Below, one piece after another: positions 1 through 64,000 of a DNA stretch of 64,000 nt. The stretch is from positions 3,906,001 to 3,970,000 of the forward strand of contig CATNEN010000029.1 of the NCBI GenBank assembly GCA_950097015.1, in the 5' to 3' direction. The notes beneath the pieces are model-generated. The model was not told the origin of the DNA. It saw only the letters and a list, made by a program, of their open reading frames with translations, and did no database searches. The position numbers and the translations under genes were made by a program. The DNA comes from Macrostomum hystrix. Lineage: Eukaryota; Animalia; Platyhelminthes. Within the stretch, counting starts at the first letter, position 1; each line of letters opens with the position of its first letter.

Positions 1-1120
1 TCAGCTCAAGGATGTGCTTGGGCAGAGCATTTCGGCCACCACAGTCTGGCACAGTCGACTCAATGACCGTGTGGATGGCTTTTGTGATGAGCTCGACCTC
101 GGCGTCGATTTGCTGAGCACTCGATAGGCGAGTCGGCTGTTCAGGAAGAAGGGCTTCACTGATCTTCAGCCTGAACTGATCCCAGTCGGTTTTGGAAAAG
201 TTTTTCGGCTTAGCGGGACCTGCCCACTTTGCCGACTGAATGTTGAGGGTGAGGATGATTGGCAGGTGGTCGCTGTCCAGGTCGGGACCGACTGCAAAGT
301 CCTGCACAAAGGGCAGAAAGTCCTCCGTGGCCAGGCCGAGGTCCAAGACATTCCTGGAAGTGACGCCATTCTTGGTGGCGATTCTGGTGAACTGGCCAAC
401 TTGATTGAGGATGGTGGGCGAGGCCAGACCTTCAGAGAGCCAGTCGTACAGCTCATGGCCAGCCCTGTTGTTGCTGCTGTCACCGCCAAGGAAGCGGTGT
501 CTGGCATTGAGGTCGCCAAGGAGAACACTGCGTCTGCGCGAGACCAGGCTCTTGAGCAGGTTCAGGTTCAGGTGGTAAGGTGCCGGAGACCTGTACACCA
601 GAGCCAGATTAAAGTCGGCACCGTGGGAGTTGTCAGACAGGCAGACAGTGCAGGAGATGGCTTCATGGTTCACATTGTCGTAGTGCAAGCGAACATTTGT
701 GAGTTTCACGCGCGGTGAGTGAGCAAGGAGCAGGCCGCGTCTGACATGCGGAGTGTCGTACCGGATGATGGAGTAGCCAGGGATCTGGACCGTGTGCGAA
801 CTCTTGAGAATGGTTTCAGAGAAGAGAGCAATGTCTATCTCTTGACTAATGACCCATTGGGTGAGTTCTCTGCTTTTCGGGTGAAACCCTCTGCAGTTGA
901 GGTGCATAATTTTCAGACCCGTTGTCTGGGTAATAGGGTTCCCATTTAAATTGAGGAATTTACAGTTTTCTGGTTTAGCTGCCTGGGCCCACGACCACGG
1001 TGGCGGTGGAGGCCATGCCAGACACGTCCTGGAGGACAGCCCGCACAATGTCCTCAACCATTTTACTGGTCGATTCCACTGTGAGGAGCTCACCAGGCGG
1101 CCTGGACAGGGCCCGCACAA
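1..1120 (-). CDS. ORF2 of copy 1, N-terminal part (APE endonuclease), running off the window
   Basis: Same sequence as ORF2 in copy 4 (KIMHLNCRG, IALFSET, LLGDLNA, SDHLPI). First in-frame ATG at 907. Confidence 0.88.
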   Translation of the reverse strand, partial: MCGPCPGRLVSSSQWNRPVKWLRTLCGLSSRTCLAWPPPPPWSWAQAAKPENCKFLNLNGNPITQTTGLKIMHLNCRGFHPKSRELTQWVISQEIDIALFSETILKSSHTVQIPGYSIIRYDTPHVRRGLLLAHSPRVKLTNVRLHYDNVNHEAISCTVCLSDNSHGADFNLALVYRSPAPYHLNLNLLKSLVSRRRSVLLGDLNARHRFLGGDSSNNRAGHELYDWLSEGLASPTILNQVGQFTRIATKNGVTSRNVLDLGLATEDFLPFVQDFAVGPDLDSDHLPIILTLNIQSAKWAGPAKPKNFSKTDWDQFRLKISEALLPEQPTRLSSAQQIDAEVELITKAIHTVIESTVPDCGGRNALPKHILEL

Positions 1121-3743
1121 TCACCTGGGTCAGAGAGCGGGTGATCAGGGGCAACAGCATGCTCACCATCTGCTTCAAGTCAGTCTGCTGCTGCTGCTGT
1201 GGCTCACTGCCAGCGTCCAGGGAGGGTGCAGCCTCATTGGCGCTCGTGCACCTGGTGCTGACAGTCTCGGCAGCCGGTCGGCTCCTGGCATCATCGTTGC
1301 TGATGAACAGCGGCCGGATGGCGGCATTGACGGGCACGTTGCGGCGGCCTTGGCGCATCAGCCAGCCACTGTCCGAAGCGTCGGACACGTCGGCGGGCGC
1401 ACTCGAGGCAGGCGGAGCATCCGTAGCCGCGGCTTCCGCAGCTCGCGCCGCAGCAGCTTTGGCCTCAGCTGCCGCCTTCGTCGCCTTGGCGTGCTCCTCC
1501 TGCGCAACAGTGCAGGCTCGGCTGGTCGTGCGGTGCTGACCACCGCAGTTGGAGCATGTCGCCGGGCCTTCGTGCTGGCAGTCCTTCCAGGCATGCGAGC
1601 CGCCGCAGATTCGGCATCGCAGCTCCACCTGGCACTGAGCTGCACGGTGGCCGAACTGCTGGCAGCGCTGGCACTGCAGGGCGCGGACCGGCTCGTCGGT
1701 GCGGCTCTCTTCGCAGCTGAACTTCAGAAAGTCAGTGCAGATGCCTTCGCGAAGGCACTAGTCGAATGTCGCTCTCGACTTCGTAAAGATGCGCATGTAC
1801 CGGGTGGCCTGCCCGGATGCTCGCGCACGGATCCGATGCACACTCGTGATGTCGAGCTTCAGGGACTCGCGGAGCATGCTGGCGAATTCGGCTTCCGTGA
1901 AGGAAAACGGCACGTCGAGCGCCACAAAGGTGAGCAGTGGCTGCTGCCGTACTCTGTCAGCGCCAGTCCGGTTGTCCAGCGGCCGTGATCGTGCTGGTCG
2001 ACGCTCGACACGGTGTCCGAGGAGGCTGTCCTGACGCAGAGCACCGCCTAGGAAGACGTTGTAATCCCGCTCAGTGGCCGGGAATACTAGGTAGGCGGGC
2101 TGATTGGCCATTTCGGCTGTGTTGACGGCACGGGCATCGCCGGCAAAGTTGGCCTGCAGCCAGGTGATGAAGGCCACCAGCTTGCCCGCCGCGTTTCGGT
2201 GCACTTCAAAGACCACCGGTGGAATGGCAGCCTGGGGTCTTCGCAATGGAGCGCGGGCCGAAGCCACCTGCGCATAGGGCCGCGCTGTCGCAGCCTGGGT
2301 CGTTGAAGCAGCCGCCGCTGCCGCCGCCGCCGACGCCGCCGACGAACCCGTCACCGCGGTCGCCGACGCTGCCGCCGCACCAGCCGCCGCACCTCGGCCG
2401 CCGCCGCCACCTCGCGTGCCTCGCTGTCTGCCGCCGCCGCCACCGCGGCTGCCTCGCTGCTGACCGCCGCCGCCGCGCTGACCACGTGCGCCGCGCTGAC
2501 CGCCGCCGCCGCGCTCTGCCTGCTGGTCCTGGGGCTGGCCTGGGTTGCCTTGCCGGTCGCCGAAGGGACCGCAGTCCAGTGGCTGGCTGTAGGTTGGGTC
2601 GTCGGTCGCCGCCCTCTTGCGCCGCAGCTCCGGCTTGGTGACGCGGAACGTCAGTGAGATGCGGACGCCGGTCTGGGTGCGAACTGCAGGCACCTGATGC
2701 TGCAGCCGCTTTTGACAATTGCCTCCCATGAGGATCAGCGATCCCGGGAGCGTCTGAAATCGATGCGTGACGTTTCCGTCACGTCGACGCAACATAAAAG
2801 TGCGCTCAGCGCCGAACGACACTGTAGCGATGGTCGGCTTGTCGCCGAGCTCCTCCTCGTCATCCGCATGCCACGGAATCCGGTCCTCCGGCTCGGTGTA
2901 GAAGTTCACCAGAACGGAGTTGAACTTCGGGACCTCGAGCCCAGCATCGTCGTAAAGGAAGTCACGAATGTCTTCGATTACTGGATGCCAGGTTTGATTT
3001 TCCTTCAGCTCAACCCCGCTGTAGGTGTACGCCGGGCCGATCCAGAAGACACGGCGCTGCTCGTGCGGGCGATGACGGAAGGCGAGTGGGAGCACGTCTG
3101 CCATCAGGCGCTGGTATATTTGGTCAGCGACCTCGCCAAGAAAGTAGGGCGCGTAGACGATGGTGCAGTCGCCCGCGTAGGTCGTCTGCTGGCACTCGCT
3201 GAAGTCCGGCTCGTCAGGGAAGACGATCTGCGAGATGTCGGCGTCTGACTGTGCAGCGGTGGGCTTCGGAATTGTCGTCTGGGCAATAGCAGCCGACTCG
3301 GATGCCGTTGGCGCTGGCGCAGGTGCTGCCGCAGCCTCAGTCTGTTGAGCAGCCGTCTCGGCTGCCTCGGCTTCATCGACGGACATTCTGTCGGCCGTCT
3401 CGTTTGAGTCCGCAGTCGCGGGGGCCGCAGTCACTGCTGGAGGCTCGTCTTCGACGATGACAAGCCGACCTTCTGGTGGGCTGAACGAGCCGCGGTCTTG
3501 GGCGCTGTTGGCCGGTTCTGAGGTCTCGCTGGCCGGCGTCGGAGTCGACATCAGCGCTGTCGCGACCTTCGGCTGCAGCTTGCGACTGGCGTCTTCGGTG
3601 CGGCCGTACCGATGCTCGAGCGAGGGGCGGCCGTCGTGTTTTTTTGAAGTTGTGGCGCGATTCGCAGCCATATGGCGTGATTTCTCACTGGTGCAAGGTA
3701 AACAAAATAAGCAAAGGGGGCAGGTGGCACACAAAGAGCGCAC
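975..3743 (-). pseudogene. ORF1 of copy 1 (AlkB + gag-like CCHC) with an in-frame TAG at 1758-1760
   Basis: ORFs 1758..3743 and 975..1628 are in the same frame. Plus-strand 'cta' at 1758-1760 versus 'ctg' (CAG, Gln) in copies 2 and 4. Confidence 0.85.
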
Positions 3744-4636
3744 TCAAGGGAGGGGGTGGGGGACTGCTAGACTAAAACTAAAACTAAAACTACAAGTACA
3801 GGGGGAGAGAGAGACTGCAAAAATAAAACTAAAACAGGTGAGAATGAACAAGGAGCACTATAGGGAGCTTACTGGTGTACTTTAAAAGTACCCCCTTCTA
3901 GGAATGGGGTTGCACAAATCAAGGAACACTCAATGAATGTACCTCTCCACGGAAATCTTTGTTGTTAAAACGAATTCCCCGAAGTACTGGGGAGCGGGTC
4001 AGTTCCGAGGAACTCTGCCGCTATATTTTTTAATATATTTAATCGAAATTTATTTAAAATATACAAGCGTTTCGATCTGGATTATACGAATATTGAAAAT
4101 AAAAATAAAACAATAAAACAATAATTCAATATTTGGCAATATTTGGGCACGCATTGGAAGATAAAAGGGGAGAAATATACAAAGGGAATCCCGCACAAAG
4201 AAGGGATCTAATAAAAAAGGGAAATCTAAAAGGCATGCATGCAAGATATTTGTGAGCGCAATTAAAAGCAATTAGAATATTTGTTAGCAAAAATAGAAAA
4301 TAAAAATAGTAAATTAAACCATGAAATGCGAATTAAAAACATTTCTAGGCAATGCGGTACATATTACGTATAAAAATAGGCAAAAGTAAAAAGAAAGGAT
4401 TTATTTGGGAATTAAAAACTCTGGTGTGTAAAGAGCTAGCAGTTTATGAGCAAATAGCAACATAACAAAAGCAAAAAGTACTTTTTAGGCAATAAAATCA
4501 CGTTAATCAGTTTGAAAAAACGTAAAGAATATAATATCATAGCAGCTGAGCACTGCTCACCAGCCCTCTTGAGCTCAGGCAGCTATTTGAGTTTCATTTT
4601 GGTTTTTCTTTCAGGGCCATAGTTGTCAGAGACTGC

Positions 4637-7600
4637 TCAACCCTGGATTTGGAGTCGGTTCTGCCTGTTGATTTGTCCCCGCCTCAGGGTAGCCCACAGG
4701 ACATTGAGGATGGGGACTCGGCCCGGAGCGCGAGGAAGCTCCGGCTCGATGTGGAAGCCGTGCAGCCGAGCTGCTCTCATCTTGAGCAGCCAGGCCACAC
4801 CGAGCTGTTTGACTCTGGCTGAGAGCATTGGCATGCCGGCCATTTTGTGAAGGTACTCGGTGCTCAGGTAGGAAGGCACACCGTAGCAGATTCGCAGAGC
4901 AAGGTTCTGGATCTTTTGTAGCTTGATCTGGTTAGTGACGCAGATCAGAGTCAAGATTGGGGCGCCGTAGGTGAGAGCGCTCTCACCGTAGGCCCTGTAC
5001 AGCATCTTGAGAGTGACGCTGCTCAGTTTGGTGATCTTGGCGATGCGGCACAGGGACATGACAATGGCCCTGCACGTGTTCGCCATGTTGTCGACGTGTT
5101 TGTTCAAACAAAGATTGGCGTCGAGGAGGACACCTAGAAATTTCACTTCCTGACAGTAGGGGACCTCCGTCTGTCCCAGCTGCAGTTTGGGTCGCAAGTC
5201 GGCGCGAGCTGTCGGCTTGTAGTTGAAGGCGATGGCCTTGCTCTTGTCGGCATTCAGTCTGATGCCTTGCTTTCCGCACCACTCCCAGACTTGTCTGAGG
5301 TAGCTCTGGAGGCATGTCCGCAGACCAGCAAAGGTGTCTGCGGAGGCCCAGATGGCCATGTCGTCAGCAAATTGACTGCGTTTCACGTTTGGATTTTCAG
5401 GAATCGGCATTGTGCTGACGTACAGCAGGTACAGGAGAGGACTCAAGATGCCTCCCTGAGGTACGCCAGCTAGGATTCTGATCAGCTCACTGAGCGAGTT
5501 GTTGACTCGCACCTGGATGTACCTGTTCCTGAGGTAGTCAGACAGGATGCGCGTCAGCATCGAAGGAAAGCCAGCGTTGAGCATGCGGCTCCTGAGCATG
5601 TCGTGCCAGGCAGAGTCAAAGGCCGCCTCTACATCAAGGAAGACTGCAGCGGCCCTCTTTGCTTTGCACTTTGCGACCATCATGTCCTGCACCAGTCGGC
5701 ACAGGTTGTCGTAGGTGGAGTGGACTTTGCGATAAGCGCATTGGTCATCGCCAAGAATGTTCTTGTCCTCAAGGAATTTGGAGAGTCTCTTGGCAATCAG
5801 CTTCTCAAACACCTTGCCTAAGCAAGAGGTCAGGCTGATTGGCCTGTACGAGTTTGGATTGTCTGGCGGTTTGTCAGGCTTCGGGATCATTGTCACCACA
5901 GCTTTCTTCCAAGCGCTGGGGAAGATCCCTTGACTGAAGCAGGCGTTAAAGAGTCTGGTGATCCTGGTGATCGCCACGCCTTCAAGGCCGAGTTTGAGCA
6001 CTCGATTGGGAATCTTATCCAGCCCGGGTGCTCCATCAGGCTTGAGGTGCTCAAGCTCCCACACTGTGTCGGCTACAGTGAATGCGGCTTCAAGCGGGTG
6101 AGTGGCGATGCCATTGATGTCGGCCGGAATCGGATAGAAGGCGATGAACTTGGCCACTTCGGCCACCTCCTGTTTGAGCTGCTCGCAAGTGGATGGGACT
6201 GGGCGCATCTTTGAGTCCAGAGTGGCAGCGAGAAGGTTCGCTTTCTCCAGATCAGTGTGCGCACTGGTTTGACCCGAAGTGAGGGTTGGGATGGAGCTGG
6301 GCTTGAACTTGCCCATCAGCTTCCTGGTGTCATGCCAGAAGTTCTTGACCTTGCTGTTCTTGCTGTTCTCGACAACATTCTCACACAGCTTGGTGAGCTT
6401 GCCGCTCTGGAAGGAAGTGATTTCCCTTTTGATCCTGTTGGCCATTTGGTTGGCCAGCCTTTTAAAGTTTTCATCCCGGGTGCTGTTGAAGAGGCGTCTG
6501 AGTCGTCGGCGCTCTTTGATCAGCTCAAGGATGTGCTTGGGCAGAGCATTTCGGCCACCACAGTCTGGCACAGTCGACTCAATGACCGTGTGGATGGCCT
6601 TTGTGATGAGCTCGACCTCGGCGTCGATTTGCTGAGCACTCGATAGGCGAGTCGGCTGGTCAGGAAGAAGGGCTTCACTGATCTTCAGCCTGAACTGATC
6701 CCAGTCGGTTTTGGAAAAGTTTTTCGGCTTAGCGGGACCTGCCCACTTTGCCGAATGACTGTTGAGGGTGAGGATGATTGGCAGGTGGTCGCTGTCCAGG
6801 TCAGGACCGACTGCAAAGTCCTGCACAAAGGGCAGAAAGTCCTCCGTGGCCAGGCCGAGGTCCAAGACATTCCTGGAAGTGACGCCATTCTTGGTGGCGA
6901 TTCTGGTGAACTGGCCAACTTGATTGAGGATGGTGGGCGAGGTCGGACCTTCAGAGAGCCAGTCGTACAGCTCATGGCCAGCCCTGTTGTTGCTGCTGTC
7001 ACCGCCAAGGAAGCGATGTCTGGCATTGAGGTCGCCAAGGAGAACACTACGTCTGCGCGAGACCAGGCTCTTGAGCAGGTTCAGGTTCAGGTGGTAAGGT
7101 GCCGGAGACCTGTACACCAGAGCCAGATTAAAGTCGGCACCGTGAGAGTTGTCAGACAGGCTGACGGTGCAGGAGATGGCTTCATGGTTCACATTGTCGT
7201 AGTGCAAGCGAACATTTGTGAGTTTCACGCGCGGTGAGTGAGCAAGGAGCAGGCCGCGTCTGACATGCGGAGTGTCGTACCGGATGATGGAGTAGCCAGG
7301 GATCTGGACCGTGTGCGAACTCTTGAGAATGGTTTCAGAGAAGAGAGCAATGTCTATCTCTTGACTAATGACCCATTGGGTGAGTTCTCTGCTTTTCGGG
7401 TGAAACCCTCTGCAGTTGAGGTGCATAATTTTCAGACCCGTTGTCTGGGTATTAGGGTTCCCATTTAAATTGAGGAATTTACAGTTTTCTGGTTTAGCTG
7501 CCTGGGCCCACGACCACGGTGGCGGTGGAGGCCATGCCAGACACGTCCTGGAGGACAGCCCGCACAATGTCCTCAACCATTTTACTGGTCGATTCCACTG

Positions 7601-7639
7601 TGAGGAGCTCACCAGGCGGCCTGGACAGGGCCCGCACAA
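4637..7639 (-). CDS. ORF2: APE endonuclease + reverse transcriptase
   Basis: APE motifs: HLNCRG, FSET, VYRSP, GDLNA, VLDL, SDH. RT motifs: PGLDKI, YRPISLTSCLGKVFEK, FLDVEAAFDS, GVPQGGILSPLLY, QFADD, KFLGVLLD. No RNase H recognised. First ATG at 7426 (929 aa from there). Confidence 0.96.
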   Translation of the reverse strand: MCGPCPGRLVSSSQWNRPVKWLRTLCGLSSRTCLAWPPPPPWSWAQAAKPENCKFLNLNGNPNTQTTGLKIMHLNCRGFHPKSRELTQWVISQEIDIALFSETILKSSHTVQIPGYSIIRYDTPHVRRGLLLAHSPRVKLTNVRLHYDNVNHEAISCTVSLSDNSHGADFNLALVYRSPAPYHLNLNLLKSLVSRRRSVLLGDLNARHRFLGGDSSNNRAGHELYDWLSEGPTSPTILNQVGQFTRIATKNGVTSRNVLDLGLATEDFLPFVQDFAVGPDLDSDHLPIILTLNSHSAKWAGPAKPKNFSKTDWDQFRLKISEALLPDQPTRLSSAQQIDAEVELITKAIHTVIESTVPDCGGRNALPKHILELIKERRRLRRLFNSTRDENFKRLANQMANRIKREITSFQSGKLTKLCENVVENSKNSKVKNFWHDTRKLMGKFKPSSIPTLTSGQTSAHTDLEKANLLAATLDSKMRPVPSTCEQLKQEVAEVAKFIAFYPIPADINGIATHPLEAAFTVADTVWELEHLKPDGAPGLDKIPNRVLKLGLEGVAITRITRLFNACFSQGIFPSAWKKAVVTMIPKPDKPPDNPNSYRPISLTSCLGKVFEKLIAKRLSKFLEDKNILGDDQCAYRKVHSTYDNLCRLVQDMMVAKCKAKRAAAVFLDVEAAFDSAWHDMLRSRMLNAGFPSMLTRILSDYLRNRYIQVRVNNSLSELIRILAGVPQGGILSPLLYLLYVSTMPIPENPNVKRSQFADDMAIWASADTFAGLRTCLQSYLRQVWEWCGKQGIRLNADKSKAIAFNYKPTARADLRPKLQLGQTEVPYCQEVKFLGVLLDANLCLNKHVDNMANTCRAIVMSLCRIAKITKLSSVTLKMLYRAYGESALTYGAPILTLICVTNQIKLQKIQNLALRICYGVPSYLSTEYLHKMAGMPMLSARVKQLGVAWLLKMRAARLHGFHIEPELPRAPGRVPILNVLWATLRRGQINRQNRLQIQG

Positions 7640-10259
7640 TCACCTGGGTCAGAGAGCGGGTGATCAGGGGCAACAGCATGCTCACCATCTGCTTCAAGTC
7701 AGTCTGCTGCTGCTGCTGCTGCTGCTGTGGCTCACTGCCCGCGTCCAGGGAGGGTGCAGCCTCATTGGCGCTCGTGCACCTGGCGCTGACAGTCTCGGCA
7801 GCCGGTCGGCTCCTGGCATCATCGTTGCTGATGAACAGCGGCCGGATGGCGGCATTGACGGGCACGTTGCGGCGGCCTTGGCGCATCAGCCAGCCACTGT
7901 CCGAAGCGTCGGACATGTCGGCGGGCGCACTCGAGGCAGGCGGAGCATCCGTAGCCGCGGCTTCCGCAGCTCGCGCCGCAGCAGCTTTGGCCTCAGCTGC
8001 CGCCTTCGTCGCCTTGGCGTGCTCCTCCTGCGCAACAGTGCAGGCTCGGCTGGTCGTGCGGTGCTGACCACCGCAGTTGGAGCATGTCGCCGGGCCTTCG
8101 TGCTGGCAGTCCTTCCAGGCATGCGAGCCGCCGCAGATTCGGCATCGCAGCTCCGCCTGGCACTGGGCCGCACGGTGGCCAAACTGCTGGCAGCGCTGGC
8201 ACTGCAGGGCGCGGACCGGCTCGTCGGTGCGGCTCTCTTCGCAGCTGAACTTCAGAAAGTCAGTGCAGATGCCTTCGCGAAGGCACTGGTCGAATGTGGC
8301 TCTCGACTTCGTAAAGATGCGCATGTACCGGGTGGCCTGCCCGGATGTTCGCGCACGGATCCGATGCACACTAGTGATGTCGAGCTTCAAGGACTCGCGG
8401 AGCATGCTGGCGAATTCGGCCTCCGTGAAGGAAAACGGCACGTCGAGCGCTACAAAGGTGAGTAGTGGCTGCTGCCGTACTCTGTCAGCGCCAGTCCGGT
8501 TGTCCAGCGGCCGTGATCGTGCTGGTCGACGCTCGACACGGTGTCCGAGGAGGCTGTCCTGACGCAGAGCACCGCCTAGGAAGACGTTGTAATCCCGCTC
8601 AGTGGCCGGGAATACTAGGTAGGCGGGCTGATTGGCCATCTCGGCTGTGTTGACGGCACGGGCATCGCCGGCAAAGTTGGCCTGCAGCCAGGTGATGAAG
8701 GCCACCAGCTTGCCCGCCGCGTTTCGGTGCACTTCAAAGACCACCGGTGGAATGGCAGCCTGGGGTCTTCGCAATGGAGCGCGGGCCGAAGCCACCTGCG
8801 CATAGGGCCGCGCTGTCGCAGCCTGGGTCGTTGAAGCCGCCGCCGCCGACGCCGCCGACGAACCCGTCACCGCGTTCGCCGACGCTGCCGCCGCACCAGC
8901 CGCCGCACCTCGGCCGCCGCCGCCACCTCGCGTGCCTCGCTGTCTGCCGCCGCCGCCACCGCGGCTGCCTCGCTGCTGACCGCCGCCGCCGCGCTGACCA
9001 CCGCCGCCGCGCTGACCACCGCCGCCTCGCTCTGCCTGCTGGTCCTGGGGCTGGCCTGGGTTGCCTTGCCGGTCGCTGAAGGGACCGCAGTCCAGTGGCT
9101 GGCTGTAGGTCGGGTCGTCGGGCGCCACCCTCTTGCGCCGCAGCTCCGGTTTGGTGACGCGGAACGTCAGCGAAATGCGGACGCCGGTCTGAGTGCGAGC
9201 TGCAGGCACCTGATGCTGCAGCCGCTTCTGGCAGTTACCTCCCATGAGGATCAGCGATCCAGGGAGCGTCGGAAATCGGTGCGTGACGTTGCCGTCACGT
9301 CGACGCAACATAAAAGTGCGCTCAGCGCCAAACGACACTGTCGCTATAGTCGGCTTGTCGCCGAGCTCCTCCTCGTCATCCGCATGCCACGGAATCCGGT
9401 CTTCTGGCTCGGTGTAGAAGTTCACCAGAACGGAGTTGAACTTCGGGACCTCGAGCCCGGCATCGTCGTAAAGGAAGTCACGAATGTCTTCGATTACTGG
9501 ATGCCAGGTTTGATTTTCCTTCAGCTCAACCCCGCTGTAGGTGTACGCCGGGCCGATCCAGAAGACACGGCGCTGCTCGTGCGGGCGATGACGAAAGGCG
9601 AGTGGGAGCACGTCTGCCATCAGGCGCTGGTATATTTGGTCAGCGACCTCGCCAAGAAAGTAGGGCGCGTAGACGATGGTGCAGTCGCCCGCGTAGGTCG
9701 TCTGCTGGCACTCGCTGAAGTCCGGCTCGTCAGGGAAGACGATCTGCGAGATGTCGGCGTCTGACTGTGCAGCGGTGGGCTTCGGAATTGTCGTCTGGGC
9801 ACTCGCAGCCGACTCGGATGCTGTTGGCGCTGGCGCAGGTGCTGCCGCAGCCTCAGTCTGTTGAGCAGCCGTCTCGGCTGCCTCGGCTTCATCGACGGAC
9901 ATTCTGTCGGCCGTCTCGTTTGAGTCCGCAGTCGCGGGGGCCGCAGTCACTGCTGGAGGCTCGTCTTCGACGATGACAAGCCGACCTTCTGGTGGGCTGA
10001 ACGAGCCGCGGTCTTGGGCGCTGTTGGCCGGTTCTGAGGTCTCGCTGGCCGGCGTCGGAGTCGACATCAGCGCTGTCGCGACCTTCGGCTGCAGCTTGCG
10101 ACTGGCGTCTTCGGTGCGGCCGTACCGATGCTCGAGCGAGGGGCGGCCGTCGTGTTTTTTTGAAGTTGTGGCGCGATTCGCAGCCATATGGCGTGATTTC
10201 TCACTGGTGCAAGGTAAACAAAATAAGCAAAGGGGGCAGGTGGCACACAAAGAGCGCAC
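7494..10259 (-). CDS. ORF1: AlkB-family dioxygenase + RGG linker + gag-like region with 3 CCHC knuckles
   Basis: AlkB motifs at 9150-9692: YTYSG, FNSVLVNFY, WHADDE, TVSFGAERTF, GSLILMGG, QHQVP, RISLTFR. Knuckles: CQRCQQFGHRAAQC, CRICGGSHAWKDC, CSNCGGQHRTTSRAC. First ATG (MAANR) at 10187. Confidence 0.93.
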   Translation of the reverse strand: MRSLCATCPLCLFCLPCTSEKSRHMAANRATTSKKHDGRPSLEHRYGRTEDASRKLQPKVATALMSTPTPASETSEPANSAQDRGSFSPPEGRLVIVEDEPPAVTAAPATADSNETADRMSVDEAEAAETAAQQTEAAAAPAPAPTASESAASAQTTIPKPTAAQSDADISQIVFPDEPDFSECQQTTYAGDCTIVYAPYFLGEVADQIYQRLMADVLPLAFRHRPHEQRRVFWIGPAYTYSGVELKENQTWHPVIEDIRDFLYDDAGLEVPKFNSVLVNFYTEPEDRIPWHADDEEELGDKPTIATVSFGAERTFMLRRRDGNVTHRFPTLPGSLILMGGNCQKRLQHQVPAARTQTGVRISLTFRVTKPELRRKRVAPDDPTYSQPLDCGPFSDRQGNPGQPQDQQAERGGGGQRGGGGQRGGGGQQRGSRGGGGGRQRGTRGGGGGRGAAAGAAAASANAVTGSSAASAAAASTTQAATARPYAQVASARAPLRRPQAAIPPVVFEVHRNAAGKLVAFITWLQANFAGDARAVNTAEMANQPAYLVFPATERDYNVFLGGALRQDSLLGHRVERRPARSRPLDNRTGADRVRQQPLLTFVALDVPFSFTEAEFASMLRESLKLDITSVHRIRARTSGQATRYMRIFTKSRATFDQCLREGICTDFLKFSCEESRTDEPVRALQCQRCQQFGHRAAQCQAELRCRICGGSHAWKDCQHEGPATCSNCGGQHRTTSRACTVAQEEHAKATKAAAEAKAAAARAAEAAATDAPPASSAPADMSDASDSGWLMRQGRRNVPVNAAIRPLFISNDDARSRPAAETVSARCTSANEAAPSLDAGSEPQQQQQQQQTDLKQMVSMLLPLITRSLTQVIVRALSRPPGELLTVESTSKMVEDIVRAVLQDVSGMASTATVVVGPGS

Positions 10260-10904
10260 TCAAGGGAGGGGGTGGGGGACTGCTAGACTAAAACTAAAAC
10301 TAAAACTACAAGTACAGGGGGAGAGAGAGACTGCAAAAATAAAACTAAAACAGGTGAGAATGAACAAGGAGCACTATAGGGAGCTTACTGGTGTACTTTA
10401 AAAGTACCCCCTTCTAGGAATGGGGTTGCACAAATCAAGGAACACTCAATGAATGTACCTCTCCACGGAAATCTTTGTTGTTAAAACGAATTCCCCGAAG
10501 TACTGGGGAGCGGGTCAGTTCCGAGGAACTCTGCCGCTATATTTTTTAATATATTTAATCGAAATTTATTAAAAATTTACAGCGATTCGATTTAGATTAT
10601 TTTATACGGATATCAAACATAGAAAGTAGTAAATTATTAGTAAATAAGTAAATAAATGGATAATTAATATTTAAATAAAAATATTAAATAATATAAAAGC
10701 TTGCAGTTTGTGAGCAAAGAGCAAAAGTGACAATACAGCCATTAGTACTCATAGGCAATAAAATATATTAAGTCAGTAGGAAAAAAGCGTAAAAAATGGA
10801 ATATTTGAGCAGCTGAGCACTGCTCACCAGCCCTCTTAAGCTCAGGCAGCTATATTTGAGTTTCATTTTGGTTTTCTTTCAGGGCCATAGGTGTCAGAGA
10901 CTGC

Positions 10905-13848
10905 TCAACCCTGGATTTGGAGTCGGTTCTGCCTGTTGATTTGTCCCCGCCTCAGGGTAGCCCACAGGACATTGAGGATGGGGACACGGCCCGGAGCGCG
11001 AGGCAGCTCCGGCTCGATGTGGAAGCCGTGCAGCCGAGCTGCTCTCATCTTGAGCAGCCAGGCCACACCGAGCTGTTTGACTCTGGCCGAGAGCATTGGC
11101 ATGCCGGCCATTTTGTGAAGGTACTCGGTGCTCAGGTAGGAAGGCACACCGTAGCAGATTCGCAGAGCAAGGTTCTGGATCTTTTGTAGCTTGATCTGAT
11201 TGGTGACGCAGATCAGAGTCAAGATTGGGGCGCCGTAGGTGAGAGCGCTCTCACCGTAGGCCCTGTACAGCATTCTGAGAGTGACGCTGCTCAGTTTGGT
11301 GATCTTGGCGATGCGGCACAGGGACATGACAATGGCCCTGCACGTATTCGCCATGTTGTCGACGTGTTTATTCAGGCAAAGATTGGCGTCGAGGAGGACA
11401 CCTAGAAATTTTACTTCCTGACAGTAGGGGACCACCGTCTGTCCCCAGCTGCAGTTTGGGTCGCAAGTCGGCGCGAGCTGTCGGCTTGTAGTTAAAGGCG
11501 ATGGCCTTGCTCTTGTCGGCATTCAGTCTGATGCCTTGCTTTCCGCACCACTCCCAGACTTGTCTGAGGTAGCTCTGGAGGCATGTCCGCAGACCAGCAA
11601 AGGTGTCTGCGGAGGCCCAGATGGCCATGTCGTCAGCAAATTGACTGCGTTTCACGTTTGGATTCTCAGGAATCGGCATTTTGCTGACGTACAGCAGGTA
11701 CAGGAGAGGACTCAAGATGCCTCCCTGAGGTACGCCAGCTAGGATTCTGATCAGCTCACTGAGCGAGTTGTTGACTCGCACCTGGATGTACCTGTTCCTG
11801 AGGTAGTCAGACAGGATGCGCGTCAGCATTGAAGGAAAGCCAGCGTTGAGCATGCGGCTCCTGAGCATGTCGTGCCAGGCAGAGTCAAAGGCCGCCTCTA
11901 CATCAAGGAAGACTGCAGCGGCCCTCTTTGCTTTGCACTTTGCGACCATCATGTCCTGCACCAGTCGGCACAGGTTGTCGTAGGTGGAGTGGACTTTGCG
12001 ATAAGCGCATTGGTCATCGCCAAGAATGTTCTTGTCTTCAAGGTATTTGGAGAGTCTCTTGGCAATCAGCTTCTCAAACACCTTGCCTAAGCAAGAGGTC
12101 AGGCTGATTGGCCTGTACGAGTTTGGATTGTCTGGCGGTTTTTCAGGCTTCGGGATCATTGTCACCACAGCTTTCTTCCAAGCGCTGGGGAAGATCCCTT
12201 GACTGAAGCAGGCGTTAAAGAGTCTGGTGATCCTGGTGATCGCCACGCCTTCAAGGCCGAGTTTGAGCACTCGATTGGGAATCTTATCCAGCCCGGGTGC
12301 TCCATCAGGCTTGAGGTGCTCAAGCTCCCACACTGTGTCGGCTACAGTGAATGCGGCTTCAAGCGGGTGAGTGGCTATGCCATTGATGTCGGCCGGAATC
12401 GGATAGAAAGCGATGAACTTGGCCACTTCGGCCACCTCCTGTTTTAGCTGGTCACAAGTTGATGGGACTGGGCGCATCTTTGAGTCCATGAGTGGCAGCG
12501 AGAAGGTTCGCTTTCTCCAGATCAGTGTGCGCACTGGTTTGACCCGAAGTGAGGGTTGGAATGGAGCTGGGCTTGAACTTGCCCATCAGCTTCCTGGTGT
12601 CATGCCAGAAGTTCTTGACCTTGCTGTTCTTGCTGTTCTCGACAACATTCTCACACAGCTTGGTGAGCTTGCCGCTCTGGAAGGAAGTGATTTCCCTTTT
12701 GATCCTGTTGGCCATTTGGTTGGCCAGCCTTTTAAAGTTTTTATCCCCGGTGCTGTTGAAGAGGCGTCTGAGTCGTCGGCGCTCTTTGATCAGCTCAAGG
12801 ATGTGCTTGGGCAGAGCATATCGGCCACCACAGTCTGGCACAGTCGACTCAATGACCGTGTGGATGGCTTTTGTGATGAGCTCGACCTCGGCGTCGATTT
12901 GCTGAGCACTTGATAGGCGAGTCGGCTGGTCAGGAAGAAGGGCTTCACTAATTCTCAGCCTGAACTGATCCCAGTCGGTTTTGGAAAAGTTTTTCGGCTT
13001 AGCGGGACCTGCCCACTTTGCCGACAGAATGTTGAGGGTGAGGATGATTGGCAGGTGGTCGCTGTCCAGGTCAGGACCGACTGCAAAGTCCTGCACAAAG
13101 GGCAGAAAGTCCTCCGTGGCCAGGCCGAGGTCCAAGACATTCCTGGAAGTGACGCCATTCTTGGTGGCGATTCTGGTGAACTGGCCAACTTGATTGAGGA
13201 TGGTGGGCGAGGTCGGACCTTCAGAGAGCCAGTCGTACAGCTCATGGCCAGCCTTGTTGTTGCTGCTGTCACCGCCAAGGAAGCGGTGTCTGGCATTGAG
13301 GTCGCCAAGGAGAACACTGCGTCTGCGCGAGACCAGGCTCTTGAGCAGGTTCAGGTTCAGGTGGTAAGGTGCCGGAGACCTGTACACCAGAGCCAGATTA
13401 AAGTCGGCACCGTGAGAGTTGTCAGACAGGCTGACGGTGCAGGAGATGGCTTCATGGTTCACGTTGTCGTAGTGCAAGCGAACATTTGTGAGTTTGACGC
13501 GCGGTGAGTGAGCAAGGAAGCAAGGCCGCGTCTGACATGCGGAGTGTCGTATCGGATGATGGAGTAGCCAGGGATCTGGACCGTGTGCGAACTCTTGAGA
13601 ATGGTTTCAGAGAAGAGAGCAATGTCTATCTCTTGACTAATGACCCATTGGGTGAGTTCTCTGCTTTTCGGGTGAAACCCTCTGCAGTTGAGGTGCATAA
13701 TTTTCAGACCCGTTGTCTGGGTAATAGGGTTCCCATTTAAATTGAGGAATTTCCAGTTTTCTGGTTTAGCTGCCTGGGCCCACGACCCCGGAGGCGGTGG
13801 AGGCCATGCCAGACACGTCCTGGAGGACAGCCCGCACAATGTCCTCAA
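10905..13848 (-). pseudogene. ORF2 of copy 3, frameshifted (probably a consensus artefact)
   Basis: Pieces 13459..13848, 12452..13477, 11368..12534 and 10905..11522 together reconstitute APE-RT. Insertions at ~13517, ~13522, ~12488 and ~11442 sit at sites polymorphic among the copies. Confidence 0.8.
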
Positions 13849-16516
13849 CCATTTTACTGGTCGATTCTACCGTGAGGAGCTCACCAGGCGGTCTGGACAG
13901 GGCCCGCACAATCACCTGGGTCAGAGAGCGGGTGAACAGGGGCAACAGCATGCTCACCATCTGCTTCAAGTCAGTTTGCTGCTGCTTGCTGCTGTGGCTC
14001 ACTGCCAGCGTCCAGGGAGGGTGCAGCCTCATTGGCGCTCGTGCACCTGGCGCTGACAGTCTCGGCGGCCAGGTCGGCTCCTGGCATCATCGGTGCTGAT
14101 GAACAGCGGCCGGATGGCGGCATTGACGGGCACGTTGCGGCGGCCTTGGCGCATCAGCCAGCCACTGTCCGAAGCGTCGGACATGTCGGCGGGCGCACTC
14201 GAGGCAGGCGGGGCATCCGTAGGCGCGGCTTCCGCTGCTCGCGCCGCAGCAGCTTTGGCCTCAGCTGCCGCCTTCGTCGCCTTGGCGTGCTCCTCCTGCG
14301 CAACAGTGCAGGCTCGGCTAGTCGTGCGGTGCTGACCACCGCAGTTGGAGCATGTCGCCGGGCCTTCGTGCTGGCAGTCCTTCCAGGCATGCGAGCCGCC
14401 GCAGATTCGGCATCGCAGCTCCGCCTGGCACTGAGCTGCACGGTGGCCGAACTGCTGGCAGCGCTGGCACTGCAGGGCGCGGATCGGCTCATCAGTGCGG
14501 CTCTCCTCACAGGCGAACCTCACAAAGTCAGTGCAGATTCCGTCACGGAAGGCACTGCTCGACGGTTGCACGCGACCTCGTGAAGACGCGCATGTACCGG
14601 GTGGCCTGCCCTGATGCTCGCGCACGGATCCGATGCACACTGGTGATGTCGAGCTTCAAGGACTCGCGGAGCATGCTGGCGAATTCGGCCTCCGTGAAGG
14701 AAAACGGCACGTCGAGCGCTACAAAGGTGAGTAGTGGCTGCTGCCGTACTCTGTCAGCGCCAGTCCGGTTGTCCAGCGGCCGTGATCGTGCTGGTCGACG
14801 CTCGACACGGTGTCCGAGGAGGCTGTCCTGACGCAGAGCACCGCCTAGAAAGACGTTGTAATCCCGCTCAGTGGCCGGGAATACTAGGTAGGCGGGCTGA
14901 TTGGCCATTTCGGCTGTGTTGACGGCACGGGCATCGCCGGCAAAGTTGGCCTGCAGCCAGGTGATGAAGGCGACCAGCTTGCCCGCCGCGTTTCGGTGAA
15001 CTTCAAAGACCACCGGTGGAATGGCAGCCTGTGGTCTTCGCAATGGAGCGCGGGCCGAAGCCACCTGCGCATAGGGCCGCGCTGTCGCAGCCTGGGTCGT
15101 TGAAGCCGTCGCCGCTGCCGCTGCCGCCGACGCCGCCGACGAACCCGTCACCGCGTTCGCCGACGCTGCCGCCGCACCCGCCGCTGCACCCCGGCCGCCG
15201 CCGCCACCTCGCGTGCCTCGCTGTCTGCCGCCGCCGCCACCGCGGCTGCCTCGCTGCTGACCGCCGCCGCCGCTCTGACCACGTGCGCCGCGCTGACCAC
15301 CGCCGCCGCGCTCTGCCTGCTGGTCTTGGGGTTGGCCTGGGTTGCCTTGCCGGTCGCTGAAGGGACCGCAGTCCAGTGGCTGGCTGTAGGTTGGGTCGTC
15401 GGTCGCCGCCCTCTTGCGCCGCAGCTCCGGCTTGGTGACGCGGAATGTCAGCGAGATCCGGACGCCGGTCTGGGTGCGAACTGCAGGCACCTGATGCTGC
15501 AGCCGCTTCTGACAGTTGCCTCCCATCAGGATCAGCGACCCAGGAAGCGTCGGAAATTTGTGCGTGACGTTGCCGTCACGTCGACGCAACATAAAAGTGC
15601 GCTCAGCGCCGAAAGAAACTGTAGCGATGGTCGGCTTGTCACCGAGCTCCCCCTCGTCATCCGCATGCCACGGAATCCGGTCCTCTGGCTCGGTGTAGAA
15701 GTTCACCAGAACGGAGTTGAACTTCGGGACCTCGAGCCCAGCATCGTCGTAAAGGAAGTCACGAATGTCTTCGATTACGGGATGCCAGGTTTGGTTCTCC
15801 TTCAGCTCAACCCCGCTGTAGGTGTACGCCGGGCCGATCCAGAAGACACGGCGCTGCTCGTGCGGGCGATGACGGAAGGCGAGTGGGAGCACGTCTTCTA
15901 TCAGGCGCTGGTAGATCTGGTCGGCGACCTCGCCAAGAAAGTAGGGCGCATAGACGATGTTGCAGTCACCCGCGTAGCTCGTCTTCTGACACTCGCTGAA
16001 GTCCGGCTCGTCAGGGAAGACGATCTGCGAGATGTCGGCGTCTGACTGTGCAGCGGTGGCCTTCGGAATTGTCGTCTGGGCACTCGCAGCCGACTCGGAT
16101 GCTGTTGGCGCTGGCGCAGGTGCTGCCGCAGCCTCAGTCTGTTGAGCAACCGTCTCGGCTGCCTCGGCTTCATCAACGGACATTTCGTTTAATTCAGCGG
16201 TCGCGGGGGCCGCAGTCCCTGCTGGAGGCTCGTCTTCGACGATGACAAGCCGACCATCTGGCGGGCTGAGCGAGCCGCGGTCTTGGTCGCAGTTGGCCGG
16301 TTCTAAAATCTCGCTGGCCGGCATCGGAGTCGACATCAGCGCTGTCGCGACCTTCGGCTGTAGCTTGCGACTGGCATCCTCAGTGCGGCCGTACCGATGC
16401 TCGAGCGAGGGGCGGCCGTCGTGTTTTTTTGCAGTGGCGCTATTCGCAGCCATGTGGTGTGATTTCTCACTAGTGCAGTCTGGGTGAGCAAAATAAACAA
16501 AGGGGGTAGGTGGCAC
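13766..16516 (-). pseudogene. ORF1 of copy 3, frameshifted; AlkB domain (15431-15973) intact
   Basis: Pieces 14543..16516, 14029..14640 and 13766..14032. First ATG at 16453. Confidence 0.8.
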
Positions 16517-17409
16517 GCAAAGTGCGCACTCAATGGAGGGGGTGGGGTGACAACTAGACTAAAACAACAAGGACAGGGGGAGAGAAAAACATCAAAATAA
16601 AGCTAAAGCAGTTAAGAAAATACAAAGGACACTATAGGGAGCTTACTGGTGTACTTTAAAAGTACCCCCTTCTTGGAATGGGGTTGCACAAATCAAGGAA
16701 CACTCAATGAATGTACCTCTCCACGGAAATCTTTGTTGTTAAAACGAATTCCCCGAAGTACTGGGGAGCGGGTCAGTTCCGAGGAACTCTGCCGCTATAT
16801 TTTTTTAATATATTTAATCGAAATTTATTTAAAATATACAAGCGTTTCGATCTGGATTATACGAATATTGAAAATAAAAATAAAACAATAAAACAATAAT
16901 TCAATATTTGGCAATATTTGGGCACGCATTGGAAGATAAAAGGGGAGAAATATACAAAGGGAATCCCGCACAAAGAAGGGATCTAATAAAAAAGGGAAAT
17001 CTAAAAAGCATGCATGCAAGATATTTGTGAGCGCAATTAAAAGCAATTAGAATATTTGTTAACAAAAATAGAAAATAAAAATAGTAAATAAAACATGAAA
17101 TGCGAATTAAAAACATTTCTAGGCAATGCGGTACATATTACGTATAAAAATAGGCAAAAGTAAAAAGAAAGGATTTATTTGGGAATTAAAAACTCTGGTG
17201 TGTAAAGAGCTAGCAGTTTATGAGCAAATAGCAACATAACAAAAGCAAAAAGTACTTTTTAGGCAATAAAATCACGTTAATCAGTTGAAAAAACGTAAAG
17301 AATATAATATCATAGCAGCTGAGCACTGCTCACCAGCCCTCTTGAGCTCAGGCAGCTATTTGAGTTTCATTTTGGTTTTTCTTTCAGGGCCATAGTTGTC
17401 AGAGACTGC

Positions 17410-20400
17410 TCAACCCTGGATTTGGAGTCGGTTCTGCCTGTTGATTTGTCCCCGCCTCAGGGTAGCCCACAGGACATTGAGGATGGGGACTCGGCCCGGA
17501 GCGCGAGGCAGCTCCGGCTCGATGTGGAAGCCGTGCAGCCGAGCTGCTCTCATCTTGAGCAGCCAGGCCACACCGAGCTGTTTGACTCTGGCCGAGAGCA
17601 TTGGCATGCCGGCCATTTTGTGAAGGTACTCGGTGCTCAGGTAGGAAGGCACACCGTAGCAGATTCGCAGAGCAAGGTTCTGGATCTTTTGTAGCTTGAT
17701 CTGGTTGGTGACGCAGATCAGAGTCAAGATTGGGGCGCCGTAGGTGAGAGCGCTCTCACCGTAGGCCCTGTACAGCATCTTGAGAGTGACGCTGCTCAGC
17801 TTGGTGATCTTAGCGATGCGGCACAGGGACATGACAATGGCCCTGCACGTATTCGCCATGTTGTCGACGTGTTTATTTAGGCAAAGATTGGCGTCGAGGA
17901 GGACGCCTAGAAATTTTACTTCCTGACAGTAGGGGACCTCCGTCTGCCCCAGCTGCAGTTTGGGTCGCAAGTCGGCGCGAGCTGTCGGCTTGTAGTTGAA
18001 GGCGATGGCCTTGCTCTTGTCGGCATTCAGTCTGATGCCTTGCTTTCCGCACCACTCCCAGACTTGTCTGAGGTAGCTCTGGAGGCATGTCCGCAGACCA
18101 GCAAAGGTGTCTGCGGAGGCCCAGATGGCCATGTCGTCAGCAAATTGACTGCGTTTCACGTTTGGATTCTCAGGAATCGGCATTGTGCTGACGTACAGCA
18201 GGTACAGGAGAGGACTCAAGATGCCTCCCTGAGGTACGCCAGCTAGGATTCTGATCAGCTCACTGAGCGAGTTGTTGACTCGCACCTGGATGTACCTGTT
18301 CCTGAGGTAGTCAGACAGGATGCGCGTCAGCATTGAAGGAAAGCCAGCGTTGAGCATGCGGCTCCTGAGCATGTCGTGCCAGGCAGAGTCAAAGGCCGCC
18401 TCTACATCAAGGAAGACTGCAGCGGCCCTCTTTGCTTTGCACTTTGCGACCATCATGTCCTGCACCAGTCGGCACAGGTTGTCGTAGGTGGAGTGGACTT
18501 TGCGATAAGCGCATTGGTCATCGCCAGAAATGTTCTTGTCCTCAAGGTATTTGGAGAGTCTCTTGGCAATCAGCTTCTCAAACACCTTGCCTAAGCAAGA
18601 GGTCAGGCTGATTGGCCTGTACGAGTTTGGATTGTCTGGCGGTTTGTCAGGCTTCGGGATCATTGTCACCACAGCTTTCTTCCAAGCGCTGGGGAAGATC
18701 CCTTGACTGAAGCAGGCGTTAAAGAGTTTGGTGATCCTGGTGATCGCCACGCCTTCAAGGCCGAGTTTGAGCACTCGATTGGGAATCTTATCCAGCCCGG
18801 GTGCTCCATCAGGCTTGAGGTGCTCAAGCTCCCACACTGTGTCGGCTACAGTGAATGCGGCTTCAAGCGGGTGAGTGGCTATGCCATTGATGTCGGCCGG
18901 AATCGGATAGAAAGCGATGAACTTGGCCACTTCGGCCACCTCCTGTTTGAGCTGCTCGCAAGTGGATGGGACTGGGCGCATCTTTGAGTCCAGAGTGGCA
19001 GCGAGAAGGTTCGCTTTCTCCAGATCAGTGTGCGCACTGGTTTGACCCGAAGTGAGGGTTGGGATGGAGCTGGGCTTGAACTTGCCCATCAGCTTCCTGG
19101 TGTCATGCCAGAAGTTCTTGACCTTGCTGTTCTTGCTGTTTCTCGACAACATTCTCACACAGCTTGGTGAGCTTGCCGCTCTGGAAGGAAGTGATTTCCC
19201 TTTTGATCCTGTTGGCCATTTGGTTGGCCAGCCTTTTAAAGTTTTCATCCCGGGTGCTGTTGAAGAGGCGTCTCAGCCGTCGGCGCTCTCTAATCAGCTC
19301 AAGGATGTGCTTGGGCAGAGCATTTCGGCCACCACAGTCTGGCACAGTCGACTCAATGACCGTGTGGATGGCCTTTGTGATGAGCTCGACCTCGGCGTCG
19401 ATTTGCTGAGCACTCGATAGGCGAGTCGGCTGGTCAGGAAGAAGGGCTTCACTGATCTTCAGCCTGAACTGATCCCAGTCGGTTTTGGAAAAGTTTTTCG
19501 GCTTAGCGGGACCTGCCCACTTTGCCGACTGAATGTTGAGGGTGAGGATGATTGGCAGGTGGTCGCTGTCCAGGTCAGGACCGACTGCAAAGTCCTGCAC
19601 AAAGGGCAGAAAGTCCTCCGTGGCCAGGCCGAGGTCCAAGACATTCCTGGAAGTGACGCCATTCTTGGTGGCGATTCTGGTGAACTGGCCAACTTGATTG
19701 AGGATGGTGGGCGAGGCCAGACCTTCAGAGAGCCAGTCGTACAGCTCATGGCCAGCCCTGTTGTTGCTGCTGTCACCGCCAAGGAAGCGGTGTCTGGCAT
19801 TGAGGTCGCCAAGGAGAACACTGCGTCTGCGCGAGACCAGGCTCTTGAGCAGGTTCAGGTTCAGGTGGTAAGGTGCCGGAGACCTGTACACCAGAGCCAG
19901 ATTAAAGTCGGCACCGTGGGAGTTGTCAGACAGGCAGACAGTGCAGGAGATGGCTTCATGGTTCACATTGTCGTAGTGCAAGCGAACATTTGTGAGTTTC
20001 ACGCGCGGTGAGTGAGCAAGGAGCAGGCCGCGTCTGACATGCGGAGTGTCGTACCGGATGATGGAGTAGCCAGGGATCTGGACCGTGTGCGAACTCTTGA
20101 GAATGGTTTCAGAGAAGAGAGCAATGTCTATCTCTTGACTAATGACCCATTGGGTGAGTTCTCTGCTTTTCGGGTGAAACCCTCTGCAGTTGAGGTGCAT
20201 AATTTTCAGACCCGTTGTCTGGGTAATAGGGTTCCCATTTAAATTGAGGAATTTACAGTTTTCTGGTTTAGCTGCCTGGGCCCACGACCACGGTGGCGGT
20301 GGAGGCCATGCCAGACACGTCCTGGAGGACAGCCCGCACAATGTCCTCAACCATTTTACTGGTCGATTCCACTGTGAGGAGCTCACCAGGCGGTCTGGAC

Positions 20401-20413
20401 AGGGCCCGCACAA
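17410..20413 (-). pseudogene. ORF2 of copy 4 (APE-RT) with one frameshift near 19,140
   Basis: ORFs 19103..20413 and 17410..19248. Plus-strand 'gctgtttctc' versus 'gctgttctc' in the other copies (extra T in a T run; may be a sequencing error). Confidence 0.82.
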
Positions 20414-23036
20414 TCACCTGGGTCAGAGAGCGGGTGATCAGGGGCAACAGCATGCTCACCATCTGCTTCAAGTCAGTCTGCTGCTGCTGCTGTGGCTCAC
20501 TGCCAGCGTCCAGGGAGGGTGCAGCCTCATTGGCGCTCGTGCACCTGGTGCTGACAGTCTCGGCAGCCGGTCGGCTCCTGGCATCATCGTTGCTGATGAA
20601 CAGCGGCCGGATGGCGGCATTGACGGGCACGTTGCGGCGGCCTTGGCGCATCAGCCAGCCACTGTCCGAAGCGTCGGACACGTCGGCGGGCGCACTCGAG
20701 GCAGGCGGAGCATCCGTAGCCGCGGCTTCCGCAGCTCGCGCCGCAGCAGCTTTGGCCTCAGCTGCCGCCTTCGTCGCCTTGGCGTGCTCCTCCTGCGCAA
20801 CAGTGCAGGCTCGGCTGGTCGTGCGGTGCTGACCACCGCAGTTGGAGCATGTCGCCGGGCCTTCGTGCTGGCAGTCCTTCCAGGCATGCGAGCCGCCGCA
20901 GATTCGGCATCGCAGCTCCACCTGGCACTGAGCTGCACGGTGGCCGAACTGCTGGCAGCGCTGGCACTGCAGGGCGCGGACCGGCTCGTCGGTGCGGCTC
21001 TCTTCGCAGCTGAACTTCAGAAAGTCAGTGCAGATGCCTTCGCGAAGGCACTGGTCGAATGTCGCTCTCGACTTCGTAAAGATGCGCATGTACCGGGTGG
21101 CCTGCCCGGATGCTCGCGCACGGATCCGATGCACACTCGTGATGTCGAGCTTCAGGGACTCGCGGAGCATGCTGGCGAATTCGGCTTCCGTGAAGGAAAA
21201 CGGCACGTCGAGCGCCACAAAGGTGAGCAGTGGCTGCTGCCGTACTCTGTCAGCGCCAGTCCGGTTGTCCAGCGGCCGTGATCGTGCTGGTCGACGCTCG
21301 ACACGGTGTCCGAGGAGGCTGTCCTGACGCAGAGCACCGCCTAGGAAGACGTTGTAATCCCGCTCAGTGGCCGGGAATACTAGGTAGGCGGGCTGATTGG
21401 CCATTTCGGCTGTGTTGACGGCACGGGCATCGCCGGCAAAGTTGGCCTGCAGCCAGGTGATGAAGGCCACCAGCTTGCCCGCCGCGTTTCGGTGCACTTC
21501 AAAGACCACCGGTGGAATGGCAGCCTGGGGTCTTCGCAATGGAGCGCGGGCCGAAGCCACCTGCGCATAGGGCCGCGCTGTCGCAGCCTGGGTCGTTGAA
21601 GCAGCCGCCGCTGCCGCCGCCGCCGACGCCGCCGACGAACCCGTCACCGCGGTCGCCGACGCTGCCGCCGCACCAGCCGCCGCACCTCGGCCGCCGCCGC
21701 CACCTCGCGTGCCTCGCTGTCTGCCGCCGCCGCCACCGCGGCTGCCTCGCTGCTGACCGCCGCCGCCGCGCTGACCACGTGCGCCGCGCTGACCGCCGCC
21801 GCCGCGCTCTGCCTGCTGGTCCTGGGGCTGGCCTGGGTTGCCTTGCCGGTCGCCGAAGGGACCGCAGTCCAGTGGCTGGCTGTAGGTTGGGTCGTCGGTC
21901 GCCGCCCTCTTGCGCCGCAGCTCCGGCTTGGTGACGCGGAACGTCAGTGAGATGCGGACGCCGGTCTGGGTGCGAACTGCAGGCACCTGATGCTGCAGCC
22001 GCTTTTGACAATTGCCTCCCATAAGGATCAGCGATCCCGGGAGCGTCTGAAATCGATGCGTGACGTTTCCGTCACGTCGACGCAACATAAAAGTGCGCTC
22101 AGCGCCGAACGACACTGTAGCGATGGTCGGCTTGTCGCCGAGCTCCTCCTCGTCATCCGCATGCCACGGAATCCGGTCCTCCGGCTCGGTGTAGAAGTTC
22201 ACCAGAACGGAGTTGAACTTCGGGACCTCGAGCCCAGCATCGTCGTAAAGGAAGTCACGAATGTCTTCGATTACTGGATGCCAGGTTTGATTTTCCTTCA
22301 GCTCAACCCCGCTGTAGGTGTACGCCGGGCCGATCCAGAAGACACGGCGCTGCTCGTGCGGGCGATGACGGAAGGCGAGTGGGAGCACGTCTGCCATCAG
22401 GCGCTGGTATATTTGGTCAGCGACCTCGCCAAGAAAGTAGGGCGCGTAGACGATGGTGCAGTCGCCCGCGTAGGTCGTCTGCTGGCACTCGCTGAAGTCC
22501 GGCTCGTCAGGGAAGACGATCTGCGAGATGTCGGCGTCTGACTGTGCAGCGGTGGGCTTCGGAATTGTCGTCTGGGCAATAGCAGCCGACTCGGATGCTG
22601 TTGGCGCTGGCGCAGGTGCTGCCGCAGCCTCAGTCTGTTGAGCAGCCGTCTCGGCTGCCTCGGCTTCATCGACGGACATTCTGTCGGCCGTCTCGTTTGA
22701 GTCCGCAGTCGCGGGGGCCGCAGTCACTGCTGGAGGCTCGTCTTCGACGATGACAAGCCGACCTTCTGGTGGGCTGAACGAGCCGCGGTCTTGGGCGCTG
22801 TTGGCCGGTTCTGAGGTCTCGCTGGCCGGCGTCGGAGTCGACATCAGCGCTGTCGCGACCTTCGGCTGCAGCTTGCGACTGGCGTCTTCGGTGCGGCCGT
22901 ACCGATGCTCGAGCGAGGGGCGGCCGTCGTGTTTTTTTGAAGTTGTGGCGCGATTCGCAGCCATATGGCGTGATTTCTCACTGGTGCAAGGTAAACAAAA
23001 TAAGCAAAGGGGGCAGGTGGCACACAAAGTGCGCAC
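20268..23036 (-). CDS. ORF1 of copy 4: AlkB + RGG + CCHC gag-like protein
   Basis: 922-aa ORF (898 aa from ATG at 22964). AlkB domain at 21927-22469 with H292, D294, H349, R361, R367 (ORF numbering). Zinc knuckles at 20805-20972. Confidence 0.93.
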   Translation of the reverse strand: MRTLCATCPLCLFCLPCTSEKSRHMAANRATTSKKHDGRPSLEHRYGRTEDASRKLQPKVATALMSTPTPASETSEPANSAQDRGSFSPPEGRLVIVEDEPPAVTAAPATADSNETADRMSVDEAEAAETAAQQTEAAAAPAPAPTASESAAIAQTTIPKPTAAQSDADISQIVFPDEPDFSECQQTTYAGDCTIVYAPYFLGEVADQIYQRLMADVLPLAFRHRPHEQRRVFWIGPAYTYSGVELKENQTWHPVIEDIRDFLYDDAGLEVPKFNSVLVNFYTEPEDRIPWHADDEEELGDKPTIATVSFGAERTFMLRRRDGNVTHRFQTLPGSLILMGGNCQKRLQHQVPAVRTQTGVRISLTFRVTKPELRRKRAATDDPTYSQPLDCGPFGDRQGNPGQPQDQQAERGGGGQRGARGQRGGGGQQRGSRGGGGGRQRGTRGGGGGRGAAAGAAAASATAVTGSSAASAAAAAAAASTTQAATARPYAQVASARAPLRRPQAAIPPVVFEVHRNAAGKLVAFITWLQANFAGDARAVNTAEMANQPAYLVFPATERDYNVFLGGALRQDSLLGHRVERRPARSRPLDNRTGADRVRQQPLLTFVALDVPFSFTEAEFASMLRESLKLDITSVHRIRARASGQATRYMRIFTKSRATFDQCLREGICTDFLKFSCEESRTDEPVRALQCQRCQQFGHRAAQCQVELRCRICGGSHAWKDCQHEGPATCSNCGGQHRTTSRACTVAQEEHAKATKAAAEAKAAAARAAEAAATDAPPASSAPADVSDASDSGWLMRQGRRNVPVNAAIRPLFISNDDARSRPAAETVSTRCTSANEAAPSLDAGSEPQQQQQTDLKQMVSMLLPLITRSLTQVIVRALSRPPGELLTVESTSKMVEDIVRAVLQDVSGMASTATVVVGPGS

Positions 23037-23680
23037 TCAAGGGAGGGGGTGGGGGACTGCTAGACTAAAACTAAAACTAAAACTACAAGTACAGGGGGAG
23101 AGAGAGACTGCAAAAATAAAACTAAAACAGGTGAGAATGAACAAGGAGCACTATAGGGAGCTTACTGGTGTACTTTAAAAGTACCCCCTTCTAGGAATGG
23201 GGTTGCACAAATCAAGGAACACTCAATGAATGTACCTCTCCACGGAAATCTTTGTTGTTAAAACGAATTCCCCAAAGGACTGGGGCGCGGATCAGTTTCG
23301 AAAAACTCTACCGCTGAATTTTAAGATATATTTAACCGAATTTATTAAAAATTTACAGCGATTCGATTTAGATTATTTTATACGGATATCAAACATAGAA
23401 AGTAGTAAATTATTAGTAAATAAGTAAATAAATGGATAATTAATATTTAAATAAAAATATTAAATAATATAAAAGCTTGCAGTTTGTGAGCAAAGAGCAA
23501 AAGTGACAATACAGCCATTAGTACTCATAGGCAATAAAATATATTAAGTCAGTAGGAAAAAAGCGTAAAAAATGGAATATTTGAGCAGCTGAGCACTGCT
23601 CACCAGCCCTCTTAAGCTCAGGCAGCTATATTTGAGTTTCATTTTGGTTTTCTTTCAGGGCCATAGGTGTCAGAGACTGC

Positions 23681-26620
23681 TCAACCCTGGATTTGGAGTC
23701 GGTTCTGCCTGTTGATTTGTCCCCGCCTCAGGGTAGCCCACAGGACATTGAGGATGGGGACACGGCCCGGAGCGCGAGGCAGCTCCGGCTCGATGTGGAA
23801 GCCGTGCAGCCGAGCTGCTCTCATCTTGAGCAGCCAGGCCACACCGAGCTGTTTGACTCTGGCCGAGAGCATTGGCATGCCGGCCAGTTTGTGAAGGTAC
23901 TCGGTGCTCAGGTAGGAAGGCACACCGTAGCAGATTCGCAGAGCAAGGTTCTGGATCTTTTGTAGCTTGATCTGATTGGTGACGCAGATCAGAGTCAAGA
24001 TTGGGGCGCCGTAGGTGAGAGCGCTCTCACCGTAGGCCCTGTACAGCATTCTGAGAGTGACGCTGCTCAGTTTGGTGATCTTGGCGATGCGGCACAGGGA
24101 CATGACAATGGCCCTGCACGTATTCGCCATGTTGTCGACGTGTTTATTCAGGCAAAGATTGGCGTCGAGGAGGACACCTAGAAATTTTACTTCCTGACAG
24201 TAGGGGACCACCGTCTGCCCCAGCTGCAGTTTGGGTCGCAAGTCGGCGCGAGCTGTCGGCTTGTAGTTGAAGGCGATGGCCTTGCTCTTGTCGGCATTCA
24301 GTCTGATGCCTTGCTTTCCGCACCACTCCCAGACTTGTCTGAGGTAGCTCTGGAGGCATGTCCGCAGACCAGCAAAGGTGTCTGCGGAGGCCCAGATGGC
24401 CATGTCGTCAGCAAATTGACTGCGTTTCACGTTTGGATTCTCAGGAATCGGCATTGTGCTGACGTACAGCAGGTACAGGAGAGGACTCAAGATGCCTCCC
24501 TGAGGTACGCCAGCTAGGATTCTGATCAGCTCACTGAGCGAGTTGTTGACTCGCACCTGGATGTACCTGTTCCTGAGGTAGTCAGACAGGATGCGCGTCA
24601 GCATTGAAGGAAAGCCAGCGTTGAGCATGCGGCTCCTGAGCATGTCGTGCCAGGCAGAGTCAAAGGCCGCCTCTACATCAAGGAAGACTGCAGCGGCCCT
24701 CTTTGCTTTGCACTTTGCGACCATCATGTCCTGCACCAGTCGGCACAGGTTGTCGTAGGTGGAGTGGACTTTGCGATAAGCGCATTGGTCATCGCCAAGA
24801 ATGTTCTTGTCTTCAAGGTATTTGGAGAGTCTCTTGGCAATCAGCTTCTCAAACACCTTGCCTAAGCAAGAGGTCAGGCTGATTGGCCTGTACGAGTTTG
24901 GATTGTCTGGCGGTTTTTCAGGCTTCGGGATCATTGTCACCACAGCTTTCTTCCAAGCGCTGGGGAAGATCCCTTGACTGAAGCAGGCGTTAAAGAGTCT
25001 GGTGATCCTGGTGATCGCCACGCCTTCAAGGCCGAGTTTGAGCACTCGATTGGGAATCTTATCCAGCCCGGGTGCTCCATCAGGCTTGAGGTGCTCAAGC
25101 TCCCACACTGTGTCGGCTACAGTGAATGCGGCTTCAAGCGGGTGAGTGGCTATGCCATTGATGTCGGCCGGAATCGGATAGAAAGCGATGAACTTGGCCA
25201 CTTCGGCCACCTCCTGTTTTAGCTGGTCACAAGTTGATGGGACTGGGCGCATCTTTGAGTCCTGAGTGGCAGCGAGTAGGTTCGCTTTCTCCAGATCAGT
25301 GTGCGCACTGGTTTGACCCGAAGTGAGGGTTGGAATGGAGCTGGGCTTGAACTTGCCCATCAGCTTCCTGGTGTCATGCCAGAAGTTCTTGACCTTGCTG
25401 TTCTTGCTGTTCTCGACAACATTCTCACACAGCTTGGTGAGCTTGCCGCTCTGGAAGGAAGTGATTTCCCTTTTGATCCTGTTGGCCATTTGGTTGGCCA
25501 GCCTTTTAAAGTTTTTATCCCCGGTGCTGTTGAAGAGGCGTCTGAGTCGTCGGCGCTCTTTGATCAGCTCAAGGATGTGCTTGGGCAGAGCATATCGGCC
25601 ACCACAGTCTGGCACAGTCGACTCAATGACCGTGTGGATGGCTTTTGTGATGAGCTCGACCTCGGCGTCGATTTGCTGAGCACTTGATAGGCGAGTCGGC
25701 TGGTCAGGAAGAAGGGCTTCACTAATTCTCAGCCTGAACTGATCCCAGTCGGTTTTGGAAAAGTTTTTCGGCTTAGCGGGACCTGCCCACTTTGCCGACA
25801 GAATGTTGAGGGTGAGGATGATTGGCAGGTGGTCGCTGTCCAGGTCAGGACCGACTGCAAAGTCCTGCACAAAGGGCAGAAAGTCCTCCGTGGCCAGGCC
25901 GAGGTCCAAGACATTCCTGGAAGTGACGCCATTCTTGGTGGCGATTCTGGTGAACTGGCCAACTTGATTGAGGATGGTGGGCGAGGTCGGACCTTCAGAG
26001 AGCCAGTCGTACAGCTCATGGCCAGCCTTGTTGTTGCTGCTGTCACCGCCAAGGAAGCGGTGTCTGGCATTGAGGTCGCCAAGGAGAACACTGCGTCTGC
26101 GCGAGACCAGGCTCTTGAGCAGATTCAGGTTCAGGTGGTAAGGTGCCGGAGACCTGTACACCAGAGCCAGATTAAAGTCGGCACCGTGAGAGTTGTCAGA
26201 CAGGCTGACGGTGCAGGAGATGGCTTCATGGTTCACGTTGTCGTAGTGCAAGCGAACATTGGTGAGTTTGACGCGCGGTGAGTGAGCAAGAAGCAAGCCG
26301 CGTCTGACATGCGGAGTGTCGTATCGGATGATGGAGTAGCCAGGGATCTGGACCGTGTGCGAACTCTTGAGAATGGTTTCAGAGAAGAGAGCAATGTCTA
26401 TCTCTTGACTAATGACCCATTGGGTGAGTTCTCTGCTTTTCGGGTGAAACCCTCTGCAGTTGAGGTGCATAATTTTCAGACCCGTTGTCTGGGTAATGGG
26501 GTTCCCATTTAAATTAAGGAATTTCCAGTTTTCTGGTTTAGCTGCCTGGGCCCACGACCCCGGTGGCGGCGGAGGCCATGCCAGACACGTCCTGGAGGAC
26601 AGCCCGCACAATGTCCTCAA
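23681..26620 (-). CDS. ORF2 of copy 5: APE endonuclease + reverse transcriptase
   Basis: 979-aa intact ORF with the same APE and RT motifs as copy 2. Confidence 0.96.
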   Translation of the reverse strand: MRTLCGLSSRTCLAWPPPPPGSWAQAAKPENWKFLNLNGNPITQTTGLKIMHLNCRGFHPKSRELTQWVISQEIDIALFSETILKSSHTVQIPGYSIIRYDTPHVRRGLLLAHSPRVKLTNVRLHYDNVNHEAISCTVSLSDNSHGADFNLALVYRSPAPYHLNLNLLKSLVSRRRSVLLGDLNARHRFLGGDSSNNKAGHELYDWLSEGPTSPTILNQVGQFTRIATKNGVTSRNVLDLGLATEDFLPFVQDFAVGPDLDSDHLPIILTLNILSAKWAGPAKPKNFSKTDWDQFRLRISEALLPDQPTRLSSAQQIDAEVELITKAIHTVIESTVPDCGGRYALPKHILELIKERRRLRRLFNSTGDKNFKRLANQMANRIKREITSFQSGKLTKLCENVVENSKNSKVKNFWHDTRKLMGKFKPSSIPTLTSGQTSAHTDLEKANLLAATQDSKMRPVPSTCDQLKQEVAEVAKFIAFYPIPADINGIATHPLEAAFTVADTVWELEHLKPDGAPGLDKIPNRVLKLGLEGVAITRITRLFNACFSQGIFPSAWKKAVVTMIPKPEKPPDNPNSYRPISLTSCLGKVFEKLIAKRLSKYLEDKNILGDDQCAYRKVHSTYDNLCRLVQDMMVAKCKAKRAAAVFLDVEAAFDSAWHDMLRSRMLNAGFPSMLTRILSDYLRNRYIQVRVNNSLSELIRILAGVPQGGILSPLLYLLYVSTMPIPENPNVKRSQFADDMAIWASADTFAGLRTCLQSYLRQVWEWCGKQGIRLNADKSKAIAFNYKPTARADLRPKLQLGQTVVPYCQEVKFLGVLLDANLCLNKHVDNMANTCRAIVMSLCRIAKITKLSSVTLRMLYRAYGESALTYGAPILTLICVTNQIKLQKIQNLALRICYGVPSYLSTEYLHKLAGMPMLSARVKQLGVAWLLKMRAARLHGFHIEPELPRAPGRVPILNVLWATLRRGQINRQNRLQIQG

Positions 26621-29282
26621 CCATTTTACTGGTCGATTCTACCGTGAGGAGCTCACCAGGCGGTCTGGACAGGGCCCGCACAATCACCTGGGTCAGAGAG
26701 CGGGTGAACAGGGGCAACAGCATGCTCACCATCTGCTTCAAGTCAGTTTGCTGCTGCTGCTGCTGTGGCTCACTGCCAGCGTCCAGGGAGGGTGCAGCCT
26801 CATTGGCGCTCGTGCACCTGGCGCTGACAGTCTCGGCGGCCAGTCGGCTCCTGGCATCATCGGTGCTGATGAACAGCGGCCGGATGGCGGCATTGACGGG
26901 CACGTTGCGGCGGCCTTGGCGCATCAGCCAGCCACTGTCCGAAGCGTCGGACATGTCGGCGGGCGCACTCGAGGCAGGCGGGGCATCCGTAGGCGCGGCT
27001 TCCGCTGCTCGCGCCGCAGCAGCTTTGGCCTCAGCTGCCGCCTTCGTCGCCTTGGCGTGCTCCTCCTGCGCAACAGTGCAGGCTCGGCTGGTCGTGCGGT
27101 GCTGACCACCGCAGTTGGAGCATGTCGCCGGGCCTTCGTGCTGGCAGTCCTTCCAGGCATGCGAGCCGCCGCAGATTCGGCATCGCAGCTCCGCCTGGCA
27201 CTGGGCCGCACGGTGGCCGAACTGCTGGCAGCGCTGGCACTGCAGGGCGCGGATCGGCTCATCAGTGCGGCTCTCCTCACAGGCGAACCTCACAAAGTCA
27301 GTGCAGATTCCGTCACGGAGGCACTGCTCGACGGTTGCACGCGACCTCGTGAAGACGCGCATGAACCGGGTGGCCTGTCCGGACGCCTTGGCTCGAATTC
27401 GCTGGACACTAGTAATGTCCAGCTTGAGGCTGTCCCGTAGCATTGTTGCGAACTCAGCATCCGTGATGGAGAGCGGAACTTCCAGTGCAACAAATGTCTG
27501 CACACGCTGCTGTTGGACTCTGTCAGCGCCAGTCCGGTTGTCCAGCGGTCTCGATCGGGCTGGACGACGCTCGACACTGTGGCCGAGGAGGCTGTCGTGA
27601 CGCAGAGCACCGCCTAGGAAGACGTTGTAATCCCGCTCAGTGGCCGGGAATACTAGGTAGGCGGGCTGATTGGCCATTTCGGCTGTGTTGATGGCACGGG
27701 CATCGCCGGCAAAGTTGGCCTGAAGCCAGGTGATGAAGGCCACCAGCTTGCTTGCCGCACTCTGATGGACCTCGAAGACCACCGGTGGAATGGCAGCCTG
27801 GGGTCTCTTAGGAGGTGCGCGAGCCGAAGCCACTTGCGCATAGGGCCGCGCCGTCGCAGCCTGGGTCGTTGAAGCCGTCGCCGCTGCCGCTGCCGCCGAC
27901 GCCGCCGACGAACCCGTCACCGCGTTCGCCGACGCTGCCGCCGCACCCGCCGCTGCACCCCGGCCGCCGCCGCCACCTCGCGTGCCTCGCTGTCTGCCGC
28001 CGCCGCCACCGCGGCTGCCTCGCTGCTGACCGCCGCCGCCGCTCTGACCACGTGCGCCGCGCTGACCACCGCCGCCGCGCTCTGCCTGCTGGTCTTGGGG
28101 TTGGCCTGGGTTGCCTTGCCGGTCGCCGAAGGGACCGCAGTCCAGTGGCTGGCTGTAGGTTGGGTCGTCGGTCGCCGCCCTCTTGCGCCGCAGCTCCGGC
28201 TTGGTGACGCGGAATGTCAGCGAGATCCGGACGCCGGTCTGGGTGCGAACTGCAGGCACCTGATGCTGCAGCCGCTTCTGACAGTTGCCTCCCATCAGGA
28301 TCAGCGACCCAGGAAGCGTCGGAAATTTGTGCGTGACGTTGCCGTCACGTCGACGCAACATAAAAGTGCGCTCAGCGCCGAAAGAAACTGTAGCGATGGT
28401 CGGCTTGTCACCGAGCTCCCCCTCGTCATCCGCATGCCACGGAATCCGGTCCTCTGGCTCGGTGTAGAAGTTCACCAGAACGGAGTTGAACTTCGGGACC
28501 TCGAGCCCAGCATCGTCGTAAAGGAAGTCACGAATGTCTTCGATTACGGGATGCCAGGTTTGGTTCTCCTTCAGCTCAACCCCGCTGTAGGTGTACGCCG
28601 GGCCGATCCAGAAGACACGGCGCTGCTCGTGCGGGCGATGACGGAAGGCGAGTGGGAGCACGTCTTCTATCAGGCGCTGGTAGATCTGGTCGGCGACCTC
28701 GCCAAGAAAGTAGGGCGCATAGACGATGTTGCAGTCACCCGCGTAGCTCGTCTTCTGACACTCGCTGAAGTCCGGCTCGTCAGGGAGGACGATTTGAGAC
28801 ACATCAGCCTCGGACTGTACAGCGGTGGGCTTTGGGATAGTTGTTAGGGCACTTGCCATATCAGATGCCGTTGGCGCTGGCGCAGGTGCTGCCGCAGCCA
28901 CGGTCTGTTGGGCAACCGTCTCGGCTGCCTCGGCTTCATCAACGGACATTTCGTTTAATTCAGCGGTCGCAGGGGCCGCAGTCCCTGCTGGAGGCTCGTC
29001 TTCGACGATGACAAGCCGACCATCTGGCGGGCTGAGCGAGCCGCGGTCTTGGTCGCAGTTGGCCGGTTCTAAAATCTCGCTGGCCGGCATCGGAGTCGAC
29101 ATCAGCGCTGTCGCGACCTTCGGCTGTAGCTTGCGACTGGCATCCTCAGTGCGGCCGTACCGATGCTCGAGCGAGGGGCGGCCGTCGTGTTTTTTTGCAG
29201 TGGCGCTATTCGCAGCCATGTGGTGTGATTTCTCACTAGTGCAGTCTGGGTGAGCAAAATAAACAAAGGGGGTAGGTGGCAC
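26538..29282 (-). CDS. ORF1 of copy 5 (subfamily B): AlkB + RGG + CCHC gag-like protein
   Basis: 914-aa ORF (893 aa from ATG at 29219). AlkB domain at 28200-28742 with identical catalytic motifs. Confidence 0.93.
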   Translation of the reverse strand: MPPTPFVYFAHPDCTSEKSHHMAANSATAKKHDGRPSLEHRYGRTEDASRKLQPKVATALMSTPMPASEILEPANCDQDRGSLSPPDGRLVIVEDEPPAGTAAPATAELNEMSVDEAEAAETVAQQTVAAAAPAPAPTASDMASALTTIPKPTAVQSEADVSQIVLPDEPDFSECQKTSYAGDCNIVYAPYFLGEVADQIYQRLIEDVLPLAFRHRPHEQRRVFWIGPAYTYSGVELKENQTWHPVIEDIRDFLYDDAGLEVPKFNSVLVNFYTEPEDRIPWHADDEGELGDKPTIATVSFGAERTFMLRRRDGNVTHKFPTLPGSLILMGGNCQKRLQHQVPAVRTQTGVRISLTFRVTKPELRRKRAATDDPTYSQPLDCGPFGDRQGNPGQPQDQQAERGGGGQRGARGQSGGGGQQRGSRGGGGGRQRGTRGGGGGRGAAAGAAAASANAVTGSSAASAAAAAATASTTQAATARPYAQVASARAPPKRPQAAIPPVVFEVHQSAASKLVAFITWLQANFAGDARAINTAEMANQPAYLVFPATERDYNVFLGGALRHDSLLGHSVERRPARSRPLDNRTGADRVQQQRVQTFVALEVPLSITDAEFATMLRDSLKLDITSVQRIRAKASGQATRFMRVFTRSRATVEQCLRDGICTDFVRFACEESRTDEPIRALQCQRCQQFGHRAAQCQAELRCRICGGSHAWKDCQHEGPATCSNCGGQHRTTSRACTVAQEEHAKATKAAAEAKAAAARAAEAAPTDAPPASSAPADMSDASDSGWLMRQGRRNVPVNAAIRPLFISTDDARSRLAAETVSARCTSANEAAPSLDAGSEPQQQQQQTDLKQMVSMLLPLFTRSLTQVIVRALSRPPGELLTVESTSKMVEDIVRAVLQDVSGMASAATGVVGPGS

Positions 29283-30772
29283 GCAAAGTGCGCACTCAAT
29301 GGAGGGGGTGGGGTGACAACTAGACTAAAACAACAAGGACAGGGGGAGAGAAAAACATCAAAATAAAGCTAAAGCAGTTAAGAAAATACAAAGGACACTA
29401 TAGGGAGCTTACTGGTGTACTTTAAAAGTACCCCCTTCTTGGAATGGGGTTGCACAAATCAAGGAACACTCAATGAATGTACCTCTCCACGGAAGTCTTT
29501 AGTAAAAGGCGAAAGATTTAAGCGTGGAATGAAGAGAAACCAGAGTTACCGTTTAATGGAGTAACATTCCGGTATATCAAGTTTTTGGATTTTTTTGTTT
29601 CAGAAAACCTAATTTTCGTAGTGCTTTTTCATGTATAGTTTTGGGACTGCAAAAAATAAAAAATATATTGTTTGTAAATTCGCTTTTGTAGAAATTACTT
29701 TTAAAAGTTTCTTTCGCTAGAGTATGTTGTAAGTTTTTGTTTTTAGTACTGCAGAAGTGATGCAAATCTGAACAAACTGCTATTAATTCGATGATTGTAC
29801 ACTTTCCTAGAGTTAAGAAAACTATTTGTGTCTACTTGTGTTAGTAGTGCATTTTGCACATTTCTTTCTTTCTATTCATTTATTTCGCCAGTGTTTCTTG
29901 ACTGAGTTTGACGGTACGGTACGTAATACTCGTAGTAATATAAACAGTACTGGAGTGAAGAGCAGCTCAAATTGTCATAATTTTTAATTGTCAAGTGAAG
30001 AATTTCGTCAATCGGACTTACTCTGTATTATTTGACCAACGAGCAATTACGTGCTACTACTTTATCTTGAGCAAGCAGCGAGCAGCATAAAGCTTGTGGC
30101 GCACGCACACAAATTTTCAGAGGAGGGGCTGCGGATTTTTGAAGGGTTTTGACTGTTGTGAAGGGACAGGCGGGGCAAATAATTTGCGTTACGTAACAGC
30201 CTGACCACGCCAGGACCCCTCTGTGTGTGCGTGCGCGAGTATGTGCTATTTGACAAATGTCATGGATAGTCAAAGTTGTGTTGTGGGCAGCATCTATGGT
30301 ACAAATTGCTCGCGAGCCGACTACAAACTCAGCCTGAGGTACACATAAATACGTAAAACATGTGTGCATGGGCTTCTTCAACTAGATTTCAAGTGGTTTC
30401 CTGAAATTTGTCCATATACCCCTTTCTCAACTGGAAGCAAAGAAAGAATTGACGAAATTTGGCGAAATTAGATTGCTTTGTTAAGCCATGTAAAATATTT
30501 ACTATGTCAGCCTGACATATTTCAAATCTACTCTATTCGTGCACTCGTGTCTAGCGCTTGACAATCCACTAGTCAATCACTATTACATCGATTGAGCTAA
30601 TGTTTGTTTAAAGTTGAGTAAATTTGAAAAGGCGATCTGCATCCGCTGATAAAGGAATTAAGATTTCAGCCATTTTCAATTCAATTCAATGGATGCAATT
30701 TGTTAATTTGGCGAATACGCGAACAATGTAAGTATGCTGTCACCGAAGCTGAGGTAGCTGACGAAAATAAGA

Positions 30773-32123
30773 CAGCTGAGGGAGCTGAGGCAGCTGAGGG
30801 AGCTGAGGCAGCTGAAGGAACTGAGGCAGCTGAAGGAACTGAGGCAGCTGAGGGAGCTGAGGCAGCTGAAGGAACTGAGGCAGCTGAAGGAACTGAGGCA
30901 GCTGAAGGAACTGAGGCAGCTGAAGGAACTGAGGCAGCTGAAGGAACTGAGGCAGCTGAAGGAACTGAGGCAGCTGAAGGAACTGAGGCAGCTGAAGGAA
31001 CTGAGGCAGCTGAAGGAACTGAGGCAGCTGAAGGAACTGAGGCAGCTGAAGGAACTGAGGCAGCTGAAGGAACTGAGGCAGCTGAAGGAACTGAGGCAGC
31101 TGAAGGAACTGAGGCAGCTGAAGGAACTGAGGCAGCTGAAGGAACTGAGGCAGCTGAAGGAACTGAGGCAGCTGAAGGAACTGAGGCAGCTGAAGGAACT
31201 GAGGCAGCTGAAGGAACTGAGGCAGCTGAAGGAACTGAGGCAGCTGAGGCAACTGAGGCAGCTGAGGCAACTGAGGCAGCTGAGGCAACTGAGGCAGCTG
31301 AGGCAACTGAGGCAGCTGAGGCAACTGAGGCAGCTGAGGCAACTGAGGCAGCTGAAGGAACTGAGGCAGCTGAGGCAACTAAGGCAGCTGAGGCAACTGA
31401 GGCAGCTGAGGCAACTGAGGCAGCTGAAGGAACTGAGGCAGCTGAAGGAACTGAGGCCGCTGAAGGAACTGAGGCAGCTGAAGGAAATGAGGCAGCTGAA
31501 GGAACTGAGGCAGCTGAAGGAACTGCAGAGGCAGCTGAAGGAACTGAGGCAGCTGAAGGAACTGAGGCCGCTGAAGGAACTGAGGCAGCTGAGGCAACTG
31601 AGGCAGCTGAAGGAACTGAGGCAGCTGAAGGAACTGAGGCAGCTGAAGGAACTGAGGCAGCTGAAGGAACTGAGGCAGCTGAAGGAACTGAGGCAGCTGA
31701 AGGAACTGAGGCAGCTGAAGGAACTGAGGCAGCTGAAGGAACTGAGGCAGCTGAAGGAACTGAGGCAGCTGAAGGAACTGAGGCAGCTGAAGGAACTGAG
31801 GCAGCTGAAGGAACTGAGGCAGCTGAAGGAACTGAGGCAGCTGAAGGAACTGAGGCAGCTGAAGGAACTGAGGCAGCTGAAGGAACTGAGGCAGCTGAAG
31901 GAACTGAGGCAGCTGAAGGAACTGAGGCAGCTGAAGGAACTGAGGCAGCTGAAGGAACTGAGGCAGCTGAAGGAACTGAGGCAGCTGAAGGAACTGAGGC
32001 AGCTGAAGGAACTGAGGCAGCTGAAGGAACTGAGGCAGCTGAAGGAACTGAGGCAGCTGAAGGAACTGAGGCAGCTGAAGGAACTGAGGCAGCTGAAGGA
32101 ACTGAGGCAGCTGAAGGAACTGA
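30773..32123. repeat. 18-bp minisatellite (GAAGGAACTGAGGCAGCT), ~75 units
   Basis: Directly visible. Reads (EGTEAA)n on plus and (SVPSAA)n on minus. Confidence 0.95.
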
Positions 32124-32882
32124 ACTATAATAATACTTGAACATTATAAGGAAAATATATTATATCATTTTAAGGTGGACTTTTCTATCTTTTTTCTTCA
32201 GCGAAACTCCGCAAGGCAAGTCAAGTCAGTTTTCGTTAATTTCAGCAAAGGGGAGAAGAAAATGAGATCAATATGAAGTGTTTCGTAGATCGGTTAGTTT
32301 AGTTTAGTTCCACTTGTGCCAACTAGTGCCTATGCTTAACAAACATAGTTGAACAGAACGGTGTCATGATAAGAAAACTGCAAATACGCAGAAAATTGAC
32401 CATTTCATAATAGATAAAAAGACTGCTTTACTCGTATAGTGGTATAGGAATGAGTAAGTAACAAGTGTATTGAGCGCATCTGAGCATAATGAGCTTGAAG
32501 CATTTGGCTAATTCCCACAGGGATTGGCAGTTGTAAAGGGATAATTCTCTACCCGAATGCTCCGCCATATTCCCCCAAAGCCACTTGAGCCTGCCTAGTC
32601 GATTGCCCACTAAAGCCAAAATATTCACCGCTTGCGGGCGGGTCTTTGTTCCCGGCCCCACTATTTTTCTGCCCCCCAGCTAGCAGCCCCTCATGGGACC
32701 CCAGCAAAGCCAATTTTCTTTACCGCAGACAAGCTCCCATCCTATTTTCTCCGCTAAGGATCCCAGGCCCTGCGAAAATTTAACTCCAGATTTTCGCTGC
32801 TCCTAGAGGGGTTGACATTGTTAGCCGCTTGTGTGCAAATTATTCAGTGACCCGGCCACTCATTTATGCGCTTCAGTAAATA

Positions 32883-33457
32883 TGCTTCACAATGTCTGCT
32901 TCACAGCATTTGCTTCACAATGTCTGCTTCACAGCATTTGCTTCACAATGTCTGCTTCACAGCATTTGCTTCACAATGTCTGCTTCACAGCATTTGCTTC
33001 ACAATGTCTGCTTCACAGCATTTGCTTCACAATGTCTGCTTCACAGCATTTGCTTCACAATGTCTGCTTCACAGCATTTGCTTCACAATGTCTGCTTCAC
33101 AGCATTTGCTTCACAATGTCTGCTTTACATCATTTGCTTCACAATGTCTGCTTCACAGCATTTGCTTCACAATGTCTGCTTCACAGCATTTGCTTCACAA
33201 TGTCTGCTTCACAGCATTTGCTTCACAATGTCTGCTTCACAGCATTTGCTTCACAATGTCTGCTTCACAGCATTTGCTTCACAATGTCTGCTTCACAGCA
33301 TTTGCTTCACAATGTCTGCTTCACAGCATTTGCTTCACAATGTTTTGCTTCACAGCATTTGCTTCACAATGTCTGCTTCACAGCATTTGCTTCACAATGT
33401 CTGCTTCACAGCATTTGCTTCACAATGTCTGCTTCACAGCATTTGCTTCACAATGTC
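32883..33457. repeat. 28-bp minisatellite (TGCTTCACAATGTC TGCTTCACAGCATT), ~20 units, built from two related 14-mers
   Basis: Directly visible. The 28-aa periodic ORFs are a by-product. Confidence 0.95.
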
Positions 33458-33483
33458 AGCCTCACAAAGTCTTGTTCTATGTC

Positions 33484-33837
33484 TAGGGGTCGGCAAACAT
33501 ATTAGCTAGCGGGCCAAAAAGAGAACCTAAAAGACGACAGCGGGCCGCATTGACTGTAGAAATATAAGAGAAATATATCAGAGATAGGGGAGAGATGAGA
33601 CACAGGAGAGATGGGACACAGGAGAGATGAGACACAGGAGAGATGGGACAAAGGAGAGACAAGGCACGGAAGAGACGAGACAATGGAGAGATAAGACACG
33701 GGAGAGACGAGACAATGGAGAGATAAGACAGGGGAAAGATGAAACAGTATACTATAGGTGTCGGAAGGGGCAACGGGCTGGATTTGGGAGCTTTGAGGGT
33801 TGCATCTGGGACGCGGGCCGGAGTTTGCCCACCCCTG
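33484..33837. mobile_element. Possible hAT-type MITE remnant
   Basis: Imperfect 15-bp terminal inverted repeats TAGGGGTCGGCAAAC (33484) and GTTTGCCCACCCCTG (33823-33837), each with a nearby GCGGGCC motif, resembling hAT/Charlie-type ends. No clean 8-bp TSD found. Confidence 0.45.
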
Positions 33838-33890
33838 GACTAGGTCAACGAAGTAAAGTTTAAAAAAGAATTCGGAGATAAGCTGAAAGT

Positions 33891-34038
33891 TTAGAATTTG
33901 CATAAAAACATTTTTTCATTAGTTGAAACAATGTGCGTCACCAATTTACTCAATTTAGAATATTAGCTATTTAGAATTTGCATAAAAACATTTTTTCATT
34001 AGTTGAAGCAATGTACGTCACCAATTTACTCAATTTAG
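33891..34038. repeat. Direct duplication of ~68 bp (80-bp period)
   Basis: TTAGAATTTGCATAAAAACATTTTTTCATTAGTTGAA...CTCAATTTAG at 33891 and 33971. Confidence 0.85.
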
Positions 34039-34307
34039 CTATTTAGAATCGACGAATTTACTTCAAGTGTTGCCTTCATGCATGTGTCGCTGATTTTATG
34101 TATGCGTCGCCGATTTTAAGCCTGTGTCGCCGATTTTAAGTATGTGTCGCCGATTTAAAGCACGCGTTACCAATGAAAAAATTGAAACAATGCATGCCAA
34201 ACGCGGACCCTCTAACAGCGCATTTTCCAAGCATGGTATACTGCACAAAGCGTTGAGTTGCAGACTTCATGCTAAAGATAAATCAAATTTGAAATTTCAA
34301 TAGCATC

Positions 34308-34722
34308 TCACTCCCCACCTCACTCCTACACCCAACTCACTCCTACACCCCCTCACTCCTACACCCACCTCACTCCTACACCCCCTCACTCCTACACCCA
34401 CCTCACTCATGCACCCACCTCACTCCTACACCCACCTCACTCCTACCCACACCCCACTCCTACACCCACCTCACTCCTACACCCACCTCACTCCTACACC
34501 CACCTCACTCCTACCCACACCCCACTCCTACACCCACCTCACTCCTACACCCACCTCACTCCTACCCACACCTCACTCCTACACCCACTCACTCCTACCC
34601 CACCTCACTCCTAACACCCATCTCACTCCTACACCCACCTCACTCCTACCCACACCTCACTCCTACACCCACCTCACTCCTTCACCAACCTCACTCCTAC
34701 CCCACCTCACTCCTAACACCCA
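34308..34722. repeat. Imperfect ~17-bp C-rich minisatellite (CCTCACTCCTACACCCA)
   Basis: Directly visible. Confidence 0.88.
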
Positions 34723-35159
34723 TCGCATTCCTGATAAAATGGGACGCCCTTGAGTAAATCTGAGACTCAAAGAGAAAATAAAAACAAACAGAAAGGATAG
34801 ACAATGTAATGCGAGTTGTAATGAATTTTTTTCAGAAAAATAAAAAGGGCGAGAAAAAGAGTAATTGTAACAGCTAAATAAGTTTATTGATTCGATAGAT
34901 TGAAAATCCAGACAATTCTATAGTTGATAAAAATCTGAGTATGAAACTGGGGATTAAGTAGAATGAATCGATCTGCCCGCAAAGCACGGAGACAAGATTA
35001 AAAATGGGGATCCTCTCTAACTGACGAAACAAAAAATGAGAGGAGACACTCGCGGGGGAACACGAGATTATACAGGTTGGTTGCAGAGGTACAAGAGAAA
35101 GAGGTATAGAAACGATCAGGAAGAAGTGGAGCTGGAAAGGTGACAGGATCAATCAAAAT

Positions 35160-35760
35160 GGGAGAGGGAGAGAGAGGAAGAGAGAAGAAGATGGGAAGGA
35201 ATGAGAGGTAAAGAAGCCAGAGAATAGTTAGACTGTTGGAGGATTTGTAGAATGAGAGAATAATTATAGGAGAAGGGGATAGAGGGTTAGGAGAAGGAAG
35301 GGATGATTAGGAGAAGGGAATAAGGATTAGAATAAGTGAAAGTAGGATTTGGAGAAGGGATTGAGGATTATGATAGGGTGAAAGGATTAGGAGAAGGGAG
35401 AGAAGGATTAAGAGAAGGGATAGAAGGATTAGGGAAGGGAGAGAAGGATTAGGGAAGGAGAGAAGGATTAAGAGAAGGGATAGAAGGATTAGGGAAGGGA
35501 GAGAAGGATTAGGGAAGGAGAGAAGGATTAGGGAAGGGAGAGAAGGATTAGCAAAAGGTAGAGAATGATTAGGTGAAGGGAGAGAAGGATTAAGAGTAGG
35601 GAGAGAAGGATTAAGAGTACGGAGAGAAGAGAAGGATTATGAGTAGGGAGAGAAGGATTAGGGAAGGGAGAGAAGGATTGGCAAAAGGTAGAGATGGATT
35701 AGGTGAAGGGAGAGGGATTAGGAAAGGTAGAGGGAAGAATAGGAAGAAGGAGAGAGGATG
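35160..35760. repeat. Purine-rich imperfect ~20-bp repeat (GAGAAGGATTAGGGAAGGGA)
   Basis: Directly visible. Confidence 0.8.
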
Positions 35761-37619
35761 AAGAAGAATAAAAGAGAGGGTTTGTGGGTAGGGGAGAGGA
35801 CAGGGGAGAACGAAGAGTTGAAGAGAGGCGCAGAGTAAAATGGGAAAGAGGGTAGAGTTTCGGAGAAGAGTAAATCTCGAAACTTAGAAGGTAAATTAGA
35901 TACGGGGTATCCAGAAGACAGTTGTCTATATTTTTATTCATTACATTCTTAGGGGAAAAGTCTAGAGGGGAAACGAAGTGTGGCAATTAGGTGCTGCAGA
36001 TGTGTGCCAAATCAAAATGAAAAATAAAACTGACATTTCCCGTGAATTCGCGCAAAACGACAGCGCCAGAATACTACTTATGTAGACAGCGGCTTCCTGC
36101 TCGACACTAAACTGGAGCATTCCCCGCCCCTCCCAAGAAAAAAATAATTTTCCCGATTTCTCGATTCGTGCCGCGGCACTGGCAGCGGCCTAGTAGGAGG
36201 CGGGGAGGGAGGCGGGGAGGCGGACTTCCTCCCACTCCACCCGTCCCCAACCCGTCCCCCCGGGGGATCATGTTCCCGCCGCGCCGCAGCAGCAACTCCC
36301 GCTTCTATCCCCTCTCTCCCCTCTGGCCCGGAGAGCGCTGAGTCACCACCCCACATCGCGGCCTCTTTTTCCCAAAGGCATCAAGCTGCATCAGCCAGCC
36401 TTACTGGGATCTTTGGGGGGATTTTGAATTCTTTAGATTTCGTTTTTGGGAATAACGCAGAATATTCAGGCACGGACAGAAATGCACACTGCCTGTTTCT
36501 TAGGCCTGGTGCAGCCCGAAGATGAATAGTTTATATATGAAAATAAGAACATTTTGTTCCTCAATAAGATGCGGAACATTTAAAATTACAAATTTAGTGT
36601 ACGTAGACTAGCAATTTCTGCCCCCAAAATTTAAGAGAACTCATAATAAAAATATTCTAGATTATGTTGCGGCATGTATTTGGCACAGCTCTGGTAAGGA
36701 AGGGAAGCAGTTAGTATAAGACTCGGCTTTGGCTAGTACTGAAAGAGTTAAGGGCGAGAAAGACTGAGGAGAGCTGGTCGATGAAGTGTACTGTGTTAGC
36801 CAATGTACATTCCTCTCTATCGGCTGCATGCGTGCCTGAAGGGGAATGCGGAATGCAAGTCTGAGGGCAGAGGAGGGCAGAGAGGGAGAGAGTCTAGTCA
36901 AGGGCGGGGCTGCACTGCATTGCATACATGCGGCTGCTTATATTAATATTTACTAATAGCACTGCCGAAGGAGTATATGGGATCAATACTTTACTTTGCC
37001 GAGGTGGAGAGAAGGAACGAGAGGAAGGAATGAGGCAGGGAGTTGGGAAGCACCAACCCCCTCACAGTACCGAGGCAATGCTGCTTGTAGGCAAGATCTA
37101 TACTGCGCTGCATATGCCTTTAGCTGTTGTACTCGCATATGCTAGCATAGCCATGGGCTTGCCATATAGGCCTTCCTCGCCTTAGGCCCGTGCGTGTGTT
37201 TTTGGTTGGTGCCTCCCTGTCCGTCAGTTGCACCGCAGCTGTACTAACTTTTTATATTATTTTTGTTAGCTTTTATGCAACTCGATTTGCCGATAGAAGC
37301 CTATGGATATTGGTCCTACATAGCTATGAAATGCATGTGAAGCTCATAAATGGATTTTCGAATAAATTAGAAATTTCTTTTAAAATAAAACTCACGATAC
37401 TAAGGTACAATTAACCTAATCTGGGCTACAGAAATATTAGAACGAATACTAGGTAACGTACGGACTGTAGTGCCAAGAAAATAAATTTGCGAGATGAATA
37501 ATCGATGGAGGGAGCTGGAGAGAGGGAGAGAGGAGGAGACAGAAGAATTTACATTCAATCACGGGTACTAACAAAGTTTAAATGCCCATATTTCGAATAA
37601 TTTTTTGAAGGAGAAAAAA

Positions 37620-38600
37620 CGAGAGAAGGAGAGATGGAGAGATAGTAGGAGAGAAGGAGAGATAGTAGGAGAGAAGGAGAGATAGTAGGAGAGAAGGAGA
37701 GATAGTAGGAGAGAAGGAGAGATAGTAGGAGAGAAGGAGAGATAGTAGGAGAGAAGGAGAGATAGTAGGAGAGAAGGAGAGATTGTAGGCGAGAAGGAGA
37801 GATAGTAGGAGAGAAGGAGAGATAGTAGGAGAGAAGGAGAGATAGTAGGAGAGATGGAGAGATAGTAGGCGAGAAGGAGAGATTGTAGGAGAGATAGAGA
37901 GATTTTTTTATTACACCTGCCCCAAATGGGTCAGATGTGCAGCCGACAGCACAGCCGCAGCTAATGCGCGGCGCATCTGAAGGCTGCGTACAGCTGTTCA
38001 GTCCACGGACTGGGGGGACGCCACACCCACCTTCAATTATCCCAGCTGATGCTGGCACCCATTTAACAGCTGGGTGAACTGAAGCAATGCAGAGTTAAGT
38101 GTCTTGCTAAAGGACGCAAATTGTTCCAGTGGAGTCGGGAATCGAACCCCCGACCTTCAAGTCGTGAGTCCGACGCCCTAAACACTAGGCTACAACCTCT
38201 AAAACCTCTGGAGAGATAGTAGGAGAGATGGAGAGAGAGAGAAGGAGAGATGGAGAGAGATAGTAGGAGAGATGGAGACAGAGAAGGAGAGATAGAGAGA
38301 GAGAAGGCGAGATGGAGAGAGAGAGAGAAGGAGAGATGGAGAGAGGGAGAGAGGAGAGATGGAGAGGAAGAAGGAGAGATGGAGAGAGAGAAGGAGAGAT
38401 GGAGAGAAAGAAGGATAGATGGAGAGAGAGAAGGAGAGATGGAGAGAGAGAAGGAGAGATGGAGAGAGAAAAGGAGAGATGGAGAGAAAGAAGGAGAGAT
38501 GGAGAGAGAAAAGGAGAGATGGAGAGAAAGAAGGAGAGATGGAGAGAGAAAAGGAGAGATGGAGAGAGAAGGAGAGATGGGGAGAGAGAGGGAGAGATAG
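37620..38600. repeat. GA-rich ~20-bp arrays (GAGATAGTAGGAGAGAAGGA; GAGATGGAGAGAGAGAAGGA) interrupted by a SINE
   Basis: Arrays at 37620-37900 and 38205-38600. Confidence 0.85.
37903..38200 (-). mobile_element. tRNA-derived SINE with a CORE-like central domain, copy 1
   Basis: Minus strand: A-box-like TAGCCTAGTG, B-box GGTTCGATTCC, then CCTTTAGCAAGACACTTAAC...CAGTTCACCCAGCTGTTAAATGGG (resembles the CORE/MIR core), and a short A tail. Second copy at 58.9 kb. Confidence 0.75.
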
Positions 38601-39381
38601 AGAATACAATAGAAACAAGTATGTATGCGCAATACGAGGCGCGTATTACGTAAAATATACGTACAAACTACAATATAATTTGTAGGACTCGCAGAAATGC
38701 AGATTGAGGCCTAAGCTGAGCGACCTAAAAAGCGAAATAGGCAAGCGAAACTAAAATAAAAACGGTGGCGAGGTAGGTAAAACTAAAATGAAAGGACTCA
38801 CAATAAAAATTATAGAAAATAATTCACGGGCACCGAGCACGGCGTCAGATAAAACAAAAAAGCCGAAAATTGAACGTCATAAAAATGCTCAATTTCGATC
38901 GATTGGCACTCAGACTCAGTCCATAGGTCCTAGCCGACTGTGGCAGAGCAGCTGCCGCAGGCTCTTGCCCTTGGTGGGTAGCACATGGGCTTCACAGAGC
39001 CACCTGGCCTCTCACCTTGGCAACTAAGGCGTCAGATGTCCCACCGTGTGAGTATTAGGTCCTAAGGACTTCAATCAGCTTGGGTTCTTGGCTCATTGAT
39101 TGGCCTTTGGACCTGAACCGTCACGGGTTCCATACCCTGGTGAACACGAAGTCCGCCAGAGAGAATGAGAAATTGAGAGAGAGGGCGAGAGAGAGACGGG
39201 GAGAGAGATAGAGAGAACGATAGAGAGAATGAGATATGGAGAGAGAGAGGGAGAGAGGGAGAGAGCGGGAGAGAGGAGAGAGGACACTGCCCATTGAATT
39301 AAAATAATCTAATTTTGGAATCGATTCCGATATGTATAGAAAAAAATTGAAATCCGGATTCGAACCAAGGCAACTCCAGAC

Positions 39382-39668
39382 GCAATTCTGCCCATTTCGC
39401 TGACTCCTGAGCACACACGCACACAGATACCGTACGCAGGAACACACTCACACAGGTGTGTACATCTGCCCTGACTTTCTCATCGTCAGGCAGTGTACAC
39501 TTTCACTGTGCCTTGGAGGTTGGCCCTCAAGGGCGGAAATTGCACAGAAAGCCCCCAAGCCTTCTCTCCCCGGCTGCGCCCCAAATGAATGTGGCCTCGC
39601 CGCGGAATCGAACTCAGGAACCTTGGTGCGAGAGGCAAACGCGTTAACCGCTCCGCCACTCGCCGCCA
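39382..39668 (-). mobile_element. Second tRNA-headed SINE-like family, copy 1
   Basis: Minus-strand head TGGCGGAGCGG...GAGTTCGATTCC (A/B-box-like). A related, internally deleted copy lies at 46661-46864. Confidence 0.6.
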
Positions 39669-40159
39669 AAATGCCAATCGAAACAAACACAAAAATAATG
39701 ATTCAGTATGTCTTAAAAATACATTTTTTGTTTGACAAACGCCACCAGCCAGACAGCCTGTCACATTGTTGAATTCGCAGGGCAGGACACACCTTGAGCT
39801 GTTAATTGAGAACTGCGGTTACTATGTAGGGACTAGTATTGCAATTGTCTCCAAATGACGATGGTACTATATGGACTGAAGTGTCACTCAACAGTTAAGA
39901 CTTAAAATATATTAATTTGAGATGGTATATTCAGTATGCGGTCCTAGCATGCAGTTTGCAAAAAATAGTAAAATTTAATAAGTTGACTGCTACAGGCTGG
40001 ACAATGGCTTTCTGAGTCTATGTGAGATAGGAGAGATTTGCACATCTTCCAATATAAGCTCGTAATCGTATGAACACCAAAATGTAAATGTAAACACCAA
40101 TAACCCTTTCGTGACTCACGGGTCAGAGAACTGCTGACTTTTTCTTGGAGTTAGGGATC

Positions 40160-40600
40160 TCACTCTTGCCATTCTGTCACTCTTGCCATTCTGTCACTCT
40201 TGCCATTCTGTCACTCTTGCCATTCTGTCACTCTTGCCATTCTGTCACTCTTGCCATTCTGTCACTCTTGCCATTCTGTCACTCTTGCCATTCTGTCACT
40301 CTTGCCATTCTGTCACTCTTGCCATTCTGTCACTCTTGCCATTCTGTCACTCTTGCCATTCTGTCACTCTTGCCATTCTGTCACTCTTGCCATTCTGTCA
40401 CTCTTGCCATTCTGTCACTCTTGCCATTCTGTCACTCTTGCCATTCTGTCACTCTTGCCATTCTGTCACTCTTGCCATTCTGTCACTCTTGCCATTCTGT
40501 CACTCTTGCCATTCTGTCACTCTTGCCATTCTGTCACTCTTGCCATTCTGTCACTCTTGCCATTCTGTCACTCTTGCCATTCTGTCACTCTTGCCATTCT
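40160..40600. repeat. 17-bp minisatellite (TCACTCTTGCCATTCTG), ~26 near-perfect units
   Basis: Directly visible. Confidence 0.95.
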
Positions 40601-40842
40601 ACCATTCCGGCAGTCTCTATCTAAAATAGTTGTGGTCAGAGGCATTAGATACGACGTAGATGCAAGCCTCTATAGGTATTTAAATAATTTCGTTCTTATC
40701 TATTTCTCAAAGCACTTGATAACTTGTAGATTTCTTACAGAAATATTGTGTAATTAAAAATAAAAAAATAATTTATCTGTTTATATGGTCTCTACCAAAA
40801 AATGATTTTCCGTTTCACTATTGTGCAATTGAGACTTTTCCA

Positions 40843-42820
40843 TCTTACTCGCTACTTTTCCATCTTTCTCGCTACTTTTCCATCTTTCTCGTTACTTTTC
40901 CATTTTTCTCGCTACTTTTCCATCTTTCTCGCTACTTTTCCATCTATCTCGCTACTTTTTCATCTTTCTCGCTACTTTTCCATCTTTCTCGTTACTTTTC
41001 CATTTTTCTCGCTACTTTTCCATCTTTCTCGCTACCTTTCCATCATTCCAGCTACCTTTCTGTCTATCTAGACAGCTACCTCTCTATCTAGCCAGCTACC
41101 TTTCTATCTAGCCAGCTACCTTTCTATCTAGCCAGCTACCTTTCTATCTAGCCAGCTACCTTTCTATCTAGCCAGCTACCTTTCTATCTAGCCAGCTACC
41201 TTTCTATCTAGCCAGCTACCTTTCCATCTAGCCAGCTACCTTTCTATCTAGCCAGCTACCTTTCTATCTAGCCAGCTACCTTTCTATCTAGCCAGCTACC
41301 TTTCTATCTAGACAGCTACCTTTCTATCTACACAGCTACCTTTCTATCTAGCCAGCTACCTTTCTATCTAGCCAGCTACCTTTCTATCTAGCCAGCTACC
41401 TTTCTATCTAGACAGCTACCTTTCTATCTAGCCAGCTACCTTTCTATCTAGCCAGCTACCTTTCTATCTACACAGCTACCTTTCTATCTAGCCAGCTACC
41501 TTTCTATCTAGCCAGCTACCTTTCTATCTAGCCAGCTACCTTTCTATCTAGCCAGCTACCTTTCTATCTAGCCAGCTACCTTTCTATCTAGACAGCTACC
41601 TTTCTATCTACACAGCTACCTTTCTATCTAGCCAGCTACCTTTCTATCTAGCCAGCTACCTTTCTATCTAGCCAGCTACCTTTCTATCTAGACAGCTACC
41701 TTTCTATCTAGACAGCTACCTTTCTATCTACACAGCTACCTTTCTATCTAGCCAGCTACCTTTCTATCTAGCCAGCTACCTTTCTATCTAGCCAGCTACC
41801 TTTCTATCTAGACAGCTACCTTTCTATCTAGCCAGCTACCTTTCTATCTAGCCAGCTACCTTTCTATCTACACAGCTACCTTTCTATCTAGCCAGCTACC
41901 TTTCTATCTAGCCAGCTACCTTTCTATCTAGCCAGCTACCTTTCTATCTAGCCAGCTACCTTTCTATCTAGCCAGCTACCTTTCTATCTAGCCAGCTACC
42001 TTTCTATCTAGACAGCTACCTTTCTATCTAGCCAGCTACCTTTCTATCTAGCCAGCTACCTTTCTATCTAGACAGCTACCTTTCTATCTAGCCAGCTACC
42101 TTTCTATCTACACAGCTACCTTTCTATCTACACAGCTACCTTTCTATCTAGCCAGCTACCTTTCTATCTAGCCAGCTACCTTTCTATCTAGCCAGCTACC
42201 TTTCTATCTAGCCAGCTACCTTTCTATCTAGCCAGCTACCTTTCTATCTAGCCAGCTACCTTTCTATCTAGCCAGCTACCTTTCTATCTAGACAGCTACC
42301 TTTCTATCTACACAGCTACCTTTCTATCTAGCCAGCTACCTTTCTATCTAGCCAGCTACCTTTCTATCTAGCCAGCTACCTTTCTATCTAGACAGCTACC
42401 TTTCTATCTAGACAGCTACCTTTCTATCTACACAGCTACCTTTCTATCTAGCCAGCTACCTTTCTATCTAGCCAGCTACCTTTCTATCTAGCCAGCTACC
42501 TTTCTATCTAGACAGCTACCTTTCTATCTAGCCAGCTACCTTTCTATCTAGCCAGCTACCTTTCTATCTACACAGCTACCTTTCTATCTAGCCAGCTACC
42601 TTTCTATCTAGCCAGCTACCTTTCTATCTAGCCAGCTACCTTTCTATCTAGCCAGCTACCTTTCTATCTAGCCAGCTACCTTTCTATCTAGCCAGCTACC
42701 TTTCTATCTAGACAGCTACCTTTCTATCTAGCCAGCTACCTTTCTATCTAGCCAGCTACCTTTCTATCTAGACAGCTACCTTTCTATCTAGCCAGCTACC
42801 TTTCTATCTAGACAGCTACC
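40843..42820. repeat. 20-bp minisatellite: TCTCGCTACTTTTCCATCTT block (~40843-41040) followed by CTATCTAGCCAGCTACCTTT block (~41066-42820, ~88 units)
   Basis: Directly visible. GCC/GAC/CAC unit variants. Confidence 0.95.
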
Positions 42821-43494
42821 TGATTCTATCTATCTCTCCAATATGCGAGTAGCTGTTCCCATTGCTTTAATCTACCTGTAGCTGGGGGGAATTAATAAAC
42901 TTAATAAATGGTATAGCAGTATAAGAATCCCAAACGGGCCAATGCTTTCCCAATCCGCGCATTGGGTGGGGGAAGTAAGCTGCGACGCTTCATTTTCTCC
43001 CTATTGGGCGCGCACCGGGGTCTCGGGACTCGGAGGGGGTTTGGAGGGCCGGCGGCGGTGGGGGCGGCGGAGAGGGGCGGAGGTGGGGCGGGAGGCCAGT
43101 GAGAGAGAGAGCAAATTAGTGTTTATAGAAGAAAGTGACAATACGGGGAAGCAGTTTAATTGACAGGCAGTCATAAATTGCTGGACTTGATGATTGATTA
43201 ATGTCACGGAGATTAAAGTAATCAATGATATGACAATACCTAACAAATCAACAAAGTGATTCTGACTGACTTTCAACTACACGACTATCTTTTGCTGTTA
43301 ACGGTATTCACTAGGCGTGAATCTTAAAACGAAAATATTCTGGTGCTAACGGCTCGTATTAAATAGGCGTTTGATTGCATCACTGTGGGAATTGTATTAT
43401 ACATTCCTAGAATTCTTTGCACCACATTCTTAGAAATCTCGACGCACCATTTCAACAAATCCCAATGCAAATGAATGGCGCCGATAATACATAT

Positions 43495-45612
43495 GTCACT
43501 CCATAGTTCTGTCACTCCCACAATTCTGTCACTCCATAATTCTGTCACTACATAATTCTGTCACTACATAATTCTGTCACTCCCACAATTCTGTCACTAC
43601 ATAATTCTGTCACTACATAATTCTGTCACTACATAATTCTGTCACTACATAATTCTGTCACTACATAATTCTGTCACTCCATAGTTCTGTCACTCCCACA
43701 ATTCTGTCACTCCATAATTCTGTCACTCCCATAATTCCATCACTCCCATAATTCCATCACTCCCATAATTCTGTCACTACATAATTCTGTCACTCCCATA
43801 ATTCTGTCACTACATAATTCCATCACTCCCATAATTCCATCACTCCCATAATTCCATCACTCCCATAATTCTGTCACTACATAATTCCATCACTCCCATA
43901 ATTCCATCACTCCCATAATTCCATCACTCCCATAATTCCATCACTCCCATAATTCTGTCACTACATAATTCCATCACTCCCATAATTCCATCACTCCCAT
44001 AATTCCATCACTCCCATAATTCTGTCACTACATAATTCCATCACTCCCATAATTCCATCACTCCCATAATTCTGTCACTCCATAATTCCATCACTCCTAT
44101 AATTCTGTCACTACATAATTCCATCACTCCCATAATTCCATCACTCCCATAATTCTGTCACTCCATAATTCCATCACTCCTATAATTCTGTCACTACATA
44201 ATTCCATCACTCCCATAATTCTGTCACTACATAATTCCATCACTCCCATAATTCTGTCACTCCCATAATTCCATCACTCCCATAATTCTGTCACTACATA
44301 ATTCCATCACTCCCATAATTCTGTCACTCCCATAATTCCATCACTCCCATAATTCTGTCACTCCATAATTCCATCACTCCCATAATTCTGTCACACCATA
44401 ATTCCATCACTCCCATAATTCTGTCACTCCCATAATTCTGTCACTCCCATAATTCTGTCACTCCCATAATTCTATCACTCCCATAATTCTGTCACTACAT
44501 AATTCTATCACTCCCATAATTCTGTCACTACATAATTCTATCACTCCCATAATTCTGTCACTCCCATAATTCTATCACTCCCATAATTCTGTCACTACAT
44601 AATTCCATCACTCCCATAATTCTGTCACTCCCATAATTCCATCACTCCCATAATTCTGTCACTACATAATTCCATCACTCCCATAATTCTGTCACTCCCA
44701 TAATTCCATCACTCCCATAATTCTGTCACTCCATAATTCCATCACTCCCATAATTCTGTCACTACATAATTCCATCACTCCCATAATTCTGTCACTCCAT
44801 AATTCCATCACTCCCATAATTCTGTCACACCATAATTCCATCACTCCCATAATTCTGTCACTCCCATAATTCTGTCACTCCCATAATTCTGTCACTCCCA
44901 TAATTCTATCACTCCCATAATTCTGTCACTACATAATTCTATCACTCCCATAATTCTGTCACTACATAATTCTATCACTCCCATAATTCTGTCACTCCCA
45001 TAATTCTATCACTCCCATAATTCTGTCACTACATAATTCCATCACTCCCATAATTCTGTCACTCCCATAATTCCATCACTCCCATAATTCTGTCACTACA
45101 TAATTCCATCACTCCCATAATTCTGTCACTCCCATAATTCCATCACTCCCATAATTCTGTCACTCCATAATTCCATCACTCCCATAATTCTGTCACTACA
45201 TAATTCCATCACTCCCATAATTCTGTCACTCCATAATTCCATCACTCCCATAATTCTGTCACACCATAATTCCATCACTCCCATAATTCTGTCACTCCCA
45301 TAATTCTGTCACTCCCATAATTCTGTCACTCCCATAATTCTATCACTCCCATAATTCTGTCACTACATAATTCTATCACTCCCATAATTCTGTCACTACA
45401 TAATTCTATCACTCCCATAATTCTGTCACTCCCATAATTCTATCACTCCCATAATTCTGTCACTACATAATTCTATCACTCCCATAATTCTGTCACTCCG
45501 ATAATTCTGTCACTACATAATTCTATCACTCCCTTAATTCTGTCACTACATAATTCTGTGACTACATAATTCTGTCACTACATAATTCTGTCACTACATA
45601 ATTCTGTCACTC
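43495..45612. repeat. 16/17-bp minisatellite (ATAATTCTGTCACTCCC and variants)
   Basis: Directly visible. Shares ATTCTGTCACTC with the 40.2-kb array. Confidence 0.95.
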
Positions 45613-46660
45613 CACAACTCTGTCTTAGCGAACAGCTCTTAAAATTTCGAAAGAGTTTTCAGGTGAAAATTTTCGGACTAGGTTTATCATAAGATTACTT
45701 CAGATTGCAATTTATGGGGTCTATGAAATTTGCTTGCAGGAATTTTGCTTGCTGAACCTTAGCGAAGCCTCTCTTTGTGCTCATATATTTATTTGTACAA
45801 GACAAATGATCCAAGTGTTGAACGTGGTTAATGTATTTTATTATCTGGCACTGCAGAATAAGTTATGGGAAAAAGCTACGAACACACATTGCACAATTAT
45901 AAAAACGTTCAATACCTAGGTATAAGGTATACCTAGGTAAAAACGTTTATACCTAGATAAATGTTCCGAAGAACGGTCATGAATCGTGTTATTCTACAGT
46001 AAAAAGTACAATCTACTACAAGAACTCGTACAGTTCACTAAGTCCAAGTCTTCTTCTTCTCTCTCGCTCTAAAGCTTGTAGACAATTAATGACAGCTGTT
46101 ATATATATATATTCATAGCTAATAGATCTAGACGATTCGTCTTGTAGTTAGCTCATAGCTCTGCCTGTTATTACCTGCACCACTATGATCATATTCGTTA
46201 TCTGTTCGATCGTGCTGAAATCAGGAACTGCTACAATTTATGCTGCTATTATCCTTCTATTATACTAAATCCTTCGTGTACAAATCCCAAGGTTAGTTCG
46301 AAAGCTTACTGTGAGTGAGTTTACGACATTGCCGCTGATAAGCGTTTGCAAACATTCTGTAGCAATAATTGACTGACAAACTTCGCAAGCAAACAGTCAG
46401 GAAGCTAAGTTCCCGCAAGCAAACTTCGTACTCCCCAATTTGTGTCTAGTTTTTTTATTTTTCTGGAAATCTTTAACAGAATTGACTAGATGTTCTGTTG
46501 ATAAAAATAGAGCAAAAAATCTCAAACGACAGATTGACAGAACCCGAACTGAACGAACCCCAAACGAACTGACAAACCCGTCAAACCCCGGTAGTAGTTG
46601 CAGGAGGGCTGCGGGCAGTGGCACATCATTTGTTGACTGCAGACACGCAGCCAGCAAGGA

Positions 46661-46864
46661 GGCAATTCTGCCGATTTCGCTGACTCCTGAGCACACACAC
46701 ACACAGATTCTGTAAGCAGGCATACGCTCTAACAGGTGTGTACTTCTGCCCTTGCAGGTTGGCCCTCAATGGCGGAAATTGCACGACAAGACCCCAAGCC
46801 TTCTGTCCGCGGCTGCGCCTTGCACCTTGGTGCGAGAGGTAAATGGGTTAATCCCTCTGTCACT
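46661..46864 (-). mobile_element. Degenerate copy of the 39.4-kb SINE-like element
   Basis: Shares GCAATTCTGCC.ATTTCGCTGACTCCTGAGCACACAC...GGTTGGCCCTCAA...CCTTGGTGCGAGAGG with 39382-39668. Confidence 0.7.
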
Positions 46865-46899
46865 CACCCTCCTTGATCCGAATCCGAAACGGACGAACC

Positions 46900-48040
46900 T
46901 CAAACTGACAAACCCCAAACTGACAAACCCCAAACTGACAAACCTTAAACTGACAAACCCCAAACTGACAAACCTTAAACTGACAAACCAAAAACTGACA
47001 AACCTTAAACTGACAAACCAAAAACTGACAAACCTTAAACTGACAAACCAAAAACTGACAAACCTTAAACTGACAAACCCCGAAACTGACAAACCCCTAA
47101 CTGACAAACCCCAAACTGACAAACCTCAAACTGACAAACCTTAAACTGACAAACCCCAAACTGACAAACCTTAAACTGACAAACCAAAAACTGACAAACC
47201 TTAAACTGACAAACCCCAAACTGAAAAACCTTATACTGACAAACCAAAAACTGACAAACCTTAAACTGACAAACCCCGAAACTGACAAACCCCTAACTGA
47301 CAAACCCCAAACTGACAAACCCCAAACTGACAAACCCCAAACTGACAAACCTTAAACTGACAAACCCCAAACTGACAAACCTTAAACTGACAAACCCCAA
47401 ACTGACAAACCCCAAACTGACAAACCTTAAACTGACAAACCCCAAACTGACAAACCCCAAAACTGACAAACCCCAAACTGACAAACCCCAAACTGACAAA
47501 CCCCAAACTGACAATTTTCGCTAGCCACAGCTGACAAAGCCCAAACTGACAAACCCCAAACTGACAAACCCCAAACTGACAAACCCCAAACTGACAAACC
47601 TTAAACTGACAAACCCCAAACTGACAAACCCCAAACAGACAAACCCCAAACTGACAATTTTCGCTAGCCACAGCTGACAAAGCCCAAACTGACAAACCCC
47701 AAATTGACAAAACCCAAACTGACAAACCCCAAACTGACAAACCCCAAACTGACAAACTCCAAACAGACAAACCCCAAACTGACAATTTTCGCTAGCCACA
47801 GCTGACAAAGCCCAAACTGACAAAACCCAAACTGACAAAACCCAAACTGACAAAACCCAAACTGACAAACCCCAAACTGACAAACCCCAAACTGACAATT
47901 TTCGCTAGCCACAGCTGACAAACCCCAAACTGACAAACCCCAAACTGACAAACCCCAAAACTGACAAACCCCAAACTGACAAACCCCAAACTGACAAACC
48001 CCAAACTGACAATTTTCGCTAGCCACAGCTGAAAAAGCCC
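46900..48040. repeat. 15-bp minisatellite (CTGACAAACCCCAAA) with periodic CTGACAATTTTCGCTAGCCACAG inserts in the right half
   Basis: Directly visible. Confidence 0.93.
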
Positions 48041-48659
48041 AAACAGAAAAAGCAAAAGGCAGTAATAACTATGCGGCTTGTTTAAGAAAGCTGGTTCACT
48101 GCATGCGGGTACTACGAGTAAAATGTTTTAGCACAATGGACACTCCGGAATATACCGCGCATTAGTTCTGCATCTTAGGTATACTTGTATCGCTTATAGC
48201 TGAATTTATAATGCACAGAATCAACACATGAGAAAGGCTGCCCGCTTATGTTCGAAACAAGTTTATATTTAGACTGAATTTGACCCTGTTTCTGGCTAAG
48301 CTGTGCAAAATTAAAACATGATCATCGTCATCAACTATTTTCTATCTGGAATCGTGTTTGCATTCATTCCGTAGAAAACTTATTAGACAGTTTATACAGT
48401 GAAACAATTCTGACAAAAGTATCAAAATGAAAGACATGCATGCAGATTTCATTTTTAGTATATTAGATTGCACAGTACTTTGCTGTGTTTAGCACATGTA
48501 GCTAATACTTTCACGCCTATAGTTTCCTATATAACCATGCAATCGTGCACTCACGGTAACAATATGTTTACCTTTGTACATGTACATTTATAAGGAAGAG
48601 GATCTGCGAAAAATGTCTGGCTTAGTTTTAAAGAAAACCTCAGTTTGAATATCCAAGCG

Positions 48660-49290
48660 GACTTAAAATGTCCCATCTCGAAAATCCCAAAGCAATTTAA
48701 ATATGCCATGAGCTCAAATATCCCGACTAAAAAAATCCCCAGTTCGAATATCCCAACTTAAATATCCCAAGTCTAAACTCCCCAAGCACTTCAAATATCC
48801 CAACAAAAAATCCACAAATATCCCAACTCGAAAATCCAAAAGCAGTTCGAATATCCCAAGTCGGAAATCCCCAATCAGTTTAAATATCCCAACTCGAAAT
48901 CCCAAGCAGTTCAAATATCCCAACTCGGAAATCCCCAATCAGGATAAATATCCCAACTCGAAACTCCAAAAGCAGTTCAAATCCCAACTCGGAAATCCCC
49001 AATCAGGTTAAATATCCCAACTCGAAATCCCAAGCAGTTCAAATATCCCAACTCGGAAATCCCCAATCAGGTTAAATATCCCAACTCGGAACTCCAAAAG
49101 CAGTTCAAGTATCCCAACTCGGAAATCCCCAATCAGGTTAAATATCCCAACTCGAAATCCCAAGCAGTTCAAATATCCCAACTCGGAAATCCCCAATCAG
49201 GATAAATATCCCAACTCGAAACTCCAAAAGCAGTTCAAGTATCCCAACTCGGAAATCCCCAATCAGGTTAAATATCCCAACTCGAAAATC
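48660..49290. repeat. Compound repeat based on AAATATCCCAACTCG(G)AAATCCC
   Basis: Directly visible; imperfect higher-order units. Confidence 0.85.
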
Positions 49291-49884
49291 CCCAATCCCA
49301 GATTCTTGAATATCCACATCAAAATCAAGCCTGCTTTCCATTTATTATTCAAACGAAAATTATCCAAGTTGAGTCTGTGCTCAGAATTAGCAAAGAAAGG
49401 ATTTTTTTGTTTTGTTTTAACCCACCTCAGTCTGGGGTCCTTGCAGTTAATCAAATCCCCTGTTGCGCGAGTTGCCCAAAGCTCAGACACTAAATCGCTA
49501 TATTAGCTATAAACTGGATTACCCAACCATTTTTCATTTGTGTCATACAATTATTATATTTTCATTGTTTTCTATAGAACTGAATTCCTAGGAAATAGAA
49601 AAATATGGAATTCTTCTGAGGTGAAGCAAGAAGTGGGGAAGAGAGGAGAGAAGAGTGGAAAGGAAGAGAAGAGAAGAGAAGAAGTTGTATACAATACAAA
49701 TATTTTGATCTTTTGTGTCACACAAATTAAAAAACTTGACACCAATTTTGGCAGAATATGTTGGTCTTTTATTTTGTGACAAAGAAATAATTCTGCATTA
49801 AATAAAGAATGGGAGCCGGGATGAGGTATAATATTAGGGATTGTGAGTTATGGTAAAAAATACTAGTAATTATCTAGTACAAGG

Positions 49885-50824
49885 TGAGATTTTGGAACTG
49901 TGAGATTTTGTAACCATGAGATTTTGGAACTGTGAGATTTTGTAACCATGAGATTTTGGAACTGTGAGATTTTGTAACCATGAGATTTTGGAACTTTGAG
50001 ATTTTGGAACTGTGAGATTTTATGTGCAATATGTTTTGGAATGGAGATTGCAGTCATGAGGGAATAGAGATTGCAGTCATGAGGGAATAGAGATTGCAGT
50101 CATGAGGGAATAGAGATTGCAGTCATGAGGGAATGGAGATTGCAGTCATGAGGGAATAGAGATTGCAGTCATGAGGGAATGGAGATTGCAGTCATGAGGG
50201 AATAGAGATTGCAGTCATGAGGGAATTGAGATTGCAGTCATGAGGGAATTGAGATTGCAGTCATGAGGGAATTGAGATTGCAGTCATGAGGGAATGGAGA
50301 TTGCAGTCATGAGGGAATAGAGATTGCAGTCATGAGGGAATTGAGATTGCAGTCATGAGGGAATTGAGATTGCAGTCATGAGGGAATAGAGATTGCAGTC
50401 ATGAGGGAATAGAGATTGCAGTCATGAGGGAATAGAGATTGCAGTCATGAGGGAATAGAGATTGCAGTCATGAGGGAATTGAGATTGCAGTCATGAGGGA
50501 ATAGAGATTGCAGTCATGAGGGAATAGAGATTGCAGTCATGAGGGAATAGAGATTGCAGTCATGAGGGAATTGAGATTGCAGTCATGAGGGAATTGAGAT
50601 TGCAGTCATGAGGGAATTGAGATTGCAGTCATGAAGGAATTGAGATTGCAGTCATGAGGGAATTGAGATTGCAGTCATGAGGGAATAGAGATTGCAGTCA
50701 TGAGGGAATTGAGATTGCAGTCATGAGGGAATAGAGATTGCAGTCATGAGGGAATAGAGATTGCAGTCATGAGGGAATAGAGATTGCAGTCATGAGGGAA
50801 TAGAGATTGCAGTCATGAGGGAAT
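49885..50824. repeat. 16/32-bp repeat (GAGATTTTGGAACTGT/GAGATTTTGTAACCAT) followed by a 23-bp array (GAGATTGCAGTCATGAGGGAATA), ~34 units
   Basis: Directly visible. Confidence 0.93.
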
Positions 50825-51133
50825 ATAGATTACACGGATGTGCAGGTGTGGCATTTAATTAAAATTATTTTGCCTTAGACACATGTATTGGCTTATATAG
50901 TTAACGTCAATTCCCCCCTATCGCAAAAAATACATTTGTGCATAAGGCATGCGAACTGTACACGCGGTCCCTTAAATTTTTGGCCTCAGCTATGCAGCCT
51001 ATAACATTGGTTGCTAGCAAATCCTCTGTTAAGCCTCGGTGGGGTGTGTATATTTAGCTTGAAGCGCATATGAAAAGCATATTTCTACAACATTTTTGTT
51101 ATGCCCGAGTGCGCAGAATATTGCTAGGCACAA

Positions 51134-51958
51134 GGACAAGACAGGAGAGAGGAGACAAGACAGGAGAGAGGAGACAAGACAGGAGAGAGGAGACAAGACA
51201 GGAGAGAGGAGACAAGACAGGAGAGAGGAGACAAGACAGGAGAGAGGAGACAAGACAGGAGAGAGGAGACAAGACAGGAGAGAGGAGACAAGACAGGAGA
51301 GAGGAGACAAGACAGGAGAGAGGAGACAAGACAGGAGAGAGGAGACAAGACAGGAGAGAGGAGACAAGACAGGAGAGAGGAGACAAGACAGGAGAGAGGA
51401 GACAAGACAGGAGAGAGGAGACAAGACAGGAGAGAGGAGACAAGACGGGAGAGAGGAGACAAGACAGGAGAGAGGAGACAAGACAGGAGAGAGGAGACAA
51501 GACAGGAGAGAGGAGAAAAGACAGGAGAGAGGAGACAAGACAGGAGAGAGGAGAAAAGACAGGAGAGAGGAGACAAGACAGGAGAGAGGAGACAAGACAG
51601 GAGAGAGGAGACAAGACAGGAGAGAGGAGACAAGACAGGAGAGAGGAGACAAGACAGGAGAGAGGAGACAAGACAGGAGAGAGGAGACAAGACAGGAGAG
51701 AGGAGACAAGACAGGAGAGAGGAGACAAGACAGGAGAGAGGAGACAAGACAGGAGAGAGGAGACAAGACAGGAGAGAGGAGACAAGACAGGAGAGAGGAG
51801 ACAAGACAGGAGAGAGGAGACAAGACAGGAGAGAGGAGACAAGACAGGAGAGAGGAGACAAGACAGGAGAGAGGAGACAAGACAGGAGAGAGGAGACAAG
51901 ACAGGAGAGAGGAGACAAGACAGGAGAGAGGAGACAAGACAGGAGAGAGGAGACAAGA
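51134..51958. repeat. 19-bp purine-rich minisatellite (ACAGGAGAGAGGAGACAAG), ~43 units
   Basis: Directly visible. The 19-aa periodic ORFs on both strands are by-products. Confidence 0.95.
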
Positions 51959-52589
51959 AATTATCCTGCGTAGAGTAAGCATGAGGTAAGCCTCGTGAGG
52001 CCAAGAGAAGGTTTGTAAATCGTGGATTCACAACGCTTCTCGCCGAATATAAACAGAACGAATAAAAAAGCGACTGAGTGAATGACAAGTCAATGATAGT
52101 TTAGAATTTGAGATCTCGCGGTGATGTAACTGTGCTCAGCAGACTGTGGAAGACAATGAAGTGGGTTAAAAAACTCGAGATCTGTATCTGGAAAAGCCTA
52201 TTGTAATCAGATTTAATGAATTAGGCCAGGCAATAAAGCTATAAGTATGCATTTAGATTGCACAATGACTGTACAAGCAGCAGTTTAATGTGCGATAAAA
52301 GCTCGGAAAGAATTAACCTGCCACGTTGACTCCGACAATTTGGTATTACGCAATCAGAGGAAACAAAAACTGCCAAGTCTTCTTTCATATAGGATGCAAA
52401 GTGACGATAACTGTCGATTGTTTAGTGAGATCAAAATTAAGTTTAATAGAAAGAACCTTTAGATAAGCTAACTAAGGCACGGCTGATCATCTTTCGATTA
52501 TATTTATTAGTTTTTTGTAGTTGATAACACAGATTAGTTGGCAATATCGATTAGTTGGTAATATTGATAAGTTGATAACATCGATTAGT

Positions 52590-53230
52590 TAGTAATATTG
52601 ATAAGTTGATAATATTGATTATTTGAATATTTTGATTAGTTGGTAATATCTATTAGTTGGTAATACAAATTAGTTGGTAATATAGATTAGTTGGTAATAT
52701 AGATTAGTTGGTAATACAGATTAGTTGGTAATACAGATTAGTTGGTAATATAGATTAGTTGGTAATATAGATTAGTTGGTAATATAGATTAGTTGGTAAT
52801 ATAGATTAGTTGGTAATACAGATTAGTTGGTAATATAGATTAGTTGGTAATATAGATTAGTTGGTAATATAGATTTGTTGGTAATATAGATTAGTTGGTA
52901 ATATAGATTAGTTGGTAATACAGATTAGTTGGTAATATAGATTAGTTGGTAATATAGATTAGTTGGTAATATAGATTAGTTGGTAATATAGATTAGTTGG
53001 TAATACAGATTAGTTGGTAATATAGATTAGTTGGTAATATAGATTAGTTGGTAATATAGATTAGTTGGTAATACAGATTAGTTGGTAATATAGATTAGTT
53101 GGTAATATAGATTAGTTGGTAATATAGATTAGTTGGTAATATAGATTAGTTGGTAATATAGATTAGTTGGTAATATAGATTTGTTGGTAATATAGATTTG
53201 TTGGTAATATAGATTAGTTGGTAATAAAGA
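52590..53230. repeat. 17-bp AT-rich minisatellite (ATAGATTAGTTGGTAAT)
   Basis: Directly visible. Confidence 0.93.
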
Positions 53231-54029
53231 TTATTGGGTAATATCGATTAGTTTTTGTCTGTAATATTGATAAGTTGATAAGATTTATTAGTTGATAAGA
53301 TTCATTATTTTATAATATCGATTAATTACTAATTAACTAATTACTTGATAAGATTAGAAAACAAATACTAATATTTTTGGTCACCACTTAGGAAAAATGT
53401 TATGCCTAACATTTTCGAATTTAGGATATCAAAAAGGACCACTATTATTAAAAACTTGATCTAATTGTTTTTTGTCATAAAAATTCTTTAGAATTGAACA
53501 AATCTTCCAACATAGACTAGACGACAGAATGAAAGTGAACTACAGAGGGAAAACGAGAGAAAGAGGATTAACATTGCAGCTGTCAATCAATAGTGGCCAT
53601 TGTGCATGGGATAATTAAGGGGTCGCTAGCAGTCTCCTCTATTTCTTTCTTTGTCGCTGTGCCGCCTCGCCCATGCCCAACGATAAAAATCTATTATTAG
53701 ATTGAGAGGCTGAGAATGGCTTGATGTTGGCGCGAGAGACGCTCACACAGAGATGGACATTTGAGCACAGCGTGGAGTCACCCCCTGACCAGCCAAGAAA
53801 CGACGACAATAGAAAGAGTGGATCGCCCGCTGGCGGACTCAAAGAAGCACGAAAAAATATTTCCTCACTGGAGTCAGGGAGTTCCATGGACAGTTGCTAG
53901 GGCGTTGGCGCCTGCCCGCGGCTGCTCAATGGAACAACTTAAGACATTTCTTTTTTTAACTGATGAATAGGCGATTTGTTCTAGAAGCTTCTGAGTCGCT
54001 TCAGAAGAGGTCATTAGAAAAGTATTTGA

Positions 54030-54615
54030 ATCTTTAGAGAAGCGTTTGAGACTTTAGAGAAGCGTTTGAGTCATTAGAGAAGTGATTGAGTCAATAGAGA
54101 AGCGTTTGAGTCATTAGAGAAGTGATTGAGTCATTAGAGAAGTGTTTGGAGATCATAGAGACGTATTTGAGTCATGAAAGAAGTGTTTGGGTCATTAGAG
54201 AAGTGATTGAGTCATTAGAGAAGCGTTTGGGTCATTAGAGAAGTGATTGAGTCATTAGAGAAGTGATTGAGTCATTAGAGAAGTGTTTGAGTCATTAGAG
54301 AAGTGTTTGAGTCATTAGAGAAGTGTTTGGAGATCACAGAGACGCATTGGAGTCATTAGAGAAGTGTTTGAGTCATTAGTGAAGTGTTTGAGTCATTAGA
54401 GAAGTGTTTGAGTCATTAGTGAAGTGTTTGAGTCATTAGAGAAGTGTTTGAGTCATTAGTGAAGTGTTTAAGTCATTAGAGAAGTGTTTGGAGATCACAG
54501 AGACGTATTGGAGTCATGATAGAAGTGTTTGGGTCATTAGAGAAGTGATTGAGTCATTAGAGAAGTGTTTGGAGATCACAGAGTAGTATTTGAGTCAAGA
54601 GAGAAGTGTTTGAGT
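54030..54615. repeat. 20-bp minisatellite (GAGTCATTAGAGAAGTGTTT)
   Basis: Directly visible. Confidence 0.9.
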
Positions 54616-55391
54616 CCTTAGAAAAGCCGTTATCTACCCTGTAACTACCCTTGCCAGATTTCATGGAAGCAAAGAAATATAGGAACAGACAAATATGTAC
54701 TATTTGCTTGCCCGACACACACTGAGAGGCTGCAAAAGCGACCAAGTAATATTTATTTATTCATAATAATTGATTATTGTGTTTAAATTATAGTACACAG
54801 AGTCAACAGAATACGAACAGCAAAAACACAGATTACAGCACAGTGGAAACAAAATTAATTAATTAATACGATTTAAGTTTCGTGTGACTAGGCTAAGACA
54901 TAAGACTTGATAGGCATGCATTCATGTATAGCCCTATATAATTTACACTGCAATTTAACGTGACTTTACGAATCGGTTTCTAATTTCCAAATTTAACAAG
55001 CAAATAACAGGCAATCTAATGTGATTATGCAACGCATACACTACGTACAAATGTTGAATGAAAAAAAACACGAATTTTTACACTATACTCAACTTAAATT
55101 TAATGCAGGCTTCTTAAAAAATGCCTTCCAAACTCCACTAGCTATGTACACAGTTGAATAGTCATGTGATAGGGGCGTATAGGATGCACTCTGTCTCTGT
55201 ACAGGAAAAGCGTTAGTAAACGATATATATTTGTTATAGCGGTATATTTAAAAAAAGCTGATTGACAAGCACAGGCTGAATATTTGGATGTGTGTGAGTG
55301 TGTCAATCTTATAGCTGTATACACAGATATCGATTAGCAGATGGAATGCAGCAACGGCGAATGGGGGAACGCGGGATAATGTCCCACATGG

Positions 55392-57908
55392 TCACCGGGG
55401 CCTGTGCTGCGATCGGGCCTGTGCATGGTGATGATGCAGAAGCTGTTGCTGCTGCTGCTGCTGTTGCTGGGTGAGGCTGAGGTCCATAGGCCGCACATAG
55501 TCATCGCTAGCTGGTCGGGTGGAGTCGCAGCCGCTGTTGCCTGCATTAGTCTGCTGGGCGGAGGACACAGCAGCAGCAGCAGCAGCAGCCGCCGCGGCAG
55601 CCATGCTGAAGGAGGACTGGTGATGATGTGCGGTCAGGCCGTGGGCGTAGGGGAAGCCAGCGGCTGCGGCGGCCGCGGCGGCGGCTGCAGCTGCCTGGTG
55701 CGGATGCTGCGGTGGCAGGAAAGCGTATGGATAATAGAGCGAGTAGGCGTGCGCCGGTGTCAGCGGCGGCGGGTACGGGCTTATAAGATGGTGCCCCGCT
55801 TGGAAATGACCGGCTGCAGCTGCGGCGGCGGCAGCTGCGGCAGCCGCTTGCTGCTGCTGTTGCTGCTGCAGATGATAAGCAGCCTGCTGCTGCTGCTGCT
55901 GCTGCTGATGATAAACTTTGGCGAGTTTACTGCCCGATGCTAGCGGAGCGGACCCAGCAGCGGGCACAGGAGTCGGCGCATGCGGCCTTTTCTTCTGCTG
56001 CTGTTGTTGCTTCTTCAGCTCGACAGGCTGGTAGGAGAGAGGCGAAGGTAGCGGAGACAAAAGCTGGGATTTTACACTTGGTTTGACTGGACCTGCAGTC
56101 GACTTGGATTTCGGAGGCTTCGGAAGAGCAGGCAGCTGCTGCTGCTGCTGTGACGCTGCTTGGTGAGTAGCAGCTTGAACCGGAGGCGGGGCCGGCAGCT
56201 GAGGAATCTGCGCCGGCGGAGGCTGCTCCAGTTTGGAAGTGATTGCATGATCGGTTGATAGTGGTGCAGGCTTGGCCGCGGCAGTCGCGGGCTGCAGGTC
56301 AATCAGCAGCGGCTTGTCTTCGTCATCACTTGCCGATGTTGCTGCGGCGTCTTCGACGGCGGTATTGGTTTCCAGGTCAGCTGACTGAGCAGGAGCTGGA
56401 GCCGTTGTAGGAAGAGGAATGTGACATTCCGCTCTGGACGCATCTGAATCGCCGTTGCACAATGCTGGTGGGTCAACGGCGACGGCTGCTGCTGCCGTCA
56501 GCTTCTGCTGAGTCTGCGGAGGCAGCGGCCGAGGCGACTTCTTTACCGGATGGTCCGGCTTGCGCTTCTTCTTCGGGCTGGTGGGCTGGGACTCTTCCGC
56601 GACAACTGCTGCCACTGCTACTGCTGCTGCTGCTGCTGTTGCTGGAGCAGGTGATACAGAAACTGTAATGATAGGATCTGAAGGTGCAACGGACGGTGGC
56701 GGCGACTCCACGGCTGGCTCCGATGTTGGCGTCTCTGCAGGTGTCTTTGGAGCGCTCTCAGCAGCAGCATCTTCAGGAACAGTTTGCAGCTCTGCTGGTA
56801 TGTCAGCAGCTTGCTCTTGCTGCTGCTCGTGCTCCGCCTCAGCTAGCAGCCTGTCAGAGGCCTGCACGAGCACTGGGGTTGCAGCCTCAGCCTGACCCGA
56901 CATCTGGTCATCGTCTTCGTCGTCGGCAAAGAAGCCGACTGGATCCGGGGACTCGCGGAAGATCACGTCCATACCGTTGACTCGCACCTGAGTCAGGACG
57001 ATGCGACCGAAGGCGTCACGCCGAGCCACGGGTGGCAGCACGGTTGTGACGCCAATCAACTCGAGCGGCACCTTCACTGGCGGGTCCGGCCGCGTTGGCG
57101 GCTGCCGCTTAAACCGATTCTTGCTGCCCTTGGGCCGGCCGCGCTTCCGCTTCAGCAGGCTGAAGGACGAAGTCGACGCTGCTGCCCCAGTCGACGAGTA
57201 CCTGGACTGAGCTGCGCCGTTGCCGCTAGGTGCGCTGCCTGACGCGCCAGCAGCTACCTTCTGCTGCTCCTGACTGCCCGATGTTCCCAGCTGCTGCTGC
57301 TTCTGAGGATGAAGCGACTGACCTGCGGCCAGCCTCTCTGGCAGCATTCTGCCAGCGGTCTCCTCGCGATTGTTGAGCAAGCTGCCCTCAGAGGAGTCTC
57401 GCGGCTTCTCTTCCTCTTCATTGAGGTCCGGCTCGGACTCGCTGTCGTCCCTGTCGTCAGCAACTAGGCTGCGCTGGTTGCTGTTGTTGTTGACCTCAGC
57501 CGAACGCATCAGTTCAGACTTTCTGCGAATAGTACTTCCGCCGCGAATGTCCCGCTTGACAACCAGCGGCGACACTTTCAGCGAATGCACGGAGGCATCG
57601 GCGCCACCGCTACGTGGCGTGGCGCAGCGGGCCCGCTCGGGCGATGGCGCCTCCGAGTTGCTGCCGCTATCTGCGTCGCTGTCGGCGAGTAGGCCGCGTT
57701 CCTTGCGAAGGAATCGACTCACGTGAGTAGACTGCTGCTGCTGCTGCTTAGGTGTACTACTGACCTCTGAGTCTGGCTCCTCGGCTCCATCCAGTTCTTC
57801 ATCTTCCTCGTCATCGTCGTCGTGTTCGGAGGCCGCTGCAGCAGCTGCAGTGTCGGACACCTGAGCCAGGCAGCTTTTCGGTATGGTTAGCAACAGTTTG
57901 GGCCTCTC
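55392..57908 (-). CDS. Pc: Pc/CBX exon 5 (AT-hook, Pc box, Q/A/P-rich tail, PMDLS)
   Basis: ORF 55392..57944. Acceptor TTTTCTATTGCAG|GAG at 57909/57908. Confidence 0.85.
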   Translation of the reverse strand, partial: ERPKLLLTIPKSCLAQVSDTAAAAAASEHDDDDEEDEELDGAEEPDSEVSSTPKQQQQQSTHVSRFLRKERGLLADSDADSGSNSEAPSPERARCATPRSGGADASVHSLKVSPLVVKRDIRGGSTIRRKSELMRSAEVNNNSNQRSLVADDRDDSESEPDLNEEEEKPRDSSEGSLLNNREETAGRMLPERLAAGQSLHPQKQQQLGTSGSQEQQKVAAGASGSAPSGNGAAQSRYSSTGAAASTSSFSLLKRKRGRPKGSKNRFKRQPPTRPDPPVKVPLELIGVTTVLPPVARRDAFGRIVLTQVRVNGMDVIFRESPDPVGFFADDEDDDQMSGQAEAATPVLVQASDRLLAEAEHEQQQEQAADIPAELQTVPEDAAAESAPKTPAETPTSEPAVESPPPSVAPSDPIITVSVSPAPATAAAAAVAVAAVVAEESQPTSPKKKRKPDHPVKKSPRPLPPQTQQKLTAAAAVAVDPPALCNGDSDASRAECHIPLPTTAPAPAQSADLETNTAVEDAAATSASDDEDKPLLIDLQPATAAAKPAPLSTDHAITSKLEQPPPAQIPQLPAPPPVQAATHQAASQQQQQLPALPKPPKSKSTAGPVKPSVKSQLLSPLPSPLSYQPVELKKQQQQQKKRPHAPTPVPAAGSAPLASGSKLAKVYHQQQQQQQQAAYHLQQQQQQQAAAAAAAAAAAAGHFQAGHHLISPYPPPLTPAHAYSLYYPYAFLPPQHPHQAAAAAAAAAAAAGFPYAHGLTAHHHQSSFSMAAAAAAAAAAAVSSAQQTNAGNSGCDSTRPASDDYVRPMDLSLTQQQQQQQQQLLHHHHAQARSQHRPR

Positions 57909-60900
57909 CTGCAATAGAAAAGTGCAAAGTGTGCGGCATTGCATAGCTTCAGAGCTCGTTGAAGTGAATTTTAGCGCACCGCATCAACATTTCAGAGCTC
58001 TTAACAGCCGACCCACTTCAGGCCAGCGTCAATTGAATAGTTTACTTTAAAGGGCCTGGGAGTGTTAGTTGCTGAGTGGCGCCGGGGCGCGGGTTTTCAA
58101 GTGGCTGACCATTGGAATAATGAATCAAGGAAGTGGCATTGTGAGTGCGCTGGAGTCTGGGGTAGCCGCTGTCCGGTGGGCACAATGGGCCCCCCACAAC
58201 CCTCACACGCGTAGTTACGTCACACACGCAAGCATCCAGCAAGGAACTGCAACTCACGCTGTTCTGATCGGCCTGAGCTGCAGTCTCCGTTCTCAAGCTG
58301 GCCTGGGGCTGCTCTTCGTCAGCCGCGTCAGCCTTGGTGTTATCCGTGTTGGCGCCTGATCCAGCTGCAGAGGAGGCGGACTTCTGCCTCATCTGCCGCT
58401 GCAGCTGGAGATGGGAAGCCTTGTGCGGCTTACGAGGCCAGCCGGTAGGGAATATTCGGCGACCCCGAATGCCCAGCTTGGTGGCGAGTCGCTTGCCGAC
58501 GCTGCCTATGGAGGGCTTGGCGAATGGCCTCTTTGTGGCTGGACCGGCTGTTGAGGACTTGGACGGTGGAGGCGGAGGCGGCGGAGGCGGCTGAGGCTTC
58601 GGCAGTTGCTGCGGCGGCGTTGGCGGCGACTCCGGACTGTCGACACTTTCACTGCTGCTGTCGCCGCTGCTGCTGCTGCCGCTGTCTGTGCCGCTGCCGC
58701 TGCTCTCTGCACTGCTTTCTTCAATGCTGTCACCGACACCGACACCGCCGCTGCTGCTGCTGCTTGCAGCTTTTGTTTCCGGCTTTGGCGGCTGCAGCTT
58801 TCTGTAGTGTCCAAAGATTCAATGGCAAAAGTGTTTAGACTATAAAAATAATAAAAATATTAATAATTGATTACGTCTACCCGAATCGGGCCAGATGTGC
58901 AGCCGCAGCTATTGTGCTGCGAATCTGAAGGCTGCGTACGGCTGTTCAGTCCATGGACTGGGGGGACGCCACACCCACCCTCAATTACCCCAGCTAATGC
59001 TGGTACCCATTTAACAGCTGGGTGAACTGAAGCAATGCAGAGTTAAGTGTCTTGCTGAAGGACACAAATTGTTCACGTGGAGTCTGGAATCGAACCCCCG
59101 ACTTTCAATTCGTGAGTCTAACGCTCTAACCACTAGACTACATTTTTTCTAGATGATGATGATTATTCAGTCAGGGATTCAGACCAATGGTTGATAAGGA
59201 TCTCACCAAATTAAGGATCCCAGTGCAGCAGGCAGAGTCATAATAAGGTGTGATACATCATCACTTATAAGCATGCTATAATGAGCACGATTGAGCATTA
59301 TGTAAATCATTTTTTAGATTCCGTCTGTAGCGAAACAAGCTTCTTGGTCAGTCTAATAATATCCCTATTCCCTGAATCCCTATCTACATAATTTTCTCCC
59401 TTTCATCCCAAACTCGCTAATTGAGTTGGCGATATAGCTTGGTCGGGATATAGAATCAGGCGGGGCTACATTTTGAGTCCACCCAGCCTTCAGATCCCAA
59501 TCCGCATTGGTCCCCTGTCAAATCCTATATTCTGTACACACCATATACAGAGCTTATCAATTTTAAGCTTAATAAATGGCGAGGTTAAGGCCGGACAGAG
59601 GGGGGAGATCTTGGCGAGGAGATAAAAACCTGGAGGCTGGACAAACAAGACTGCAATGTGGGAAGCTGCGGGTGGGGTTCAAAATTAAGGGAGCAGGATA
59701 GGAGGGAGAATATACGCATAGGTGGGAAGAAGCATGGCTGGCTGACTGTCGCATCTCATGCGTGTGATATGCGATAACAATCTAAGTACTTACAATGCCT
59801 ATAAGATACAGGGAATACGTATAGAGGCCTGTTTATTTCCAATGAAATCAGATCTAACCATTGAATCTGCTCTGTTTTACATCTGAACTTTCGGCAATTT
59901 AAAGGAAAATTAAGTTTAAGTAAAGCATAGCTTAGTAACACAAGAGCAGGGAATGGTGCCCTCATTTGCATGGCCCGCCCGCAGTTCCAGAATGGAGGCG
60001 GCTAGAGAGGCATGTGAAATCGATGCCGTTTTTTCTAGACCAACTCCCCTTTTCACACTAAATGGGAGTCTATCCCATAGACCGGGCCCTAGCAACTAGA
60101 TTTCAAGCTTGAACAATCCTAATGGGTGTGCGCAATGCATTCTAACCGAGTCTCCCCTTTTAGAGTGACGTCACTACACTAGGCGAGAATAGAATAGAAA
60201 TTCTGTTTCAAATAGGAAATAATACACCATTTAGACTTTATTTAGCATACAGTCAAGGCTTACTTGTTATATTCTTGAATGAGCCGCTTGTCCAGAATAT
60301 TCTTCTCCGGCTCCCAGGTGCTGTCCCTGAGAAGGAAAATTAGTTTTATTTAGTTTTGCTTAGTCCTGATTTAGGTGCGGTTAATTAAAAATTATTTAAA
60401 CTGTGCTTTAACTCATTAAATTGCACTTACTTAACAGACCAGCCCTTCCATTTCACGAGGTACTCCGTGCGACCCTGTAAAGAGAAGAAAATGAAAGAAA
60501 CGTTTAAAATGATTTGTTCGCAGTATTATATTATATAAAATTCCAAGGCTATAGATTAGCCATGCCAATACTTATATATATGAATGCATTCGATGTGAAA
60601 ATAGAATAGGTAAACACGAGATCTAGATCTCTAGATCTGGTACGAGCGTAGATCGTAGATCTAGCCACAGTCCCACATCAAATGATTGATGCAATGATAG
60701 CCACTTTGTCAGATCTAAATCAACACCAAAAAAGAAGCAAATAAATTATTTAAACAAATTCAGTTTTTTTTGTTTTCCTTTAAACAATAAGGCGGGAATA
60801 TTTCCCACTTGGTGACACCTACAGCAGACAGCTGTAGAGCCATCCGAATCACAAAAGGGTCACATATCCTATTGAAGACAAAGTAAATAAAAAACAAAGC

Positions 60901-63028
60901 TTCTAAAGAACGAAAATGCGATCCCACTTGAATTCACACAGACATCCTGAAACAGTAAACTTGAGTTGAATTTCGATAGGACGGGGACAGGATGCTGGGG
61001 ATGAGACTGGTAGCTGCATCGTGCGTGGGATTATATAAAATTTGGATAGCAAGGCAGCAGACGTAGCAGGGCCTTACAGCTGTTTTTTCATCAATGGAAC
61101 AGACAAAGGCTTTGTCAATGTGAAACTATCTGAATGTCCCCAAAAATTGTGTGTGGGGGTGGGAGACTGAACACGAAATGGGTGCTGGGGAATCGGTGAT
61201 GCAATCTGTCCCCTTGGCCAGGGCTAGCAGTTCCAACATCCAACAACTGTCTCCCTTCCAATATTAAAATGGGAAAACTGCGGTGGTCCAGCGAAAAAGT
61301 CGGACAAGGTTCTAATATTATATATATATGCATTATAGATAGGCTTTGAATACAATGAAATGAATTCTCTCGCGAATACACACACACTCTCTCTCGCACA
61401 AAACCCTGTGCGCTGCCGATGACGTAATAACAGACCCCTAAAGAGCAAAGACACACAACAGACGGCTGGACCGAGGCACCCTACCCGAGCTCTGCCTCGG
61501 ATACGCCCGAGCCCAGGCGCACGCTGAACACATTTCCCCTAGGCTTCACCCCCCACGAACCCCCAATGCCCCAAGCTATCCCCATAGCTAGGGCACCTGG
61601 CACTTCAATTCACTGGCTAGTATGATAATGGAATGTGAAAAATCTATCATATGTAGTGATAGTAGCACGAGAGTTGGAAAATGGATTGAGTACTCAAATA
61701 ATAACTGCTTGTCAAATTGACATCCGACTCTATATATATAATATATACAGACTTAGACTAAGAACTCTAATTTATCTATAGATCCATAATAGGCCTATCT
61801 AAACTAAATATAGCAAACGAGAATTTTAAGCTTCTCTTCCGAAAATCCCTAAAAGCCCTAGGGAGCCCTCTTCCTCCCCCCACCGTCGGCTCCAGTCCTC
61901 TTCAAATCCTCTCTTCCCTTTGCTAGCCCTCTGGCCCGGCCTCGCTCAACCTCAAATCCCCTACCCGGCAAAAATGCACACGGATAGGCAGGAATGAGCA
62001 TAATGATTGCCTATGCCCATTCGCTTTCTCTTTTTTATCCGAGTCTGTGAATAAGAAGGCAAGGCTGGGATATCCGAGGCAAATTTATTGCCAATTCATA
62101 ACAATATCAGGAATATAGTGAATTACTTAGGTCAGTGTCGGACAAGAGTTAGAATTTCACCCCGCTGAGGATCGGAGCTGAAGGAAATGAGGAAAACGGG
62201 AGCAGAATCCTGATGATTGTCTGCGTTCGCTGTTTAGCATAAGTGGGTAAATGTCCAGGCCTGCTTCTAGCTGAAAACCTAAATAAACAAAGGGAGAAAT
62301 TGGAAAGGCAAAAGAAGTTTCTCTCCTTCCATCCTTTGTTCCAGACAATCGAAGCATCCCAGCATTTCCTGCTTACACACTGTACGGATAGCTTGCTTCC
62401 AGCATACGAAATTTTTCCACTTCATTTTGCTTTTCAGGAATCGGATTCTATTCTATGGTCTAAACCCACGGCCAGACAGCCAACCTAAAGTGGTTGCGTC
62501 ACATCAAAAATAGAACGAGGCCCACCTGTGTCCCGTACCTACCTGAACACAGGTCTTATTATATACGAAAAGTTTTACTAAAACTGTCAGTGGCTGTTCA
62601 GATGAAATCTTATTGAATGAAATGCATTAAAATTCGTTCGGAATGACATGAATTAATGAATTAGTCTGAATGACATCGGAAGATGTCATTCAGACTAATT
62701 TGTTTAGTACAGTTACAGTATAAGGATAAGTTCTAATCTTATAACGTTTTTTATGAAAACTTTTTTCTCGGGTACGTTATTAAAAAGCCCATTACTTATT
62801 AAGTTTCAAGTTCTTGTTTCCTCGCATTGATCTCTTATCAAGGCTATAAGATAACGTGCCCTAAGCCTATTCACGATGATGCCTAGTCACGTGATATGAT
62901 ATATATTAAAAAGTCATATTGTGATGCAAATCTGTGGACGAAATAATAAAATGATCGATAAAAGTTTCTGTGCTTACCGAACGAATCCGCTTGTCGAGGA
63001 GTCTGTCTGCACTGTAAACGTCGCTCAT
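55392..63028 (-). CDS. Pc: Polycomb (Pc/CBX-family) chromodomain protein, 5 coding exons: 63028-62978, 60474-60431, 60326-60264, 58801-58258, 57908-55392; 1072 aa
   Basis: All introns are GT-AG with consistent phases (0,2,2,0). Spliced N-terminus [51 protein letters not shown] matches a Pc-type chromodomain (aromatic cage Y/W/W, WEPE-NILD-RL). AT-hook KRKRGRPKG at 57123-57152. Pc-box-like IVLTQVRVNGMDVIFRESPDPVGFF at 56928-57005. Confidence 0.88.
58258..58801 (-). CDS. Pc: Pc/CBX exon 4 (Ser/Pro-rich and basic linker)
   Basis: Acceptor CTACAG|A at 58802/58801, donor AGC|GTGAGT at 58258/58257, 544 nt open in frame (KLQPPKPETK...ADQNS). Confidence 0.82.
58875..59141 (-). mobile_element. tRNA-derived CORE-like SINE, copy 2 (in Pc intron 3)
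   Basis: Colinear and highly similar to 37903-38200, with B-box GGTTCGATTCC. Confidence 0.75.
60264..60326 (-). CDS. Pc: Pc/CBX exon 3 (chromodomain [20 protein letters not shown])
   Basis: TTCTCAG| acceptor and |GTAAG donor, 63 nt. Confidence 0.9.
60431..60474 (-). CDS. Pc: Pc/CBX exon 2 (chromodomain [14 protein letters not shown])
   Basis: TCTCTTTACAG| acceptor and |GTAAG donor, 44 nt. Confidence 0.9.
62978..63028 (-). CDS. Pc: Pc/CBX exon 1 coding part ([17 protein letters not shown])
   Basis: ATG at 63028 and TCG|GTAAG donor. A candidate upstream acceptor (CCCCCAG|) at 63098/63097 suggests a 5' UTR intron or a trans-splice site. Confidence 0.82.
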
Positions 63029-64000
63029 TTTTCTTGGTCGTTTGATGATGCTGATCTTTCTTCAAAAATAGTCAGCAATCGCTTTCACTGATCAGCTCTG
63101 GGGGATTAGGATAAAACAATATATTTAGGGAATAGCTAAGGAAACCTAAAGCTCGAAAAAGAGGAGCAAAATAAAATGGGAATAGGTCCTATGCTAGACT
63201 ATTTCGAATGTAAGGCTCTAGAAGGCAGCAGGCCTATGTTTTGGCTTGCCTCTGCCTCTGCCTAGACTGGGCGTGTGCGTGTGTGTGGTGAGACCCTTGC
63301 CGGCTGAATAAAATCAATAGGGCCAGTGAACGCCTGGGTTATATTCAGAGGGGTAAAAGAGGCGGGGGAGGGAGGAGGTTGACTAGGGGGAGGGTGAGAA
63401 AGTGGGGTTGTTCGACCCCCTACCTCACAACCCCACCTCGGCCTCCGTTCCACAAATTTTCGTTGCGGCTCCCCCCTAGTCCCATTGGGTGCGGCACTTC
63501 TGGGCTCAGAGCGGCAGCCCGTCGGCCTTGCAGATTGTGGAGAATTTTGGTTGGCTGGGCCGGCTTAGAGGAGGGTGGGTAGGGTTGTCACAACGCACAT
63601 TTAGCCTTTTTTTACCCAAATGCGAAACAAGTTTATTGACGAAGGCGCCCGCGAGCGGGGCGGGGGGAAAGGAAGTTGACTGGAACGTCAGCGAGATTTT
63701 GCTGGAGCCCAGCGAATGAGAGAATTGGGATGGGTAGAGTGAGAGAGAAAATAGTCAGGCTGAGAGAAGAGGGCTGTGGGCTTTTGGCAATTAGTTTGGA
63801 AAGGCTTGGCTCAACCCACCTCAACCTCCAAAGCCTTGGCAAAAAACCCGTTCTGAACTGAAATTGTGAATAAAGCAAGAGGCTTGGAAAATATTCTTCG
63901 TTCCAAGCCAAGCGCCGACGCACCACCCCAATACCCACAACCCCAAACCCGCCACCCCATCCGACACTCACTCCTAAACCCTCCAAGCAGCCCCTGACTG

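What the first reader, a model, noticed from the sequence alone, without database searches (positions are those of the whole stretch)
7494..10259. LINE ORF1 protein carries a catalytically intact AlkB (ALKBH2/3-type) nucleic-acid demethylase domain
Seen: in every copy, ORF1 has an intronless, in-frame ~180-aa domain (2634-3176, 9150-9692, 15431-15973, 21927-22469, 28200-28742) with the full AlkB signature: YTYSG, NxxLxNxY, HxD (WHADDE), distal H (QHQVP) and RxxxxxR (RISLTFR). It lies upstream of a normal gag-like region with three CCHC knuckles. Known: ALKBH2/ALKBH3-type Fe(II)/2-oxoglutarate enzymes remove 1-methyladenine and 3-methylcytosine from DNA/RNA; m1A and m3C stall reverse transcriptases; some plant RNA viruses (Flexi-/Closteroviridae) carry AlkB in their replicase. 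The LINE ORF1 accessory domains I know (RRM, CCHC, PHD, esterase, coiled coil) do not include AlkB. Inference: ORF1p coats the element RNA in many copies, so the element may demethylate or repair its own RNA template or cDNA intermediate before or during target-primed reverse transcription, or erase host methyl marks. I cannot exclude that such elements are already in Repbase/Dfam.
Basis: partly seen in the sequence, partly recalled or inferred. Interest (0 to 1): 0.93.

Follow-up and report, generated by a model that had tools for sequence, protein, structure and literature searches.

The report
Jumping gene carrying a demethylase enzyme
A flatworm jumping gene (LINE) that inserts into U5 snRNA genes has a complete, selectively maintained ALKBH3-like nucleic-acid demethylase built into its RNA-coating protein, which suggests that methylated bases limit its copying; no activity has been measured.

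Summary
Window 1-29500 (minus strand) is a head-to-tail array of five ~6.3-6.5 kb LINE copies headed by a complete U5 snRNA gene. In every copy ORF1 holds an open AlkB domain:
- Pfam PF13532, E 1e-22.
- Human ALKBH3, E 4e-25.
- AlphaFold pLDDT 92.7, and TM 0.83 to ALKBH3 crystal structures.

The iron ligands (H292, D294, H349) and 2-oxoglutarate ligands (N280, Y282, R361, R367) are intact. Selection is purifying: dN/dS is 0.08-0.10 between subfamilies, and variable sites by codon position are 1/6/36.

Downstream of AlkB lie an RGG tract, two RRM-like domains and three CCHC knuckles, which is an ordinary ORF1 body. Four or five deeply diverged LINE lineages (32-42% AlkB identity, 41% ORF2 identity) share this build, and their ORF2s form one clade. 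ORF2 relatives at about 30% identity have ORF1 without AlkB.

The LINE AlkBs form their own clade, apart from the host ALKBH3 clade, so this is an old acquisition rather than a recent capture.

Function is inferred only: repair or demethylation of the element's own RNA or single-stranded DNA. I found no paper describing AlkB in a LINE. Precedents exist in plant RNA viruses and in an orchid Ty3/Gypsy element.

The scan found this before on other DNA of the same genome (s1-084965, s1-084969, s1-300409).

Verdict: a new variant of a known kind.

The parts
29430..29548 (-). Complete U5 snRNA gene at the head of the array. Its 3' part (29430-29500) is also the first 71 nt of LINE unit E.
   Evidence: Rfam RF00020, 76.2 bits, E 3.5e-11, model positions 1-117 of 117.
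23254..29500 (-). LINE unit E (subfamily 2). ORF1 is 26538-29282 (914 aa as listed) and ORF2 is 23681-26620; both are open.
16735..23253 (-). LINE unit D (subfamily 1). ORF1 20268-23036 is open; ORF2 is in two pieces.
10477..16734 (-). LINE unit C (subfamily 2). ORF1 and ORF2 are broken, but the AlkB stretch 15431-15973 is still open.
3961..10476 (-). LINE unit B (subfamily 1), the copy in the finding. Both ORFs are intact.
1..3960 (-). LINE unit A (subfamily 1), cut by the window start. Its AlkB stretch 2634-3176 is open.
10406..10476 (-). U5 3' part (from AAAGA, just after loop 1, to the U5 3' end) that begins unit B. Every unit begins with the same piece.
   Evidence: Its sequence variants follow the subfamily of the downstream unit.
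7494..10187 (-). ORF1 of unit B counted from the first ATG (897 aa). Residue numbers in this report follow the 921-aa ORF listed from 10259.
9135..9707 (-). AlkB (ALKBH3-like) Fe(II)/2-oxoglutarate dioxygenase domain, aa 185-375. Iron ligands are H292, D294 and H349. 2-oxoglutarate ligands are N280, Y282, R361 and R367.
   Evidence: Pfam E 1.1e-22. ALKBH3 E 4e-25. AF2 pLDDT 92.7. Foldseek TM 0.83. Invariant columns.
8907..9032 (-). Gly/Arg-rich RGG tract, aa 410-451.
   Evidence: Read directly from the translation.
8235..8744 (-). Two RRM-like beta-alpha-beta-beta-alpha-beta domains, aa 506-579 and 600-675.
   Evidence: AF2 pLDDT 79. Foldseek matches tandem-RRM proteins at E about 1e-6. The region aligns with ORF1 of LINEs that lack AlkB.
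8040..8201 (-). Three CCHC zinc knuckles, aa 687-740.
4637..7426 (-). ORF2 (929 aa from its ATG). It holds the apurinic-type endonuclease (about 6773-7426) and the reverse transcriptase (about 5129-5887).
   Evidence: Pfam RVT_1 E 1e-34, Exo_endo_phos_2 E 2e-11. ATG position.
3961..4030 (-). 3' terminal 70 nt of unit B, with two hairpins, ending ...GTTTTAACAAC at the junction with the next U5 3' part.
   Evidence: Fold z-score -2.9. The subfamily-2 version (23254-23323) keeps the same fold through a compensatory change.

Best explanation
SHOWN. This is a non-LTR retrotransposon (LINE) of a Macrostomum-type flatworm. Its ORF1 protein is built as: disordered N-terminus, ALKBH3-like AlkB dioxygenase, RGG tract, two RRM-like domains, three CCHC knuckles, C-terminal tail. 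ORF2 is an ordinary endonuclease plus reverse transcriptase. The AlkB domain has every residue needed to bind iron and 2-oxoglutarate. It is under strong purifying selection. It is retained in an old, diversified LINE clade whose ORF2s form one group. The element sits in U5 snRNA genes at one exact position just after loop 1. It carries the U5 3' part at its own 5' end, so each insertion leaves a whole U5 gene at the head of a growing array.

INFERRED. ORF1 proteins bind the RNA that encoded them. The fused enzyme is therefore delivered in many copies onto the element's own 6.3-kb RNA, and possibly onto the single-stranded DNA of the insertion intermediate. There it oxidatively removes N1-methyladenine and N3-methylcytosine, the ALKBH3/AlkB substrates that form only on unpaired bases and that stall reverse transcriptases. 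This raises the fraction of RNA copies that can be reverse-transcribed to full length. Plant-virus AlkB domains are thought to protect viral RNA genomes in the same way.
For: Domain identity:
- Pfam PF13532 E 1.1e-22.
- PDB sequence search: ALKBH3 E 3e-25, ALKBH2 E 1e-18.
- AF2 pLDDT 92.7, pTM 0.89.
- Foldseek: ALKBH3 TM 0.83, ALKBH2 TM 0.81. E. coli AlkB, ALKBH5, FTO and ALKBH9B are clearly lower.

Catalytic residues: invariant in 60 homologues, including all TE lineages.

Selection:
- dN/dS in AlkB is 0.08 (B vs E), 0.10 (D vs E) and 0.03 (B vs D).
- 36 of 43 variable sites are at third codon positions.

Architecture is shared by P0004, P0005, P0009, P0013 and the L011 ORF1, each with ORF2 or an APE domain downstream.

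Phylogeny:
- TE AlkBs form one clade (support 95).
- Their ORF2s form one clade (support 100).
- ORF2 relatives at about 30% identity have ORF1 without AlkB.

The RNA-binding body of ORF1 is supported.

Precedent: viral AlkBs demethylate RNA in vitro and prefer RNA over DNA (PMC2553587).

U5 context.
Against: - No enzymatic activity, substrate or expression was tested.
- Spontaneous m1A/m3C damage per 6-kb RNA is expected to be rare. The selective benefit of pure damage repair is therefore not obvious.
- ALKBH3-like enzymes also act on tRNA and on single-stranded DNA, so the true substrate could be something other than the element's RNA.
- The LINE clade could not be assigned against reference elements.
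Confidence: 0.6

Rival explanations
1. Counter-defence against enzymatic marks. The AlkB domain erases methyl marks (m1A, m3C, or m6A as reported for some ALKBH3 activities) that host methyltransferases place on the LINE RNA to mark it for decay, block its translation or block reverse transcription. This would be epitranscriptomic escape rather than repair of chemical damage.
For: - Long-term retention across a whole LINE clade fits a constant, host-imposed pressure better than rare chemical damage.
- The orchid Ty3/Gypsy AlkB protein is an active m6A RNA demethylase, and its authors propose this role for it (PMC9289625).
Against: - The domain is ALKBH2/3-type and is far from the m6A erasers: ALKBH5, FTO and ALKBH9B give TM 0.57-0.66 and 15-21% identity.
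- No data exist on RNA methylation in this animal.
Confidence: 0.2
2. DNA-side repair. The enzyme works on the single-stranded DNA exposed during target-primed reverse transcription (the displaced target strand and the first-strand cDNA), removing 1-meA or 3-meC that would block second-strand synthesis.
For: - ALKBH3 prefers single-stranded DNA and RNA. The best structural matches are ALKBH3 bound to ssDNA.
- ORF1p travels with the RNP to the target site (established LINE biology).
Against: - The single-stranded DNA intermediates are short-lived and small compared with the RNA.
- The fused RNA-binding modules (RGG, RRM, CCHC) point to RNA.
Confidence: 0.12
3. Leader or host-RNA processing. The domain acts on the snRNA-derived 5' leader of the co-transcript, or on host small RNAs (snRNA, tRNA), for example to make an snRNA-like transcript usable as mRNA and RT template.
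For: - This element carries a U5 3' part with the Sm-site region at its 5' end.
- Earlier scan notes report sister AlkB-LINEs at SL-RNA and U5 genes (s1-084969, s1-300409; not verified here for SL).
Against: - From my own knowledge, the known U5 modifications are 2'-O-methyls, pseudouridines and the trimethylguanosine cap. None is a known ALKBH3-type substrate.
- L001 and other AlkB-LINE contigs show no snRNA next to them.
Confidence: 0.05
4. Passenger or non-catalytic domain. The AlkB fold is kept only as a structural or RNA-binding module, or is a neutral relic of a captured host gene.
For: None beyond the lack of any activity data.
Against: - All iron and 2-oxoglutarate ligands are invariant across lineages that share only 32-42% identity.
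- dN/dS is 0.03-0.10.
- The domain is conserved about as well as ORF2 and better than the gag part: 32-42% vs 41% vs 30-33% identity.
Confidence: 0.03

Closest known systems
Human ALKBH3 (and ALKBH2), Fe(II)/2-oxoglutarate demethylases of 1-meA and 3-meC
   Same: - Same fold: TM 0.83 and 0.81.
- Same HxD...H and RxxxxxR motifs.
- 31-33% identity; sequence E 4e-25 (ALKBH3) and 1e-18 (ALKBH2).
- The TE clade falls next to the animal ALKBH3 clade with weak support, and the AU test does not reject joining them (p 0.27).
   Different: - It is not a free-standing host enzyme. It is an internal domain of a LINE ORF1 protein, followed by RGG, RRM and CCHC modules.
- It forms its own clade, apart from the animal ALKBH3 clade that includes Macrostomum proteins.
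AlkB domains in plant RNA-virus replicases (Flexiviridae, Closteroviridae; PMC2553587)
   Same: A selfish RNA-templated replicator carries its own AlkB. The proposed role is removal of methyl lesions from the replicator's RNA.
   Different: - Those are viruses with RNA-dependent RNA polymerases, and AlkB sits inside the replicase polyprotein.
- Here AlkB sits in the RNA-coating protein of a retrotransposon.
- Structural matches to viral AlkBs have only 16-28% identity, lower than to human ALKBH3.
Orchid Ty3/Gypsy LTR retrotransposons with an AlkB/2-ODD protein (PMC9289625)
   Same: A retrotransposon that has fixed an AlkB-family demethylase. Its protein binds RNA and is active in vitro.
   Different: - That is an LTR element, the domain is in a separate extra ORF, and the acquisition is recent and restricted to Phalaenopsis.
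- Its domain is of the m6A-eraser type.
- Here the element is a LINE, the domain is fused in ORF1, it is ALKBH3-type, and it is old and spread over a whole LINE clade.
LINE ORF1 proteins with RRM plus CCHC, and ORF1s with accessory domains (esterase, PHD) as recalled from the LINE literature
   Same: The body of this ORF1 is the usual two RRM-like domains plus three CCHC knuckles. It aligns with ORF1 of related LINEs that lack AlkB.
   Different: The accessory domain is a nucleic-acid demethylase. I found this described for no LINE.
Target-specific LINEs in multicopy RNA genes (R1/R2 in rDNA; Utopia and Keno in U2 snRNA genes, PMC4640811)
   Same: - The insertion site inside a multicopy small-RNA gene is fixed.
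- The 5' end carries target sequence, as expected from co-transcription and homology-assisted 5' joining.
   Different: - The target is U5 snRNA, just after loop 1.
- The element rebuilds a whole U5 gene at its head and stacks into head-to-tail arrays.
- It also carries AlkB.

Membership tests
AlkB family, ALKBH2/3 group (Fe(II)/2-oxoglutarate nucleic-acid demethylases) | Pfam 2OG-FeII_Oxy_2 profile match above the curated cut-off | tested here: met
   81.6 bits against a cut-off of 31.2, E 1.1e-22. The same holds in all five copies.
AlkB family, ALKBH2/3 group (Fe(II)/2-oxoglutarate nucleic-acid demethylases) | Double-stranded beta-helix fold with the N-terminal nucleotide-recognition extension | tested here: met
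   AF2 pLDDT 92.7. Foldseek TM 0.83 to ALKBH3 (8jnk) and 0.81 to ALKBH2 (3btx) over about 200 residues.
AlkB family, ALKBH2/3 group (Fe(II)/2-oxoglutarate nucleic-acid demethylases) | HxD...H iron triad, and the RxxxxxR plus N/Y 2-oxoglutarate ligands | tested here: met
   H292, D294, H349, R361, R367, N280 and Y282 are present. These columns are invariant in a 60-sequence alignment.
AlkB family, ALKBH2/3 group (Fe(II)/2-oxoglutarate nucleic-acid demethylases) | Closer to ALKBH3/2 than to ALKBH1, 5, 6, 8, FTO or bacterial AlkB | tested here: met
   Sequence E 4e-25 (ALKBH3) and 1e-18 (ALKBH2); the other groups are absent at E 1e-3. The structural ranking agrees. The tree places the domain next to the animal ALKBH3 clade with weak support.
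AlkB family, ALKBH2/3 group (Fe(II)/2-oxoglutarate nucleic-acid demethylases) | Oxidative demethylation of m1A or m3C in RNA or ssDNA | not testable with these tools
   Needs recombinant protein and methylated oligonucleotides.
Non-LTR retrotransposon (LINE) with APE-type endonuclease, Jockey/I/R1-like group | ORF2 with an N-terminal apurinic-type endonuclease followed by a reverse transcriptase | tested here: met
   Exo_endo_phos_2 E 2e-11, RVT_1 E 1e-34.
Non-LTR retrotransposon (LINE) with APE-type endonuclease, Jockey/I/R1-like group | ORF1 with RRM-like domain(s) and CCHC knuckles | tested here: met
   Two RRM-like folds and three CCHC knuckles. The region is homologous to a PRE_C2HC-containing ORF1 of a related LINE.
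Non-LTR retrotransposon (LINE) with APE-type endonuclease, Jockey/I/R1-like group | Placement in a named clade by RT phylogeny with reference elements | not tested
   No reference set (Repbase) was available. The only named distant hits are 'jockey' and 'X-element' automatic names.
Target-specific LINE of a multicopy RNA gene | All copies joined to the same nucleotide of the same RNA gene | tested here: met
   In this window, all five units begin with the same U5 3' part, and all four 3' ends seen here stop at ...AACAAC directly before the next one. A complete U5 gene heads the array. Other loci were not examined here. Earlier notes s1-300405 and s1-300409 report the same on another piece.
Viral AlkB domains / orchid Gypsy AlkB | Common descent with those domains | tested here: not met
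   Viral AlkBs share only 16-28% identity and rank below ALKBH3. ALKBH9B-type gives TM 0.62 and 21% identity. This is an analogy of role, not membership.

The most novel reading that the evidence does not exclude
AlkB-in-ORF1 defines a whole, old clade of flatworm LINEs, several of them tied to Sm-class small-RNA genes. A related AlkB ORF also sits directly upstream of a Penelope-like RT/GIY-YIG gene in another sample. Unrelated retroelements would then have converged on, or exchanged, a demethylase. That would mean base methylation of single-stranded RNA or DNA, possibly placed by the host as a defence, is a general and so far unrecognised barrier to reverse transcription in these animals.
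Probability: 0.2. Interest if true: 0.85.

Novelty: new variant of a known kind. Interest (0 to 1): 0.68.

Why it matters
LINE ORF1 proteins are regarded as RNA chaperones, and few carry an enzymatic accessory domain. A conserved demethylase fused to the protein that coats the template RNA would be direct genetic evidence that m1A/m3C-type base methylation limits reverse transcription in vivo. It links three separate cases (plant RNA viruses, an orchid LTR element, and now animal LINEs) in which selfish RNA-templated replicators acquired AlkB. It also gives a simple test system: wild type against an iron-ligand mutant. If the enzyme is active on long RNA, it could become a compact, RNA-tethered eraser for removing RT-blocking methylations.

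Tried and rejected
- **Reads:** No expression or 5'-end evidence was obtained.
- **Word-indexed protein searches:** the AlkB part found almost nothing. The exhaustive representative search was needed.
- **NCBIfam:** no hit.
- **snRNA next to other AlkB-LINE contigs:** Rfam found none, so snRNA targeting cannot be generalised to the whole clade.
- **Contigs of P0194, P0195 and P0211:** too short upstream to show whether their ORF1 has AlkB. The point of acquisition is therefore bracketed, not fixed.
- **Recent capture of the host ALKBH3:** rejected, because the TE domains form their own deep clade.
- **m6A-eraser type:** rejected by sequence and fold ranking.
- **Assembly chimera, or a LINE landing in a host ALKBH gene:** rejected. 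Five copies and several distant lineages have the same in-frame build.
- **Organism names of the Logan samples:** could not be obtained.
- **AU test for 'TE AlkBs one clade':** did not finish.
Full report
**What is there**

On the minus strand, window 1-29500 is a head-to-tail array of five copies of one non-LTR retrotransposon. The copies run from E at the head to A, which is cut by the window start. Unit lengths are 6247-6519 bp.

The copies fall into two subfamilies. E and C are 97.7% identical. D, B and A are 98.4-99.8% identical. Between the subfamilies identity is 93-96%.

Copy B is the one in the finding, and both of its ORFs are intact:
- ORF1 is 7494-10259 as listed. The first ATG is at 10187.
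- ORF2 is 4637-7426. It has the apurinic-type endonuclease and the reverse transcriptase (Pfam E 2e-11 and 1e-34).

**Check of the observation**

Each ORF1 piece matches Pfam PF13532 at E about 1e-22, about 82 bits against a cut-off of 31.2.

Against solved structures by sequence, the best matches are human ALKBH3 (E 3e-25 to 4e-25) and then ALKBH2 (about 1e-18). No other AlkB group reaches E 1e-3.

An AlphaFold model built on a 60-sequence alignment is confident: pLDDT 92.7, pTM 0.89. It superposes as follows:

| Match | TM-score | Identity |
|---|---|---|
| ALKBH3-ssDNA crystal structures | 0.83 | 31-33% |
| ALKBH2 | 0.81 | about 30% |
| E. coli AlkB, ALKBH6, ALKBH8, ALKBH5, FTO, plant ALKBH9B | 0.57-0.71 | 15-23% |

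In the alignment the iron ligands (H292, D294, H349 in ORF1 numbering) and the 2-oxoglutarate ligands (N280, Y282, R361, R367) are invariant across all 60 sequences. The acidic residue at H+4 of the HxDxE motif (E296) is also nearly invariant. From my own knowledge, this residue contacts the exocyclic amine of m1A/m3C in AlkB (D135) and ALKBH2 (E175).

**Selection**

| Comparison | Synonymous differences | Non-synonymous differences | dN/dS in AlkB |
|---|---|---|---|
| B vs E | 28.5 | 8.5 | 0.08 |
| D vs E | 23.5 | 8.5 | 0.10 |
| B vs D | 20 | 2 | 0.03 |

The value for ORF1 as a whole between subfamilies is about 0.20. Across the five copies, variable sites in the domain fall 1/6/36 on codon positions 1/2/3. 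This confirms the first-stage note s1-366108.

**The rest of ORF1**

After AlkB comes a 42-residue RGG tract at aa 410-451. The region aa 480-770 aligns with ORF1 of other AlkB lineages. It also aligns with ORF1 of related LINEs that have no AlkB.

The AlphaFold model of this region (pLDDT 79) shows two beta-alpha-beta-beta-alpha-beta domains. They match tandem-RRM proteins at Foldseek E about 1e-6. Three CCHC knuckles follow. The AlkB domain is an N-terminal addition to an ordinary RNA-binding ORF1 protein.

**Distribution and age**

An exhaustive search of 1.84 billion representative proteins gave these best hits:
- Macrostomum lignano hypothetical proteins, 81-86% identical.
- P0004 (757 aa), P0005 (962 aa), P0009 (892 aa) and P0013 (843 aa), from Logan assemblies.
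- A further M. lignano group: P0006, P0007, P0010 and P0157.

The four long proteins have AlkB at the N-terminal side and three CCHC knuckles further on. Their contigs continue into an endonuclease or a full APE-RT ORF2.

L011 carries a nearer relative. Its AlkB is 60% identical, its gag part 49% and its ORF2 57%.

The window's ORF2 and that of L001 are 41% identical. Their AlkB domains are about 34% identical and their gag parts 30%. AlkB is therefore conserved about as well as ORF2 and better than the gag part.

In an AlkB tree the TE-borne domains form one clade (SH-like support 95). In an ORF2 tree the ORF2s of all AlkB-bearing LINEs form one clade (support 100). ORF2 relatives at about 30% identity (L012, L013) have 471-507-aa ORF1s without AlkB. 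The simplest reading is one old acquisition that has been kept ever since.

**Origin of the domain**

Animal ALKBH3 orthologues form their own clade. It includes a crinoid, a nemertean, a bird and a mammal, together with Macrostomum proteins P0175 and P0091.

With a site-heterogeneous model the TE clade is sister to that clade, but with weak support (68). An AU test does not reject uniting them (p 0.27). An ancient capture of an ALKBH3-type gene is plausible but not shown. A recent capture of the host gene is excluded.

Viral AlkBs are less similar than human ALKBH3, at 16-28% identity.

**Genomic context**

A complete U5 snRNA gene (Rfam 76 bits, full length) lies directly upstream of copy E. 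Every unit begins with the same 71-nt U5 3' part, starting at AAAGA just after loop 1. Every unit ends at ...GTTTTAACAAC.

At the two informative junctions (E|D and D|C), the variant of the U5 3' part matches the subfamily of the downstream unit, not the upstream one. The U5 3' part therefore travels with the LINE 5' end. This is expected if the element is transcribed through from the U5 promoter and its cDNA is joined to the target by homology. Each insertion into the head U5 then rebuilds a whole U5 gene and lengthens the array. This agrees with earlier notes s1-300405 and s1-300409 on another piece of the genome.

The last 70 nt of the element fold into two hairpins in both subfamilies, with a compensatory change.

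**How it most likely works**

The steps that are shown:
- the architecture;
- the intact active site;
- the purifying selection;
- retention across the clade;
- the RNA-binding modules.

The steps that are inferred:
- ORF1p binds its own RNA in cis (general LINE biology).
- It thereby brings many copies of an ALKBH3-like enzyme onto the template.
- The enzyme removes m1A and m3C, lesions or marks that arise on unpaired bases and stall reverse transcriptase.
- It may do the same on the single-stranded DNA of the insertion intermediate.

The closest functional precedent is the AlkB domain of plant RNA viruses. Those domains demethylate RNA in vitro and prefer RNA over DNA (PMC2553587). The orchid Ty3/Gypsy AlkB is an active m6A demethylase, and its authors propose that it counters epitranscriptomic control (PMC9289625). 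The mark-erasure rival cannot be excluded here, although the domain type argues for m1A/m3C-type substrates.

**Novelty**

Full-text searches found no paper that describes AlkB in a LINE or a Penelope-like element. The searches combined AlkB with non-LTR/ORF1, with the Pfam name, with LINE/retrotransposon, with Penelope and with Repbase. A large AlkB survey does not mention retroelements. Repbase and Dfam could not be queried.

The scan itself has already reported the same architecture on other DNA of this genome (s1-084965, s1-084969, s1-300409).

I class it as a new variant of a known kind: a LINE with a new enzymatic accessory domain. The logic has precedents in viruses and in one LTR element.

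**Limits**

Expression and transcript starts are therefore untested. I worked beside those places and sent none of their letters to any search tool afterwards.
- Run and organism names were coded. The host is called a Macrostomum-type flatworm on the strength of the nearest public proteins and the earlier notes.
- The trees are FastTree or quick IQ-TREE searches, and deep nodes are weak.

Noticed in passing
window 29430-29548 (-) and unit starts at 29500, 23253, 16734, 10476, 3960: A complete U5 snRNA gene heads the array. Each LINE unit starts with the same 71-nt U5 3' part, whose variants follow the downstream unit. The element therefore seems to carry part of its target and to rebuild a whole U5 gene at each insertion.
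   Followed up: partly
L003 (Logan SRR19430222), 2120-5158 and 5266-7398: A 1012-aa ORF with an AlkB domain falls inside the TE AlkB clade with weak support. It lies directly upstream, on the same strand, of an RT plus GIY-YIG ORF of the Penelope-like family (atlas score 0.97 to DUF8422/HTH_animal/RVT_1/GIY-YIG clusters). This is a possible second retroelement class with AlkB. It rests on a single contig.
   Followed up: partly
window 3961-4030 (-) and 23254-23323 (-): The last 70 nt of the element fold into two hairpins (z -2.9 and -2.6). The two subfamilies keep the first hairpin through a C-G to U-A change. This may be the handle that the reverse transcriptase recognises.
   Followed up: partly
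window units B, C, D: The copies are mosaics. B and D differ at dS 0.16 in AlkB but only 0.007 in the N-terminal part. Copy C (subfamily 2) ends with the subfamily-1 version of the terminal 70 nt. This points to recombination, gene conversion or template switching among copies.
   Followed up: partly
L001 4346-4717; also L002, L006, L007: Two of the other AlkB-LINE lineages have a conserved 123-124-aa ORF with no Pfam match between ORF1 and ORF2. The window's element has none.
   Followed up: no
window 30749-54626: A long stretch is packed with minisatellites. Examples are 18 bp x76 at 30749-32123, 20 bp x88 at 41063-42832, 33 bp x64 at 43494-45624 and 15 bp x73 at 46887-48012. GC skew changes strongly between blocks.
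   Followed up: no
window 55392-57944 (-): An 850-aa GC-rich ORF is made of low-complexity sequence (poly-Q, poly-A) with one AT-hook-like KRKRGRPKGSKNR motif. It has no Pfam match and is probably a host gene or exon.
   Followed up: no
window 38130-38199 (-): A borderline Rfam tRNA match (29.2 bits against a cut-off of 29) that ARAGORN does not call.
   Followed up: no
P0175 (490 aa), P0091/P0176 (511-526 aa), Macrostomum lignano: The host-type ALKBH3-clade proteins of Macrostomum are about twice as long as vertebrate ALKBH3. Their extensions of 200-300 aa have no Pfam match.
   Followed up: no
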